A DNA stretch of 64,000 nt from Alphaproteobacteria bacterium (lineage in GTDB: Bacteria; Pseudomonadota; Alphaproteobacteria; JAAXGF01), in contig CAUVXB020000002.1 in the NCBI GenBank assembly GCA_963555825.3, forward strand, positions 2,272,001 through 2,336,000, written 5' to 3'. The notes beneath the pieces were generated by a model that saw only the letters and a list, made by a program, of their open reading frames with translations, did no database searches and was not told the DNA's origin. How positions within the stretch are numbered: position 1 is the first letter of the stretch; every line of letters starts with the position of its first letter. This document shows, piece by piece, positions 1-64,000 of the stretch. The position numbers were made by a program, and so were the translations under genes.

Positions 1-1506
1 ACAAACGATTCGAAGATGTCGAGTTTCAAAGGCAATGACGGCAATTTGATGCAGCACTGGGTATTGTGCGAACTATTGGCGGTCGCTCGGAAATACACAA
101 CCCGCTTGACGTTCATTGACGCCCACTCTATGGCGCCTACCGCCATTCAAAGGACGGAGAAGAAGGCGAATCGTAGACGTAACTTCGATTCAGTATTGGA
201 AAATTTCCCCGGGCAGGGATCGTCGTACGAACAAGCGTGGCAATCTCTATCGCCCGAACGAGGAACTTATCCGAATTGCGCCAACTTCGTGACGCATATC
301 TGGAGTCCACCGAGCGTTTGCTCGTTGCTGCTATGCGAGCGTGATGAACAAACAGTGTCCTTGCTGCGTTCGTGGGCTGTCAAGCACAGCGATATCGAAA
401 TTGAAATCGCGGCCGGAGACTGGCGCACACGGTTCAACCGTGCACTCCCGAAGCAGGAGGGGTTGGTGTTCATCTCATTCGATCCGTACATGTTCAATCG
501 GCATCGACGTAAGGAGAATCCAGGAAACATGTACCCCGCCGACCTTGACCGGTTGGTCGATGCGACAGGTTCTTTTCCGGAGAATGTTCTAATCCGACAT
601 TCCCCATATACCATCCAAATTCGTGGAAATCGTACCACTTTCCCACCGCCAAGGGAACTGTATCCCCTATGCAGCCATCCGATGGCATGATTTTGGTAAT
701 CGGCCCGCGCTTGGAAGGCCACTCGGTCATTTTTCTCGCCATCCAGACACACCTCTCCTGTCGCTTTCTCCTCGCCGTCGATTCCCTCGGCCTACGCCGG
801 AGCGGGTCTTCGTCGCAGATCATCAATCAAGCTCAGGATTTTCCGGAACAGGTCCCTCGGCACCGCCACCTCAGCCAATTGGAACGTAACGTAGCGGCCA
901 TGTCGGACAACCTTGGCCCCGATCTTCACCAGCTTGTCGCGCAACGTCGTCATCGACCAGTGCTCCACCTCCTTCGGCAAAGCCAGTGTCCTCATGAAGT
1001 TGCCCAGATTGTAGGCCAGGGCGTGAAGCTGGAGCCGAACGGCATTGTTGCGGAACTTGCGACATGACAGACGGGTCCAGTTGATGGCGTTCTTGCCTTC
1101 CTTGATGTGCTGCTCCGCCGTGCCACGGTGATTATAGAACGCCACCACCCGCTTGGTAGGGCGCGACAGATTAGTGACGATGAAACCGACGCGAGGAACC
1201 AGCTCGCCGGGGTGCCACTCCACTTTGGCCACGACACGGCGCTTCTTGTTCCACGATCCGGCCTGATAGCTGAAGCTGGCGTGGAAACGGCGAACATGGT
1301 CGGGCGGGCGACCGACAGGTCGCGTAAGCAGATGGGCAATGTTCCGCTGGAGAATCGCGTTCGCTTTGAGGCGGATGACGTAGAGTAATCCCTCGGCTTC
1401 GAGATATTCGTATATCTCCGGTGAGGCGAAGGCGGCATCGCCACGAAAATACAGCCGCACCTTCCTTTCCTTATAGCGCATCACCACCGGCTCCAGAACA
1501 TTCCGC

Positions 1507-2881
1507 GAGCTATAACCGAATCTTGTGTACGGCGTTGAAATGAAGGCGGCGTATCCTGGTGATTGTTGATGTCACCACTTGAGCTAAGCCAAGGAAGGAT
1601 ACGCCATGAAAGAGAATACCGTTGTTGCTTTTCAAAACCCATCTGATTTTCAGAAAGATCCGTTGACGGAAGTCCTACAAGCTGGAGCTCGCGAGTTGTT
1701 GGCCCAAGCCGTTGAGGCCGAGGTCTCCGTGTTTTTGGGTAGCCATGCGGCGCTTGTTGACGCCGCCGGCCGCCGCCGGGTTGTCCGCAATGGATATCTG
1801 CCGGAACGCTTCATCCAGACCGGGATCGGCCCGGTGAGCGTGCGCCAACCCCGTGTGCGGGACCGGGGGGACGGCGCCATCCGCTTCACGTCGGCGATCC
1901 TGCCGCGCTATCTGCGCCGCGCCAAGAGCCTGGAAGACCTTTTGCCATGGCTGTATCTGAAGGGCATTTCCACCGGCGACTTCGGGGAAGCCTTGGCGGC
2001 GCTCCTGGGGAGCTCCGCGCCGGGGCTTTCGGCCTCCACGATCACCCGGCTGAAAGAGGTCTGGGGGGTTGAGGCGGAGCGCTGGCAACGGCGCGACCTC
2101 ACGGCCAAGCGCTACGTCTATTTCTGGGTGGACGGCATCTATTTCAGCGCCCGCATGGAGGAAGAGAAGCAGTGCATCCTGGTGATCGTCGGGGCCACGG
2201 ACAAGGGACAGAAGGAACTGATCGCCATCGCCGACGGCTATCGCGAAAGTGAGCAGTCCTGGCTCGAAGTTCTGCTCGATCTCAAGCGGCGCGGCCTTGA
2301 AATGGGTCCGCAACTGGCGCTCGGCGACGGCGCGCTCGGCTTCTGGAAGGCGCTCCGCCAAGTCTACCCAGGCGCCCGCGAGCAACGCTGCTGGGTTCAC
2401 AAGACGGGCAACGTCTTGAACAAGCTGCCCAAGGGTCTGCAAAAGAAAGCCAAGGGGCGCCTGCAAGACATCTGGATGGCCGAAACCAGGAAGGATGCCG
2501 AGAGCGCCTTCGACTTCTTCCTGGAAGCCTACGGGCCGAAGTACGACAAGGCCGCGGCCTGCCTGGCCAAGGACCGCGACGTCCTGCTGACGTTCTACGA
2601 CTTCCCCGCCGAGCACTGGAAGCATGTACGCACGACCAACCCCATCGAGAGCACGTTCGCCACGGTTCGTCTGCGCACCTACCGGACCAAGGGCTGCCTG
2701 TCGCGCAAGACGGCGATGGCCATGGTCTTCAAACTATGCCAGTGCGCTCAGAGAAAATGGAGAAAACTCGATGGATCGAACCATCTCGCCGAGATCATTC
2801 GCGGCGTCAAATTCGTAGATGGAGAACGCCAGGATCGCGCCGCCGCATGATCAGCCCATACACAACTTTTGACAATAGCTC
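1507..2881 (+). mobile_element. IS256-family element nested in IS1380
   Basis: Ends GAGCTAT.. / ..ATAGCTC; 9-bp duplication ACATTCCGC at 1498-1506 and 2882-2890. Confidence 0.95.
1606..2850 (+). CDS. IS256-family (Mutator-type) transposase
   Basis: 414 aa; RNGY, WVDG, GDG..GF, QRCWVHK, TTNPIES motifs; RBS GGAAGGA. Confidence 0.95.
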   Translation: MKENTVVAFQNPSDFQKDPLTEVLQAGARELLAQAVEAEVSVFLGSHAALVDAAGRRRVVRNGYLPERFIQTGIGPVSVRQPRVRDRGDGAIRFTSAILPRYLRRAKSLEDLLPWLYLKGISTGDFGEALAALLGSSAPGLSASTITRLKEVWGVEAERWQRRDLTAKRYVYFWVDGIYFSARMEEEKQCILVIVGATDKGQKELIAIADGYRESEQSWLEVLLDLKRRGLEMGPQLALGDGALGFWKALRQVYPGAREQRCWVHKTGNVLNKLPKGLQKKAKGRLQDIWMAETRKDAESAFDFFLEAYGPKYDKAAACLAKDRDVLLTFYDFPAEHWKHVRTTNPIESTFATVRLRTYRTKGCLSRKTAMAMVFKLCQCAQRKWRKLDGSNHLAEIIRGVKFVDGERQDRAAA

Positions 2882-3909
2882 ACATTCCGCCATCCGTCGG
2901 CACTGTGAACATTACCGGGGCGCAGGGAACATCTCTCCAAGTCGCCGAACTGGTTGAACAGGAATAGCGGATGGTAGCAGGTACAGCCGAAGTGACCATT
3001 GTACGCTGTTCCCTCTTGTTCGCCATGGGTCGGGCTGACGCTGCTGTCCATGTCGAGAATGATCATCTTCGGCGGATGGCGGTCATGAACCTTGTCGATC
3101 CACACCCCGTTCATGTCGACCAAGGCTTCAACGTTCTCGTCGGTGGCCAATAGCTCCGTCTCGAAGCGTCCCATCTGGCTGGTGGAAGCGGCCTGTCTTT
3201 CGATGGCCTTGCCGCCAACAATCCAGCGCATGGCGGGATCGCGTCCCAGACGGTCGGCGTCGTTCACATCGTCATAGCCGCCAAGGCGCCCGAAAACGGA
3301 CTGGCGAAACTGACCCGTCATGCCGTGCCATCCGTTCTTGCCGGTACGGCTATCCTGGAAAACACCCTCGGCCATCTCAGTCAGGCCGAGGGCATCGTCA
3401 AGCTCCCGGTAGGCGAGCAACCCGGCATCAGAGGTGATCTTGGAACCGTGGAATTCAAGCTTCAATCGACGGTCAAAAACGACCCGAAGGCACCCCGGTT
3501 TCGATTCACCCATCGGGTGTGCCATATCCGCCGCTCCATGTATGCTACAACTTCATGATTCTTATAGCAGAATCGCCTTCTCGCCGCACTGAATATCGAC
3601 GATACTTGGGAAATGCGGGCTAATACAGCTATCGACCTATGACACCAACGACGATAATGGCCAGAACGCGGTCGCGGAATGCATTCGGTCAGGGCTTGAG
3701 TCTGGCGGATTCGAAGAGGTCGCGATTGTCAAGCCCAGCGCAAAGATGATGTCCCTTCTCTATCAGCGTCGCGTCGACTTCTCCGCAGAATTGACGTCGC
3801 TGCCGTGTCGGTTCCAGACATGGTTCGATGCCATCGAGCGTCGTTTCTGACGCTATGTCGAGTCCGGCCCACTGAGTTGCCTTTGGGCAATTCGGTTTCA
3901 AGCCTCTTA

Positions 3910-5084
3910 TACCAGTGAGCCTATGAAATCACCTTCATGATCCATGGATAGGCGCAGAGGGTTCGCATACGATCCGGTTCTGCGATGAGGTCGATCCATG
4001 CTTGGCAACAGGCGTCGATGATGGCCTCGGTGTCGTCGAGGACGCGGAGCGATAGGAAGCGTTCGCGTAGGTAGAGCCAAACCCGCTCGACGGGGTTGAG
4101 TTCGGGACTGTAAGGCGGCAACAGCGCCAAGGTGACGTTGTCGGGGACGGTGAGGGCGCGCTCGTCGTGCCAACCGGCGCCGTCGCACATCATGACGGCG
4201 TGCGCATCCTGGTCCAGGGTATCGGCGAAGTGTGCGAGAAACAGGTCCATGACCTTGGCGTTGACGCTCGGCATCACCAGGGTGACGTCGTCGCCGGTGT
4301 CCGGGCGCACGGCGGAGAAGATGTAGGCCCACTGGTAGCCGATTTGACGCGTCCCGGGGGCACGCTCGCCCCTGCGCCACCACCGGTGACACACCCGGCC
4401 CTTGTTGCCGACGCGCGCTTCATCCTGAAACCACAGCTGTAGGCGCTTGTCGGGATGCGCCGCGGCGGTCGCCTTCAGGATGTCGCGAAGCCCCCTTTTT
4501 TGAAGCGCTCCTGCGCTTCGGCGTCCCTTCGCGGGTGGCTCGGGCGCGCCTTCTGGCGGGAAAATCCCATCCGCCGTAGAACCCGGGTCATGCTCGAGGG
4601 GTGGTAGGTCTTGGCGAAGCGCTCCTCCAGCCAGCGGCACAGATCGGCCCGGGTCCAGGCGCAAACCCCGTCGCGCTCAGGCTCCGGCCCGGCGATGATG
4701 ACCGCCGCCAGCGCCGCTTCCTCGTCTGCCGTCAGCCGCCGCGGCGAGTAGCCCTTTGGACGGTCGTGAAGCCCCTCCAATCCCTTTGCATTGTAACGAA
4801 CAACCGCGTCGCGAAGCGTTTGGCGATCCATCCCCGCAAGCCGCGCGGCATCAGCCCGGGGCATCTCCTCCAAAGCATTCGCGATCCCATAGGCCCGCGC
4901 CGCCGCTCGACCGTACGATTCCACGCGAGCCCAGCGCCGAAGCTCCAAAGGCGTCAAATCATCCCGTATCTTGAGTGCTGATCCCATGACATCCCCCACA
5001 TCTGGTGGGAGACCATAGAATCACAATCCGCCATCATCCGCCATCAATGAATATCCCGAGAGTCAATTCAGGCGCTCACTGGTA
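3910..5084 (-). mobile_element. IS630-family element type A (copy 1); two ORFs joined by a -1 frameshift
   Basis: IRs TACCAGTGAGC; flanks TTA/TTA; HTH ORF 4475-4987 and DDE ORF to 3921 (QDEAR, CDGAGWH, SPELNPVE); A6G5 slippery site. Confidence 0.95.
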
Positions 5085-5106
5085 TTATACTGCCGCGTGG
5101 CCCGGC

Positions 5107-6556
5107 GGAGATGTCCCGGTCGATGTTGAAAAGTTGAGGTAGGTGTCGCTCTCCTGGAGCCGTTAGGCTCCGGGTGCTGCAAACCCAAGAGGGAGAACGA
5201 CACCATGGGAAAGAATATCCGTAGTTCCAGTAGCCCGAAAGCCCTTGCCACCTCGTTTCCTATGCCGCCGCTGGCAGACGCGATGGACGCAGTCCGTCTC
5301 AGCGTGGATCGGTTCTGTCTCCTGGCCGGGGTCGAGGCCTTGGCCGAGATGATGGAGGAGGACGCCACGACCGTGTGCGGGGCCCGACATCGTCGCCATG
5401 GGAACCGTCGGGGTTATCGCTGGGGCCATACGCAGAGCGAGATCGGCTACCACGGCGGCCGCGTGAAAGTGCAGCGGCCACGGGTTCGCGACCATGCTGG
5501 CAAGGAGGTGGGTTTGGAGAGCTGGCAGGTGCTGCGCGATGGCAACCTGCTGCTCGAGTGGGCGCTCAACCTGATGGTCCTGAACGTGTCGACCCGCAAG
5601 TACCACCGCGCGGTCCGTCTGCCCGAGGGCGACCTGGCGAAAGCGCGTGGCGACGGCACCTCGAAGTCGGCCGTTTCCCGGCGCTTTGTGGCGCTGTCGC
5701 GCAAGAAGATGAAGGCCTGGCTCGCCTCGGACCTCTCGGAGCTCGACCTGCGGGTCATCCAGATCGACGGTCTGCATGTCGGCGACCATGTCTTGGTGGC
5801 GGCGATCGGCGTCGATGGCAACGGCGACAAGCATGTCCTGGCCGTGGTCGAGGGGGCGACGGAGAACACTGTCGTCGTCCAGGCCTTGCTCGACAATCTC
5901 CTCGCCAGGGGGCTCGATCCGACGCTGCCCCGGCTGTTCATCGTCGATGGCGCGAAGGCGCTCAGCAAAGCGATCCGCAACACCTTCGGTGTGGCCGCCG
6001 CCATCCAGCGCTGCCAGGTCCACAAGGGCCGTAACATCATCGAGCGCCTGCCCCTGCATTTGCATGCGAGCGTCAAGAAGGCGCTCCGTCAGGCCTGGGA
6101 CCAGGACGACGCAGACAAGGCCGAACGGCTGCTGCGCAACCTGGCCCGGCGTCTGGAGCATGAGGAACCGGGCGTCTCGGGCAGCATCCTGGAGGGGCTG
6201 GACGAGATCCTCACCGTCATCCGCCTCGGCCTGCCGCACGAACTCCGGCGCTCGCTTGCCTGCACCAACATCATCGAGAACGCGCTCGGCACGGTGCGTC
6301 AGGTCACCCGCAACGTCAAACGCTGGAGGAACGCCGAGATGGCGCTCAGATGGACCGCCGCCGGCTTGCTGGAGGCCCAGAAGACCTTCCGTCGCCTCAA
6401 GGCCTATCGTCAGCTGCCCATACTCCGAAACGCTCTCCAGGAGCACTTGAGAAAGGCTCACGCCGACAGTGCCATTGAAACCATCATGAAGGCAGCATAG
6501 CATCATCAACCAGCGATGTCTGCCCCACGAATTTCAACAGAGATAGGGACATCGCC
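5107..6556 (+). mobile_element. IS256-family element type B (copy 1)
   Basis: Ends GGAGATGTCCC / GGGACATCGCC; 9-bp duplication TGGCCCGGC at 5098-5106 and 6557-6565. Confidence 0.95.
5205..6500 (+). CDS. IS256-family transposase
   Basis: 431 aa; IQIDG, IVDGAKAL, QRCQVHK, CTNIIE motifs. Confidence 0.95.
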   Translation: MGKNIRSSSSPKALATSFPMPPLADAMDAVRLSVDRFCLLAGVEALAEMMEEDATTVCGARHRRHGNRRGYRWGHTQSEIGYHGGRVKVQRPRVRDHAGKEVGLESWQVLRDGNLLLEWALNLMVLNVSTRKYHRAVRLPEGDLAKARGDGTSKSAVSRRFVALSRKKMKAWLASDLSELDLRVIQIDGLHVGDHVLVAAIGVDGNGDKHVLAVVEGATENTVVVQALLDNLLARGLDPTLPRLFIVDGAKALSKAIRNTFGVAAAIQRCQVHKGRNIIERLPLHLHASVKKALRQAWDQDDADKAERLLRNLARRLEHEEPGVSGSILEGLDEILTVIRLGLPHELRRSLACTNIIENALGTVRQVTRNVKRWRNAEMALRWTAAGLLEAQKTFRRLKAYRQLPILRNALQEHLRKAHADSAIETIMKAA

Positions 6557-6713
6557 TGGCCCGGCTGGTACAACTGATTGCCACTGTTACACGCCAGTTT
6601 GCCGTTTCCCTTTTCACGTCGTTCTACTTGAACCGATGTGCTGGATGTATTCTACCGCCAAACCAAGTTAATCGCCGCCGGCGCCGACAAGGGAAATTTA
6701 CAGGCATTGCCTG

Positions 6714-6998
6714 ATGTTCACCGTAGTCACCCCCACGACGAGTCTTAGCCTCGACGATCATTTCATAAAGCGTCCTGCGGCGACATTCTTTGTCACGGTC
6801 GAGGGCGGCGGCATGGCCGAACACGGGATCCTTACCGGCGATACCCTGATCGTCGACCGTTCGCGCACGCCGGGCGCTGGCTCCATCGTCATCGCGGTAA
6901 TCGAGGGCGAGTTGACCGCCCGTCCGTTCACCGCCCTTGATGGCGAGGAGGCCCACGTCTGGGGCGTCGTTGCCGGTGTGGTGCGGAGCCTGCCATGA
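6714..6998 (+). CDS. umuD: UmuD-like S24-fold protein, short, without catalytic Ser/Lys
   Basis: LDDHFIKRPAATFFVTVEGGGM..GILTGDTLIVDRS..GSIVIAVIEGELT..VWGVV aligns to the UmuD core; ATGA overlap with umuC. Confidence 0.8.
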   Translation: MFTVVTPTTSLSLDDHFIKRPAATFFVTVEGGGMAEHGILTGDTLIVDRSRTPGAGSIVIAVIEGELTARPFTALDGEEAHVWGVVAGVVRSLP

Positions 6999-8254
6999 GC
7001 ATCTACGGACTGGCCGACTGCAACAACTTCTTCGTCTCCTGCGAAAGGGTCTTCCGTCCCGCGCTCGAGGGCCGTCCCGCCGTGGTCCTGTCATCGAACG
7101 ACGGCTGCATCGTCGCGCGCAGCGACGAGGCGAAGGCGCTCGGCGTCAAGATGGCCCAGCCGGCGTTCCAGGCGAAAGACCTCATCGAGCGGCACAGCAT
7201 TGCCGTCATCAGCGGCAACCTCCAGTTCTATACCGACATGAGCAACCGAGTGATGCAGGTCTTCGGGGAACTGGTCCCGGCGGTAGAGAAATACTCGATC
7301 GACGAATGTTTTCTCGATCTCGCGGGAATACCGCAAGACCTCACGGCATTCTGCCAGGACCTGAAACGCACCGTGCGGCAATGGACCGGGCTGCCGATCA
7401 GCATCGGCATCGCCGAGACCAAGACCCTTGCCAAGATCGCCAACCGTCTCGCGAAGACCTCTGCCAAAACGGACGGCGTTCTCGATCTCACCGGTGAACG
7501 CTGGCGCGACAGGGCGCTGGCGTCAACTGAAGTCGGCGATGTCTGGGGCATCGGCAGGCAGTACGCCAAGAAACTCAACCGTAACGGTGTCATGACGGCC
7601 CTCGATCTGACGAGCCGTCCCGATGGCTGGATCCGCAAGGAGATGGGCGTCGGCGGGCTGAAGACGGTGCGGGAATTGCGCGGAGAGGACTGTATAGGCT
7701 TCGATGACATGCCCCAGCCCAAGCAGACGACGATGGTCTCGCGATCCTTCGGCACGGAAGTGCGCGACTACGACAAGTTGTCCAATGCGATCACCATGTT
7801 CGCGACCGATGCGGCGCGCTCCATTCGCACGGCCAATCTCGTCGCCTCGTCGACGAGCGTGTTCATCGAGACCAACCGTTTCGGCAAGAGCCCGCACCAT
7901 GCTCCGTCCCGCTCGGAGGCGCTGTCGCCCGCGACCAATAACACGAAGCATATCGTGCGAGCCGCGCTGGCCGCTCTGAAGCACATCTACCGCGAGGGGC
8001 TGGCGTACAAGCGCGCCGGGGTGATGCTGCTCGACCTCGTAGAAGCCGGCCGGGCGCCAATCTCGCTATTCGATACGCAGGATCCAAGGGACGACAAGCT
8101 GATCGAAGCGTTCGACGCCATCAACGACCGGCTGGGGCCGGGAGCGATCCAATTCGGCCCCGCGGCGCAGGGCGCGGCCTGGCGATCGAGCAGCGCCTTC
8201 CGCTCGCCCTTCTACACAACCCGTTGGGAAGACATCCCGAAGGTTAAAACCTGA
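6995..8254 (+). CDS. umuC: Y-family DNA polymerase (Pol V catalytic subunit, UmuC-like)
   Basis: DCNNFFVSCE, YSIDECFLD, KTLAKIAN, VWGIG, SRSFG and C-terminal SPFYTTRW motifs. Confidence 0.93.
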   Translation: MSIYGLADCNNFFVSCERVFRPALEGRPAVVLSSNDGCIVARSDEAKALGVKMAQPAFQAKDLIERHSIAVISGNLQFYTDMSNRVMQVFGELVPAVEKYSIDECFLDLAGIPQDLTAFCQDLKRTVRQWTGLPISIGIAETKTLAKIANRLAKTSAKTDGVLDLTGERWRDRALASTEVGDVWGIGRQYAKKLNRNGVMTALDLTSRPDGWIRKEMGVGGLKTVRELRGEDCIGFDDMPQPKQTTMVSRSFGTEVRDYDKLSNAITMFATDAARSIRTANLVASSTSVFIETNRFGKSPHHAPSRSEALSPATNNTKHIVRAALAALKHIYREGLAYKRAGVMLLDLVEAGRAPISLFDTQDPRDDKLIEAFDAINDRLGPGAIQFGPAAQGAAWRSSSAFRSPFYTTRWEDIPKVKT

Positions 8255-8411
8255 GCACCGACAGACCCGGGCGTCGATCCTGGGCCGGCCCACAAGCGTG
8301 GACATTACCCAACAGGCGCGCAGCCTCCGCCAGATCCTGACGCGCCGGCGAGAGAATGAGAATGGGCCCTTTCGGGCGGCGGGAAAGAGCGCGAGAGAAC
8401 AGCTTTCGCTG

Positions 8412-8865
8412 CCCCGCCGGACGATCGCTGTAGTCGCGGTGCAGTTTCTGGCCGGCTGCATGACCGGCAATCATGGGTGAAGCGGATGGCCGACGCGGGG
8501 GCTCCACGGATTCGCCGGAGGCGTGCTCTGATCCACGGCCGACAGCGGCAAGCTCGGGATCGCGGCCTCGGTGGCGGGAACCATGGCGGGGTTGTTTCCC
8601 GGCAGCGGGATCGGCGCCTCGCTCGACAAGCTGTATGCGGCCCGCACGCGGCAAGCAGCGCTGGAGATCCGTCCAAGCGGGGCCTGGCACAATCCCAATA
8701 CTGGCAACGCGGGGGTGATTACGCCGACGCGCACCTAAAGATCGACCGCCGACGGCATCAACTGTCGGGAATATCAGCCCACCGTGACCATCGACAGACG
8801 CCCCGAGCAAGCCCACGGCAGCGTCTGCCGTCAGCCCGACGCCGCGTGGCGGGTATCGAACCAGC
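8412..8865 (+). pseudogene. 17-kDa surface antigen / glycine-zipper lipoprotein remnant
   Basis: One frame reads lipobox FLAGC, Gly-rich AGTMAGLFPGSGIGASLD, WHNPNTGNAG, CREYQPTVTI, GSVCRQPDAAW with three in-frame stops. Boundaries approximate. Confidence 0.75.
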
Positions 8866-9036
8866 ACCGCGCCTGCCCATGGCGGCCTGCCCGGCGCAGT
8901 ATCGGCGGCGATGGCTTCAACTGTCTTTGCACGGTCCAGCCGTTCCGGCCCCATCCGGTTCCGTCACGCCGCCGAGAGCGAGAGCTTGAGCCAAAGGCGG
9001 GCGAGGGCGGATGCCGAAGAGGGTGTCCCCGCCCGG

Positions 9037-10631
9037 CGGAACCTGTCAACGACTTTGAGACAGTGACGATTACGATTTACTGAGCAGTTTCTCCTGTTGT
9101 GGGTGTCACAGGTGGGTTGATCCAGACGGCTTGGGGAAGGGGATCCGGTTGTGGGATCCCTCGAACGAAGCGTTCGGGATGACGGGTCCAGGCGGCTTGA
9201 AGGGTCCGCCCGCGCTGCTCCAGCACGCTCTGGGTTCGATTGTGATGCACGTCGTCCGGGGTGAGCATGGCGATCCCGCCATGGCGATGTTCGGTGTTGT
9301 ACCAAGGGAAGAACGTTCGGCAGAAGGCGATCGCGGCGGTGATGTCGTGGAAGCGGCCAGGGAAGCCGGGGTGGTACTTCAGGGTCTTGAACTGCGCCTC
9401 GGAGAAGGGGTTGTCGTCGGACACCTGAGGGCGGCTCAGTGAACGGGTCACGCCGAGGTCGGCGAGCAGTTGTGCGGTGCACTTGCTCGTCATCGGCGCG
9501 CCGCGGTCGGAGTGCAGGGTGAGCACCTGGGGCTGGACGCCCTGTTTATGGCAGGTCTCTTCGATGAGACGACCGGCCAGCGCCGAGTTCTCCCGGTCTG
9601 CGACCATCCAGCCGACCGCGTAGCGGCTGAAGATGTCGAGCACGACGTAGAGGTAGAAGTACGTCCACTTGGTCGGCCCCAACAGCTTGGTGATGTCCCA
9701 GGACCAGGTCTGGTTCGGCGCCGTGGCCACCAGCTCGGGCTTGGTGTACTGGGGATGCTCGCGCTGATTGCGCCGCTCTCGGACCGGCTGATCGGCGGCC
9801 AGGATCCGATACATCGTCCGCTCCGAGCACAGGTAATGGCCTTCGTCGAGCAGCGTCGCCACGACCTCCGCCGGCGCACGGTCGACGAAGCGCGGGCCGG
9901 CGAGCACATCGAGGATCTGCTCGCGCTCGGCTTCACACAGCGCCCGGGCGGGCGTTGGACGGGGCTGCTGGTGCCCGGGAGTTGACCTCTGACGACGGTA
10001 GAAGGTCGCCCGTGACACGCCCAGTGCTTGGCAGGCCGGCGCCACGCCGACCTGCGCCGCAAGCGGTTGGACCGCCATCAAGAGCGCGTTCCGTGTTCGA
10101 GGTTCAATCCCAGCAGCCCGGCAACTTTTCCCTGCACGTCCAGGATCGTGTGCGCGGTGTGCAACTCGTGCTCCAGGCGAGCCACTTGCGCCTCGAGCGC
10201 GCGCACCTTCGCATCCAGCGGGTTGCGTTCGGCCGGTTTCGCGCCGCGCTTCTTCGCGGCCAACTCCCGCAGCGAGCCCTTGCGCCGCGCCTTGCGCCAA
10301 GCCGTCAGATGCGAGCTGTACAACCCCTCGCGGCGAAGCAGGCGGCCCACCTCGCCGGGCTGTGTGCAGCGATCCGCCTCCTCCAGAATCCGCAGCCGAT
10401 ACTCTGCGGTGAACTGGCGCCGCTTCGGCTTGGCCACAACCTCCGGGTCCGGGGTCGGTCTGGCGCGGCCGGCCCTGGGGGCCTCGTCGCTACGCTCCTC
10501 GACCCCAAGGGCCGGAACGGAAACCTCATTCAATGTCATCGAGTCTCTCTCTGCGGTCATCGGTTTTCACCTCCACCGCCCTACAGAAATTCCGAAGGTT
10601 GCTGGTGTCTCAGTGATGTTGGCAGAGAGGG
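9037..10631 (-). mobile_element. IS3-family element (orfA 10078-10560, orfB 9077-about 10080)
   Basis: orfB has WSWDIT, LHSDRG, DNPFSEAQFKTLK; IRs TGTCAACGACTTTGAGACA / TGCCAACATCACTGAGACA lie 7 bp inside ends flanked by CGG/CGG. Confidence 0.9.
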
Positions 10632-10664
10632 CGGTTCCGCATTCACGCAATCCCGGAGACCGAA

Positions 10665-13184
10665 ATGCACGACCCCGAAAGCGATATCCGCGACATCCCA
10701 CTATCTCAACTCGAACTCTCGCCCAGCAACGTGCGCAAGACGCCGGCCGACGCTTCGGCCTTCACCGAGCTCAAGGCCTCGATCGCCGCCCACGGGCTGC
10801 TCGAGAACCTGATTACCCGTTCCATGGGACCCGGCCCGGACGGTGCCGCGCGCTACGCGGTGATCGCCGGCGGTCGGCGGTTGGCTGCGATGCAGGCGCT
10901 GGCCGCCGAGTGCGCGCTGGACGAGGATCACCCCGTGCCCTGCCGCATGATCGGCGGTATCGTGGCGGCCGAAGAAGTTTCGCTGGCCGAGAACAGTGTC
11001 CGCGCCGCCATGCACCCGGCCGATCAGGTCGAGGCGTTCCGCCGCCTTGCCGATGCGGGCAGCACGGCGGCCGCCATCGCGGCGCGCTTCGGGATCTCGG
11101 AGCGCACCGTGGAGAAGCGGCTGAGGCTCGGCAACGCTGCACCGGTGCTGCTTGAGGCCTACCGGGCGGGCGAAATCGATCTGGACACATTGATGGCCTT
11201 CGCCGTCACCACGGATCAGGCGCGCCAGAGCGTGGTCTGGGAGACGGTGAGCCAGCAGGGCTACCGGCCCGGCGTCTGGCAGATCAAGCGCCTGCTGACC
11301 GAGGACCGGGTTCCGGCCACCTCCGCAATCGTGCATTTCGTCGGCCTTGAGGCTTACGAGGCGGCGGGCGGCAGGATCGACCGCGACCTGTTCGCCGAGG
11401 AGGACGAGCGAGGGATCTGGTTCGACGATCCTAATCTCTTGAACAAACTCGCCATGGACAGCCTCCAGGCGGCGGCGAGGGAACTGGAGACGCGCTGGAA
11501 ATGGGCCGAGGCGCGGCTAGACGTGGACTGGAGCGCCACCGCCGCTTTCGGGCGGGTACGCCCGCAACCGGCCGAGCCCACGGACGAAGAGAAGGCCGAG
11601 ATCGAACGCCTCCGGACCCGTAACGACGAACTCGCCAACATGGACGACGACGGCTGGACCGAAGAATTGGTGGAGGAAGCCGAGGGCAACGAAGAGCGGC
11701 TCGACGAGATCGAGGCCATGATCGAGGCCCGCGCGGTCTACCGGCGCGAGGATATCGCCATCGCCGGGTGCATCGCCACCGTCGGCAACGACGGCGAACT
11801 CAAACTGATCCAGGGCCTGGTCAGGCCCGAGGACATGCCCGCGCGCGAATCCAACGATGCGAACATGGCCGGACAAGACGATACCGGCGACGGGGAGAGC
11901 GCCAGTTCCAGCATCGAGGCTCCCACACTTGCGGCTCCCCTCGCTTCGCTCGGCGATGCGGAAGCCGAGGCGCGCAAGGAAGCGGGCGTCGGCATCGGCC
12001 TCGCCGACGACTTGCGGGCCATCCGCACGGCCATCATCAAGAGCCAGCTCGCCTGCGACTTCGAGGCGGCCTTCGATCTCCTGCTGCTCCAGCTTGCCCG
12101 GAGCGTGTTCACCACCGGCTACCATGATGACGCACTCGATATCAGGGCGGCCGAGACCCCGGACCGTCCGGCCATGCGGGTCAACGACGATGCGTTCGGC
12201 GACATCAATGTCGGTGAGAAGCACCTTGAGATCGACCGTGCCGCGCAAAAGCTCGACTGGGCCGGCCTGCCCGAAGCCGAGGCCTTCGCTGAACTGCGGG
12301 CGCTTCCCGAACGGGACAAAAGGACCCTGTTCGCGTCCTGTGTCGCGCGCACGCTGAAGGGTCAACTGGCGTTCGAACCCAAAGCCCGGCCCGAGGTCGA
12401 AGCGACCGTGGCCCGGCTCGACATCGATTTCGCCGCCGCTGTCCGAGGCAACCGCGATCAGGTCTGGACCGCCGATCTGCTGTGGTCGCGCTTGCGCAAG
12501 GACCGCATCCTCGCCATCGCCCGCGAGACGCTGGGCGAGACCTGGGCGCAAGCCGAGGCCAAGCGGAAGAAGGCCGACATTGCCAAGGCGATGCAGGACG
12601 CCTTCGCCCACGGCGGCGATGTGCCCGCCGGGGTCACGGCCGAGGGCCGCGCCGCGGCCATCGCCTGGACGCCGCCGGGCTTCCGCGCCTTCGATACGGG
12701 CGCCGTCAACGACAGTGCCTTGGCTGATGACGAGGGGACAACCGCCCCCGAACAGCAACCGTCGAAGATCGATATGCCATCGGTCGACGCACTGGAACAC
12801 AGCAGCGTCGATCCATCGGGCGCGGATGGGGAGGACCGGCAAGACGACGCTACGGAAGCCGATGCACTACCGGGCGATGATCCTGAACCCACTCCGATGG
12901 AGGCGCCGCGTCCCATGAACGTGAGCGTTCCTGGCATCGTCGAGAGCATCGATGCTCCCGCCGTGGCCGAACGCCGCGCCGCGGCAATCGCCTCGGCCAT
13001 GAACGCGGATGCAACGCTCCCGGTTGCGGCGTCCGCGCCGGAAGTGGCCGGCCCACCCGCCGCCGACGCGAGCGGCCATGGCGTGTCCGTAGAGCGGGAA
13101 CAGGTCCTGGCCCCGCCGCGCGGCAACGGCCACGACAACGGTGCGGAGTTGCTGGAGATACCGGCATTCCTGCGCCGCGGCTGA
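10665..13184 (+). CDS. Long ParB/RepB/Spo0J-family protein of the ICE/plasmid type, with an acidic tail ending LEIPAFLRRG
   Basis: IPLSQLELSPSNVRK, HGLLENL, VIAGGRRL (Box II), SLAEN, then an HTH; 839 aa; RBS GGAGA. Confidence 0.9.
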   Translation: MHDPESDIRDIPLSQLELSPSNVRKTPADASAFTELKASIAAHGLLENLITRSMGPGPDGAARYAVIAGGRRLAAMQALAAECALDEDHPVPCRMIGGIVAAEEVSLAENSVRAAMHPADQVEAFRRLADAGSTAAAIAARFGISERTVEKRLRLGNAAPVLLEAYRAGEIDLDTLMAFAVTTDQARQSVVWETVSQQGYRPGVWQIKRLLTEDRVPATSAIVHFVGLEAYEAAGGRIDRDLFAEEDERGIWFDDPNLLNKLAMDSLQAAARELETRWKWAEARLDVDWSATAAFGRVRPQPAEPTDEEKAEIERLRTRNDELANMDDDGWTEELVEEAEGNEERLDEIEAMIEARAVYRREDIAIAGCIATVGNDGELKLIQGLVRPEDMPARESNDANMAGQDDTGDGESASSSIEAPTLAAPLASLGDAEAEARKEAGVGIGLADDLRAIRTAIIKSQLACDFEAAFDLLLLQLARSVFTTGYHDDALDIRAAETPDRPAMRVNDDAFGDINVGEKHLEIDRAAQKLDWAGLPEAEAFAELRALPERDKRTLFASCVARTLKGQLAFEPKARPEVEATVARLDIDFAAAVRGNRDQVWTADLLWSRLRKDRILAIARETLGETWAQAEAKRKKADIAKAMQDAFAHGGDVPAGVTAEGRAAAIAWTPPGFRAFDTGAVNDSALADDEGTTAPEQQPSKIDMPSVDALEHSSVDPSGADGEDRQDDATEADALPGDDPEPTPMEAPRPMNVSVPGIVESIDAPAVAERRAAAIASAMNADATLPVAASAPEVAGPPAADASGHGVSVEREQVLAPPRGNGHDNGAELLEIPAFLRRG

Positions 13185-13209
13185 ACCACCGCGTTCTTCT
13201 CTCACGACA

Positions 13210-13245
13210 ACGCCCCGCCGGCTTCAGTCCGGCGGGGCGTCTTTC
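13210..13245 (+). terminator. Hairpin downstream of the parB-like gene
   Basis: 12-bp perfect stem ACGCCCCGCCGG/CCGGCGGGGCGT followed by CTTT; weak U-tract. Confidence 0.6.
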
Positions 13246-13275
13246 GTTCCCGTATCGACAACCAGGAGATTCCCA

Positions 13276-14620
13276 ATGTCTACCGTACAGAATGCCGTTA
13301 CGGCCGAGGCCGGCGATAGTTCCGCCACGATCCGCGCCCGCGTCGGCGACAGCGCCATTGACAAGGTAACCCGGCTGTTTTCGGCTAGCCTTGCCGATAT
13401 TTTCACCGAGACGCTGCAAAACTCACGCCGTGGCGGTGCCAACCGCGTCGCCGCAACCATCGAGCAGGACGGCGACACCACCCGCGTTACTCTCATCGAC
13501 GGTGGCGCCGGGATCGCCGATCCTGCGGTCCTGCTGACCTTCGGCGAGAGCGGCTGGAAGGCCGGCATCGCCGAGGCGGAGGATCCCGCCGGGTTCGGGC
13601 TTCTCGCTCTCTCGCGCCGGGGCTGCACGCTGCGCTGGCGCCGCCCCGGCGGGGACCCAAGCCCAGGCTACCGCTTGACGCTGGAGCCTGTTCACTTTCT
13701 CGGCCGCGATGCGGCCCATGTCGTCCTGGACGACAGCGCCCCCTGGCCCCATGGCACTGCGGTCACCTTCGAAGCGTCCGAGGCGCCTCACTCCGTCCGC
13801 GCTTTCCTTGAGTCCGCCGCCCGCCATTATCCATTGCCGGTCACCATCGGCGGAGAGACCGTCGAACGCCGCGCCTTCCTGGACGGCGCGCTCCATGTGG
13901 AACCATGGAAGGGCCTCGTGTTCGGCATCTTCAAGGACAGCCATGCGGGCTACCGCATTCCCGACGTCAACTTTCACGGCCTGACCCTGCCGGTGCGCCT
14001 GCCGCAGATCGACACGGTGGAAGGCGGCACCTGGTCGGCGCGCGCCGACATCGACTCCTGCCCCGATCTGGAGCTGGTCCTGCCCGCGAGAAAGGAAGCG
14101 GTGGAGACCCCGTTTCTGGAAGAGATGCGCGAGGCCGCGGGGCTTGCCGTCTACCGCGCCATGGCCCAGGCCGTTCCGGCCCCGCGGGTTGCCTGGACCG
14201 ACTGGCACAAGGCGAAAGAGGCCGGGATCGAGATTCCCGAGCCACCGGCCGAGCTACGCCTCTGGCATCCCACCATCGCCGACACCGACTATTGGGACGA
14301 GCGGTCCGCCTTCGCAGGCGTAGGCACCGACGCCCTGGTGATGCAGGCCGACCCCGAGCCGCCCGAGGCCCAGGCGCTTCATCGCGGCCTCGGCCTGACC
14401 GAGCTTCAGGACGGATCGGAACGAACGCTCCAGTTGTTCGCCCCCGAGCCGCGTTTCGACGGTTATCCCTGGTACGACGCGCTCGCGCGCGTCACCGGCA
14501 TCAAGACCCTTATTACCGTGGATGGCGCCGTCCGTTCGCTGGATTACTTCACCAACCGGGAAAACGGCGGCGAGCCGGAACGGCCCGAGACCATCGTGAT
14601 GCACCTGAATGTCCTGCATC
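13276..14620 (+). pseudogene. GHKL (HATPase_c-type) ATP-binding protein, C-terminus cut by IS30
   Basis: RBS AGGAG; ETLQNSRR, DGGAGI and AGFGLL Bergerat-fold motifs; the frame runs into the IS30 end. Confidence 0.75.
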
Positions 14621-15305
14621 CGCTGCCGCCTCAACCGGTCGATGCAACACAAGCGTTGAATCTCTCTGCCGGTGTTTCAAACCCCAAGGTTTTGCGTGGC
14701 CGTTCGTTGAGCTGACGCGCCACTTTGTTCAGATGAGCCTGCGAGTATACCGACACGTCGGTGCCTTTGGGGAAGTACTGTCTGAGCAGGCCATTAGTGT
14801 TCTCATTGGAACCCCGTTGCCACGGGCTTTGCGGATCACAGAAGTAGACATCGATGTCGGTCGCCAGGCTGAACCGGCGATGGTCCGCGAGTTCCTTGCC
14901 CCGGTCCCAGGTCAGGGACTTGTAGAGCTCGGTCGGCAGCTTCCTCGCCTGCCTGATGAGCGCGGATACCACTGTCAGGGTTTCCTTGTTGGCAACCTTT
15001 ACCAACATCACGTAACGCGTTTGACGTTCGACCAGGGTCGCGATGTAGCTGTTCTTCGATCCCGACAACAGATCACCTTCCCAGTGACCCGGCACCGCCC
15101 GATCTTCGACCGAGGCCGGGCGCTCACGGATCGACACCATGTCCGTGATTTGACCCCGGCCAACGCCTTTCCGGCGCGCCTCTTTCGAGCGTCGGATCGT
15201 GCGCTTCGACCGAAGATGCTGAAGCAGCTCCTTCTTAAGCACACCGCGGGCTTGAACAAACAAACTGCGATAGATCGTCTCGTGAGACACCTGATAAGAC
15301 CCAGC
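14621..15305 (-). mobile_element. IS30-family remnant, 5' part removed at the IS6 boundary
   Basis: SHETIY, GHWEGD, TWDRGKE, SPWQRGSNENTNGLLRQYFPK; stop at 14631. Right boundary approximate. Confidence 0.9.
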
Positions 15306-16111
15306 GGCATTGTCACGTTAACAGCGTGGCTTCGGCACGGCCGGTGCTTTAGCGTCTCTGGATGTGCAAGATATCCTACCGTCGTCACCGCTTTCCACCG
15401 GTCATCATCCAGCATGCCGTCTGGCTCTATTGCCGTTTCACGCTGAGCTATCGGGACGTTGAGGACCTGCTTGCCGAGCGTGGTCTCGACATCTCGTATG
15501 AGACAGTTCGAAGATGGGTCTTGAAATTCGGTCGGGCCTATGCGCGGCGGATTCAACGTCGGCGGCCACGACCGACCGAACGCTGGCACCTGGACGAGAT
15601 GGTCGTCGTAATTCGAGGGAGGCAGTTCTATCTCTGGCGTGCCGTGGACAGTGAGGGCGAAGTCCTGGATTCCCTGGTTCAATCCCGCAGGAACGCTCGG
15701 GCGGCAATTCGGCTGATGCGGAAACTCTTGAAGAAGCAGGGCTTCGCGCCGGCGACGATTGTAACCGATAAACTCCGCTCCTACGGCACCGCGATCCGTT
15801 TGCTTGCCCTCTCGGCTCAGCATGAGCAAGGCCTGCGAAAGAACAATCGGGCAGAAAATTCACATCAGCCGGTGCGACGACGAGAGCGAAAGATGCAGCG
15901 GTTCAAATCGCCCGCGTCCGCGCAGCGGTTCCTCGCCGTCCATGCGACCGTCTACAACCTCTTCAACGTCCAACGCCATCTGGTCTCCCGCCGAACACTC
16001 CGCCAATTCCGCGGCGACGCGATGAGACAGTGGGGGCAAGTGACGACCGTTGCATAATCTCCGGCGTCGGCGCCCACAAGCTGGTTACACGGTGGTTAAC
16101 GTGACAACGCC
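15306..16111 (+). mobile_element. IS6-family element (transposase 15362-16057)
   Basis: IRs GGCATTGTCACGTTAAC / GTTAACGTGACAACGCC; WHLDE, YLWRAVD, VTDK, NNRAENSH motifs; no target duplication and both neighbours truncated. Confidence 0.95.
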
Positions 16112-16379
16112 CTCGGCGCTCTATGACGAGATGCTGGCGGGCTGGCGCAGTCTGGCGCTGCAGGTGACGACCCAGGCCCAGGTGCGGACCGAGGTCGTGT
16201 GGTTCAACTTCGCGCCCGACCGGGTGCATTGGGCGAGCTACGCAGGCCGGAACTTCACCGACCGCCAGCGCATCAAGCGTAAGGCGGCCAACTGGGGCCG
16301 GCGTTACAAGGCCTTGCCGGCGGGCGAACGCCTCGCGGTGCTGGCCGCCATGATGGCCGTCGATGCCGAGGACCCGTGA
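16112..16379 (+). pseudogene. C-terminal part of a probable Dam/D12-type DNA adenine methyltransferase
   Basis: SALYDEMLAGW...RTEVVWFNF resembles the C-terminus of D12-class methylases; the N-terminus is lost at IS6, so no catalytic motif is visible. Confidence 0.5.
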
Positions 16380-19159
16380 CGCTGTCGCGCTGGCACGAGG
16401 ACCTCGCCGCCCATGACGAGGCCTTCGCGTGCCTGCAAGATCTTCTTGACCCCTCATCCTTCGCAACCACAGTCGTCAAGGCCTTCCGGGAATGGGGCCA
16501 GGGGCTGTTGCGCCTGGCCACGGCGCTCGTCCGGGAGAATGCCGCGCTCGAGCGGGAGAACGCGACCCTGCGGGACCGCATCGCCGAGCTCGAGCGGAGC
16601 GCGGCGCTTGACAGCACCACCAGCAGCAAGCCGCCCGCCAGCGACGGCCTGCGCAAGAAGAGCGGAACCCAGAGGCGCACCCGAAGCCAGCGCGGCAAGT
16701 CCGGCAGGCCAAGCGGCGGCCAGCCGGGCCACAAGGGAACGACGCTGGCGCGGACCGAGAGCCCGGACCATGTTGTGGATCATGACCCCTCCGCCTGTTC
16801 GGGCTGCGGCGCACCGCTGTCGGACGCCGACCGTCACCGCGCGCCCGTCTGTCGACAGGTCTTCGATGTGCCCGAGCCACGCCCCCTGGAGGTCACCGAA
16901 CACCGCGCCCATCGCTGCCTCTGCGGCGCCTGCGCCACCGTGACAGGAGCCGTCTTCCCGGACGGCGTGACCGCCCCGGTCCAGTACGGGCCACGCATCA
17001 CCGCCTGGGTGAGCTACCTGCTGTACGCCCAGTTCGTTCCCGAGAAGCGCTTGGCCGAACTCATGAGCGACCTCTTCGCAGTGTCCATCTCCACAGCCAC
17101 GATCACCGCCATGGGCCGGCGAACCGCCAGGCGCTTCGAGCCCTTCCTCGCCCATGTCGCAGACGTGATCCGCACAGCGGTCCCGGTCAAGCACCTCGAC
17201 GAAACCGGCCTGAGGATCGCCGCCCGTACCCGCTGGCTCCACGTGCTGTGCACCCCATTCCTGACCGTCCTGCGCATCGGCGCGGGACGCGGCGATGTCG
17301 AAAAGGACCTCGAAGGCATCCTCATCCATGACGATTACGCCGCCTACTTCACCCTCAAGGGCGTGCGCCACGGCGCCTGCAACGCCCATCACCTGCGCGA
17401 ACTCCAGGCCCTGATCGACATCGAGAAGGAAGACTGGGCAAAGAGCATGCACCGCCTCCTTGAGCGCGCACACAGGGCTACCCGCTTCTCCCGTGAGAAC
17501 GGCCGCGACGTGCCCGCCTCCCTGGTGGCCCGGATCTCGCGGGCCTGGGCCCGCATCCTCGACCACGCCATCGCCTTCCACGAGGCGCAGCCGCCGCTCC
17601 GGACCGGCAAGCGCGGACGAAAGAAACGCCGCATCGGTCATAACCTCGCGCTCCGCCTCCGCAAGCACAAGGAGGGATGCCTGCGATTCCTCACCGACCC
17701 GCGCACGCCGTTTACGAACAATGAGGCCGAACGTGACCTCCGAATGGCCAAGCTGCGCCAGAAGATCTCCGGTGGCTTCCGCTCCGAGAGGGGTGCCTAC
17801 AACTTCGCCAGAATGCGTGCCGTCATCGCCACCGCCCGAAAGCAAGGCTGGAACGTCCTCCAGACCCTGGTGCATCCCGATCCGATGCAACTAATACCAA
17901 CGGCGCAAAATTCTGACTCGCAAGGGATTCCCTTTTTGGGCTGGATGTGATTCAAGGCTGGCGAAGGAGATTCGCCATGTCAGTATGCATTGCTCTTCGG
18001 GACGACTACGACAGCATTGAGCTCCGGTGTTTGGCCAAGCACAGTCGCGATCCCCGCCAAGTTCGCCGGCTTTTGGCCTTGGCGGCGGTTTACGACGGCA
18101 TGAGCCGAGCGGAAGCCGCTAAGGTCGGCGGCATGGATCGCCAGACGCTGAGAGACTGGGCGCACCGCTTCAACGATGAAGGGGCAGACGGCTTGAAGAA
18201 CCGTCCCGGTGCGGGCCGCCCCCGGCTCTTGACCGACGAGCAGATGGGCGAACTGTCGGTGATCGTCGAAACGGGCCCCGATCCAGAGATTGACGGTGTG
18301 GTTCGCTGGCGGCGGGTTGACCTGAAACGGGTGATCGAAGAACGCTTTGGCGTGATCTATAGCGAGCGGGCGATCTCCGACCTTCTCGTCGCGCTGTCCT
18401 TCTCCCACATCAGCGCCCGGCCGCAGCACCCCAAGCAGGACCAGCGGGTGATCGAGGCGTTCAAAAAAACTTCCCCCGCACGCTCGCTGCCCACCTAGCC
18501 GGTCTGCCCAAGACCAAGCGGGTCGAGATCTGGTTCCAAGACGAGGCCAGGCTGGGACAGAAGAACGGGCGTGTGCGCATTTGGGCGAAGAAGGGAACAA
18601 GGCCACGCCTGCCCGCCGATCAGCGCTACACGAACGCCTACCTCTTTGGCGCAATCTGTCCCATGGGAGCCAAGGGTGCCGCTCTCATGCTCCCCTTCGC
18701 CAACACAGCCGCCATGCAGATGCATCTCGACGAGATCAGCTGCAACGTCGCCGCCAAGGCCCATGGCGTCGTCCTGATGGACCGCGCCGGGTGGCACAGC
18801 ACCGACCAGCTCAAGGTCCCCAAGAACCTCACCATCATCCTGCTGCCATCGCGCTCGCCCGAGCTGAACCCGGTCGAGAACATCTGGCAATACCTCCGCC
18901 AGAATTGGCTCTCTAACCGCGTCTTCGAAGATTACGACGCCATCATCGAGGCCGGTTGCCAAGCCTGGAACAAACTAATCGACCAGCCCGAGACGATCAT
19001 GTCCATCGGAATGAGAGATTGGGCGATTTCAGGTCAATAATTAGTGCCGTTGGTATAATCCCCCAACTGCGCCTCTGAGAACACCGGCACCGCTACCAGC
19101 CCGGACCGCCACGATCCCTCACATACAAACGCTCGGGCCAATCAGACCTGGGTAGTTAC
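16376..19159 (+). mobile_element. IS66-family transposase (single-ORF type) with right end; last codons split by IS630 type B
   Basis: SSKPPASDG, CSGCG, QYGP, HLDETG, CNAHHLREL, PFTNNEAERDLR; rejoined end MQLIPQLRL*; terminal GTAGTTAC at 19159. Confidence 0.9.
17895..19055 (+). mobile_element. IS630-family element type B (ORFs 17977-18498 and to 19040)
   Basis: IRs TACCAACGGC / GCCGTTGGTA; flanks TAA/TAA; A7 slippery run; MDRAGWH and SPELNPVE motifs. Confidence 0.95.
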
Positions 19160-19972
19160 GTTCGATCAAGAGTATGTCGCCAGCATCGAGATCCAAGGAT
19201 GCCGTGAGGATCGCGTTTGCAGAGTGTGCATTGCCGCTGCTGGTGTCGAAGGTGGAACAGCCCTTTAGGCGGGCCGCCGGGGCGATTCCCGTTACGCCGA
19301 TGCCATTCTGTTCCGCACAGATTTCACCGATCACGGCGGTGCCGTGGTTGCGCCAATCAGCACGAGTTTGGCCGTCCAGGAGCCGTCGGTCGTGTTGATC
19401 AGGACCTCGTGGTCAAAGCGCCAATCTCCCTCCACGTCGACGACCTTCACGCCGTCACCGCGCCCGCCGGCGATCGTCCACCCATGTCGGGCATCAACCC
19501 CTGCAGGCGCCGGGTCGAGGTAGCCCTGAAGATGCTGCAGATCGGGCGAAGCCGGATTGGGAACGTGAGCCATGGGCTTCAAGCCGCGCTGCAGTTCGCC
19601 GATATCGACCTCGTCATATGCTGGCGCCACGGGCAGCTCCGCTGCTGGCTTCACATATGCTCCGGCGACCTCAGGGAGCTCGATCATCCTGCGCGCCAGT
19701 TCCTCCATGCGCGTCTCCTGCGCATCAATGAAATAGAACGAACGCAACGGCGAATCGGGTTTTACACCAAGTCCCGCGGTCGCCGAAGCGGGTGTTGCCA
19801 GAGCACTTTCGGCCAGATGTGCTTGGACCAGGGGCACCATGCTCAACGACTCTGAGGTAAGGAAAGTATGCAACTGACCTGTCTCGGACGGCATCGGCGA
19901 TCCGGTCTCGGCTGCTTCAGCTACTTCGTGGAGACGAACCACAAACTCTTTCGCGTTCGCACGACTATCCAT
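19160..19972 (-). pseudogene. S8 subtilisin-like peptidase, frameshifted and truncated at the IS66 end
   Basis: GGRGDGVKVVDVE (Asp motif), then in another frame HGTAVIGEI..GVTGIAPAA (His motif); Ser motif absent. Confidence 0.8.
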
Positions 19973-20024
19973 CTTAGCCCCCCCTTATTACTATGGTTGA
20001 AAATGCTATTGATATAACGACTGA

Positions 20025-21199
20025 TACCAGTGAGCGCCTGAATTGACTCTCGGGATATTCATTGATGGCGGATGATGGCGGATTGTGATTCTATGGTCTC
20101 CCACCAGATGTGGGGGATGTCATGGGATCAGCACTCAAGATACGGGATGATTTGACGCCTTTGGAGCTTCGGCGCTGGGCTCGCGTGGAATCGTACGGTC
20201 GAGCGGCGGCGCGGGCCTATGGGATCGCGAATGCTTTGGAGGAGATGCCCCGGGCTGATGCCGCGCGGCTTGCGGGGATGGATCGCCAAACGCTTCGCGA
20301 CGCGGTTGTTCGTTACAATGCAAAGGGATTGGAGGGGCTTCACGACCGTCCAAAGGGCTACTCGCCGCGGCGGCTGACGGCAGACGAGGAAGCGGCGCTG
20401 GCGGCGGTCATCATCGCCGGGCCGGAGCCTGAGCGCGACGGGGTTTGCGCCTGGACCCGGGCCGATCTGTGCCGCTGGCTGGAGGAGCGCTTCGCCAAGA
20501 CCTACCACCCCTCGAGCATGACCCGGGTTCTACGGCGGATGGGATTTTCCCGCCAGAAGGCGCGCCCGAGCCACCCGCGAAGGGACGCCGAAGCGCAGGA
20601 GCGCTTCAAAAAAGGGGGCTTCGCGACATCCTGAAGGCGACCGCCGCGGCGCATCCCGACAAGCGCCTACAGCTGTGGTTTCAGGATGAAGCGCGCGTCG
20701 GCAACAAGGGCCGGGTGTGTCACCGGTGGTGGCGCAGGGGCGAGCGTGCCCCCGGGACGCGTCAAATCGGCTACCAGTGGGCCTACATCTTCTCCGCCGT
20801 GCGCCCGGACACCGGCGACGACGTCACCCTGGTGATGCCGAGCGTCAACGCCAAGGTCATGGACCTGTTTCTCGCACACTTCGCCGATACCCTGGACCAG
20901 GATGCGCACGCCGTCATGATGTGCGACGGCGCCGGTTGGCACGACGAGCGCGCCCTCACCGTCCCCGACAACGTCACCTTGGCGCTGTTGCCGCCTTACA
21001 GTCCCGAACTCAACCCCGTCGAGCGGGTTTGGCTCTACCTACGCGAACGCTTCCTATCGCTCCGCGTCCTCGACGACACCGAGGCCATCATCGACGCCTG
21101 TTGCCAAGCATGGATCGACCTCATCGCAGAACCGGATCGTATGCGAACCCTCTGCGCCTATCCATGGATCATGAAGGTGATTTCATAGGCTCACTGGTA
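20025..21199 (+). mobile_element. IS630 type A (copy 2)
   Basis: Same ORF translations as copy 1; A6G5 at 20608-20618; flanks TGA / TAA. Confidence 0.95.
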
Positions 21200-21202
21200 T
21201 AA

Positions 21203-22068
21203 TACCAGTGAGCGCCTGAATTGACTCTCGGGATATTCATTGATGGCGGATGATGGCGGATTGTGATTCTATGGTCTCCCACCAGATGTGGGGGATGTCA
21301 TGGGATCAGCACTCAAGATACGGGATGATTTGACGCCTTTGGAGCTTCGGCGCTGGGCTCGCGTGGAATCGTACGGTCGAGCGGCGGCGCGGGCCTATGG
21401 GATCGCGAATGCTTTGGAGGAGATGCCCCGGGCTGATGCCGCGCGGCTTGCGGGGATGGATCGCCAAACGCTTCGCGACGCGGTTGTTCGTTACAATGCA
21501 AAGGGATTGGAGGGGCTTCACGACCGTCCAAAGGGCTACTCGCCGCGGCGGCTGACGGCAGACGAGGAAGCGGCGCTGGCGGCGGTCATCATCGCCGGGC
21601 CGGAGCCTGAGCGCGACGGGGTTTGCGCCTGGACCCGGGCCGATCTGTGCCGCTGGCTGGAGGAGCGCTTCGCCAAGACCTACCACCCCTCGAGCATGAC
21701 CCGGGTTCTACGGCGGATGGGATTTTCCCGCCAGAAGGCGCGCCCGAGCCACCCGCGAAGGGACGCCGAAGCGCAGGAGCGCTTCAAAAAAGGGGGCTTC
21801 GCGACATCCTGAAGGCGACCGCCGCGGCGCATCCCGACAAGCGCCTACAGCTGTGGTTTCAGGATGAAGCGCGCGTCGGCAACAAGGGCCGGGTGTGTCA
21901 CCGGTGGTGGCGCAGGGGCGAGCGTGCCCCCGGGACGCGTCAAATCGGCTACCAGTGGGCCTACATCTTCTCCGCCGTGCGCCCGGACACCGGCGACGAC
22001 GTCACCCTGGTGATGCCGAGCGTCAACGCCAAGGTCATGGACCTGTTTCTCGAACACTTCGCCGATAT
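21203..22068 (+). mobile_element. IS630 type A (copy 3), tandem to copy 2, truncated by IS21
   Basis: Starts TACCAGTGAGC 3 bp after copy 2; ends at the IS21 terminus TGTCAATGG. Confidence 0.95.
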
Positions 22069-22259
22069 TGTCAATGGCGGAGCAAAAAGGGACCACCTCG
22101 GCGGTGTAAGAAGGGACCGCTTGGCGGCTGCGGGCTTGTCCCCGTAGTCCACGGGAGGGCCCCGCGCGCGACGCGGCGTGCCCTCAACAGGCTGACGCGG
22201 CGGCGCGCGCGGGAGGGACCTGTGGGCCCACGGGGTCAAGCGTGGGCTGGGTGGTCGGT

Positions 22260-23024
22260 TCAGTTAGCAGTCGGGGTTTGACGCCTGCGGCTCTGGTTGA
22301 GCCTGTAGCTGTCACCGTTCATCTCGAGGATGTTGACGTGGTGGGTGAGGCGATCGAGGAGCGCGCCGGTGAGGCGCTCGGAGCCGAACACCTCGGTCCA
22401 TTCGTCGAAGGGCAGATTGGTGGTGACCAGGGTCGAGCCCCGCTCGTAGCGTTGGCTGAACACCTCGAACAACAGCTCGGCGCCGGTCTTCGACAGCGGC
22501 ACGAAGCCGAGTTCGTCGACGATCAGAAGCTTGTAGGTGGCGAGCTTCTTCTGGAACCTCAGCAGCTGCTTGTCATCGCGGGCCTCGATGAGTTCGTGGA
22601 CCAGCGCGGCGGCGGTGATGAAGCCGACCGAGAGGCCCTTCTGGCAGGCCGCCAGGCCGAGACCGAGGGCGATGTGGGTCTTGCCGGTCCCACTGTTGCC
22701 GAGCGCGATGAGGTTCTCGCGGCGCTCGATGTACTCGCAGCGGGCCAGCTCCAGGACCAGCGCCTTGTTGAGCGAGGGGATGACCTTGAAGTCGAAGCTG
22801 TCGAGGCTCTTGACCACGGGGAAGCGCGCCGCCTTGATGCGCCGCTCGACCATGCGGCGCTCGCGGTCGATCAGCTCGAGCTCGGCGAGTCTCAACAGGT
22901 AGCGGACGTGATCGACGCCTTCCGAGGCGCACTGCCGGGCGATCTTGTCGTACTCGCGCAGGAAGGTCGGCAGCTTCAGCGTCTTGAGGTGGTGGGCGAG
23001 CAGCACTTGCGGTGTGTCGGTCAT
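22260..23024 (-). CDS. istB: IS21 helper AAA+ ATPase
   Basis: [32 protein letters not shown]; ATGA overlap with istA. Confidence 0.95.
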   Translation of the reverse strand: MTDTPQVLLAHHLKTLKLPTFLREYDKIARQCASEGVDHVRYLLRLAELELIDRERRMVERRIKAARFPVVKSLDSFDFKVIPSLNKALVLELARCEYIERRENLIALGNSGTGKTHIALGLGLAACQKGLSVGFITAAALVHELIEARDDKQLLRFQKKLATYKLLIVDELGFVPLSKTGAELLFEVFSQRYERGSTLVTTNLPFDEWTEVFGSERLTGALLDRLTHHVNILEMNGDSYRLNQSRRRQTPTAN

Positions 23025-23699
23025 GCGCCGAGCCCCGACAGCAGGCTCATGTACGACTTGGCGGACGTCATCGCGACCCGGGCGCGCGGCAGATACGGAT
23101 AGACGTCGAGGTTGAGCCTGGGCGGCCGCCGCTCGATGCGGCACAGTACCAGGTGCTTCACCGCATCAAAGCCGATTGCGCCGAGCCGCAGGGCGTCGCC
23201 GACCGCACCCTCGACCTCCTCGAGCCGGAAGGTCTCCAGTAGACGGAGCACCTGGACGTACTCGCGCTTGCCTGCCTTGCCCATACGAGCTTCGAGGAGC
23301 CGCCGCAGAGTGATGAAGGCCTCGGGCAGGTCCCAGCCCGCCAATGGCGCGGCCTGGTCGAGGGCGCCGATCTTCTGCTCGATCAAGGGCAGGTAATGCA
23401 GCGGGTCGAAGATCAGGTCCTCGCTGTCGTAGGACCGGCGGTGCCGGGCGATCACCTCGGCCCCGCAGCTGATCACCACCTCATCGACGTAGCCCCGGAT
23501 GAGCACCTCACGGTGGCCGTAGGCCACGGGCACGGAATAGTCGTTGCTGCGGTAACGCACCAGCGACAGCGAACTCGCCCGTCCAGGGCGCTTATCGCAG
23601 GCATCATAGGGAGCAGGCGGCAATGGCAAGAGAACTTGACGATCCCGCTCGAGACGCTCGCCGATGGTCTCCTTATATGAGGCGTTTGCTGTCAAGGTG

Positions 23700-23989
23700 G
23701 ATTTAATCTACGCCACATGATCGTCTCTTCCATTGGTTATGGCTTTGTATCCAGGGCGGGTCTTGCGATGAGTTCCGTGTTTCGTGCGAGTGATCGCATC
23801 ACCTTATATCCGGCAGCTCCGATCCGGCTTGCCACAATGCTGTATACATGGACCATCACAGGACGGGGATGGGACTAATCTTGTGGACGGCACCTTCGCC
23901 AAGGAGACATGCAGTCACACATCCAACCTGCCAACAAGCGTTCCCATCGGGGAATGAAGCCCGTTAGAACGCTGAGCTGATCCGCAGTC
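23700..23989 (-). ncRNA. Putative bridge/seek RNA of the IS1111-type element
   Basis: Target guides at 23880-23886 and 23901-23908, donor guides at 23803-23809 and 23834-23841; each pair brackets a GGC..GCC hairpin. Transcript ends unknown. Confidence 0.8.
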
Positions 23990-25123
23990 CTATTTGACGA
24001 CAGCACCCACCGGGATCAGCCCGGTTTCCAGATACCGCCAAAGCGCGATCGCCAGTTTGCGGGCCAGGGCGACGATCATGACGCGCCTGATGCGCCCCTT
24101 CTGACCTTGGGTGCGGTCATGGAACCACTGGGTCAGAGCGCTATCGGGTTGATGGCGGACCCAAAGCCATGCGGCTTCGATCATGGCAACCCGTGCCAGC
24201 CGATTGCCCGCCTTGGAGATGCCTTGGCTGCGGCGCCCGTCGCCGCTGTCATAGGCACTGGGCGTGATCCCGATATAGCTTGCCACCTGTCGGCGATTGG
24301 CGAACTGGCGATAATAGACTTCCCGTGCGAGCGTCGTGGATAAGGCCGGGCCGAGGCCCTTTAAGCGCAGCAGCTGGTGACGCTTGCTTTCCGTGGCCAC
24401 ACACGGTGTCGGCGCTTGATCACGCTCACGCTCGACCTCGACGATCTGCGCTTGGACCTGGGCCAGTCTCGCGATCTCCCGCGCGATCTCGCGGCCGAGA
24501 CGGTCCGGCAGGGGTCGGCCGTCTCCGGTGACCAGCGCCGCCGGTGTCAAGGTCTTGTAGCGCGCCTTGACATTGATGCCGCGAATGCCCTGACCGAATA
24601 GCAGACCCTTGATCCGGTTGATGTGGGCGGTTCGCTCGCGGACCAATCGGTCACGTTCCCGATGAGAGCGGCGAAGGTCCTCCTCCGCGACGCTCGGAAT
24701 CACCACCATGGAGCAGACATGACGCTCGCCGCGGCACCAGGCGATCAGCGTATGAAGAATATTCTCGACATCGATGCGGTCGGTCTTCACCCGCCGCGCC
24801 CGGCGGTTGACCCGCAAGCTGGCCGGCTCCATGACCAGACACTCGATGCCGCGCTGCTCGAGGAACCGCGCCAACCAGAAGCCGTCGTAGCCGGCCTCGT
24901 AGCACAGCGTTATCGTCGGCGTTCGACCCGTCACCTTGACCACCCGGTCCCGCGCCGCGTCCAGCTTGGCCATCAGTCCTTCAGCGTCGCCGCCCTTGAT
25001 CGGATGCAAGCTCGGATTGCCCCGCCCCGGAGCCTGGATCGCCAAAAGCCAGCTGTTCTTGCTCAACTCCAGTGCCGCATAAATAGCGTGTTCATTGGAG
25101 GTCGATACCGGAAACTGTGCCAT
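23990..25123 (-). CDS. IS110-family DEDD recombinase
   Basis: ALELSK, CYEAG, KTDRID, GLGP, AYDSG, SKAGN, VALARKL; 377 aa. Confidence 0.95.
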   Translation of the reverse strand: MAQFPVSTSNEHAIYAALELSKNSWLLAIQAPGRGNPSLHPIKGGDAEGLMAKLDAARDRVVKVTGRTPTITLCYEAGYDGFWLARFLEQRGIECLVMEPASLRVNRRARRVKTDRIDVENILHTLIAWCRGERHVCSMVVIPSVAEEDLRRSHRERDRLVRERTAHINRIKGLLFGQGIRGINVKARYKTLTPAALVTGDGRPLPDRLGREIAREIARLAQVQAQIVEVERERDQAPTPCVATESKRHQLLRLKGLGPALSTTLAREVYYRQFANRRQVASYIGITPSAYDSGDGRRSQGISKAGNRLARVAMIEAAWLWVRHQPDSALTQWFHDRTQGQKGRIRRVMIVALARKLAIALWRYLETGLIPVGAVVK

Positions 25124-26162
25124 CGTGTCGCTCCTTCTGATCGAGGTTGAAATAATCGAAGGAGCTTGAGGCTGCGTCCTTCAGCCTCATAGCATCTTGT
25201 GGCCCCGCAGCCGCGCCGCCTGGCGCCGGCGGCACTGTTCGGCGAGAGCATCGTTGAGGGCCGCGAAGCTCTCGGCACGCGGGACGGGGACCAGGAAGTT
25301 CCGCCGGATGAAGCCGACCAGTCCCTCGACCTTGCCCTTGTCGTTGCCCTTGCCCGGCCGGCCGAACCTGTCCTCGAACAGATAGTGGGACTGAAGCTCC
25401 GTGAAGACGCGCGTTCGCTGCCGCTTCCCATCGCCCAGGATCCGGGCAACCGCCAGCTTGGTGTTGTCGTACAGGATGGATCGGGGGACGCCGCCGAAGA
25501 AGGCAAACGCCGCGTTGTGGCCATCGCAGAATGCTTCGGTCGTCTCCGCCGGATAGGCCGCAACAAAGCAACCATCACTGTGGGGAAGGTCGAAGGCAAG
25601 GAAGTGGATCTTCCGTAACGCGCCGCCGATCACCGCCATCGCTTCGCCGAAGTCCGCCTGGGCGTGACCGGGGGAATGGGAGAGTGGCACGAACACCTCA
25701 CGCGACCGAAGCCCCTGCTCACGAACGTAGTCCTTCACGATGGTGTAGCCGCCCGTGAAACCGTACTCGTCCCGGAGGCGGTCGAAGATGCGCTTCGCAG
25801 TGTGCCGTTGCTTGCGGTGGCTGGTCCGATCGTCTTCCAAGATCCGATCGATGATTCCCGTGAACGGACCCAGCTTTGGCCGCCTCGGCGGCGCGCTTCG
25901 GCGATACCCTGGCGGCACCGAGAACGACAGCATCTTACGGACCGTCTTGCGGTCTACACCAAACACCCGCGAGGCCTCGCGGGTGCTCATCCCCTCGACA
26001 TGACACGCCCGCCGAACCCGTGCGTACAACTCCACCCGATACATCCCCCCCGCCTTCCAGTCAGAGCAACCCTGACAGAAGGCTATACGCGGTCCCATTT
26101 TGGTCCGCCGCAGCCGGATCGACCGGCCGCTTCAGTGGGGGATTATTGCTCTGCCCTTCTCA

Positions 26163-26925
26163 AGCATGCGGAACGTCCTGCCATCGTGTGTGCGGGCCAT
26201 GACGAAGTCATAGGCCCAGACATGGTTCGGCCAGCTCGGTCGCAGACGGATGCAGGACCCGTCGTTGAGCCACAGTCGGCCTCTCTTGGGTTGCTTTACA
26301 GGCACCTTCAGCCCCTCCCGTCGCCAGATGCGTTCGACCCGCTTGTGGTTCACGTGCCAACCATCTCCGCGGAGCAGCGCCGTGACCCGGCGATAGCCGT
26401 AGCGGCCATACTCACTGGCTAGCCGCACGATCGCCTCGGTGAGCGCCGCCTCATCGTCAGCCCCGACACGTCGATAGCGTTGCGTCGAGCGTGGCTGTCC
26501 GATGACCTGGCACACCCGGCGCTCGGGTAATCCATATCGTGTGCAGACATGCACAACACAGCGCCGGCGACGCTCGGGGCTTAGAAGTTTCCCTCGGCGG
26601 CTTCCTTCAGGATCAGTTTATCCAGCGTCAGATCGGCGACGGCTCGCCTGAGATGTGTGTTCTCCCGCTCGAGCTCCTTGAAGCGTCGGGCCTGCCCAAC
26701 CTTCAGGCCGCCGTACTCCTTGCGCCACCGATAGTACGTCTGCTCGGCGATGCCCAAGGTCCGGCACACTTCGGGCACCGTGTGACCGCTCGCCAGGCCG
26801 ACTTCAGCCTCACGCAGCTTGCTGATGATCTGTTCCGCGGTATGTCGCTTCCGTGGCATCTTGACCTCCTCTCCAACGGCCCAAGACTAACATTCCGCCT
26901 GGGCCAGGTTTTGGGGGGCAGGTCA
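26163..26925 (-). mobile_element. IS3-family (IS407-like) element truncated by IS21
   Basis: Left end TGACCTGCCCCCC; orfA 26581-26859; orfB stops at the IS21 end; near-identical to 30485-31760. Confidence 0.93.
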
Positions 26926-26994
26926 ATCCCAGAGGACATGCTCACGGTCCCGGGGTTCGAGGGCGTCGACGGTTCGTTTGGTGATCTTGGCCAT
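26926..26994 (-). pseudogene. N-terminal fragment of a tyrosine integrase (arm-binding domain)
   Basis: MAKITKRTVDALEPRDREHVLWD with RBS GGAG, cut by the IS. Confidence 0.7.
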
Positions 26995-27157
26995 GGCACA
27001 CTCCGTTTCTCGTTGCCTTATGGGAACCGCATGGGTACCCACAGGATGCAAACCGGAGTGTATTATAGTCGGCGACTGGCGGGTCGAAAAGACCCTAACA
27101 CCATGTAATATCGCATCTATCGTATGACATGTACCGACTAGTCACGACATCCCATGA

Positions 27158-28189
27158 TGATTGCCGATCACCAGCCGTTCTACTGCCAGACTGAAGCCTA
27201 CCGGCGCGAGGGGATCGATCTCGACCGCACCATGCTGGGCAACTGGGCCGGGCGCGGGGTGCAGTTCCTGGCTCCCGGTCATCGACCGGATGATCGACCA
27301 CCTCAAGGCGTCCGACTGCCTGTTCATGGACGAGGCCACGGTACCGGTGCTGGCGCCGGGGACCGGGCAGACCCGTCTCGACTATCTGTGGGCGATCGCC
27401 CGCGATCAGCGCGGCCATGGCGGTCCCGACCCGCCGATCGTGGAGTTCCACCACTCGCGCAATCGCAGCGCCAAGGTCGCCCTGGAACTGATGCGCGACT
27501 ATGCCGGCGGCGACCCGCTGCATGTCGATGGCTACACAGTGTACGACGCGCTCGGCGATCCGGGACGGGTCTCCAACCCATGGGATCTCGCATACTGTTG
27601 GGTCCACTGGCGGAGACGGTTTGTGGAGTTCCAGCGCGGCACGGCGTCGCCCGTGTGCGAGGAGATACTCGGACGCATCGCGGCGCTGTCCCGGATAGAG
27701 GCCATGGTGCGCGGCCATCCACCGGAGCACCGGCTTAGGGTCCGACAGGAACTCTCGACGCCGATCGTCGAGGCCCTGCGGCCCTGGGTCGAAGCCCAGC
27801 TTGGGCGCCTGTCGAGCGCATCCGAGCTCGCCAGGCATATCCGATACGCCCTCAAGCGCTACTAGAACGGCCTGAGCCGGCTCCTCCATGACCGGCGTAT
27901 CGAGATGGACACCATTCCTGTCGGGAACCTCATCCGCCTGGTGAAGCTCACAAAGGAAAACGCACTCTTCGCCGACAGTGACGACGGCGCCAAAACCTGG
28001 GCGCGATGCGCCAGCCTGATCGGCACCTGCAAGCTCAACGGCGTCAACCCGCAGGCCTACCTGACCGACACCCTGAGCCGGATCGTCGACATGCACTCCA
28101 TGTCATTCCTCAACGATCTAATGCCCTGGAACTTCACCCCGGCAATCCCGACCGTCACTCGTCAAGAAGGTTAACGGCGCGGCGCTTAC
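27158..28189 (+). mobile_element. Degenerate IS66 tnpC 3' half with right end
   Basis: LFMDEATVPVL, CWVHWRRRF, SLIGTCKLNGVNPQAYL; frameshift and stop; terminal GCGCTTAC. Confidence 0.85.
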
Positions 28190-28302
28190 GTTTGAACCGG
28201 TAGCTGTCGTTTCCGGTCTCGACGATGTGGCAATGGTGGGTTAGGCGATCGAGGAGAGCGGTTGTCATTTTCTCGTCGCTAAAGACCGTCGGCCATTCGG
28301 CC
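28190..28302 (-). pseudogene. istB C-terminal fragment
   Basis: [37 protein letters not shown]. Confidence 0.8.
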
Positions 28303-28401
28303 TGGCTTTACGCCGTTGGCGCCATGTCGACGAGTTCATCCATGTGTTGACTGGGGGTTGACACAATTATTAAACCACAGACGTGGAAATTCATATATCT
28401 A

Positions 28402-28414
28402 TAACTAATTGATA
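28402..28414 (-). promoter_or_regulatory. IHF-consensus site in the AT-rich arm next to an att core
   Basis: TATCAATTAGTTA fits WATCAANNNNTTR. Confidence 0.5.
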
Positions 28415-28453
28415 TTACACATATGTTTTATACAAGATTCAGATTCTTAAATA

Positions 28454-28472
28454 TGTCGATCATATTATTCGT
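28454..28472 (-). repeat. att core, copy 1
   Basis: ACGAATAATATGATCGACA, 18/19 identical to 53815-53833; it marks where DUF2493 homology ends. Confidence 0.75.
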
Positions 28473-29324
28473 GATGCCAGAGCCAGGGAAGGCGACGAGG
28501 CCCTTCGGCAGGAAGTTCAGCAGGACGTCGTTACGCCGGAAGGGCGCGGCCTTGCCGTCTCTATCCCAGTTCGGCTTGCAGACGACCTGATGCACGCCGT
28601 TCTTCTCCGCCCAGCTTGCGGCGATCTTCTCCGCGCCGGGTCCGCCGCCGTGCAGCAGGACCATGTCCTCGTACTTGATCTTGATGCCGTCCAACGAGCG
28701 CCAGATGGCGGTGACGTCGCCGAAGTCCTTGCCGCCGGTGAAGGCGACCAGGGTGCCCTCGGGCAGATGCGCGCTGGTCTCGCGGTGTTCACGGGCGCGC
28801 AGGTAGTCGCGGGCGTCGATGGCGGCTGAAGTGAGTTTGCCGGTCTGGCTGCTGTGCGACCCGTTGCGCGGACGCCAGGTGTCGCCGGTCTCGGCGCGGT
28901 ATCCCTCGGCGGCGAGGTCGCGCATGGCCTCGAAGGCGTCGCGCCGGTCGCCGAGGTTCCGGACCCGGTCGGTCAGGAGTTCCAGTTCGCGCGACTTGAT
29001 CTCGGAGCCGTCCTGTTCGCGCTGGAGGTCTTTCATCTCGGGCGCGATCTTGTCGATGCCGCGGTCGAGGCGCTGGACCTGGGCGTGCAGCGTATTGACG
29101 AAACCCTAGAGCAGGCTCTCGCGTTCGTCGGCGAGCTGCGTGCCGTCCGGTGCGACGGCGCCGGCCAGAATGTGGATCGCTTCCTCGATCCCGGCAAGCG
29201 CCTCGTCCTCGTTCCAGATCTCTCGATTGTCGAACTCTTCGGGACCAGGGGTCGCGCCGAACAGGGCGGCCTGTTCGCAAGCCATTGCGGTCTGTGACGT
29301 TTCGGTGCTGATGAAGTCTTGCAT
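28454..29324 (-). pseudogene. DUF2493 / SLOG-family protein, 5' part
   Basis: VAFTGGKDF, LLHGGGPGAE, AAPFRRND, AFPGSGIT; in-frame TAG at 29106-29108; the C-terminus lies at 53815-59100. Confidence 0.8.
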
Positions 29325-29945
29325 GATTCTCTCCACTGCAATGTTGCTATCCTCCGAGGCGGGCTGCCCCATCGTGATGACTCTTTGGGTCACGCGCTCG
29401 CAGCGGAGCCACGATGGCCGGAATGCCTGCGCTGGGGGGATGCGCGAGTGGTGCGGGCGCAGGGAGCGAAGCGAGCGAGCCACGGTCGCGTATTCAACCG
29501 GCGCTAGCCGCGCAGCGGCGTGGCATTGCGCGCTATCGCCGTAACGGAGCGCGAGCGGAGTGGAGGACCTCGCAGGGGTTGGCGCAGTGAGAACGTGTGG
29601 GACAATGAGACATCATGACGGGTTAATTATTCTCCCACTCCCACGACTCTCTTCCACCGTGACCGCGGGCTGGATGCTTGCAATAGGGGGCACAATCCGG
29701 GCCGCAAGGGTGCCGGCGCAGATGGCATTAAGGTTGTCATTTAATTCGGAGCGGGCGGGAGCGACCACTATTAGGGGAATGCCGCGTTCCGCAGAGAGGT
29801 ACAGAAGATGTTTTGCAGCGCGTTCGCACAGCGCGCCCGGTATGGAGGTTTTTCCTGGACTCGAAGAGGACTACATAAAAAATGGCCGGTCCCACGCCGA
29901 GTTGGCGGGAACCGGCCCTGGGGTATGCGGGAGAAGAAAACCAGC

Positions 29946-30382
29946 TTAGAAGGGGATCTCGCTGTCATCCACCGTCGTGGCGGTTTCGGCGGCCGGCGCG
30001 GCGTCGCCGTTCATCGCCGGCGCGCCGTTGCCGTTCGGCTTGTCGAGAAACTGGACCCTGCCGCCGGGGACTAGGAGGATCTCGGTCGAGAACCGGTCGC
30101 TGTCCTCGCCGTCCTTGCGCCACTTGCGGTTTGCAGCTTGCCCGAGACGTAGACCAGGCGGCCCTTCTTCGCGTGCTTCTCCAGCATCTCCACCAGGCCG
30201 TCCTGGAAGGTGACGATGCGGTGCCACTCGGTGCGGTCCACCTTGTCCCCCGAATTTCTATCGAGGTAGCTCTCGTCGGTCGCGATCGAGACGTTGGCCA
30301 CGCGGCCGCCGTTGGTGAGATGGCTGATGGTGGCGTAGGCGCCGAGGCGTCCGATCAACTGTGCGTTATTCAGTCCGAACAT
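29946..30382 (-). pseudogene. ssb: Single-stranded DNA-binding protein with a 1-bp frameshift
   Basis: LNNAQLIGRLG, TEWHRIV, KGRLVYVSGKLQT / RKW..STEI, acidic tip DDSEIPF; one C missing near 30128. Confidence 0.9.
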
Positions 30383-30484
30383 GATCAATCTCCTATAATC
30401 CGGGTTATGACATCGGGTTAGCGAACGGGAACCGGTCTCTCTCGATCCCTTCTCCGTTCATCCTCTCTAAAAGCCCTTCTCTTC

Positions 30485-31760
30485 TGACCTGCCCCCCAAA
30501 ACCTGGCCCAGGCGGAATGTTAGTCTTGGGCCGTTGGAGAGGAGGTCAAGATGCCACGGAAGCGACATACCGCGGAACAGATCATCAGCAAGCTGCGTGA
30601 GGCTGAAGTCGGCCTAGCAGGCGGTCACACGGTGCCCGAAGTGTGCCGGACCTTGGGCATCGCCGAGCAGACGTACTATCGGTGGCGCAAGGAGTACGGC
30701 GGCCTGAAGGTTGGGCAAGCCCGACGCTTCAAGGAGCTTGAGCGGGAGAACACACATCTCAGGCGAGCCGTCGCCGATCTAACGCTGGATAAACTGATCC
30801 TGAAGGAAGCCGCCGAGGGAAACTTCTAAGCCCCGAGCGTCGCCGGCGCTGTGTTGAGCATGTCTGCACACGATATGGATTACCCGAGCGTCGCGTGTGC
30901 CAGGTCATCGGACAGCCACGCTCGACGCAACGCTATCGACGTGTCGGGGCTGACGATGAGGCGGCGCTCACCGAGGCGATCGTGCGGCTAGCCAGTGAGT
31001 ATGGCCGCTACGGCTATCGCCGGGTCACGGCGCTGCTCCGCGGAGATGGTTGGCACGTGAACCACAAGCGGGTCGAACGCATCTGGCGACGGGAGGGGCT
31101 GAAGGTGCCTGTAAAGCAACCCAAGAGAGGCCGACTGTGGCTCAACGACGGGTCCTGCATCCGTCTGCGGCCGAGCTGGCCGAACCATGTCTGGGCCTAT
31201 GACTTCGTCATGGCCCGCACACACGATGGCAGGACGTTCCGCATGCTGACGATCATCGACGAGTGGACCAGGGAGTGCCTGGCGATCGACGTCGCCCGGC
31301 ACCTGCGATCCGACGACGTGCTGTATCGCCTGGCGGCACTGTTCGTCGACCGGGGGCCACCGGACCACATCCGCTCGGACAACGGCAGCGAGTTCACCGC
31401 CAAGGCCGTCCGTGACTGGCTGGCGAGAGTCGGTGTGACGACGCTCTACATCGCGCCGGGGAGTCCCTGGGAGAACGGCTACAACGAATCATTCAACGGC
31501 AAGCTCGGAGACGAGCTGCTCGACGGTGAGATATTCTACTCGCTCACGGAAGCTCAGGTGCTGATCGAGCGATGGCGATATCACTACAACACGGTCAGGC
31601 CGCACAGTGCGCTGGGCTATAGACCCCCGGCGCCACAAGCCATCGTGCCTAAACGGACTGATCCGGCCTTCGCGATTGATGGGCTACAGCCGGATCAGCC
31701 CTTCCCAAAAACCGTGCCAGGACTAACATAGGAACTGGTACAAAGAATGGGGGCAGGCCA
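30485..31760 (+). mobile_element. IS3-family (IS407-like) element, complete (orfA 30551-30829, orfB to 31731)
   Basis: TGACCTGCCCCC / GGGGGCAGGCCA ends; GGGAAAC frameshift motif; [24 protein letters not shown]; no target duplication. Confidence 0.95.
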
Positions 31761-32154
31761 CGGTGTAAGTCCGGGAAGCGAGAACCTCACGGATCGCGTG
31801 GGCTGGCACTCCGGCCGCGGCCAGTAATTCGCCGCTGTCGGGCAATGGTGCGGTAAAGCGTGGATCGGTATCTTCGATGCTGCCGGGGTCCGGCTGGATG
31901 TCGAAGGAGTTTGCAATTGTGAGAATGGAATTGAACATGTGCGCCTCCTGTGTGTGGGGTTGGGACGCCACCGGCGGAACTCTCTTTGTCGCCTCTGGCG
32001 CCTCGCCCTTCTCTTTGCTTTCCTCAAACTCTCATTGCGCGTTGGTTGAGGAAGGCAGGAAGGTTGGCGGCATGGCGTGTCTGCGTTCTTCGCCACCGGG
32101 TCTTGCGCCGGCCAACCAAGGTGGATGTGTGTCACCTCGGCCGGTTAGCTGTGA

Positions 32155-32481
32155 TCACAGGGCCGCGTCGTTTGCGTCGGCAATGGCAATGATGACGTCG
32201 TCGAGGCTGCCCCTCGCGCTCATGAGGGTGTTTTCCAAATGGAGAAGCCGGTGGCGGAGCCCGGCGCGGTCGTCGCGGGACGGATTGCCGGGCAGGCGCA
32301 TGATCGCGTTCCGCAGTTCGGCGAAGCGTTCAGCCAGATCTTTCATGTGGCCGGCAGCCTCGCGTGCGCCGGTCCGTGCTTCCGGCAGGAACCCGCCGGG
32401 ATCGGACCGGCATCCCGCCACTGTGTTGAAATCGTCTTCGTCGCGTGGGGCTGTGAGGGTATCGAGCATGCGGGCCTCCAT
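32155..32481 (-). CDS. Hypothetical helical protein
   Basis: 108-aa ORF with plausible composition, co-directional with its neighbours; start uncertain. Confidence 0.4.
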   Translation of the reverse strand: MEARMLDTLTAPRDEDDFNTVAGCRSDPGGFLPEARTGAREAAGHMKDLAERFAELRNAIMRLPGNPSRDDRAGLRHRLLHLENTLMSARGSLDDVIIAIADANDAAL

Positions 32482-32801
32482 GGGTGCAAAGCAGGGTGGC
32501 GGGGACGCCGGGGGAAGTGACTCCCACCGGTTATCCCCTGAATCACCCCGGCTGAGCGGTCCTCTGACTCTGTGTGCCGCGCCGCGAGGCGGGGAGGATC
32601 ATGTCGGGTCCATGTTGCCGGGCACACATATATAGAGTCCTCGGGAAGCACGCGAAACGTCGCGACGCATTTCCCAAATATGGCGGTTTGGACGGTTCGT
32701 GCAGGTGAGCCGCGCAAGGCGCAAAGGCGCAAATTCCCGGAAGCGTGCGCAGCGTGCGGCAACGAGCTTTCGGACGCCCGCGCCGGATACCGGGCGGTGC
32801 T

Positions 32802-33590
32802 CTACATATCCGGGATCAGTTCCACCTGGTCTCGGGAAAGCTTGGCGAAGGCCAGGCACATCACCACATCTTCCCACCGGTCCCATGTCCCGTGATTCGC
32901 GCCGGTGGCGATCTCGATGACCGTAACTCGAGGTGGCAGAACCGGCAGGCCGCGATGCTCGCCCGAACGCGCCCAGGACCGGCGGGCGCACGGGGGACAC
33001 CGGGACGCGCCCTGGGATGGTGCGCCGCAGTCTGAACAAAGCCGCCGGGCGCGCCGCCGGGCGTAGCGCTGGCGGCTTCTTGCATTCTTCGCCTTTTTTC
33101 TTGAGCGTTTGGCCGCGCTCCTGGCGCACCGGTCGCAGCGTGCGGCATCACTGGGCGCCGGCGTACCGCACCGGCCGCACAAACCGGCGGCCCTCCGCGT
33201 GGCATATTGTTCCCGCTCCCTGTCACGCCGTGCCACGTGGCACGGTTCGCACACCGTGCCCCCTTCAATGGGTGGATGTGTGCCGCAGCGCGTGCACGTG
33301 CGAGCGTCCCGCCGTGCCCGATCGCGCCGCCTGCCCCTGTCACGCGCAAACGCGCGGCACCGTTCCGCGTCTCTGCCGCAGTATGGTATGCCAGCCGCCT
33401 TGGCCTTCGCGCATCTTGCGCGCTCGGCCTTGCGACGCTTTTCGCCACAGTGCCGGCACAAGGTCCGATCGGGCGCGGGCCTCGCCTTCCCGCACCTCGG
33501 ACACATGCCGCGGGCGGTCCGCTCAGCGGTAATGCGTTCATAACGGCGGCGCCCGCATGCGCGTTCTTTCTCGGGATCTTTGTATGGCAT
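32802..33590 (-). CDS. Arg-rich protein with four tandem CxxCG..CxxC zinc-ribbon-like repeats
   Basis: CPRCG..CRHC, CTRCG..CEPC, CGRCG..CDRC, CSDCG..CPPC; RBS GGAAGGA. Confidence 0.75.
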   Translation of the reverse strand: MPYKDPEKERACGRRRYERITAERTARGMCPRCGKARPAPDRTLCRHCGEKRRKAERARCAKAKAAGIPYCGRDAERCRAFARDRGRRRDRARRDARTCTRCGTHPPIEGGTVCEPCHVARRDREREQYATRRAAGLCGRCGTPAPSDAARCDRCARSAAKRSRKKAKNARSRQRYARRRARRLCSDCGAPSQGASRCPPCARRSWARSGEHRGLPVLPPRVTVIEIATGANHGTWDRWEDVVMCLAFAKLSRDQVELIPDM

Positions 33591-33623
33591 GTTCCTTCCT
33601 TCCGCGGTTGTAGTCCTGACGAA

Positions 33624-33657
33624 GGACGTCCGGCCGGCGAAGCCCGGCCGGACGTCC
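33624..33657. terminator. GC-rich intergenic hairpin
   Basis: GGACGTCCGGCCGG..CCGGCCGGACGTCC, 14-bp stem; no clear U-tract. Confidence 0.4.
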
Positions 33658-33671
33658 CCGGCGACCGCAGG

Positions 33672-33995
33672 TCAGCGATACTTGCCGTTCACGAACAAGC
33701 CCGTCGCGCGATCCCCCCAATATTGAACGCCGAGGGTGGTGCAGTTTACGCCCGTGCAGATGATGATCTCGTCGCGCTCGGGCCTCATCCGCTGGACGGT
33801 GCTCAGGGAGACGATCTCGCGGGAAGCCTTGCCCCGGCCCTTCTTCGATGACCCATTGCGGCGCCGGGGGCGGATCTCGCCGTCGGCTTTCGACTGGAAC
33901 CGCTCAATCACGTAACGGTCGTCATCGAGGCCCGGGCCGAACAAATGAGTGAGGAAAGTGTGCGTGCTGCGGCGAAGCGTTGTGGCCATCTGCAT
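33672..33995 (-). CDS. Hypothetical protein
   Basis: ATG with GGAGA RBS inside ORF 33672-34151; no family recognised. Confidence 0.4.
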   Translation of the reverse strand: MQMATTLRRSTHTFLTHLFGPGLDDDRYVIERFQSKADGEIRPRRRNGSSKKGRGKASREIVSLSTVQRMRPERDEIIICTGVNCTTLGVQYWGDRATGLFVNGKYR

Positions 33996-34284
33996 CGTGT
34001 CGTCTCCCGTGGGTTTGTGGTTGCGAACGGCGGGGGCGCTCTCTCGAGTGTCCATCCGCCGCCCGCCTCCCGGCCAAGCTCGAACTCTTTGCGGCGCGCA
34101 GCTCGCAAAGGAAACCGCGACGAAGAGTGTCGTCGCGGTGGGCTGCGGCACGGGTTTCGAGTGTCGGAAGGGATGGGTGTCTTGACTGGCGTGTGCGGGT
34201 GCAGGCTTGTTGCGATGCCTGCATCCATGCCATCGAAGAACAAGAGAATGTCAGATCACTTTGCGCCTATATCCTTTGTAGTAA

Positions 34285-35459
34285 TACCAGTGAGCCTATG
34301 AAATCACCTTCATGATCCATGGATAGGCGCAGAGGGTTCGCATACGATCCGGTTCTGCGATGAGGTCGATCCATGCTTGGCAACAGGCGTCGATGATGGC
34401 CTCGGTGTCGTCGAGGACGCGGAGCGATAGGAAGCGTTCGCGTAGGTAGAGCCAAACCCGCTCGACGGGGTTGAGTTCGGGACTGTAAGGCGGCAACAGC
34501 GCCAAGGTGACGTTGTCGGGGACGGTGAGGGCGCGCTCGTCGTGCCAACCGGCGCCGTCGCACATCATGACGGCGTGCGCATCCTGGTCCAGGGTATCGG
34601 CGAAGTGTGCGAGAAACAGGTCCATGACCTTGGCGTTGACGCTCGGCATCACCAGGGTGACGTCGTCGCCGGTGTCCGGGCGCACGGCGGAGAAGATGTA
34701 GGCCCACTGGTAGCCGATTTGACGCGTCCCGGGGGCACGCTCGCCCCTGCGCCACCACCGGTGACACACCCGGCCCTTGTTGCCGACGCGCGCTTCATCC
34801 TGAAACCACAGCTGTAGGCGCTTGTCGGGATGCGCCGCGGCGGTCGCCTTCAGGATGTCGCGAAGCCCCCTTTTTTGAAGCGCTCCTGCGCTTCGGCGTC
34901 CCTTCGCGGGTGGCTCGGGCGCGCCTTCTGGCGGGAAAATCCCATCCGCCGTAGAACCCGGGTCATGCTCGAGGGGTGGTAGGTCTTGGCGAAGCGCTCC
35001 TCCAGCCAGCGGCACAGATCGGCCCGGGTCCAGGCGCAAACCCCGTCGCGCTCAGGCTCCGGCCCGGCGATGATGACCGCCGCCAGCGCCGCTTCCTCGT
35101 CTGCCGTCAGCCGCCGCGGCGAGTAGCCCTTTGGACGGTCGTGAAGCCCCTCCAATCCCTTTGCATTGTAACGAACAACCGCGTCGCGAAGCGTTTGGCG
35201 ATCCATCCCCGCAAGCCGCGCGGCATCAGCCCGGGGCATCTCCTCCAAAGCATTCGCGATCCCATAGGCCCGCGCCGCCGCTCGACCGTACGATTCCACG
35301 CGAGCCCAGCGCCGAAGCTCCAAAGGCGTCAAATCATCCCGTATCTTGAGTGCTGATCCCATGACATCCCCCACATCTGGTGGGAGACCATAGAATCACA
35401 ATCCGCCATCATCCGCCATCAATGAATATCCCGAGAGTCAATTCAGGCGCTCACTGGTA
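34285..35459 (-). mobile_element. IS630 type A (copy 4)
   Basis: Same ORF translations as copy 1; flanks TAA/TAA. Confidence 0.95.
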
Positions 35460-35617
35460 TAAGCCATAAGCAGACTCACTGCGCTCGGCAAATAGGTGGC
35501 CGCATTGTGGGATGGCGCTCAACATGTTACAATACAACAAATGCGAGTGAATCGCACATCGGATTTCGGCTGTATTGTGCTGTGGGAAGAATATTCGAAG
35601 GGGAAGGAGGTCGTCCC

Positions 35618-36262
35618 ATGCGCAATCGATCCCTGTCACTCGTGTGTGCCACTAGCTTGCTATGTTTAGCGTCACTCGCCCACGCCGACGAAGGTTGGTA
35701 TGTAAGCGGCCAGGCCGGCGCCAGCATCCTCACCAGCTCGGAAATCGATGAGCCCACCGGAGTTCTCGATGCAATTGGCACGGAAATCGACTTCGATGTC
35801 GGTTATGGCCTCTCCGGCGCTGTCGGTTATCACTGGGGATTGTTCCGGGTCGAAGGCGAGATCAATTACGCCGAGAGCGACATCAACGAGTTCGAGATTG
35901 TAGGCATCGGGGTTAGCGGTAGCGGTGACGTGAACTCGCTCGGGTTCATGGCGAACGCCTTCAAGGACTTCGAGATCAGCGATGGTTGGCAGTTCTATCT
36001 CGGTGGTGGAATCGGCTACGCGATCGTATCGATCAACGACGCTAGTATTTTGGACATCCCATTGGCGGACGACGATGATTCGGTCTTTGCCTATCAACTA
36101 GGTACTGGTATCGGCTACCAGATTTCCCCAGAGACAACGTTTTCGCTCGACTATCGGTACTTTGCAACGGCTGATCCCGAGTTCAATGACGTGGATGGGT
36201 TGCCGTACGAAGCTGAATATGACAGCCACATCATTCGAATCGGCGTGAGAGTCAATTTTTAG
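35618..36262 (+). CDS. Outer-membrane beta-barrel protein (8-stranded OmpA/OmpW-like)
   Basis: RBS AGGAGG; signal peptide ending AHA; GWYVSGQAG, FRVEGE, YLGGGIG, LDYRY; terminal RVNF. Confidence 0.85.
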   Translation: MRNRSLSLVCATSLLCLASLAHADEGWYVSGQAGASILTSSEIDEPTGVLDAIGTEIDFDVGYGLSGAVGYHWGLFRVEGEINYAESDINEFEIVGIGVSGSGDVNSLGFMANAFKDFEISDGWQFYLGGGIGYAIVSINDASILDIPLADDDDSVFAYQLGTGIGYQISPETTFSLDYRYFATADPEFNDVDGLPYEAEYDSHIIRIGVRVNF

Positions 36263-36419
36263 TCGGAGCGAATTTGCATCGTCTGCCGATGGCTGTTGTT
36301 CGGACGATCGGGATTGTCCTGATTGGGACAAAAGGCGACGATGTGACAGCGCTCTCGAATATTCCGCTCTGCGCCGGAAAGCCGTTTTAGAGCACACGCC
36401 CGATGTGCCGCGCCGCCGG

Positions 36420-37375
36420 CTAGCCCCGACCGCGGTTGTCCGACGGGCCTTCGTGGCTGAACACGTCGGCGGCGACCGGCCGGGTCCGCCGGTTGGCGAT
36501 GCGTTCGCGGTGCAGTAGGTAGAGGCCGCACAGCACGAGCGCGGTCGCGCCGATCATGACGATCCCGCTCGGCACCTCGCCCCAGAACAGCCAGCCGAAC
36601 AGGCCCGCCCAGGCGATGCCGGTATATTCAAACGGCGCGACCAGTGACGGCGCGCCGACCGTGAACGCCATGGCCATGGCATAGAGCGCGGCCGCGGCGA
36701 TCACGCCGATGGCGACGAAGATCCACCATTCGCCGTCGCCCGGCACGGTCCAATGGAACGGCGCGATGGCGCCGTTCACGACGATGAAGGTGAGCAGCGT
36801 GTACAGCGTCATGGTGCCGGCGCTGTCGGTGCGGCCGATGATGCGCGACAGGATCATGGTGAGCGCGAAGAAGAAGTTGGAGACGATGAGCATCGCCCCG
36901 GCGGTGGGGTCGACGTCGCTGCCCGGCTGGAGCATGAACAGGACCGCCGCGAACCCCGCGAGCGTCGCCAGCCAGCGGCGCAGGCCGACCGGTTCGCGCA
37001 ACAGCGGGATCGAAAGGACGGTGATGAAAAGCGGGCCGGCGGAGATGATCGCGAAGGTGCTGACCAGGGGCTGGCGGGGCAGCGCCGCCGCGTGAACAGC
37101 CCGATCGCCACGCAGCCGAGCACGCCGCGCAGAAGGTTCAGCCCGAGCCGTCCGGTGCGAAGTTGCGTCGTGCCGCTGGTCGCGATCAGAAAACCGCCGA
37201 CCACCGTCGCCGCGACGATGCTGCGCAACACCATAATCTGGGCGACGCCATAGGTCTCGGCGAGGTTCTTGGCGAGTGCGTCGTGCAGCGCCCACAAGCC
37301 GACCGCGGCGAGCATCATGGCGATGGCGTAGACCGGACGGTCGGCCCCGACCGGGCGGGCGGCGGGACTGGTCAT
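36420..37375 (-). pseudogene. DMT/EamA-family transporter with a single frameshift near 37092
   Basis: Hydrophobic helices spread over two frames; PLLREPVG and APFEY..GWLFWGEVP motifs. Confidence 0.8.
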
Positions 37376-37592
37376 CCATCTCTCCAAACCAACCGAATGC
37401 GTGAATTTGCGCGCGGCCATCGTCGCTCATTTGTGCGCCGTTGTTCAAGGCGAACCTTGCGAAAATGCCGCCGGTCAATGGGTGCAGAACGACTGAAAAA
37501 CACGAAATTACCTTGAGTCGCGACTCGAAGTCGCGTATGCAAGTTATTCTGATGCGAGACTCTTTTGTGTCACCAGCCGGTCAGACCACAAC

Positions 37593-38213
37593 ATGTTGAA
37601 TATGCCGCGACGCCGTCACTACGGCGTCATTTACGCCGACCCGCCCTGGACCTTCGCGACCTACAGCGCCAAGGGCAAGGGCCGCAGCCCCGAGGCGCAT
37701 TACAATTGCATGAGCTTCGACGACATCTGCGACATCCCGGTTGCCGACTGGGCGGCGCCCGACGCGGTGCTGCTTCTATGGGTCACCGACCCGTTGCTGC
37801 CCAAGGGCCTCGAGCTGATCGAGCGTTGGGGTTTCACGTACAAGACGGTCGGCTTCTATTGGGCCAAGCGCAACCGCGTCAGCGAGGGCTGGTTCACCGG
37901 CCTTGGCTATTGGACGCGCGCCAATCCCGAGCAGTGCCTGTTGGCGACGCGTGGCCATCCGCAACGCCAAGCCAAGGACGTCCGGCGTCTGGTCGTCGCG
38001 CCCCGGCGCGAGCACAGCCGAAAGCCCGACGAGGTCTATGACCGTATCGAGCGCCTGACGCCCGGCCCCTACCTCGAGATGTTCGCGCGCAAGCGCCACG
38101 CCGGCTGGGACGCCTGGGGCAATCAGGCCGGCCTATTCGACCGCGGCCCCGTCACGACGCGCCGCTGGGCCTCCGACCTCGCGCGCGAAGAGCAGCGGGC
38201 GCCGCGGCCCTGA
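37593..38213 (+). CDS. MT-A70-family N6-adenine methyltransferase
   Basis: IYADPPW, LLLWVT, WGFTYKT..WAK, GYWTRANPEQCL, HSRKPD, YLEMFAR. Confidence 0.92.
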   Translation: MLNMPRRRHYGVIYADPPWTFATYSAKGKGRSPEAHYNCMSFDDICDIPVADWAAPDAVLLLWVTDPLLPKGLELIERWGFTYKTVGFYWAKRNRVSEGWFTGLGYWTRANPEQCLLATRGHPQRQAKDVRRLVVAPRREHSRKPDEVYDRIERLTPGPYLEMFARKRHAGWDAWGNQAGLFDRGPVTTRRWASDLAREEQRAPRP

Positions 38214-38356
38214 CGACAAGCGCGCGCGACGTAACACGCGCTATGAACATATGGCGATCGTCCTACGCCCCCAGTTGGAGTTGGTTTAGGATCCACCTCC
38301 GGTCGTGACTACGGTCTGCGTCGACGGTAGATCCTTGCGCGACGTGTTCATATTAA

Positions 38357-39998
38357 CCCGCATTCCCCAAGTGACCGATCCATCTGATGCGGTTTCCGTC
38401 TGATTCCTGTATAAGAATCAGTGGATTAGATCAGACGGAGGGTGGGTCGAATGCGGAACCTGGAGGGTGAGTCGGATCGGGGGCTTCTGCGGGCGTTTTT
38501 CGACCGAAGACTGAAGTTCGAGTTCCACGGTTCGCGGATCACGTCAGACGCTGGTCTGCTCGCCTATCGTGAACTGGACGAAGCCCTCGGCCTGACCACG
38601 CTGGCCGGTGACGTTATTGCTGACAGCCGGACCGGCAAGAACGGTTGGCACGGCATCATCGGTCTCCTTCGCCAATCCGTCTATGGTCGTCTCGCCGGGT
38701 ACGAGGACGTGAACGACGCCGACCGGCTGGGGCGCGATCCTGCGATGCGGTGGATCGTCGGCGGCAGGGCTGTCGAGCGCGGCGGCGCATCGACCAGCCA
38801 GATGGGCCGGTTCGAGACGGAGTTACTCGCCACCAATGACAACCTCGCTGCGCTCGCTGACCTTTTGGGCATCTGGATCGACCAGGTTAACGAGCGCAAG
38901 CCGCCGAAGATTATCGTGCTCGACATGGACAGCTCCGTCAGCCCGACCTACGGTGACCAGGAGGGCACGGCCTACAACGGTCACTTCGGCTGCACGTGCT
39001 ATCACCCGCTGTTCGTGTTCAACCAGTTCGGCGATCTGGAGCGTTGCGCCCTGCGTCCGGGCAACGTGCACAGCGCCCATGAATGGCGCGATGTGTTGGA
39101 CCCGGTGGTCGCTCGATACCGGGACAAGACACTCCGGCGTTATTTCCGTGGTGACGCCGCCTTCGCCTCGCCCGAGGTTTATGAGTTTCTGGAAGCGGAA
39201 GGCTTCAAGTACGCCATCCGGCTTCCGGCCAACAAGGTGCTGCACGACAGCATCGCGCACCTGCTCAAGCGCCCCGTCGGTCGGCCGCCGAAGGAAGTTC
39301 GTCGGTATTACGCGAACTTCAGCTATCGGGCCGGTAGCTGGACGGAGCCCCGCCGGGTCGTCGCCAAGGTGGAGTGGCACTCAGGGGAACTGTATCCCCG
39401 CGTCGGCTTCATCGTCACCAACCTGAGCCGTCCTGCCGAGCGGGTTGTTGCGTTCTACAATCAGCGCGGCACTGCCGAGCAATGGATCAAGGAAGGCAAG
39501 AACGCCATCAAGTGGACGCGGCTGTCATGCCGTTCGTTACGCAACAATGCCGTCCGGCTCCAGCTGCATGCACTCGCCTATAACCTCGGCAACTTCATGC
39601 GTACCCTGGCGTTGCCCGATGCCGTGGAGCAATGGTCGCTGACGACGCTGAGGGAGAAGCTGGTCAAGATCGGTGCGAAAGTTGTCAGCCATGGCCGGTA
39701 CGTCACATTTCAATTGGCCGAGGTTGCAGTCACCAGAAGCTTGTTCCAGAAAATCTTGAGCCTGATTGATGATCTACGACGAAGACCCGCTCCGGCGTAG
39801 GCCGAGGGAATCGACGGCAAGGAGATTGCGACACGAGAGGTGTGTCTGGATGGCAAGAGAAACGACCAAATGGCCTTCCACGCGCTGGCCGATTACCAAA
39901 ATCATGTCATCGGATGGCTGCAATGGGAACAGAGTTCCCTTGGAGATGGGGCCGTGGTACGATTTCCGCGAATTTGGATATCATCTGGGGAATGTCGG
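38357..39998 (+). mobile_element. IS1380-family element (copy 2; intact transposase 38442-39800)
   Basis: IRs CCCGCATTCCCCA / TGGGGAATGTCGG; 5-bp duplication ATTAA. Confidence 0.95.
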
Positions 39999-40025
39999 AT
40001 TAATGATCCCCGAGGGAGGTGACCA

Positions 40026-40529
40026 ATGAGGCTTCCGATCGCGATCGCATCCGCCATGGTTGCGATCTTCTTAACCACCGGCGCGGCCCAGGCGCAAACC
40101 GCTAGCGCCAGTCTGATGAACGCCGACGGCCAGAGCGTCGGTTTGGTCGGCCTGAAGCAGACGCCGAATGGCGTGCTGCTATCGGCCAGTTTGTGGAACC
40201 TGGCGCCCGGCGCGCACGCGTTTCACGTCCACGCCGTCGGCAAATGCGACGCACCCTTCAAGTCGGCCGGCGGGCACTTCAACCCGAAGGGCAAGAAGCA
40301 CGGCATCACCCGCAAGGGCGGCATGCATGCTGGCGACATGCCGAACGTTCACGTCCATGCTAACGGCACGCTGACAATCGAGGTTCTGAACAAGAGGCTG
40401 GCGCTCGACGACGCGCTGTTCGACGCCGACGGCGCGGCCATCGTCATGCACGCCGGCGCCGACGACTACAAGTCCGACCCGGCCGGCGCCGCGGGGCCGC
40501 GCATCGCCTGTGGGGTCATCGAACGCTGA
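40026..40529 (+). CDS. sodC: Periplasmic Cu/Zn superoxide dismutase
   Basis: Signal peptide; HAFHVH, GKC..SAGGHFNP, HAGDMPN, MHAGADD, GPRIACGVI. Confidence 0.96.
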   Translation: MRLPIAIASAMVAIFLTTGAAQAQTASASLMNADGQSVGLVGLKQTPNGVLLSASLWNLAPGAHAFHVHAVGKCDAPFKSAGGHFNPKGKKHGITRKGGMHAGDMPNVHVHANGTLTIEVLNKRLALDDALFDADGAAIVMHAGADDYKSDPAGAAGPRIACGVIER

Positions 40530-41586
40530 ACGGCTGAGACGACCAAATAACCAATGACCGGGCCCGACGACGGATCACGATTTTCGCGTGGCGTGTCGCT
40601 CGGCCTCGCGGCCGGTGGGCTGCTCGTCGCTGGTGCCTTGCTGCTGCTCTGCTTGGTATTGCGGGCAAAATTCGCGGGCTGACCGCAGAGCCGGGAGGGA
40701 CGGGTGTCAATGGCGGAGCAAAAAGGGACCACCTCGGCGGTGTAAGAAGGGACCGCTTGGCGGCTGCGGGCTTGTCCCCGTAGTCCACGGGAGGGCCCCG
40801 CGCGCGACGCGGCGTGCCCTCAACAGGCTGACGCGGCGGCGCGCGCGGGAGGGACCTGTGGGCCCACGGGGTCAAGCGTGGGCTGGGTGGTCGGTTCAGT
40901 TAGCAGTCGGGGTTTGACGCCTGCGGCTCTGGTTGAGCCTGTAGCTGTCACCGTTCATCTCGAGGATGTTGACGTGGTGGGTGAGGCGATCGAGGAGCGC
41001 GCCGGTGAGGCGCTCGGAGCCGAACACCTCGGTCCATTCGTCGAAGGGCAGATTGGTGGTGACCAGGGTCGAGCCCCGCTCGTAGCGTTGGCTGAACACC
41101 TCGAACAACAGCTCGGCGCCGGTCTTCGACAGCGGCACGAAGCCGAGTTCGTCGACGATCAGAAGCTTGTAGGTGGCGAGCTTCTTCTGGAACCTCAGCA
41201 GCTGCTTGTCATCGCGGGCCTCGATGAGTTCGTGGACCAGCGCGGCGGCGGTGATGAAGCCGACCGAGAGGCCCTTCTGGCAGGCCGCCAGGCCGAGACC
41301 GAGGGCGATGTGGGTCTTGCCGGTCCCACTGTTGCCGAGCGCGATGAGGTTCTCGCGGCGCTCGATGTACTCGCAGCGGGCCAGCTCCAGGACCAGCGCC
41401 TTGTTGAGCGAGGGGATGACCTTGAAGTCGAAGCTGTCGAGGCTCTTGACCACGGGGAAGCGCGCCGCCTTGATGCGCCGCTCGACCATGCGGCGCTCGC
41501 GGTCGATCAGCTCGAGCTCGGCGAGTCTCAACAGGTAGCGGACGTGATCGACGCCTTCCGAGGCGCACTGCCGGGCGATCTTGTCG

Positions 41587-43006
41587 TGTATCGCACCCGG
41601 TTCCTTGGACACAAGTTTGTCTCATGCGGCGGGCCTGAGTGACATCGCGGTGTGCCACGCCTGACGAGCTTGAGCGGGGCTCAGGTAGCCGTTCTTCTCC
41701 ACGATCCACTGGGCATTGTACTGTTCGACGAACCCGCGGACGGCGTTCCGCAGCTCCGCGATGTTGCGGTAGATGCGGCCATGGATGATCTGTTCCTTGA
41801 GCGTGCGATTGAACCTCTCGGCGACGCCGTTGGTCTGGGGCTGTTCGACGAAGGCGTAGGACGGCTGGATGCCCCAGAACTTGATCTGGTTGGTGAAGTG
41901 GTCCGACAGATACTGGGAGCCGTGATCCATCCGCAAGGCCAGCCCCCGCGCCGCACCGGCGGAGGTCGAGGCATACAGCCTCGCAAGCCCCATGGAGATC
42001 GGCTGAAGGGCGGCGAAGCGGTCGCCTCGCTTGCACACATGCCAGCCGACGCACTCGGCGTTCCAATGCTCGATGGCGGTGAATATCCAGCCCCAGCCGT
42101 CGTCCACCGTGAACACCCGAACGCCGTCCGTGCCCCACATGAGGTTGGGGGCATGGGTGATGATCTCACCGACATGGGGATTTCCGCCACGGCGGCGGCA
42201 GCGATGGGGCGAGAGCAGGTTGTTCTCGCGCATCACCCGGAGCCCCCGCTTGCGGGAAACACGGATGCCACGACAGACCCGAAGCCGAGCCCAGACCTTG
42301 CGGTGTCCCTCGCCCTCCCAGGGGGATGCCTCCAGGTCGGCCTCGATGGCCACCAGCAGAGCCTCGTCCGAGATCGAGGGCTTCGGTCCCCGGCGCTTTG
42401 CTGGTGGGCGCTCAGCGGTGGCCTGCTGCCGGGATTTCATGGCGTAGAACGAGGAACGGGCAAAACCCCAGGCCGCACAGACCCGCTGGAGGCCGTAGGC
42501 CAAACCCGTGCCGGGAGAGGTGGCGGCACTCATCGCCGCGACCTCCGCCGCCCCAAAGGGCCGGACGTCTCCGTCTTGGCCTCCAGCAGTTCCACCTGCA
42601 TGATCAACTCCCCGATCCGCTTCATGGCGATGTCCAGTTCCGCCTTCACCGGATCGCCCTTGCGTTCCTTGAGCGAGGCATCGATCCCGGCGATCGCCTT
42701 CTCACGCCACTGCTCGAGCCGGAAAATCTCCACGCCCAACTGCCGCGACAAAAGTTCCACCGGCTCGCCACGCAAAAGCCGCAGGGCAACCTCACGCTTG
42801 CGCGTCACCGTCCACCGCTGGCCAAGTCCCAGCGGGCCTGCCGGCGAAACCTGGCCCGGGGAAAACGTGGACGAGCCAAGCTCGCCCTCGTTTACCACAG
42901 GCCCATCAACAGCAACTTTGTTCTCAAAATTGTCGGTCATGTTCCGGTCCTCCTTGGACACTTCGATTAAGCCAATTCTGTGTCCAAGGAAATCGGGTCC
43001 GACTCA
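41587..43006 (-). mobile_element. IS3-like two-ORF element (orfA 42530-42940, orfB 41622-42533) with a 14-bp target duplication
   Basis: IRs TGTATCGCACCCGGTTCCTTGGACACA / TGAGTCGGACCCGATTTCCTTGGACACA; GGGCGATCTTGTCG on both sides; WGTDG, MDHGSQY, NGVAERFNRTLKE motifs. Confidence 0.93.
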
Positions 43007-43090
43007 GGGCGATCTTGTCGTACTCGCGCAGGAAGGTCGGCAGCTTCAGCGTCTTGAGGTGGTGGGCGAGCAGCACTTGCGGTGTGTCGG

Positions 43091-44590
43091 TCATGCGCCG
43101 AGCCCCGACAGCAGGCTCATGTACGACTTGGCGGACGTCATCGCGACCCGGGCGCGCGGCAGATACGGATAGACGTCGAGGTTGAGCCTGGGCGGCCGCC
43201 GCTCGATGCGGCACAGTACCAGGTGCTTCACCGCATCAAAGCCGATTGCGCCGAGCCGCAGGGCGTCGCCGACCGCACCCTCGACCTCCTCGAGCCGGAA
43301 GGTCTCCAGTAGACGGAGCACCTGGACGTACTCGCGCTTGCCTGCCTTGCCCATACGAGCTTCGAGGAGCCGCCGCAGAGTGATGAAGGCCTCGGGCAGG
43401 TCCCAGCCCGCCAATGGCGCGGCCTGGTCGAGGGCGCCGATCTTCTGCTCGATCAAGGGCAGGTAATGCAGCGGGTCGAAGATCAGGTCCTCGCTGTCGT
43501 AGGACCGGCGGTGCCGGGCGATCACCTCGGCCCCGCAGCTGATCACCACCTCATCGACGTAGCCCCGGATGAGCACCTCACGGTGGCCGTAGGCCACGGG
43601 CACGGAATAGTCGTTGCTGCGGTAACGCACCAGCGACAGCGAACTCGCCCGTCCAGGGCGCTTATCGCAGGCATCATAGGGAGCAGGCGGCAATGGCAAG
43701 AGAACTTGACGATCCCGCTCGAGACGCTCGCCGATGGTCTCCTTGTGGCCCCGCAGCCGCGCCGCCTGGCGCCGGCGGCACTGTTCGGCGAGAGCATCGT
43801 TGAGGGCCGCGAAGCTCTCGGCACGCGGGACGGGGACCAGGAAGTTCCGCCGGATGAAGCCGACCAGTCCCTCGACCTTGCCCTTGTCGTTGCCCTTGCC
43901 CGGCCGGCCGAACCTGTCCTCGAACAGATAGTGGGACTGAAGCTCCGTGAAGACGCGCGTTCGCTGCCGCTTCCCATCGCCCAGGATCCGGGCAACCGCC
44001 AGCTTGGTGTTGTCGTACAGGATGGATCGGGGGACGCCGCCGAAGAAGGCAAACGCCGCGTTGTGGCCATCGCAGAATGCTTCGGTCGTCTCCGCCGGAT
44101 AGGCCGCAACAAAGCAACCATCACTGTGGGGAAGGTCGAAGGCAAGGAAGTGGATCTTCCGTAACGCGCCGCCGATCACCGCCATCGCTTCGCCGAAGTC
44201 CGCCTGGGCGTGACCGGGGGAATGGGAGAGTGGCACGAACACCTCACGCGACCGAAGCCCCTGCTCACGAACGTAGTCCTTCACGATGGTGTAGCCGCCC
44301 GTGAAACCGTACTCGTCCCGGAGGCGGTCGAAGATGCGCTTCGCAGTGTGCCGTTGCTTGCGGTGGCTGGTCCGATCGTCTTCCAAGATCCGATCGATGA
44401 TTCCCGTGAACGGACCCAGCTTTGGCCGCCTCGGCGGCGCGCTTCGGCGATACCCTGGCGGCACCGAGAACGACAGCATCTTACGGACCGTCTTGCGGTC
44501 TACACCAAACACCCGCGAGGCCTCGCGGGTGCTCATCCCCTCGACATGACACGCCCGCCGAACCCGTGCGTACAACTCCACCCGATACAT
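43091..44590 (-). CDS. istA: IS21 transposase
   Basis: AQADFGE, LYDN, KGKVEGLV, NDYSVP motifs. Confidence 0.95.
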   Translation of the reverse strand: MYRVELYARVRRACHVEGMSTREASRVFGVDRKTVRKMLSFSVPPGYRRSAPPRRPKLGPFTGIIDRILEDDRTSHRKQRHTAKRIFDRLRDEYGFTGGYTIVKDYVREQGLRSREVFVPLSHSPGHAQADFGEAMAVIGGALRKIHFLAFDLPHSDGCFVAAYPAETTEAFCDGHNAAFAFFGGVPRSILYDNTKLAVARILGDGKRQRTRVFTELQSHYLFEDRFGRPGKGNDKGKVEGLVGFIRRNFLVPVPRAESFAALNDALAEQCRRRQAARLRGHKETIGERLERDRQVLLPLPPAPYDACDKRPGRASSLSLVRYRSNDYSVPVAYGHREVLIRGYVDEVVISCGAEVIARHRRSYDSEDLIFDPLHYLPLIEQKIGALDQAAPLAGWDLPEAFITLRRLLEARMGKAGKREYVQVLRLLETFRLEEVEGAVGDALRLGAIGFDAVKHLVLCRIERRPPRLNLDVYPYLPRARVAMTSAKSYMSLLSGLGA

Positions 44591-44716
44591 CCCCCCCGCC
44601 TTCCAGTCAGAGCAACCCTGACAGAAGGCTATACGCGGTCCCATTTTGGTCCGCCGCAGCCGGATCGACCGGCCGCTTCAGTGGGGGATTATTGCTCTGC
44701 CGTTCTCAGACGGGGC

Positions 44717-44840
44717 ATGAAGGGCCATTGGATCGCGCGCATCGACGTCACCGAAGAAGCGCTCTACCCCGAATATGGCAAGCGCGCACTGTCGGCGATT
44801 TCGAAGTTCGGTCGTCGTTTCGCTGTTCGCAGTGGCGCTG
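44717..44840 (+). pseudogene. DUF1330-like N-terminal fragment
   Basis: MKGHWIARIDVT..YPEY..AISKFGRRFAVRSG; the upstream RBS region is split by IS21. Confidence 0.6.
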
Positions 44841-44975
44841 CTCGTCACCGTGGCGCTGACTTTAGGCCGACAAATGTGCCTCCCGAGTGGGTCCAGACGT
44901 GCCAACACCCTATTTCGGGCCAGAGAATTCTGGCCAGAAATAGGGTGTTTACTCTTAACTGGAAAGCCGAACCCG

Positions 44976-46577
44976 TTAGCGGTTCAGGTACTGCAACTCC
45001 ATCTTGTCCGCCACGTCCGGCAAGGGGAAGTCTTCATGCAATGTCTTCACCATGCCAAAGGCCATGAAGAGCAGCATAATCGCAATCGGCAGGCCGGCGA
45101 CGATTGATGCTGTTTGAAGGGCTCCGAGACCGCCTGCGAGCATGAGTACTGCGGCCACCACACCCGACGTCACGCCCCAGAAAATCCGGAACTTGACCGG
45201 CGGGTGTTCATCGCCCATGGACAACATGGTGCACATGACAAGGGTACCGGAGTCCGACGATGTCACGAACCAGGACACCAGTAGAATGGTGACCAAAATC
45301 GTTATTGGTGTGGTCAGCGAATCGTACCCGAAGCCGGCGATGGTTTCGAATACGCCGGTTGCGTAGTCGTTGTTTACGGCATCGACGATTCCGCCACTGC
45401 CAAACAGATCGACGCCCGTCGCGGCGGAGCCGAATGCGCCCATCCACAAGACGACAACCGTCGTCGGCAGCAAGAGCACGCACAGGCAGAATTGCCGGAT
45501 TGTGCGACCCTTGGATATGCGCGCGATAAACAGGCCAACAAAGGGGCACCAAGCGATCCACCAACCCCAATAGAAGATCGTCCACCAGCTCTGCCACTGC
45601 CGTTCGGGGTCGGGATCGATCCAGAAGCCCATGGGAATGAAATTCCAGATGTAATCGCCGAAGCCCGAGATCACCATCCCCAGCATAAAGGCCGTCGGCC
45701 CGAGGATAAAGAACAGCAAGAGCAAGCCAACGCTGGCCCAAACATTCACCTCGCTGAGAATACGGACACCCTTTCCCACACCGGAAGCGGCAGATGCCGT
45801 GCCCATCGCTGTTATGATGGCGATTAGGATCAATTGGTTGGTCTGAGAGCTGTCCATCCAGCCCAGCCTTTCCATCCCCGCGGCGATCGGCGGGACACCC
45901 AGACCGAGCGATGTCGCCAGGCCAAAGATCGTTCCGAACACACCTACGAGATCGACCAGGTGTCCCCAGGGGCCATAGATCTTGTCCTTTAGGATCGGGT
46001 ACATGGCCGACCTCAACGACAGGGGCAGGCCCTTGCGGTAAGCGAAGTAGGCAAGGCTCAGTCCCACCAAGACGTAGAGCGCCCAACCGTGTAGCCCCCA
46101 ATGAAAATTGGTGACAAGGATCGCCGAGGCAGCGGCTTCCACGGTGCCCGGCTCGATCCCTTCGCGCGTCAAAAATGGGGTGCCCTGGATGTGATACATC
46201 GGCTCGGCGACGCCCCAGTAAATCAAACCGGACCCCAGACCGGCAGAGAACAACATGCAAATCCACGAGAAGGTCGAGAAGTCCGGCTCATCGTCGTCTT
46301 GCCCCAGCTTTACGTTGCCAAAGCGGCTGCAAAGCAGCCAAAAGACGAAAAACAAGACCATGGTCACAACGAAAACATAAAACCAGTCAAGGGTATTTAT
46401 GATGAAGTCCTTGCCTTTGCTAAATACTTCAGCTGAGAACTCAACATCTTGGACCGTAAAGCCTACAAACCCAATGATCATGACCATCGACAAGATGGCC
46501 ATGATGGCGTTCATGCCCTTGAAAAGCCCCGATTTTGCCACCAGATCATCTGGCGGCACGTGAGTTTCAACGCTCAT
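44976..46577 (-). CDS. BCCT-family (betaine/choline/carnitine) transporter
   Basis: MLFSAGLG, WGVAEP, FHWGLHGWALY, WTIFYWGWWIAWCPFVGLFIARISKGRTIRQF, TSSDSG. Confidence 0.96.
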   Translation of the reverse strand: MSVETHVPPDDLVAKSGLFKGMNAIMAILSMVMIIGFVGFTVQDVEFSAEVFSKGKDFIINTLDWFYVFVVTMVLFFVFWLLCSRFGNVKLGQDDDEPDFSTFSWICMLFSAGLGSGLIYWGVAEPMYHIQGTPFLTREGIEPGTVEAAASAILVTNFHWGLHGWALYVLVGLSLAYFAYRKGLPLSLRSAMYPILKDKIYGPWGHLVDLVGVFGTIFGLATSLGLGVPPIAAGMERLGWMDSSQTNQLILIAIITAMGTASAASGVGKGVRILSEVNVWASVGLLLLFFILGPTAFMLGMVISGFGDYIWNFIPMGFWIDPDPERQWQSWWTIFYWGWWIAWCPFVGLFIARISKGRTIRQFCLCVLLLPTTVVVLWMGAFGSAATGVDLFGSGGIVDAVNNDYATGVFETIAGFGYDSLTTPITILVTILLVSWFVTSSDSGTLVMCTMLSMGDEHPPVKFRIFWGVTSGVVAAVLMLAGGLGALQTASIVAGLPIAIMLLFMAFGMVKTLHEDFPLPDVADKMELQYLNR

Positions 46578-46606
46578 AATCGATTCCCCTATGTCTGGTA
46601 ACGTTT

Positions 46607-47761
46607 CTATCGCACGGTGCCGGAAGGGCCCTGTTGGGCGGCTTCAGCGATCCAGGCGTCGAATGCTTCTTCCAAAACCGCGTGATTTTCAGACCACCAC
46701 TGTGCGTCTGAAAGAATCGAGACTTTGTTGTCATAAGCTGGTCCGTTCGGCAACTGTGCCAGCACGTCATCGGAAATCAGTGCAAGCGATGATCGCCGCG
46801 TCGGCCCGTTAGGCAGATATCCGACCATCTTCGCCAGGGACTCCGAGCTGCTGGCAAAGCGGATGAATTCGATTGCTTCTTCTTTGTAGCGGCTGCCTTT
46901 TGGAATCCCGAAAAGATCGAGCTCGATCACCCGACCGTCCCACACGACCGAAAACTTCGCCCCTTTTTCACGCGAACCTATGGCGCCGGTCGTCGCCCAG
47001 ACAGCGGACATGACGACGTCATTGCTGTTCAAAAGGCGCACGGGTTCCCGTCCTTTCGTCCAAAGCACGAGGCTTGGCTTGATCGCGTCCATTTTCGCCA
47101 AGGCGCGCTTGATACCTTCCGGCGTCTCTAGAACGCTATAGACCTCGTCCCGCGGCACACCATCAGCTATGAGCGCCCACTCCATTGTTACCGTCGGATC
47201 ATCCCGAATGGCACGGGGACCGGGGTAGGTTTTGGTATCGAAAAAATCCGCGATAGAAGTCGGCGGATTATCGCCGAAGGCATCTCTGTTGTAGCCGAAT
47301 ATTGTCGCCCAGACGATAACTCCAACACCACAAGGGTTCAGGGAGCCTTCGACAAAGTCGTCGCGAAATCCAGTGCCGTCGGCACCATCGGGAAGCTCGA
47401 TATCCTCGATGTTTTCCAACAGCCCCTCGTTACAGGCACGCAGGGAATCCGCCTGTGTCAGATCGACCACGTCCCAGGTAACATTTGCGGATTCCACCTG
47501 ATCGCGAATCTCATCTATGCCACCGGAATAGTGCTCGACATTGACCCTCGCTCCGGTCGCCTCTTCGTAGGGGCGAACAAAGCCCAGCATTTGACTGCGC
47601 ATATAGGGCCCAGTCCAGGACGTGAATGTGATCTCGTTTCTCGCACCCGCCGACCCAGCGGTGGTTTCCTGAGCATAGGCCCCGCCCCAGGTTATCGCGG
47701 CCCCTAAAAGAGCCACAGCAGCAAGCCTGCTGCACAGGTAATTATATCGATACTGGTTCAT
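46607..47761 (-). CDS. Periplasmic solute-binding protein (PotD/PotF-like)
   Basis: Signal peptide; TFTSWTGPY, WDVVD, DFFDTKTYPGPRA, ALIADGV, IPKGS motifs. Confidence 0.88.
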   Translation of the reverse strand: MNQYRYNYLCSRLAAVALLGAAITWGGAYAQETTAGSAGARNEITFTSWTGPYMRSQMLGFVRPYEEATGARVNVEHYSGGIDEIRDQVESANVTWDVVDLTQADSLRACNEGLLENIEDIELPDGADGTGFRDDFVEGSLNPCGVGVIVWATIFGYNRDAFGDNPPTSIADFFDTKTYPGPRAIRDDPTVTMEWALIADGVPRDEVYSVLETPEGIKRALAKMDAIKPSLVLWTKGREPVRLLNSNDVVMSAVWATTGAIGSREKGAKFSVVWDGRVIELDLFGIPKGSRYKEEAIEFIRFASSSESLAKMVGYLPNGPTRRSSLALISDDVLAQLPNGPAYDNKVSILSDAQWWSENHAVLEEAFDAWIAEAAQQGPSGTVR

Positions 47762-47862
47762 CTGCTTCTCCCCGTACTTTTTTCGAGTTCATCTGACTGC
47801 AGTTACAACCCAATCGACACACATGTCTTTGACAGGTTATTTCAAACAATACTTTCTGCTTT

Positions 47863-49503
47863 CCGACATTCTCCAGATGACATCGAAATTCATGGAAATC
47901 CTACCATTGACTCACCGCCAAGGGAACGGCATCCCTTCCGCAGCCATCCGATGGCTTGATTCTGGAGATTGGTCCTCGTCCGGAAGGCCATTACCCGGAT
48001 TTTCCGCCATTCAGACAGACCCCTCCTGTCGTTTTCACCTGGCCATCGATTTTCCCGGCCTACACCGGAACGGGTCTTCGTCGTAGATCATCGATCAGAC
48101 TCAGGATATTCCGGAACAGTTCCCTCGGCACCGCGACCTCGGCCAATTGGAACGTGACGTAGCGGCCATGGCTGACCACCTTGGCGCCGATCTTGACCAG
48201 CTTCTCCCGTAGCGTGGTCAGCGACCAGTGCTCGATCTCCTTCGGCAAGGCCAGCATTCGCATGAAGTTGGCGAGATTGTAGGCCAGGGCATGAAGCTGG
48301 AGCCGGACAGCATTGTCGCGGAACTTGCGGCACGACAATCGCGTCCATTTGATCGCGTTCTTGCCTTCCTTGATGTATTGCTCCGCCTTGCCCCGCTGAT
48401 TGTAGAACCAAGTCACCCGCTCGGCGGAACGGGACAAGTTGGTGAGGATGAAGCCGACACGGGGAACCAGTTCACCGGGATGCCATTCAACCTTGGCCAC
48501 GACACGACGCTTTCTGTCCCAACTTCCAGCCCGGTAGCTGAAGCTGGCGTAATAGCGCCGCACATGGTTGGGCGGACGACCGACGGGGCGGGTCAGCAGG
48601 TGGGCAATGCTTTCCTGAAGAATTTGGTTCTTCGGCAACCGGATCGCGTAGAGAAAACCCTCACTTTCCAGGAACTCGTAGATGTCCGGTGCGGCAAAGG
48701 CGGCGTCCCCTCGGAAGTAGCGGCGCAGGTTCCGTTCCCGATAACGCTCAACGACCGGTTCCAGAACCTCACGCCAACCGTCGGCACTGTGGACATTGCC
48801 GGGGCGAAGGGAACACCGCTCCAGATCGCCGAACTGGTTGAACAGGAATAGTGGATGGTAGCAGGTGCAGCCGAAGTGACCATTGTACGCCGCTCCCTCT
48901 TGTTCGCCATGGGTCGGGCTGACGCTTGAGTCCATGTCGAGGATGATCATCTTCGGTGGGCGGCGGTCATGAACCTTGTCGATCCACGCCCCGTTCATCC
49001 CAGCCAGGACTTCGATGTTCGCATCGGTCGCCAGAAGCTCCGTCTCGAACCGCCCCATCTGGCTGGTGGACGCGGCCTGTCTGTCCACGGCCTTGCCACC
49101 AACAATCCACCGCATGGCGGGATCACGTCCGAGACGGTCGGCGTCGTTTACGTCCTCATAACCACCAAGGCGACCAAACACCGACTGACGGAACTGCCCC
49201 GTCATGCCGTGCCATCCGTTCTTGCCGGTACGGCTGTCCTGAAAAATATCCCCGGCAACCTCGGTCAGGCCAAGGGCATCATCAAGCTCCCGATAGACCA
49301 GCAACCCGCCGTCGGAAGTGATCTGGGAGCCGTGAAATTCGAGCTTCAGGCGGCGGTCGAAATCGACCCGAAGGCCGTCCCGTTTCGATTCACCCATCGG
49401 GTGTGCCATGCAAACCACTCCATCAACGCCTCAACATATTGATTCTTATAGCAGAATCTCCATCTCAGGGCATCGAATATCGAGTTCACTTGGGAAATGG
49501 GGG
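47863..49503 (-). mobile_element. IS1380-family element (copy 3; transposase 48060-49409)
   Basis: Ends CCGACATTCTCCA / TGGGAAATGGGGG; no target duplication; abuts a truncated IS1182. Confidence 0.95.
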
Positions 49504-50884
49504 CTCAATCGGGTACGTTCGAGCCGCCGGCTGGAGGCCGAGAGCAAGCGTAATCTCGAAGTGATCTGGCTGTTGCGGCGTTTGTCGCCGGACTTCAAGA
49601 CGATCGCCGATTTCCGGCGGATCAATCGGGCGGCGTTCCGCCAGGTGTTTCGGGAGTTCGTGAGGCTATGCCGCGAACTGGAGCTGTTCGGGCGCGCGCT
49701 GGTGGCAGTCGACGGTACTCGGATCAAGGCAGTGAACAGCCGGGAGCGGAACTTCACGAAGGCCAAGCTGGAGAAGGCGTTGGCCGAGAGCGACGAGAGG
49801 TTGTCGCGTTATCTCGACCGGCTCGACGAGGCCGACGGGCAGGACGATGACGGCACCGGCGGCGGCGAGATGGAGAATATCCAGGAGAAGATCGCTGCGA
49901 TCCAAGGGCGGCGTGAGCGGTTTGAGGAACATCGCGACGCGCTGGCTGCGAGTGGCGAGGACCAGCTCTCGTTGACGGATCCGGACAGCCGGGCGATGCA
50001 CGCCGCGACCCGGGTCGGTGTCGGCTACAACATCCAGATCGCGGTGGACGCCAAGCACAAACTGATCGCCGAGCAGCAGGTCCATAACAAAGTCAGCGAT
50101 CTCAGTCTATTGGCCGAGACGGCGGTGGCGGCCCGGCGGAACCTGGCCGTCGATCGGATCGACGCGGTCGCCGACGCGGGCTACTTCAAGATCGAGGATA
50201 TCGAGGCCTGCGAGAATGCCGGCGTCATGCCGCATGTGCCCAAGCCACAGCGCGGATCAACGGTGAGCCAGGGGCTCTTTCCCAAGGAACGCTTCCGCTA
50301 TGACGGCGGCGAGGACATTTACATCTGCCCCAACGGCCAACGCCTGGCGCTACACAGCGAGCGCAAGCGCCGCGATCTCTTCTTCGCCAGTTACGCCAAT
50401 CGCGCCGCGTGCAAGGAGTGCCAACTCAAGTCGAAGTGTACGAAAAGCGCTTTCCGTCGAGTCCTGCGCTATGTCGACGAAGCGATCCTGGAGCGCATGG
50501 CAGAACGATTGGCGGCCCGCCCGGAGCTGCTCGATGCGCGCCGTGAAAGCGTCGAGCATCCCTTCGGCTCAATCAAACAATGGATGGGCCAGGGTGCCTT
50601 CCTGACCCGGCGGCTGGAAAACGTGCGCGGCGAGTTCAGCATCACGACGCTGGCTTACAACATCCGCCGCGCGATCTCGCTGGTAGGTGTTCCCGCCTTG
50701 ATCGCCGCCGCGAGGGCATGAGACGGGAATCAGGCCAAAATCGAGCACCGCACATCGATCCACGGAGGCTTGGAGCCCCTCCGCGGGGCTACCGGCGCCA
50801 AACCGCCAGATTACGTGGGATCGCCGCAAATCATGCTGACCTAAACCTCCATCCCCGCCCCCGCCCGAGTTTTCACACGGTCTG
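49504..50884 (+). mobile_element. IS1182-family remnant (5'-truncated; ORF to 50721)
   Basis: SSRRLE, PDFKTIADFR, AVDGTRIKA, TDPDSR, ADAGY, VEHPFG; end GAGTTTTCACACGGTCT. Confidence 0.9.
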
Positions 50885-53111
50885 GATCGTGAAGGACTAT
50901 GCGCGCGAACATCACCGCCGGCGGCGGGAGATGTTCGTGCCGCCGATCCATCCACCGGGCCATGGGCAGGCGGACTTCGGCGCGGCGCGGGCGGTGATCG
51001 GGGGTGTGGCGCGCAAGGCGCACTTCTTCGTCTTCGATCCGCCGCACGGCGACGCCTGCTATGTGCGGGCCTACCCCGCGGCGACGGCCGAGGCGTGGAT
51101 CGACGGGCATGTGCATGCCTTCGCCTTCTTCGGCGGGGTTCCGCAATCGGTGCTCCACGACAACGACCGCTGCCTGGTGTCGCGCATTCTGGCGGACGGG
51201 ACGCGCGGGCGGGCGCGGCTCTTCGGCGGGTTCCCGTCGCATCACCTCGTGTGCGATCGTTACGGGCGCCCGGGCAAGGGGAACGACAAGGGCGCGGTGG
51301 AGGGTCTGGTGGGCTTTGCCCGGCGCAGCTTCATGGTGCCGCTGCCGCGCTTTGCCAGTTGGGACGCGTTCAATCGGCGGCTCGAGGAGCAGTGTCGCCG
51401 CCGCCAGGGCGATATCCCGCGCGGGCACCGAGAGACCATCGGAGAGCGCCTGGTGCGGGACCTGGCGGCCATGGCCGCGCCGCCGGCGGCGCCCTTCGAG
51501 GCCTGCGCCCAGGCTCCCGGGCAGGTCAGCTCGCGGTCTCTGGTCCGTTACGAGACCAACGACTACTCGGTGCCGGTGGCCCATGGCCATCGCGACGTCT
51601 GGGTGCGCGGTTACGTCGACCGGGTGGTGATCGGCTGCGGCGGAGAGGTCATCGCCCGCCATCCCCGGTCCCATGAGCGTGAGGACACGATCTTCGAGCC
51701 GATCCACTATCTGCCCCTGATCGAGCAGAAGATCGGCGCGCTGGATCAGGCGGCGCCGCTTGCCGGATGGGACCTGCCGCCCGCGTTCCAGACCCTGCGC
51801 CGCCTCATGGAGGCACGCTCGCCCAAGGCGGGGCGGCGGGAGTATGTGCAGGTCCCGCGGCGGCTGGAGAGCTTCGGGCTGGAGGATCTCCATGGCGCCG
51901 TGAAGGACGCCCCGCGCCTGGGCGCCATCGGCTTCGACGCGGTCAAGCATCTGGTGCCGTGCCGGGTCGAGAAGCGCCCGCCGAAGCTCGACCTCGACGT
52001 CTACCCGTATCCGCCGAAGGCCACCGTCGGCAGGACCTCGGCCGCCAGCGACATGTGCCTGCTGTCGGAGGACGCGGCATGACGGACAGGCCCCACATCC
52101 TGCTGGCACACCACCTCAAGACCCCGAGGCTGCCGACCTTCCCGCGGGAATACGAGAAAGTGGCGCGCCAGTGCGCGGCCGAGGGCCTGGATCATGTTCG
52201 GTTCCTGGCCCGGCTGGTGGAGCTGGAACTGATCGATCGCGAACGGCGCATGGTCGAGCGGCGCATCAAGGCGGCGAAGTTCCCGGTCGCCAAGAGCCCC
52301 GACAGCTTCGACTTCAAGGCCATCCCCGCGCTGAACAAGGCGCGGGTGCTGGAGTTGGCGCGCCGCGAGTGGATCGAGCGGCGCGAGAACGTCATCGCCC
52401 TGGGCCCGAGCGGCACCGGCAAGACCCATGTCGCCCTGGGGCTCGGACTGGCCGCCTGCCAGAGGGGCCTCTCCACCGGCTTCACCACGGCCGCCACGCT
52501 CGTGCACAAGTTGATGGAAGCCCGCGACGAGCGCCGCCTCCCGCGGCTCCAGAAGCAGATGGTCGCCGGCACGCTGCCGATCATCGACGAGTTGGGCTTC
52601 GTGCCGCCGAGCAAGACCGGCGCCGAGCTTCTGTTCGAGCTGATCTCGCAGCGCTACGAGCGGGGCGCCACGCTCATCACCTCCAACCTCCCCTTCGACG
52701 AATGGACCGGGACCTTCGGCTCCGAGCGCCTGACCGGGGCGCGGCTCGACCGTCTCACCCATCACGTCAACATCCTCGAGATGAACGGCGACAGCTACCG
52801 CCTCAGCCAGAGCCGCGCCCGCGGAAACAGCGCCGATAGCTGAACCGCGGCGCGCCGTCGCGCGGCCCCGGCCGGCAACGCGCCCCTAAGGCCCGGGTGG
52901 CGAGACTAACCCCAACCCGACAAACCATGCCGCCCCGCGGGCGGCCGGCGGGCGCGGACCGCTTGAGCCCTGCATGGCTCCGCTGCCCGCTCCCGCCGAA
53001 AAACCCTCGCACCGCATCTCCGAATCCCAATCTCACGCCAAGCTCAGCCCACCAGCCCAGGTGGCGGTCTTTTGCCCCGCCCCTTGGCCGAATCTTCAAC
53101 CGGCGTTGACA
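50885..53111 (+). mobile_element. Divergent, degenerate IS21 (istA 5'-truncated, to 52082; istB 52079-52843)
   Basis: Homologous to the other istA/istB pairs with many Leu-to-Pro changes; ends GGCGTTGACA. Confidence 0.9.
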
Positions 53112-53137
53112 CCCTTGCCGGACAATAAAAGTCCCTG

Positions 53138-53345
53138 CCTCGACGAGGTGCTCGTCGGCAAGGTGGGCGTTGCCCGCCGTGGTCCGGTGCCGTCGGTGCC
53201 CGAGCAACTTGCCGACCAGGGGCAGGTTTTCGCCAGGCATGATGGCCTGGCTGGCTGCGGTGTGGCGAAGGTCGTGCAGGCGCAGCCTGCCGAGCCTCGC
53301 GTGTTCGCAGACCGCCCGCCAGCACGCAGTCAGGTGAGGCGGGCC
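53138..53345 (-). pseudogene. Tyrosine integrase C-terminal fragment
   Basis: LRLHDLRHTAAS..VGKLLGHRRHRTTAGNAH; Asn stands where the catalytic Tyr is expected. Confidence 0.8.
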
Positions 53346-53499
53346 ATTGCGTGCGGCAGTCCTCTTGAGGGTCGGGCGGGAGCTACGTCAGAGATGCGCC
53401 CGTGAGCGCTGGAATTGGATTGAATTCGCTTGCATTTTGCTTACGGAGAAAATGAAAACATATAAATAATGAATTAAATCAACGATATAAGATCATAGA

Positions 53500-53626
53500 T
53501 CACGAACCCGGTCAATTTGTCATCCCAGGCGATCCAGGGTTTATCCGCGGGCTCCATCGCCTCGACAGCGCGTTTGGTCAAGGTCAGCTTGTTCAGCGCG
53601 ACACGTTTACCGGTATGTTTTGGCAT
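53500..53626 (-). pseudogene. Tyrosine integrase N-terminal (arm-binding) fragment next to the att site
   Basis: MPKHTGKRVALNKLTLTKRAVEAMEPADKPWIAWDDKLTGF; RBS GGAGG. Confidence 0.75.
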
Positions 53627-53814
53627 CCTCCGATTATGGCTAGCGCGGGTATATTGTCAACACTCAAACCAACACAAGAAAGTAAACTACAGGCGCTTCC
53701 TGACATCCCATGACGGTTAAAGAGGCTATATGCTATTCCATAACACATTGAAAAGTACCTATAATGTCATGTTCTGATAACCCCTGACATCTCCTGTCAA
53801 CGTTTGCAGGTGAA

Positions 53815-53833
53815 ACGAATAACATGATCGACA
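53815..53833 (+). repeat. att core, copy 2, followed by the DUF2493 C-terminus
   Basis: ACGAATAACATGATCGACA reads TNNMID and continues KARKIGIPVL. Confidence 0.75.
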
Positions 53834-53985
53834 AGGCACGCAAGATCGGAATCCCCGTCCTTCTCGTTATGCAGAGCTCTGCATAACGAGCATAATGCCG
53901 AGTAGTTGCTAATGCCGAGTGACGTGCGGGGAACGGCTTGTCCGCGCCGATTTCCCGCCGATTCGCTCGGCATTAATTCTGGCAG

Positions 53986-56437
53986 TCAGTTCCCGCCGAG
54001 AACCCTCATCAGGCTGTCCTTCAGACCCGGGAAGTTCCCCGACCGGATGGAAGGCGGTGTGTTGATCTCAAGGATTGCCAGTTTCTCGGCCGGGCTCGCG
54101 CGGACATACGTTTCGGTGATCTTGATGTCCGCATGCCCGAGCCACAACGAGACCTTCCGTATATCGTCGGTGGCATGCAGGATCGTCATTGCCGTCGAGT
54201 GACGGAGCACATGCGGGGTCACCCGCTTGGTGTCGATCGACGGGACCTTCTGGGCCGCCGTGGCGACATGCTGCTTGAGGATGTATGCGAAGCCGTCCGT
54301 GCTCATTGCCCGCCCCCGTGCGTTGAGGAACAGGTAGCGGTTGTTGACGGCCGGCCGGACGTCGAGCCACTCATTGAGGACGGTTTTCGTTTCCCTCCAC
54401 AGCGGCAGTTCGCGCTCGCGCCGCCCCTTGCCCAGGACGCGGATAGTCTCAAGCTGGGAACCCGACAGGCTGTCGAGGGTGAGTCCGGTCAGTTCCGACA
54501 CCCGCAGCCCGGCGGCGTAGCACAGGTGCAGCATCGCGCGGTCGCGCAAGCCTGGCGATGTCCCTATCTCTGTTGAAATTCGTGGGGCAGGCGTCGCTGG
54601 TTGATGATGCTATGCTGCCTTCATGATGGTTTCAATGGCACTGTCGGCCTGAGCCTTTCTCAAGTGTTCCTGGAGAGCATTTCGGAGGATGGGCAGCTGG
54701 CGATAGGCCTTGAGGCGACGGAAGGTTTTCTGGGCCTCCAGCAGGCCGGCGGCGGTCCATCTGAGCGCCATCTCGGCGTGTCTCCAGCGTTTGACGTTGC
54801 GGGTGACCTGGCGCACCGTGCCGAGCGCGTTCTCGACGATGTTGGTGCAGGCGAGCGAGCGCCGGAGTTCGTGCGGCAGGCCGAGGCGGATGACGGTGAG
54901 GATCTCGTCCAGCCCCTCCAGGATGCTGCCCGAGACGCCCGGTTCCTCATGCTCCAGACGCCGGACCAGGTTGCGCAAGAGCCGCTCGGCCTTGTTTGCG
55001 TCGTCCTGGTCCCAGGCCTGACGGAGCGCCTTCTTGACGCTCGCGTGCAAATGTTGGGGCAGGCGCTCGATGATGTTACGGCCCTTGTGGACCTGGCAGC
55101 GCTGGATGGCGGCGGCCACACCGAAGGTGTTTCGGATCGCTTTGCTGAGTGCCTTCGCGCCATCGACGATGAACAGCCGCGGCAGTGTCGGATCGAGCCC
55201 CCTGGCGAGGAGATTGTCGATCAAGGCCTGGACGACGACCGTGTTCTCCGTCGCCCCCTCGACCACGGCCAGGACATGCTTGTCGCCGTTGCCATCGACG
55301 CCGATCGCCGCCATCAGGACATGGTCGCCGACATGCAGACCGTCGATCTGGATGACTAGCAGGTCGAGTTCCGAGAGATCCGAGGCGAGCCAGGCCTTCA
55401 TCTTCTTGCGTGACAGCGCCACAAAGCGCCGGGAAACGGCCGACTTCGAGGTGCCGTCGCCACGCGCTTTCGCCAGGTCGCCCTCGGGCAGACGGACCGC
55501 GCGGTGGTACTTGCGGGTCGACACGTTCAGGACCATCAGGTTGAGCGCCCACTCGAGCAGCAGGTTGCCATCGCGTAGCGCCTGCCAACTCTCCAAGCTC
55601 ACCTCTTTGCCCGCCCGGTCACGAACCCGTGGCCGGGCCACCTTCACTTTGCCGCCGTGGTAGCCGATCTCGCTATGTGTCCTGCCCCAGCGATAACCTC
55701 GACGGTCCCCATGGCGGCGATGTCGGGCCCCGCACACGGTCGTGGCGTCCTCCTCCATCATCTCGGCCAAGGCCTCGACCCCGGCCAGAAGACAAAACCG
55801 ATCCACGCTGAGATGGACTGCGTCCATCGCGTCCGCCAGCGGCGGCATAGGAATCGAGGGGGCAAGGGCTTTCGGGCGGCTGGAACTACGGATATTCTTT
55901 CCCATGGTGTCGTTCTCCCTTTTGGGTTTGCAGCACCCGGAGCCTAACGGCTCCAGGAGAGCGACACCTACCTCAACTTTTCAACATCGACCGGGACATC
56001 CCCCGCAAGCCTGCCACCGTTGCGGTATCCGGAGCATCCAGGATCGCCTGCATCTCGGTCCGGTCGAGCCAGTCGATCAGGGGCTTGTCGGCGCGCTTCT
56101 GCGGGATGGCGCGCACCTGCAATGCGTGGTCGAGGCAGCTCGGGACACGGTATTCCACGTACCGGAAGAAGGACTTGATGGCGGCGAGGCGGATATTGCG
56201 CGTGCCGATGCTGTTGTTGCGAACCTTCTCCAGGGATTCGAGGAAGGCCAGCAGGAGCGCCACCGTGAAGTGCTCGATTTTCAAAGCACAGGGGCGGACT
56301 TTGATTTGCTCCGCCGCGTAGAGGACGAGCAGCCGGAAGCACTCGGTATAGCTCTGCACGGTGTGTCGGCTGAAGCGCCGCTCGTTGGGCAGGTGCTCCT
56401 GCAGGAAGGCGGTGAGATGGGGGGCAAGATCAGTCAT
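53986..56437 (-). pseudogene. RIT tyrosine recombinase C, split by IS256
   Basis: MTDLAPHLTAF..AGL-RDRAML, GLRVSEL, GKGRRER, TPHVLRHS, WLGHAD..TETY. Confidence 0.92.
54554..56003 (-). mobile_element. IS256 type B isoform (transposase 54610-55905)
   Basis: Ends GGCGATGTCCC / GGGACATCCCC; 9-bp duplication CGCAAGCCT; close relative of 5107-6556. Confidence 0.95.
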
Positions 56438-57368
56438 CGGACCCTCCATTCGCGTGAGCCTGCTGCGCGGCCTCGGCGATGCCGCGCAGCAGGACCGGGG
56501 TCGATTCCAGATACCAATAGGTGCTCGAGACCCCGACATGGCCGAGGTAGGTGGCGAGGGCCAATATGTGACGGTCCGGGTTGACGCCGGGAGCCAGGTT
56601 CTCAAGTGACCGGACGGCGAAAGAATGCCGTAGCGAGTGCGGGGTCGGTCCTCGTGCCGCGTCGGGTTCCCGGATTCCCGCTTGCTCCGCGATTTTGCGG
56701 AAGACGTGATCCGCATACTGTCTATGTGGGCACCGGCCGGTGGCGATCACGAACAGATGCCGGTCTGGAGTTTTCTCCTTGAGTCGTGCATCCAGATAGC
56801 GGTTCAGCGCATCCCAGGTGGTCGGGTGCAGCGCGACCATCCTCGTCTTGCCGAACTTCGTGTCTCGGATGACGAGGCCGTCAGGCGTGATGTCGTCCAG
56901 CGTCAATGCGAGGGCTTCGCCGATGCGCAGGCCGGTTGCGGCGATGAGACCGAACAGGTGGTGCCAGGTCAGCGGGGCGATGGTGCCGACGGGCCGCATG
57001 GACAGTGCCGCTGTCAGCAGTTTCTGGATGTCCGGGACCGATACCAGGTACGGCTGCGGTCTCCTTTTGGACAGATGACCTAGAGCATCACGGGGCGGCA
57101 CCTCGTGACGTGGGTCCTCGGCATGCAGCCAGCAGGCCATGGCATGGACCGCTCGCAGCTTGCTCACTCGCTCGTTTCGTGACGCCGCCGCCGATGCCGA
57201 TGCCCATTCGAGGGCTGTCTCGTAACGGATGAATGTTTCGTCACGGCCCTCGGCGAACCGCGCAAAGCTCCGCAGTGTCGTCCCGCTCCGCGTGAACCGG
57301 TAACCGACCCTTTGCTTCATCGCGACAAAGCGCTCGATATGCTCTGTGATGGTGGCTTTCTCCGTCAT
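56430..57368 (-). CDS. RIT tyrosine recombinase B
   Basis: TGLRIGEAL, TKFGKTR, HSLRHSFAV, YLGH..STYWYL. Confidence 0.93.
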   Translation of the reverse strand: MTEKATITEHIERFVAMKQRVGYRFTRSGTTLRSFARFAEGRDETFIRYETALEWASASAAASRNERVSKLRAVHAMACWLHAEDPRHEVPPRDALGHLSKRRPQPYLVSVPDIQKLLTAALSMRPVGTIAPLTWHHLFGLIAATGLRIGEALALTLDDITPDGLVIRDTKFGKTRMVALHPTTWDALNRYLDARLKEKTPDRHLFVIATGRCPHRQYADHVFRKIAEQAGIREPDAARGPTPHSLRHSFAVRSLENLAPGVNPDRHILALATYLGHVGVSSTYWYLESTPVLLRGIAEAAQQAHANGGSDD

Positions 57369-58936
57369 GCCTCGATCCCTCCGATCCAGGGCTGGGCGAT
57401 CTCCTGCAACATGACCGCATCGGTCTTGGCGTAGATCATGGTGGTGTCGGGGGAGGCGTGCCGGAGCAGCGATTGGATGACATCGAGCGTTGCTCCCGAC
57501 CTGAGCAACGCTGTCGCCTGGGAGTGGCGGAACGCATGCGCACCGCGACCGGCGAAGGTCTTGACCCCGACGCGGTCGAGTGCGCGTTCCGCCACAGCAC
57601 TGACGGTGCTTGAGTCGGTGAACGGTCGACAGGGTGCGTTGACGCAGAGGAACACCTTCTCCTCATCCACCCTTGGCCGCACCGTCGCGATATAGGCATG
57701 GAGCGCGTCGCCGGCATCCTGGGGCAGCGGCAGAGCCGTCTGCCGTCGTGACTTTCCCGAGACACGGATCTCGGCCCTGTCCCAGTCGATATCGCCGAGG
57801 CGCAGGGCAACGATGTCCCCTGCCCGCAGTGCAAGTCGTGCCAGAAGCAGCAGGATCGCCCGGTCGCGTACGCCCATAGGGTCATCACCGCAGGAGGCGA
57901 TGGTGCGCGCGACATCGTCGGCCGGGATGTACCGTGGCAAGGTTGACAACCGCCACTGAGGCACCGTCGGCACGGCCCCGACCAGCGCTGCCGCGATGCT
58001 GCCTTCCGATACCAGGAACCGAAGGTACATGCGCATCACGGTTGTCAGCCTCTGGGCGTAGCTTCGCGACCAGGGCTCCATATGCTCGAACAGCACTCGC
58101 CGGATCAGTGCCGCGCCATAACCCCCGGGATCATCTCCAAGGTGAGGCAGCATCTCTGCGATCAAACGGACATGCTGGCGTATAGTCCCCGGGCAGATGC
58201 CGCGATGGCGTTCAAGCCACACGGCGTACCTCTCAAGGCGAGCGGACGGCGCCTTCTCGCCCGGGAACGGCTCCAGGGGTTCAATCCGCCCGATTGCGAC
58301 GAGATGCTTCAGGAAGCCGCGGACTTCGGTTCGGTAAGCGGTTCCGGGTGACTGCGTTTCGTGGCCGCAGAACATCCCGGGGATTGAGCAGACGAACTGC
58401 CTGTTCCGGAAGCGTGCATAAATATCCGGTGTCAGATCGCGCAGGCGGATCCGTGAGAGGTGGAGCCAGACAATGAGACCGGCGCAGCCGTAACGGTACA
58501 GTTTGATGGTTGCGGTCGCATATCTACCGCGGCGCAAGCCCGCGAGGAACGCGTCCAGCAACTGGAAATTGTCGTCCAGCTCACCCGGCGTCTCGATCCG
58601 CCCCGTCCGCTCAAGGAAGCGGATGAACGTCATGAGTTTGGGCGACGTGCGGCCCTTGCGCCAGCGGCGAGGCCGGACAGGTGCGGACGATGCGGCACAA
58701 CGGCAATCGTGCCGCAGAAAGCGGTCGATGACTGTGGCGTCGACTGTTTTGAGCGCGATACCGGTGAGCTCAAGCCAGATCAGGAAGTGACGGGCGGCAT
58801 ACCGGTACTTGGGGAACTGACCTTCAGCAATCTCGCCGCGACGACGAAGATCGTCAATGAACGCGAAAATGCTTGCGTCGAAGCCGGCCAGTGCTGTGGT
58901 CCCCAGCAGGGGCCGGCGGTTGGGTGTCGAAGACAT
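57365..58936 (-). CDS. RIT tyrosine recombinase A (long N-terminus)
   Basis: RDRAILLLLARLALRAGD, GKSRR, HAFRHS, LRHASPDTTMIYAK. Confidence 0.93.
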   Translation of the reverse strand: MSSTPNRRPLLGTTALAGFDASIFAFIDDLRRRGEIAEGQFPKYRYAARHFLIWLELTGIALKTVDATVIDRFLRHDCRCAASSAPVRPRRWRKGRTSPKLMTFIRFLERTGRIETPGELDDNFQLLDAFLAGLRRGRYATATIKLYRYGCAGLIVWLHLSRIRLRDLTPDIYARFRNRQFVCSIPGMFCGHETQSPGTAYRTEVRGFLKHLVAIGRIEPLEPFPGEKAPSARLERYAVWLERHRGICPGTIRQHVRLIAEMLPHLGDDPGGYGAALIRRVLFEHMEPWSRSYAQRLTTVMRMYLRFLVSEGSIAAALVGAVPTVPQWRLSTLPRYIPADDVARTIASCGDDPMGVRDRAILLLLARLALRAGDIVALRLGDIDWDRAEIRVSGKSRRQTALPLPQDAGDALHAYIATVRPRVDEEKVFLCVNAPCRPFTDSSTVSAVAERALDRVGVKTFAGRGAHAFRHSQATALLRSGATLDVIQSLLRHASPDTTMIYAKTDAVMLQEIAQPWIGGIEA

Positions 58937-59112
58937 TTGTTGTCGTCCTCCATCTGATCGAAAGGGAGGACGACTTTGCCGGAAAACTGACTACCAGAAT
59001 TAATGCCGAGCGAATCGGTGGGAAATCGGCGCGGACAAGCCGTTCCCCGCACGTCACTCGGCATTAGCAACTACTCGGCATTATTCTCGCCGCCGCATAA
59101 CGGCACCCTTCA

Positions 59113-59156
59113 GGGTCGGCCCCCGCCATCACACAGCGGAGGTCGGCCCCTTTTTT
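59113..59156 (+). terminator. Rho-independent terminator after the DUF2493 stop
   Basis: GC-rich imperfect stem followed by TTTTTT, 12 bp after the TAA at 59098-59100. Confidence 0.65.
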
Positions 59157-59442
59157 ATGCCGGGTGCATAAAGTCACGGCCCATGGCGGGGCGCTTCGCG
59201 CCACCGCCAATTGTGCGAGCTTACGCTCGCTGTCGGCTCCTCGTTCTTCGAACGATGCATCGCCGCCTCACGGCACGGCGCTTCGCGCCATCGCCGTACG
59301 CGGGCGCTGACGCGCCACGCCATCGCCCGGCCCATCCCCCATTGCCACTTCATTATCCGCATCCCGAAAACCGCCACGACGGACCGCCGTTCTTCGGACC
59401 GCGGTTCGTTGATTCGCGAACCCATATGCGCCGTCGTTCGGC

Positions 59443-59745
59443 TCAGAACGGATCACTGCCTTCTTCCGACACCATGGACCTGGCGGCCTCGGCAACCTTC
59501 CTTCCCGGCAATACGCCCTTGTCCAGAAAGGTCCGCAGACTGCGCTCCGTGATATCGATGCCGCCCGATTTCAACACTTCATGCATCTGAGCCACCGTAA
59601 CCCCCTTGGCCTGTTGCTCGACCAATCGCTTCCGCAAACGGTCCAGCACATCCGTCAGGCTCAGCTTGGGCGGCACAAGTTTCGCCAATTCGCCATCCAT
59701 GGCATCGAAGTCGATATCCGCTTCGTTGAAGCGTTTCGCCGGCAT
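59443..59745 (-). CDS. Small hypothetical HTH-like protein, possibly a plasmid mobilisation accessory
   Basis: 100 aa; AKGVTVAQMHEVLKSGGIDITERSLRTFL; ends EEGSDPF. Confidence 0.55.
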   Translation of the reverse strand: MPAKRFNEADIDFDAMDGELAKLVPPKLSLTDVLDRLRKRLVEQQAKGVTVAQMHEVLKSGGIDITERSLRTFLDKGVLPGRKVAEAARSMVSEEGSDPF

Positions 59746-59985
59746 CGTCCATCTCCCCGCTGTTTCCAGAATTCGCAATCAGGCCCGAATTCTGCCATTG
59801 GCCCGACAGCCGGTCAATTCCGCCATTCGAACGGCCATTTCAAGTGTGCCGCCACGTTCCAAGGCAGGGCCAAATTCCCCTTGATCTCCGATTATGCAGT
59901 CTATATCCTCTCGCGAAACGTAACGAGTAATAATAACCTTCTGACACCTCTGCACAGAATGTGCACGTTAAAACCTAAGCAAAAC

Positions 59986-62900
59986 TAGTGTCCCGATTCC
60001 GAAGTTCGCATGATTTTCGCCTGCTGTTCAGCGATTTCGATTGTTCGGAGGCAGAAGCGCTGGATGGCGCCGAGGATGTCATCGGCGGATTTGGTCCATT
60101 TGAAGGGTTTGGGGTTCTGGTTTGTCGTGTCGATGTAGTCGAGGATGGTGCGCTCCAACTCCTTGGTGGAGCGATGGACGCCGCGCCTGATCTGCTTGTC
60201 GGTCAGCAGCCCGAACCAGCGCTCGACCTGGTTCAGCCAGGAGGCGCTGGTGGGTGTGAAATGGGCCTGCCAGCGCGGCCGTTTGGCGAACCAGTCGCGG
60301 ATCGCCTTGGTCTTGTGGGTCCCGTAGTTGTCCATGACGATGTGGATGTCGAGATCAGCAGGGACGTTCGCCTCGACGAGGTCGAGGAATTTGCGGAACT
60401 CTCGGGCCCGATGGCGCGGGAAACATTTGCCGATGATCTCTCCCGTGGCGATGTCGAGGGCCGCGAAGAGAGAGGTCGTGCCGTGGCGCTTGTAGTCGTG
60501 GCTGCGCCGCTCCGCCTGCCCGGGGCGCATCGGCAAGAGGGGCTGGGAACGGTCCAGGGCCTGGATCTGGCTCTTTTCGTCGACACAGAGAACCAGGGCA
60601 CGATCCGGCGGCGCCAAATACAGACCGACGATGTCGCGGACCTTCTCCACGAAGAAGGGATCGCTCGACAGCTTGAAGGTCTCCGAGCGATGCGGCTGCA
60701 AGCCGAAGGCCCGCCAGATGCGATGAATGGTCGAGGGCGCGTGGCCGCTCGCCCGCGCCATCGAGCGAAGGCTCCAATGGGTCGCGTCCGGCGGCGTCTC
60801 TTCCAGCGTCAGCCGGACCGCTTCCGCGATGGCGTCATCGCCGATTTGACGCGGCGCGCCGGGGCGGGGTTCGTCGTACAGACCGTCGAGGCCCTCCGCC
60901 GCATAGCGGCGACGCCACTTGCCCACGGTGTCCGCGCTCGCCTCGAGACGAACGGCGATCTCCTTGTTCTCCAACCCTTCCGCCGCCGCCAAGACGATCC
61001 GAGCCCGCCGCGCAAGCCCCTGCGACGTCTTGCGACGACGAGACAGCGCCTCCAATTCGGCGCGCTCGTCATCGCTCAAAGAGATCGTCACCGCCACTCT
61101 CGCCATCAATCGCGCCTCCTAAAAACAAATAGAGACATAATCATATCAATTTATCGATCAGGACACTAGTGTCCCGATTCCGAAGTTCGCATGATTTTCG
61201 TGCTGTTCAGCGATTTCGATTGTTCGGAGGCAGAAGCGCTGGATGGCGCCGAGGATGTCATCGGCGGATTTGGTCCATTTGAAGGGTTTGGGGTTCTGGT
61301 TTGTCGTGTCGATGTAGTCGAGGATGGTGCGCTCCAACTCCTTGGTGGAGCGATGGACGCCGCGCCTGATCTGCTTGTCGGTCAGCAGCCCGAACCAGCG
61401 CTCGACCTGGTTCAGCCAGGAGGCGCTGGTGGGTGTGAAATGGGCCTGCCAGCGCGGCCGTTTGGCGAACCAGTCGCGGATCGCCTTGGTCTTGTGGGTC
61501 CCGTAGTTGTCCATGACGATGTGGATGTCGAGATCAGCAGGGACGTTCGCCTCGACGAGGTCGAGGAATTTGCGGAACTCTCGGGCCCGATGGCGCGGGA
61601 AACATTTGCCGATGATCTCTCCCGTGGCGATGTCGAGGGCCGCGAAGAGAGAGGTCGTGCCGTGGCGCTTGTAGTCGTGGCTGCGCCGCTCCGCCTGCCC
61701 GGGGCGCATCGGCAAGAGGGGCTGGGAACGGTCCAGGGCCTGGATCTGGCTCTTTTCGTCGACACAGAGAACCAGGGCACGATCCGGCGGCGCCAAATAC
61801 AGACCGACGATGTCGCGGACCTTCTCCACGAAGAAGGGATCGCTCGACAGCTTGAAGGTCTCCGAGCGATGCGGCTGCAAGCCGAAGGCCCGCCAGATGC
61901 GATGAATGGTCGAGGGCGCGTGGCCGCTCGCCCGCGCCATCGAGCGAAGGCTCCAATGGGTCGCGTCCGGCGGCGTCTCTTCCAGCGTCAGCCGGACCGC
62001 TTCCGCGATGGCGTCATCGCCGATTTGACGCGGCGCGCCGGGGCGGGGTTCGTCGTACAGACCGTCGAGGCCCTCCGCCGCATAGCGGCGACGCCACTTG
62101 CCCACGGTGTCCGCGCTCGCCTCGAGACGAACGGCGATCTCCTTGTTCTCCAACCCTTCCGCCGCCGCCAAGACGATCCGAGCCCGCCGCGCAAGCCCCT
62201 GCGACGTCTTGCGACGACGAGACAGCGCCTCCAATTCGGCGCGCTCGTCATCGCTCAAAGAGATCGTCACCGCCACTCTCGCCATCAATCGCGCCTCCTA
62301 AAAACAAATAGAGACATAATCATATCAATTTATCGATCAGGACACTAGTGTCCCGATTCCGAAGTTCGCATGATTTTCGCCTGCTGTTCAGCGATTTCGA
62401 TTGTTCGGAGGCAGAAGCGCTGGATGGCGCCGAGGATGTCATCGGCGGATTTGGTCCATTTGAAGGGTTTGGGGTTCTGGTTTGTCGTGTCGATGTAGTC
62501 GAGGATGGTGCGCTCCAACTCCTTGGTGGAGCGATGGACGCCGCGCCTGATCTGCTTGTCGGTCAGCAGCCCGAACCAGCGCTCGACCTGGTTCAGCCAG
62601 GAGGCGCTGGTGGGTGTGAAATGGGCCTGCCAGCGCGGCCGTTTGGCGAACCAGTCGCGGATCGCCTTGGTCTTGTGGGTCCCGTAGTTGTCCATGACGA
62701 TGTGGATGTCGAGATCAGCAGGGACGTTCGCCTCGACGAGGTCGAGGAATTTGCGGAACTCTCGGGCCCGATGGCGCGGGAAACATTTGCCGATGATCTC
62801 TCCCGTGGCGATGTCGAGGGCCGCGAAGAGAGAGGTCGTGCCGTGGCGCTTGTAGTCGTGGCTGCGCCGCTCCGCCTGCCCGGGGCGCATCGGCAAGAGG

Positions 62901-64000
62901 GGCTGGGAACGGTCCAGGGCCTGGATCTGGCTCTTTTCGTCGACACAGAGAACCAGGGCACGATCCGGCGGCGCCAAATACAGACCGACGATGTCGCGGA
63001 CCTTCTCCACGAAGAAGGGATCGCTCGACAGCTTGAAGGTCTCCGAGCGATGCGGCTGCAAGCCGAAGGCCCGCCAGATGCGATGAATGGTCGAGGGCGC
63101 GTGGCCGCTCGCCCGCGCCATCGAGCGAAGGCTCCAATGGGTCGCGTCCGGCGGCGTCTCTTCCAGCGTCAGCCGGACCGCTTCCGCGATGGCGTCATCG
63201 CCGATTTGACGCGGCGCGCCGGGGCGGGGTTCGTCGTACAGACCGTCGAGGCCCTCCGCCGCATAGCGGCGACGCCACTTGCCCACGGTGTCCGCGCTCG
63301 CCTCGAGACGAACGGCGATCTCCTTGTTCTCCAACCCTTCCGCCGCCGCCAAGACGATCCGAGCCCGCCGCGCAAGCCCCTGCGACGTCTTGCGACGACG
63401 AGACAGCGCCTCCAATTCGGCGCGCTCGTCATCGCTCAAAGAGATCGTCACCGCCACTCTCGCCATCAATCGCGCCTCCTAAAAACAAATAGAGACATAA
63501 TCATATCAATTTATCGATCAGGACACTAGTGTCCCGATTCCGAAGTTCGCATGATTTTCGCCTGCTGTTCAGCGATTTCGATTGTTCGGAGGCAGAAGCG
63601 CTGGATGGCGCCGAGGATGTCATCGGCGGATTTGGTCCATTTGAAGGGTTTGGGGTTCTGGTTTGTCGTGTCGATGTAGTCGAGGATGGTGCGCTCCAAC
63701 TCCTTGGTGGAGCGATGGACGCCGCGCCTGATCTGCTTGTCGGTCAGCAGCCCGAACCAGCGCTCGACCTGGTTCAGCCAGGAGGCGCTGGTGGGTGTGA
63801 AATGGGCCTGCCAGCGCGGCCGTTTGGCGAACCAGTCGCGGATCGCCTTGGTCTTGTGGGTCCCGTAGTTGTCCATGACGATGTGGATGTCGAGATCAGC
63901 AGGGACGTTCGCCTCGACGAGGTCGAGGAATTTGCGGAACTCTCGGGCCCGATGGCGCGGGAAACATTTGCCGATGATCTCTCCCGTGGCGATGTCGAGG
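59986..64000 (-). mobile_element. Head-to-tail array of at least 4 IS630 type C elements (single-ORF transposases 59985-61109, 61158-62288, 62345-63469, and a partial from 63526)
   Basis: Periods 1181, 1179 and 1181 bp; junctions GGACAC-TA-GTGTCC; CVDEKSQ, MDNYGTH, SWLNQVE motifs; copy 2 has a 2-bp deletion near 61200. Confidence 0.95.

Follow-up and report, generated by a model that had tools for sequence, protein, structure and literature searches.

Mobile elements are known that block division by attacking FtsZ itself, and the Z-ring is read by membrane anchors, spatial regulators, and proteases through one hub, the C-terminal peptide of FtsZ. We wanted to know why a ParB-like protein, encoded in an island riddled with insertion sequences (IS), should end in what looks like this very peptide. 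The gene lies in a 64,000-nucleotide stretch of DNA from an alphaproteobacterium, the whole of which we refer to as the window; coordinates are given in Table 1.

Table 1. Positions within the window of the ParB-like gene, its parts, and its neighbors
Feature	Position	Strand	Remarks
umuD-like gene (Peptidase_S24), upstream neighbor	6714..6998	+	Pfam PF00717, E 5e-12
umuC-like Y-family polymerase gene	6995..8254	+	Pfam IMS, IMS_C, DUF4113
Insertion sequence of the IS3 family (two ORFs), separating umuC from the ParB-like gene	9077..10560	-	Pfam rve, rve_3, HTH_Tnp_1
Whole ParB-like ORF	10665..13184	+	839 aa
N domain of the ParB CTPase type (residues 7-116), with HTH (117-200); motifs GGRR (69-72) and ENxxR (109-113)	10683..11264	+
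Folded body specific to the family (residues 201-687), with the conserved W-T-P-P-G-F anchor (668-673) at its end	11265..12725	+
Disordered acidic linker (residues 688-828)	12726..13148	+	pLDDT <50
FtsZ-C-terminal-peptide look-alike LLEIPAFLRRG plus stop	13149..13184	+
Downstream GHKL-ATPase-like gene, truncated by an IS near 14623	13276..14715	+	homology to copy A stops at ~14623

A ParB-type N terminus joined to a disordered acidic tail

A preliminary description, made from the sequence alone, had reported a ParB-like protein with an FtsZ-peptide look-alike at its C terminus, and this is borne out by the codons: positions 13152-13181 encode LEIPAFLRRG, with the stop codon at 13182-13184, and the 10-mer LLEIPAFLRR occupies residues 829-838 (nucleotides 13149-13178). 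When 8000 candidates were scored, 4964 homologues of the 839-residue protein were found at E ≤ 0.001, and 13218 cluster representatives matched it at the same threshold. Residues 7-79 matched the Pfam family ParB_N with 27.4 bits (cut-off, 26.3), and the HTH region (residues 117-200) gave weak Pfam matches only, HTH_ParB scoring 19 bits, below its cut-off of 22.6. We also consider the fold, using an AlphaFold2 model built on a 39-row alignment. With this model, Foldseek found ParB, Noc, Spo0J, and KorB as matches (E 1e-8), and VIA-align gave Z 12.2 to Spo0J (1vz0, residues 29-209) and Z 11.0 to PadC (6ryk). An HTH domain for DNA binding, centrally placed, is likewise supported by structure, both by the Spo0J match over residues 29-209 and by the KorB DNA-binding domain (1r71) over residues 103-216, with Z 8.7. 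Both nucleotide-binding motifs are present, Gly-69-Gly-70-Arg-71-Arg-72 (GxRR) and Glu-109-Asn-110-x-x-Arg-113 (ENxxR), which we take to be the arginine patch, or box II, and box III of the ParB literature, respectively. In an alignment of 39 diverse members (A1), Gly-69, Arg-72, and Asn-110 are invariant, and Arg-71, Glu-109, and Arg-113 are at least 90% conserved. These motif names are also used in PMC12704722. Profile, predicted fold, and motifs together place the protein in the ParB/Srx superfamily, as a putative clamp of the ParB-CTPase type.

The model has high pLDDT over residues 1-687 and falls below 50 over residues 688-829; the last ten residues average 65, with a helical turn at residues 834-836. 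Beyond the ParB N and HTH domains, searches with the whole model (Foldseek and VIA-align) matched the body, residues 201-687, to generic helical hairpins only (e.g. residues 304-357), and Trp-668 and Gly-672 of the anchor that closes it are invariant in the 39 members of alignment A1. Two named plasmid families fell short of their cut-offs, with only the N-terminal ~200 residues aligning: NCBIfam PRTRC_parB (67.9 versus 278.6 bits) and the plasmid partitioning protein PRK13832 (47.9 versus 640 bits). The linker of about 150 residues rich in Asp, Glu, Pro, and Ala that had been described at the outset was read correctly, as these four residues make up 51% of residues 688-829, which carry a net charge of -22 and contain no Phe, Trp, or Tyr; within the tail, islands at residues 761-780 and 807-828 are also conserved. 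Metatranscriptome contigs from libraries X19, X20, and X21 cover parts of the ORF, none of them over the motif, at a depth of 2-12 and with 90-99% likeness. These contigs have no readable strand or level, DNA carry-over is possible, and paralogues confound their placement; they give at most a weak hint of expression.

The terminal peptide is identical to a genuine FtsZ tail and rare elsewhere

The FtsZ of the host has the C terminus LLDIPAFLRRQTN (its end also given as ...DDLLDIPAFLRRQTN), and LLEIPAFLRR is identical to it at 9/10 positions. The identity is complete (10/10) with the FtsZ C terminus of G418, LLEIPAFLRRQAN, a genome of another family, whose copies of the ParB-like gene are 85-90% identical, and LEIPAFLRR forms the end of FtsZ at 9 of the 30 FtsZ loci examined. 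The mimicry of the FtsZ tail that had been proposed thus holds in sequence, as a 10-residue identity to a genuine alphaproteobacterial FtsZ C-terminal peptide. The ParB-like protein carries the FtsZ-type consensus [DE]-[IL]-P-x-F-L-[RK]-[RK] where FtsZ carries it, at the extreme C terminus (1-5 residues before the end) behind a variable disordered linker, and its Ile-832 and Leu-836 are the equivalents of Ile-374 and Leu-378 of Escherichia coli FtsZ. According to PMC4117426, these two FtsZ residues are critical for the binding of ZipA, FtsA, MinC, and SlmA, and a 14-residue FtsZ tail peptide alone is enough for binding. The two proteins differ in other respects: the carrier here belongs to the DNA-binding ParB family and is not a tubulin-like GTPase, its linker is strongly acidic, and FLRR is followed by Gly, in contrast to QAN or QTN in FtsZ.

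Counted by eye, 7 of the 30 bases that encode the peptide differ from host ftsZ, 6 of them synonymously, and we therefore reject a recent capture of the 3' end of ftsZ. Readings as an SSB-like tail or a β-clamp-binding motif fit only 2-3 positions compared with 10 for FtsZ and were also set aside. The C-terminal tail of SSB (DDDIPF-COOH) is likewise disordered and acidic and recruits its many partners through a short, hydrophobic docking motif at the end; this motif, however, reads IPF and needs the free carboxylate of the terminal Phe, whereas IPAFLRR in the ParB-like tail is followed by a further residue.

We then asked how often such a peptide is to be expected. The strict motif [DE][ILV]P[AST]FLR[RK], scanned over the host genome in six frames (12.08 million codons), occurs 5 times against 0.096 expected, and the five sites are FtsZ and four paralogous copies of the ParB-like gene; for the exact 10-mer, 1.3e-5 occurrences are expected per genome. 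The match to FtsZ is beyond chance. A degenerate DNA pattern for [DE]IPAF[LF][RS][RS], with the reversed pattern as the control, was also scanned in 401 sampled alphaproteobacterial genomes. It matched in 257 of them, compared with 3 matches in total for the control, and more than once in only 8, so that it is almost always single-copy (ftsZ). The ParB clade accounted for the extra matches in five of the eight genomes (G000, G418, G550, G585, and G687; family codes f1, f96, and f228), the remainder being one RNA helicase and two probable chance matches. Apart from the ParB clade, the strict motif is almost exclusive to FtsZ.

The peptide is conserved while the linker drifts

The test set beforehand for the proposed mimicry was that the motif should stay constant across homologues while the linker varies. 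It was passed: of 121 C termini of close homologues, 119 retain the motif (108 as exact LEIPAFLRR), and the linker changes in both sequence and length. Motif positions 830-838 are 0.94-0.98 identical over the 121 sequences, and the linker is only 0.64-0.75 identical, with indels (body, 0.85-0.99); selection acts on the peptide rather than the leash. Across the family, the tail ranges from 27 to 179 residues, and the peptide sits 0-5 residues from the C terminus in each of the 19 T1 sequences, among them the query clade. Short family forms, the F-plasmid protein among them, have no such tail, and the tail is therefore an accessory module. These data also bear on whether the resemblance could be accidental and without function. 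In favor of an accident are the shortness of the motif and the presence of LPAFL in the ancestral tail of the family; against it stand the expected counts given above for both the strict 8-mer class and the exact 10-mer, and the persistence of the motif, beside a drifting linker, in 119 of 121 homologues and in genomes with three family codes. We regard an accident as very improbable.

More distant relatives tell less clearly of FtsZ. Remote long-tailed relatives keep the core [DE]-h-P-A-F-[LM] only: their tails read [DE]-L-P-A-F-L and continue with Thr, Gln, Asn, or Ser and acidic residues; many close with a second motif, hAAE-COOH, and the basic pair that is typical of FtsZ is missing. Of 140 family members of near-full length, 87 are long-tailed or motif-bearing (all classes other than short), and 65 of these 87 have hPx[FW][LMI] close to the C terminus, the majority lacking basic residues like those of FtsZ. 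We also compared FtsZ ends from 30 genomes with ParB-like ORFs from 29 loci of relative genomes (at a few of which the wrong ORF was taken). No covariation between the ParB tail and the FtsZ tail of the same genome was evident in the 30 genomes at the variable x position, which is Ala, Ser, or Arg in FtsZ and Ala, Glu, Asp, or Pro in ParB tails; the comparison is uninformative because nearly all hosts share IPAFLRR.

The gene resembles parB2 of plasmid leading regions

That the protein belongs to a ParB family of mobile elements, as had been supposed, was confirmed and can be narrowed to the leading-region ParB2 type. A tblastn search against plasmids matched at least 5000 records, among them genes of E. 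coli, Klebsiella, and Salmonella annotated as ParB, RepB, or Spo0J. Residues 10-329 are ~36% identical to E. coli plasmid genes between ssb and psiB, where the one plasmid gene that was inspected lies; the enterobacterial homologues are thus the ParB found between these two genes in leading regions of the F-like type. PsiB (PF06290) had no match anywhere in the host genome (99.3% complete). By homology, the gene is of the ParB2 type of conjugative plasmids, here with neighbors other than psiB and psiA. The F-like and pED208 ParB2 proteins share homologous N-terminal and body domains with it and, like it, a mobile-element context with SSB nearby; unlike it, F-like ParB2 is a short form (652 residues) that ends soon past the W-x-P-G anchor and has neither the acidic leash nor the FtsZ-like peptide.

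The neighborhood fits this affiliation in part. In the window umuDC is the directly upstream neighbor; the order umuDC then ParB-like recurs at a paralogous copy (C2:45975-50656), and plasmid leading-region islands are described in PMC11541004 as often bounded by umuDC-like operons. The window and the better-preserved paralogous copy A have umuDC, GHKL-like, AAA_5, DUF2201, strawberry-notch helicase, and SSB genes as neighbors, the island also holding an MT-A70 methylase gene; the IS3-family insertion is absent at the corresponding place in copy A. The window copy of the GHKL-like gene had no Pfam match, and its intact 596-residue paralogue matched HATPase_c weakly (E 0.0012). Among the ORFs scanned at the window and at copy A there was no adjacent ParA ATPase gene, so that a canonical ParABS system is not what we see here. 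The window, disrupted by IS, yielded no oriT, relaxase, or T4SS, and its copy of the gene, in its heavily IS-disrupted island, may no longer be mobile. An assignment to defense or anti-defense was dropped, as PADLOC returned no match for the ParB-like protein and its three downstream neighbors and NCBIfam none for these neighbors.

A general docking motif as an alternative

Alphaproteobacterial RhlE-like DEAD-box helicases end in GDH(V/L/M)PAF(L/M)x(R/K)P at 20 of 28 loci, where the core lies within the last 45 residues, and one helicase ends in DDDIPAFLRR; a homology search with the helicase tail alone gave 5 matches. The hPAFL core is therefore used outside division and may represent a docking code of more general use. 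Since hPAF[LM] occurs in remote ParB relatives as well as in these helicases, the partner of the ParB tail could be a hub other than the divisome. On such a reading, [DEH]-h-P-A-F-[LM] would be a general alphaproteobacterial docking motif with a non-division reader, either a hub common with the RhlE-like helicases or an element-encoded partner such as a conjugative coupling protein, and the extra likeness of the query clade to FtsZ would be convergence on a generically "sticky" peptide. The 65 family members with hPx[FW][LMI], most of which lack FtsZ-like basic residues, speak for it, as does the persistence of the tail beside different downstream neighbors (GHKL-like in the host, DUF3768 on a Sulfitobacter plasmid). 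It accounts less well for the query clade, which equals FtsZ over a run of ten positions, in a strict form otherwise almost confined to FtsZ; the LL and RR on either side, absent from the general motif, are part of this run. Further, in PMC8406263, the ParB2 of pED208, from the cluster ssb-parB2-psiB-psiA, moves into recipients through the T4SS, the only ParB2 for which translocation is known; this homologue is tail-less, as read from the C terminus of the F-like protein, and the tail is therefore unnecessary as a secretion signal in that system. We consider a general motif of this kind possible but somewhat unlikely.

A candidate mimic of the FtsZ docking peptide displayed from DNA

The reading that we put forward is that the tail mimics the docking peptide of FtsZ in function as well, and that ParB clamps bound to DNA display it; we give this close to, but short of, an even chance. 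The protein would belong to a decayed, IS-riddled conjugative element, and its N-terminal CTPase fold and HTH, judged by fold, motifs, and other members of the ParB family, should load it as a clamp on element DNA. The short linear motif, borne on an acidic disordered leash of ~140 residues, copies the alphaproteobacterial FtsZ C-terminal peptide and would dock onto host proteins that read it. FtsA is the sole confirmed reader in the host, in which MinC, ZipA, and ZapD were not found; the presence of ClpX is assumed. Many ParB molecules gathered on DNA would show the peptide multivalently, like an FtsZ filament. Competition with FtsZ for the membrane anchor could then pause cytokinesis, or bias it, during establishment of the element; also, or instead, element DNA could be held at the membrane or division site. 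When residues 785-839 of the tail (A3) were modeled in complex with host FtsA (A2, 16 rows), the score was 0.29 against a mark of 0.32, no controls having been folded, and this counts neither in favor of binding nor against it. A wider version, which we find doubtful although conceivable, would have the ParB clamp act as a DNA-anchored decoy of the FtsZ filament that captures FtsA and other readers and so pauses cytokinesis or, until establishment, pins the incoming or excised element to the membrane or division site, [DE]-h-P-A-F-L being a code shared in alphaproteobacteria by FtsZ, RhlE-type helicases, and mobile elements.

The same tail might instead be a borrowed degron, read by ClpX (or ClpA) as the FtsZ C terminus is, so that a short-lived protein acts briefly after entry or excision. 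A long disordered leash beside a terminal tag would be good geometry for an unfoldase, and an early, transient role would suit a leading-region gene; moreover, the C-terminal 18 residues of E. coli FtsZ, including DIPAFLRKQAD, are listed as a ClpXP degron in PMC8138137. On the other hand, the residues that follow FLRR in FtsZ are replaced by Gly, and a degron would not need 10/10 identity to the part that contacts FtsA. Remote relatives end in acidic sequence or AAE, and known ClpX C-motifs differ from such ends. We judge a degron to be improbable.

Relation to known systems and implications

If the tail mimics FtsZ, the proposed mechanism would have partial counterparts. Like Noc, a CTP-dependent clamp of the ParB family by which DNA is tied to the membrane (PMC12704722), and SlmA, a DNA-activated protein that binds the FtsZ tail (PMC4117426), the ParB-like protein would join DNA-bound protein to the division apparatus. 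Noc, however, employs its own N-terminal membrane helix, and where SlmA binds the FtsZ tail, the ParB-like protein would imitate FtsZ and bind its partners; it is also encoded by an element and not a chromosomal housekeeping factor. Phage and prophage division inhibitors such as λ Kil show that a mobile element can interfere with Z-ring function (PMC3961180) but are small proteins that act on FtsZ or through ZipA, and none that copies the FtsZ docking peptide is described in the literature searched. Nor did the full-text literature searched (subscription journals and supplements lying outside its scope) describe any protein of the ParB family or of a plasmid whose tail is FtsZ-like, or the tail motif of RhlE-like helicases.

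The tails of the RhlE-like helicases suggest that the docking code is wider in use than recognized. If functional mimicry is true, the ParB-like tail would be a natural competitive inhibitor of the contacts between FtsZ and its partners and would represent a new way in which a plasmid or integrative and conjugative element might adjust the timing of host division to transfer, or place its DNA within the cell. Functional mimicry would likewise provide the first functional handle on the widespread, unexplained ParB2 family of leading regions.

Results

The FtsZ-like motif LEIPAFLRR closes a ParB-like protein (the query), the C-terminus of which reads ...NGAELLEIPAFLRRG before the stop codon. It lies at exactly the coordinates given in the preliminary description, which had also placed an acidic Asp/Glu/Pro/Ala-rich linker after ParB, helix-turn-helix (HTH), and middle domains. 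Pfam assigned residues 7-79 to a ParB N-terminal domain, with a score marginally above the gathering threshold, and gave several weak HTH matches at residues 117-200; NCBIfam yielded sub-threshold N-terminal matches only (PRTRC ParB, PRK13832, ParB, and Noc). In an AlphaFold2 model, for which 39 diverse family members served as input, residues 1-687 were modelled confidently, residues 688-829 had a pLDDT below 50, and the last ten residues had a mean pLDDT of 65, with a helical turn at 834-836. The low-pLDDT stretch is 51% Asp/Glu/Pro/Ala, has a net charge of -22, and contains no aromatic residue, in keeping with the proposed linker. Residues 1-217 matched ParB, Spo0J, Noc, KorB, and PadC (Foldseek E 1e-8; VIA-align Z 12.2 and 11.0), and neither program found a specific structural match for the body beyond residue 217. 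The nucleotide-binding motifs GGRR (69-72) and ENxxR (109-113) are kept throughout the family.

Coordinates of the ParB-like gene, its paralogues, and other features of the host genome (C1 and C2, host contigs; L004, paralogue locus)
Feature	Location	Strand	Remarks
ParB-like ORF, 839 aa	window 10665-13184	+	single long ORF
LEIPAFLRRG and stop	window 13152-13184	+	codon reading
Tail island SIDAPAVAERRAAAIASAMN	window 12945-13004		residues 761-780; conserved in close homologues; predicted helical at 770-777
Tail island VSVEREQVLAPPRGNGHDN	window 13083-13148		residues 807-828; conserved in close homologues; directly before motif
ParB-like paralogue	C2:48116-50653	+	better preserved surroundings
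ParB-like paralogue	C2:720114-722630	-	
ParB-like paralogue	C1:1841979-1843715	-	broken
Separate N-terminal fragment of the C1 copy, with an internal stop	C1:1844181-1844564		
Downstream gene set	window 13276-14715; L004:5748-12112		GHKL-ATPase-like, 596 aa; AAA_5/MoxR-like, 648 aa; DUF2201 metallopeptidase-VWA, 450 aa
Cu/Zn superoxide dismutase	window 40026-40529		
Phage-type integrase genes	window 53986-58936		truncated
IS630-like transposase ORFs	window 59985-63469	-	three, tandem, near-identical; 374-376 aa; DDE_3 and HTH domains
RhlE-like DEAD-box helicase	C1:415227-416636	-	NCBIfam RhlE 439 bits, below equivalog cut-off

The host genome (6.04 Mb, two contigs) has a single ftsZ gene, with ftsA just before it, and its FtsZ ends in ...PEDDLLDIPAFLRRQTN. 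Across all six frames (12.08 million codons), [DE][ILV]P[AST]FLR[RK] occurs five times, against 0.096 occurrences expected from composition, and the five sites are FtsZ and the four paralogous ParB-like copies; a chance likeness is thus very improbable. In genome G418, of the same class and with a different family code, several 85-90% identical copies end in LLEIPAFLRRG, and the FtsZ C-terminus, EEDLLEIPAFLRRQAN, matches the ParB-like tail at 10 of 10 positions. FtsZ itself ends in LEIPAFLRR at 9 of the 30 FtsZ loci examined. A degenerate DNA pattern for [DE]IPAF[LF][RS][RS] matched in 257 of 401 sampled alphaproteobacterial genomes, whereas the reversed control gave 3 matches in total; these tallies take in two genomes flagged as unpublished (G632 and G449), with one match each. 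More than one match was found in eight genomes. The extra matches are ParB-like tails in the host, G418, G550, and G585 (4 to 6 copies each) and in G687 (one), apparently out-of-frame internal chance matches in G475 and G578, and a DEAD-box helicase with the C-terminus DDDIPAFLRR in G761 (locus L094). We conclude that the FtsZ likeness of the ParB-like tail is confirmed, far beyond chance.

In a set of 121 sequences, namely the query and its 120 top-ranking database relatives (80-93% identity), 108 have exactly LEIPAFLRR as the C-terminus, 11 carry one-position variants, and the two without the motif are apparently truncated or frameshifted. Identity to the query is 0.85-0.99 along the folded body and 0.94-0.98 at motif positions 830-838 but 0.64-0.75, with many indels, in linker 681-806; the motif is kept while the linker varies. 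The motif is under selection. Its codons and those of host ftsZ show 7 differences in 30 bases, six of which are synonymous, indicating that the likeness is maintained at the protein level; on the same count, recent capture of an ftsZ fragment was rejected.

The wider family comprises 13218 cluster representatives at E<=0.001. The alignment of 147 sequences combined members of the 150 best representatives with two plasmid proteins and ORFs of genome loci, and tails could be classified for the 140 covering most of the body. Short forms, ending shortly after a conserved W-x-P-x-G-[FM] anchor, account for 53; 19 are type 1, in which a basic residue comes after the motif at most 6 residues from the end (E-[LVI]-P-A-F-L-R-R-x-x-COOH); 46 are type 2, with the motif in another setting ([ED]-L-P-A-F-L-[TQNS]-D-[DA]), after which some 20 acidic residues and a terminal hAAE often come; 9 have only the AA(E) end; and 13 are long without the motif, 8 of these being Arg/Pro-rich and frameshift-like. 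Most sampled alphaproteobacterial relatives (loci L007-L035) have a two-part tail of [DE]LP[AEDP]FL, about 20 acidic residues, and a near-invariant h-A-A-E-COOH, and some retain the AAE end alone; this terminus may serve separately as a second motif, for docking or as a signal. In the F-plasmid-type short form, the C-terminus is ...NLADAA. In a FastTree phylogeny of 132 rows, from which the 8 frameshift-like rows were left out, the query falls in an 18-row clade (SH-like support 98) nested among short forms and made up of 12 type 1, 1 type 2, and 3 "short" sequences (of which two or more are fragments), plus 2 without the motif. Motif-bearing tails are spread over several clades, indicating that the tail is a module gained or lost repeatedly; judging from the tree, its FtsZ-identical version is the derived state of one clade.

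The assignment to a mobile element also held. At least 5000 plasmid records match the query by tblastn, those listed being mostly enterobacterial conjugative plasmids. On an E. coli IncF plasmid, the homologue is flanked by ssb and psiB; it is the parB2 gene in the conserved ssb-parB2-psiB-psiA cluster of the leading region. This ParB2 is a 652-aa short form without a tail, in contrast to the query with its acidic linker and motif. Passages of PMC8406263 report that pED208 ParB2 enters recipients via the T4SS and that its deletion leaves transfer and SOS response unchanged. On a conjugative Sulfitobacter plasmid, a relative of 723 aa has the C-terminus ...SSLPAFLSGDAA, and the genes downstream encode DUF3768, DUF6878, ParDE, a strawberry-notch helicase, and a toprim protein. 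In the window, umuD- and umuC-like genes precede the ParB-like gene, with an IS3 element inserted in between, and a GHKL-like gene interrupted by another IS follows; farther along are SSB, a YAcAr/SLOG protein, and an MT-A70 methylase amid many transposases (IS3, IS21, IS66, IS110, IS256/Mutator, IS5-like, and IS6 families). Around the better-preserved C2 paralogue the order is umuC, ParB-like, GHKL-like, AAA_5, DUF2201 metallopeptidase/VWA, a split strawberry-notch helicase, SSB, and YAcAr. According to part of PMC11541004, umuDC-like operons often lie at the boundary of leading-region anti-defence islands. No ParA gene adjoins the ParB-like gene, and no PsiB was found in the host genome. Neither PADLOC nor NCBIfam gave an assignment for the GHKL-like/AAA_5/DUF2201 set, which may represent an uncharacterised early-region module of the element. 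The four host copies share 83-97% identity; G418, G550, and G585 each contain 4-6 copies with the motif, and all four genomes are apparently insertion-sequence-rich. Of 24 listed public runs, 20, from 8 studies, contain part of window 10665-13300, and 8 of these contain at least half of the words sampled from it; close relatives of the gene thus recur in several independent data sets.

Discussion

The E. coli FtsZ tail, DYLDIPAFLRKQAD, is recognised by ZipA, FtsA, MinC, ZapD, ClpX, and SlmA, with I374 and L378 critical, and a 14-mer of it binds weakly by itself, so that avidity from polymers matters (excerpts of PMC4117426). FtsA is present in the host, and MinC, ZipA, and ZapD were not detectable there by Pfam. 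A peptide that is identical to the conserved C-terminal peptide of FtsZ (CTC) and displayed at the end of a long leash should fit the same pockets, and accumulation of a ParB-family protein on DNA would supply the multivalency otherwise given by FtsZ filaments. On these grounds we tentatively favour, at somewhat short of an even chance, a functional CTC mimic through which DNA-ParB complexes of the element would be linked to FtsA or another CTC reader and which would either compete with FtsZ or tether DNA. That the tail is a borrowed ClpX degron seems distinctly improbable; PMC8138137 includes the same E. coli stretch among ClpXP degrons.

Another host protein, an RhlE-like helicase (...GMGDHVPAFMQRPVKRDG), has a disordered tail that also ends in the FtsZ peptide's hydrophobic core. 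[ILVM]PxF[LMI] lies within the last 45 residues at 20 of 28 orthologue loci (L115-L143) from 60 other sampled alphaproteobacterial genomes; the genome-search tally takes in G449, the locus of which is excluded from the 28, and no other claim uses G632 or G449. The consensus is G(F/L)GDH(V/L/M)PAF(L/M)x(R/K)P, with variants including FGDHLPAFLRRP. The helicase motif closes basic tails and resembles the FtsZ peptide. The core alone is therefore a weaker pointer to a division partner, and the ParB-like tail could carry a general hPAFL docking motif with a partner outside division. We regard this as unlikely, if less so than the degron; the query clade is identical to FtsZ over ten residues, far more than the hPAFL core.

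Full-text searches, covering the main texts of open-access articles, found no paper in which a ParB-family protein or a plasmid protein has a tail like that of FtsZ, and no account of the RhlE-like tail motif. In the matching parts of a survey of ParB-CTPase fusions, FtsZ appears solely in a cited title (PMC12704722), and none of 12 matching places examined, out of 19, in a polyvalent-protein paper mentions it (PMC5512222). ParB-family effectors and mobile-element interference with division are known kinds of phenomenon. An FtsZ-like tail on a mobile-element ParB is unexpected and easily testable, and mimicry of the FtsZ tail by such a protein is the best-supported, if unproven, reading of the sequences.

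What the first reader, a model, noticed from the sequence alone, without database searches (positions are those of the whole stretch)
23675..25195. IS1111-type element with a readable bridge/seek RNA programmed against IS21 istA; an empty target remains 20 kb away
Seen: the empty site GTCTC-CTT-GTGG is at 43737-43748, and the circle junction would be AGCAT-CTT-ATAT. The 3' non-coding region holds two modules of the same design. One is CTTGTGG-ac-GGC..GCC-AAGGAGAC (23880-23908), whose segments match opposite strands of the target exactly (7/7 and 8/8) and both include the CTT core. The other is CTTATAT-cc-GGC..GCC-ACAATGCT (23803-23841), matching the junction 7/7 and 6/8. A TTGACA points out of the right end, and the first RuvC-fold acidic residue is E (LELS) rather than D. 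Known: IS110/IS1111 recombinases use such RNAs with target and donor loops. Inferred: this is an RNA-guided recombinase with a 3-bp core that targets a coding sequence of another IS, and it is a candidate programmable system.
Basis: partly seen in the sequence, partly recalled or inferred. Interest (0 to 1): 0.88.

Follow-up and report, generated by a model that had tools for sequence, protein, structure and literature searches.

The report
RNA-guided insertion sequence nested in IS21
This is a 1.5-kb IS110-family insertion sequence that carries its own guide RNA, which steers it mainly into one spot of another, highly multiplied insertion sequence: a clear new example of a mechanism described in 2024.

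Summary
Window 23675-25195 is a 1521-bp IS110-family element with its transposase on the minus strand, inserted in IS21 istA. An intact istA with the empty 12-mer lies at 43737-43748.

The genome holds 11 full copies. Seven sit in the identical IS21 site. Four sit in unrelated DNA that shares at least 11 of the 12 target bases. Of 79 IS21 copies, 69 are still empty.

The 3' non-coding region has two modules of one design: a 7-nt guide, a hairpin and a second 7-nt guide. In relatives (49-89% protein identity) the target-loop guides change together with the flanks. Own-flank match is 4.58 of 5, against 1.84 of 5 for other loci's flanks. The stem closing the target loop shows compensatory changes in 6 of 8 pairs. 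The donor-loop guides follow changes in the element's ends.

- The shared core is 2 bp (CT, as in IS621), not 3 bp.
- 'Programmed against IS21' is not shown. IS21 is the most common site, not a better match than the others.
- Assignment to the IS1111 subgroup rests on layout only. In the tree the clade is a separate long branch.

Glu at the first catalytic position is real: present in 62 of 62 relatives that have a residue at that position.

Verdict: a new member of a known kind. No RNA or circle evidence was obtained.

The parts
23675..25195 (-).
   Evidence: 11 full copies in the genome at 99.87-100% identity with sharp ends. RNA-library contigs carry the form without it: the joint runs 23671 to 25196, skips 1524 bases and is ambiguous by 3 letters.
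23990..25123 (-). Transposase/recombinase gene, 377 aa, with Glu19-Glu76-Asp115-Asp118 and the Ser of the YDSG motif
   Evidence: Pfam PF01548 and PF02371. NCBIfam NF033542 'IS110 family RNA-guided transposase', 204.4 bits against a cut-off of 140. The C-terminal domain aligns to IS621 and ISCro4 PDB chains. Catalytic columns come from alignment with paralogues of the same genome.
25124..25195 (-). Short 5' non-coding end (72 nt), including the subterminal repeat arm at 25184-25191
   Evidence: The end is conserved in relatives.
23675..23989 (-). Long 3' non-coding end (315 nt) that encodes the guide RNA
23868..23923 (-). Target-binding module: closing stem, internal loop with both guides, and upper hairpin
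   Evidence: Closing stem at alignment A1 columns 38-48 with 103-111. 6 of 8 pairs show changes on both sides and 97.1% of cells are paired. Whole-structure controls with the 3' partner slid by 1-3 columns pair 32-49%.
23902..23908 (-). 5' target guide, RNA GUCUCCU (5 nt of flank plus the 2-nt core). A possible 2-nt extension reaches 23910.
   Evidence: Complementary to the flank next to the element's 3' end. It covaries with that flank in relatives: the longest Watson-Crick run averages 6.24 with the locus's own flank and 3.01 with other flanks, over 21 loci.
23880..23886 (-). 3' target guide, RNA CCACAAG (5 nt of flank plus the 2-nt core)
   Evidence: Identical to the flank next to the element's 5' end. 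In relatives it matches the own flank at 4.58 of 5 non-core positions, against 1.84 of 5 for other flanks, over 19 loci.
23803..23841 (-). Donor-binding module: 5' guide AGCAUUG (23835-23841), hairpin (23812-23833), 3' guide AUAUAAG (23803-23809)
   Evidence: The 3' guide matches the element's 3' end plus core 7/7. The 5' guide matches 5 nt of the 5' end but not the core. Both follow changed ends in distant relatives: ATATA-AG becomes ATATG-AG, and ATGCT becomes ATCCT or ATTCC. The hairpin is invariant in 26 sequences.
23786..23797 (-). Small hairpin 3' of the donor module
   Evidence: A1 columns 185-188 with 193-196. One pair covaries: AU in 12 sequences, CG in 9.
23690..23695 (-). Outward-facing TTGACA. 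In the joined circle it lies 17 nt upstream of GATGCT from the other end.
   Evidence: Read from the junction computed. TTGACA and its distance to the end are conserved in 7 of the 8 closest relatives whose right end was aligned (L021 reads TTGACT), while neighbouring bases vary. No sigma-70-like site was found in the linear element.
23676..23683 (.). Subterminal inverted repeat arm (TATGAGGC); its partner is at 25184-25191
   Evidence: The first 6 bp are conserved at both ends in relatives. An 8-bp inverted repeat alone is not above chance here: 47 pairs of 8 nt or more were found in the element.
22069..26162 (-). The host IS21-family element (about 2.57 kb without the insert); istA is split at 23674/25196 and istB lies at 22260-23144
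   Evidence: Extent comes from multi-copy BLAST boundaries. Transposase and istA lie on the same strand.
43737..43748 (+). Empty target site inside an intact istA (43091-44644)
   Evidence: It is one of 69 empty sites in the genome.

Best explanation
This is an active or recently active IS110-family insertion sequence with the IS1111-style layout: a short 5' end and a long 3' end.

Its 3' non-coding region is transcribed with, or after, the recombinase gene into a bridge/seek RNA of about 150 nt. That RNA has two internal loops of one design.

In the target loop, GUCUCCU pairs with one strand of the target and CCACAAG with the other. The two overlap on a 2-bp core, giving a 12-bp site, GTCTC-CT-TGTGG.

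In the donor loop, AUAUAAG and AGCAU(UG) read the two ends of the element, joined in a circle across the same CT core.

[quoted passage not shown] It would exchange strands at the core and insert the circle in one orientation.

In this genome the 12-mer happens to lie in istA of an IS21-family element present in 79 copies. Most insertions therefore land there and split istA.

Shown here: the anatomy, the copy and site census, guide-flank and guide-end covariation, and stem covariation. Inferred from published relatives: the RNA itself, the circle, the junction promoter and the chemistry.
For: Family: NF033542, 204 bits against a cut-off of 140; two Pfam domains; the C-terminal domain aligns to IS621 and ISCro4.

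Activity: 11 full copies, 8 of them identical.

Specificity: 7 of 11 copies lie in the same IS21 site. The other 4 lie in unrelated DNA and share at least 11 of the 12 target bases.

Guides: over 19 loci the 3' guide matches its own flank at 4.58 of 5 positions, against 1.84 of 5 for other flanks. Over 21 loci the 5' guide gives a mean Watson-Crick run of 6.24 with its own flank, against 3.01 with others. At least 10 different target types were read.

Structure: the guides sit in an internal loop. Its closing stem has 6 of 8 pairs with compensatory changes. Overall 95.9% of cells are paired, against 32-49% when the partner is slid; no shuffle of 500 reached the observed paired fraction or covariation score.

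Donor loop: guides follow changed ends in subgroups at about 52-59% identity.

Design symmetry: every guide is 5 nt plus 2 core nt.

Order of matches: the guide complementary to the top strand lies 5' of the guide complementary to the bottom strand. This is the order reported for IS1111-type seekRNAs (PMC11187229, sections 9 and 12).
Against: - No RNA, circle junction or recombination was observed. The only runs available were contigs, which cannot show them.
- The whole 3' region folds no better than shuffles: z = +0.95, and 83 of 100 shuffles fold at least as well.
- Rfam has no match.
- The donor loop's closing stem is unproven: 3 candidate pairs, none compensatory. Its hairpin is invariant, so covariation says nothing about it.
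- The donor 5' guide does not pair with the core. It also mismatches the end in some relatives, for example L037, L043 and L025.
- Several relatives show 1-2 mismatches between guide and flank.
- Occupancy is low. 69 of 79 IS21 sites are empty, as are 31 non-IS21 sites scoring 13 or more of 16; by my count 12 of those 31 are the element's own guide-coding DNA.
- The first catalytic Asp, essential in IS621 (PMC11208158), is Glu here.
- The junction -10 hexamer is weak, 3 of 6.
Confidence: 0.88

Rival explanations
1. The IS21-borne copies did not arise from repeated RNA-guided hits. One insertion into IS21 was then spread passively, as an IS21::IS composite mobilised in trans by intact IstA/IstB. 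On this view IS21 is an accidental carrier and not the element's programmed target.
For: - The 7 occupied IS21 copies lie at 7 different loci with near-identical IS21 arms, as composite transposition would give.
- 9 of the 10 copies flagged occupied carry the majority IS21 haplotype.
- IS21 matches only 13 of 16 readable positions, and 3 of 4 non-IS21 sites match the 2-nt guide extension that IS21 lacks.
- Relatives target other sequences.
Against: - The 12-mer is a perfect match to both 7-nt guides, so direct insertion is expected.
- One copy flagged occupied shares a minor IS21 haplotype with an empty copy. That hints at a second event, but it rests on a single base.
- Four independent non-IS21 insertions show the element does find this motif by itself.
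- IS21 copies are too alike for the data to separate the two routes.
Confidence: 0.35
2. The element belongs to a lineage separate from the IS1111 group proper, and may be a subfamily of its own. On this view the 3' location of the RNA is convergent or ancestral, so 'IS1111-type' is a description of layout and not membership.
For: - In the tree the clade is a separate branch of length 3.17 with 100/100 support. It lies outside the 94/95 clade that holds IS4321 and four long-3'-end or unlabelled types of the same genome.
- Identity to IS4321-family proteins is 23.6-24.0% over residues 58-362.
- The protein is 377 aa, against 330-350 reported for IS1111 transposases (PMC11187229, section 6).
- Glu stands at the first catalytic position, and about 15 aa are inserted after the first strand.
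Against: - The layout criteria used in print are met: long right end, short left end, RNA in the right end, and an 8-bp subterminal repeat within the published 7-17 bp range (PMC11208160, passages).
- The order of the two target matches is the IS1111 order (PMC11187229).
- The only long-5'-end type available (tE) is the most distant row.
- The tree has one named IS1111 anchor and one long-5'-end anchor, is rooted at the midpoint, and carries a long-branch warning.
Confidence: 0.4
3. The two modules are not RNA guides. Site choice is made by the protein, or the modules are relics of earlier junctions carried inside the element.
For: No RNA was observed. The 3' region as a whole is no more stable than shuffles.
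Against: - The half-sites lie on opposite strands around a hairpin, inside a stem with compensatory changes.
- They change with the flanks in at least 10 target types while the protein-coding part stays related.
- The same design is experimentally proven in relatives (PMC11187229; PMC11208160).
Confidence: 0.03

Closest known systems
IS1111-group elements with a seekRNA (ISEc11, ISPa11, ISKpn4, ISPst6; Siddiquee et al. 2024, PMC11187229, sections 6, 9, 10, 12-14 read)
   Same: - The non-coding region lies downstream of the transposase gene.
- Subterminal inverted repeats are present.
- Two short matches to opposite strands of the target overlap at the insertion point, with the top-strand match 5' of the bottom-strand match.
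- Natural retargeting among relatives works by changing only those stretches.
- A promoter is formed at the circle junction.
- The target module with its stems (56 nt, or about 88 nt with the outer stem) falls in the range of the 70-100-nt short seekRNA. Target plus donor modules (about 150 nt) match the 145-170-nt long form.
   Different: - The protein is 377 aa rather than 330-350.
- Glu replaces the first catalytic Asp.
- The motif reads G-I-T-P----SG instead of GL-P----S(t)G.
- Identity to IS4321-family proteins is only about 24%, and the element is not nested with IS4321 in my tree.
- The subterminal repeat is only 8 bp.
- Nothing was tested experimentally here.
IS621 and other IS110-group bridge recombinases (Durrant et al. 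2024, PMC11208160; Hiraizumi et al. 2024, PMC11208158; passages read)
   Same: - Two internal loops are present, the target loop first and the donor loop second.
- Each loop holds two guides that read opposite strands and overlap on a CT core dinucleotide.
- A RuvC-like domain is combined with a C-terminal domain carrying a catalytic Ser. The C-terminal domain aligns to 8wt6 at E 7e-8.
- Donor ends are more conserved than targets.
   Different: - The RNA lies in the 3' end, not the 5' end.
- With the core read as CT, the gene and RNA point the opposite way from IS621.
- All four guides have the same 5+2 length.
- The donor 5' guide never pairs with the core in the 26 aligned sequences.
- Glu stands in place of D11.
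ISEc21, an IS110-family element that inserts in a conserved stretch of IS3-family transposase genes (PMC11187229, section 12)
   Same: An RNA-guided IS whose natural target lies inside the transposase coding sequence of another IS family, so that it disrupts that gene.
   Different: - ISEc21 has its RNA upstream, with the opposite guide order.
[quoted passage not shown]
- Here the site lies between the catalytic and C-terminal domains of IstA of one IS21 element. I did not test whether it is conserved in other IS21 members.
IS4321/IS5075, which target the terminal repeats of Tn21-family transposons (title in the reference list of PMC11208160 only; paper not read)
   Same: An IS1111-group element that specialises on another mobile element.
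   Different: The target there is a terminal repeat, not a coding sequence. The protein is only about 24% identical.

Membership tests
IS110 family RNA-guided transposase (NCBIfam NF033542; Pfam PF01548 + PF02371) | Whole-protein score above the curated cut-off | tested here: met
   204.4 bits against a cut-off of 140; residues 15-368 on profile positions 1-341 of 343. Both Pfam domains score above their cut-offs.
IS110 family RNA-guided transposase (NCBIfam NF033542; Pfam PF01548 + PF02371) | DEDD catalytic tetrad in the RuvC-like domain | tested here: not met
   The first position is Glu19, not Asp. It aligns with the D of G-x-D-x-x-K in 9 canonical paralogues of the same genome, and a tenth paralogue (the tG type, AIEISRK) also has Glu. 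It falls at the same profile position 5, my reckoning. Glu is present in 62 of the 65 aligned rows; the other 3 are gaps. Glu76, Asp115 and Asp118 are present. The chemistry may well be kept, but the letter of the motif is not.
IS110 family RNA-guided transposase (NCBIfam NF033542; Pfam PF01548 + PF02371) | C-terminal domain with catalytic Ser in a G--P----SG motif | tested here: met
   GITPSAYDSG aligns to the YESGSS stretch of IS621 and ISCro4 and to the matching column of the paralogues.
IS110 family RNA-guided transposase (NCBIfam NF033542; Pfam PF01548 + PF02371) | Non-coding RNA with target- and donor-binding loops whose guides covary with the DNA | tested here: met
   The RNA itself was not observed.
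IS110 family RNA-guided transposase (NCBIfam NF033542; Pfam PF01548 + PF02371) | CT core dinucleotide at both junctions | tested here: met
   CT (AG in gene orientation) lies at both junctions of all 11 copies and of the closer relatives. Subgroup L030-L044 reads AA at one junction; this is unexplained.
IS110 family RNA-guided transposase (NCBIfam NF033542; Pfam PF01548 + PF02371) | Circular intermediate with a junction promoter | not testable with these tools
   Only a sequence reading is possible: TTGACA, 17 nt, then GATGCT across the computed junction. Contigs showed no circle joint, and they could not show one.
IS1111 group | Long right (3') end and short left (5') end, with the RNA in the right end | tested here: met
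   315 nt against 72 nt, with both modules in the 3' end.
IS1111 group | Subterminal inverted repeats of 7-17 bp | tested here: inconclusive
   An 8-bp repeat lies 4 and 2 nt from the ends, and its first 6 bp are conserved in relatives. Repeats of 8 bp are common in the element by chance: 47 pairs were found.
IS1111 group | Top-strand match 5' of bottom-strand match in the RNA | tested here: met
   GUCUCCU (complementary to the top strand in gene orientation) precedes CCACAAG. The criterion is from PMC11187229, sections 9 and 12.
IS1111 group | Transposase groups with IS1111-type transposases; length 330-350 aa | tested here: not met
   377 aa. The clade is a separate 100/100 long branch outside the clade holding IS4321. 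The tree has few anchors, so the placement is weak evidence against membership, not proof.

The most novel reading that the evidence does not exclude
The element represents a deep, so far uncharacterised clade of bridge recombinases. The clade has Glu in place of the essential first Asp, an extra hairpin of about 15 aa after the first strand, and an IS1111-style 3' RNA with four equal 5+2 guides.

In this genome the element acts as a parasite of a parasite: it knocks out istA copies of an IS21 element that has expanded to 79 copies.
Probability: 0.3. Interest if true: 0.55.

Novelty: new member of a known kind. Interest (0 to 1): 0.4.

Why it matters
RNA-guided recombination by IS110/IS1111 elements is only about two years old as a field. 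Useful orthologues are still few.

This clade offers many natural retargetings in which both loops can be read against their DNA. It has a very regular guide design, a natural Asp-to-Glu change at a residue that is essential in IS621, and a genome with 79 identical targets of which about one in eight is filled. That is good material for measuring specificity and efficiency, and for asking whether such elements restrain other insertion sequences. It does not change the known mechanism.

Tried and rejected
- Whole-region folding of the 3' end gave a structure no more stable than shuffles and did not show the modules. The comparative fold replaced it.
- Rfam found nothing at E up to 1.
- A closing stem for the donor loop (A1 columns 136-138 with 183-185) pairs in 89.7% of cells but has no compensatory change, so I leave it open.
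- I checked whether the last bases of the donor 5' guide read the target after integration. This fits in this element only and does not follow the targets of relatives, so I rejected it as coincidence.
- A 3-bp core is rejected.
- IS21 haplotypes were used to separate independent hits from composite spread. IS21 copies are too alike: 67 of 73 comparable arms share one haplotype, so the test was inconclusive.
- Scoring of all genomic sites against a 16-nt ideal gave no clean threshold between filled and empty sites.
- Sequencing runs: all four laid runs are contigs from RNA libraries. They hold the element and the empty-site form. Run X17 has contigs only over 23671-24067, which is the 3' non-coding end and the gene's last bases. 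No contig showed a circle joint. By the tool's own caveats none of this shows transcription, absence or a circle, and I draw nothing from it.
- An N-terminal fragment searched alone against Pfam gave only a chance match.
- Two literature searches found nothing relevant. 'EEDD' with 'IS110' returned 0 papers. IS110/IS21/istA/bridge RNA returned 15 papers, of which I read the 10 listed titles, none on this case. These searches do not show that the clade is undescribed.
- ISfinder and the papers' supplements could not be seen. Supplementary Table 5 of PMC11208160 and the supplementary trees of PMC11187229 may already list members of this clade.
- Rows dropped:
  - From alignment A1 I left out L014 and L017 (cut or disrupted after the donor hairpin), and L027, L032, L035 and L039 (identical to kept rows). 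L033 was also out: no donor-hairpin motif was found.
  - L045-L092 were not in A1. The donor-hairpin motif used to place the region was found in 31 of the 80 loci, plus one spurious hit in L060.
  - Of L045-L092 I read by eye only subgroups L080 (7 copies), L066 (5 copies) and L072 (3 copies).
  - The tree used 25 rows of my choosing: 13 of the 65 aligned rows of the element's family (the window's own protein and 12 relatives).
- No structure prediction, complex prediction or protein database search beyond those cited was run.
Full report
WHAT IS THERE

The stretch 23675-25195 is a discrete element. On the minus strand it has 72 nt of leader, a 377-aa ORF (25123..23990) and 315 nt of non-coding tail.

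The protein has Pfam Transposase_20 and DEDD_Tnp_IS110. It scores 204.4 bits on NCBIfam NF033542, 'IS110 family RNA-guided transposase', against a cut-off of 140. Its C-terminal domain aligns to the solved IS621 and ISCro4 recombinases.

The element splits the istA gene of an IS21-family element, whose istB lies downstream. That host element runs from about 22069 to 26162 and is about 2.57 kb without the insert. Transposase and istA are on the same strand. A second IS21 copy in the window has an intact 517-aa istA with the uninterrupted 12-mer at 43737-43748.

CENSUS IN THE GENOME

The genome (two contigs, 6.04 Mb) has 11 full-length copies. Eight are identical, two are at 99.93% and one at 99.87%. 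There are also several truncated or rearranged copies.

Seven of the 11 lie in the identical IS21 site. Four lie in unrelated DNA whose reconstructed sites share at least 11 of the 12 bases. Three of those four also share 2 further bases that the RNA could read.

The exact 12-mer occurs 69 times uninterrupted, always in IS21 context. The IS21 left flank occurs 79 times:
- 69 times followed by the empty site;
- 8 times followed by the element;
- once by a 4-nt remnant followed by other DNA;
- once by a variant site.

The right flank occurs 77 times, 9 of them preceded by the element. So about 9-10 of 79 IS21 copies are filled. The seven filled copies with a complete element lie at seven different loci.

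THE RNA: COMPARATIVE EVIDENCE

Scanning one genome per species found 405 stretches that encode relatives; the best 80 were kept, at 49-89% identity. In 31 of those 80 the donor hairpin is recognisable by sequence.

Aligning the 3' tails and the 5' ends shows that the ends and the donor module are conserved. The two 7-nt stretches of the target module differ from element to element, and they differ in step with the flanking DNA.

Over 19 loci with a readable 5'-side flank, the 3' guide equals its own flank at 4.58 of 5 non-core positions on average (13 loci at 5, 4 at 4, 2 at 3). Against flanks of other loci the figure is 1.84 of 5 (314 comparisons). Over 21 loci with a readable 3'-side flank, the longest Watson-Crick run between the 5' loop strand and its own flank averages 6.24, against 3.01 for other flanks (364 comparisons). 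The loci are related and several share a target, so these are not independent trials. Even so, at least ten different target types are represented.

A more distant subgroup with 7 copies in one genome (about 52% identity) shows the same design with new letters in both loops. Its 5' target guide reads the conserved flank. Its 3' target guide reads the conserved last 4-5 bases of otherwise unrelated left flanks. Both donor guides have changed together with the element's ends.

STRUCTURE

On 26 non-identical sequences RNAalifold places the target guides in an internal loop, between a closing stem and a short hairpin.

Counting a structure I wrote out from that prediction, with one added pair, gave these results. 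95.9% of cells are paired, against 85.5% in shuffles. Sliding the 3' partner by 1-3 columns gives 32-49%. 13 of 30 pairs have changes on both sides, and 6 of those are among the 8 pairs of the closing stem.

The donor hairpin never varies, so covariation neither supports nor contradicts it. A closing stem for the donor loop is not established.

The whole tail is no more stable than shuffled sequence, and Rfam has no family for it.

THE CORE IS 2 BP

In this element both junctions read CTT, and the empty site has one CTT, so 2 or 3 bp are equally possible here. In four target types among the relatives (L015, L019, L025, L026) the junctions share only the two bases AG (CT on the other strand). 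The third base is the invariant last base of the element.

With a 2-bp core all four guides have the same 5+2 layout, and the site is 5+2+5 = 12 bp. This agrees with the CT core of IS621 (PMC11208160 and PMC11208158, passages read).

The donor 5' guide pairs with 5 nt of the end but never with the core in the 26 sequences. I cannot say why.

In subgroup L030-L044 one junction reads AA instead of AG, and the guide register seems shifted by one. This is unexplained.

THE PROTEIN

Glu19 stands where canonical family members have the first Asp. The column is Glu in 62 of 65 aligned rows, and the other 3 rows are gaps. It aligns with the Asp of nine canonical paralogues from the same genome; a tenth paralogue (tG) also has Glu there. 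In IS621 that Asp (D11) is essential (PMC11208158). The clade also has about 15 extra residues after the first strand.

In a tree of 25 rows the clade is a separate long branch (100/100). It lies outside the clade that holds IS4321 and several long-3'-end types of this genome. The one long-5'-end type is the most distant row. The anchors are few and the program warns of long branches, so subgroup membership stays open. By layout the element is IS1111-like.

IS IT AIMED AT IS21?

The 12-mer in istA is a perfect match to both 7-nt guides, so IS21 is a legitimate target. It is not a better match than the other filled sites: 13 of 16 readable positions, against 13-14 for the others. Most IS21 copies are empty, and the relatives aim at other sequences, several of them inverted repeats (my reading).

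The filled IS21 copies could also have multiplied as composites, moved by IstA and IstB from intact copies. IS21 copies are too uniform to decide.

I conclude that IS21 is the commonest landing site because it carries the motif 79 times. The split of istA is a real consequence. 'Programmed against IS21' is not shown. A published precedent for an IS110-family element that targets another IS's transposase gene exists: ISEc21 in IS3-family genes (PMC11187229, section 12).

EXPRESSION

No sigma-70-like promoter was found inside the linear element. Across the computed circle junction a conserved TTGACA lies 17 nt from GATGCT. This resembles the junction promoters reported for this family (PMC11187229). 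Read-through from istA is also possible, since the genes are co-oriented.

Public runs gave only contigs. These hold both the filled and the empty form but cannot show an RNA or a circle.

VERDICT

The main inference, an RNA-guided IS110-family element with readable target and donor guides, is well supported by covariation. Three details are corrected: the core length, the aim at IS21, and the subgroup. It is a new, well-documented member of a known kind, in a clade with an unusual Glu at the first catalytic position.

Noticed in passing
window 22069-26162 and 40.9-44.7 kb; genome-wide: An IS21-family element of about 2.57 kb is present in about 79 nearly identical copies in a 6.04-Mb genome. 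That is a very large expansion of a single IS.
   Followed up: partly
window 40896-43090: In the IS21 copy with the intact istA, istB is cut short (238 aa instead of 294). Two minus-strand ORFs of 303 and 143 aa lie between it and istA. This looks like another IS inserted in istB. The domains were not checked.
   Followed up: no
window 21800-22068: The 268 bp next to the IS21 end are themselves repeated 72 times in the genome. This is another multi-copy element, or a preferred IS21 landing site.
   Followed up: no
genome G000, e.g. C2:2828250-2829341: The genome has 56 matches to the IS110-family model, falling into at least 8 types. They include a second, single-copy type with Glu at the first catalytic position (AIEISRK) that groups with this clade. 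Most types have the long 3' end; one has the long 5' end.
   Followed up: partly
G000 C1:1251402-1251631, and one IS21 site followed by only 4 nt of the element: The same foreign sequence (starting GTAAGCG) interrupts the element at two different positions. It is probably the end of yet another mobile element. The C1 copy also differs in the outermost 100 nt of the tail, with a compensatory change in a small hairpin.
   Followed up: no
G000 C2:1618223-1619456 and C2:1500115-1501529: There are two rearranged copies. One is joined to IS21 sequence about 90 bp beyond the empty site and lacks everything 3' of the middle of the target loop. The other has a chimeric IS21/tail junction and a variant site with 2 extra bases.
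   Followed up: no
loci L030-L044 (relatives at 56-59% identity): The junction at the element's 3' end reads AA where the others read AG, while the other junction keeps AG. The 5' guide pairs in a register shifted by one. This may reflect a tolerated first core base, or different ends.
   Followed up: partly
loci L013, L014, L016, L021; L080 and L066 groups: Several relatives sit in inverted repeats, with a stem on both sides of the insertion point. This resembles the REP or terminator-like targets known for this family (my reading).
   Followed up: no
three of the four non-IS21 insertion sites, G000 C2:800125, 1503420, 3498615: Read on the other strand, the extended target is AAGGAGACAT, a Shine-Dalgarno-like string. 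At C2:800125 an ATG follows 8 nt later. Whether these insertions sit at gene starts was not checked.
   Followed up: no
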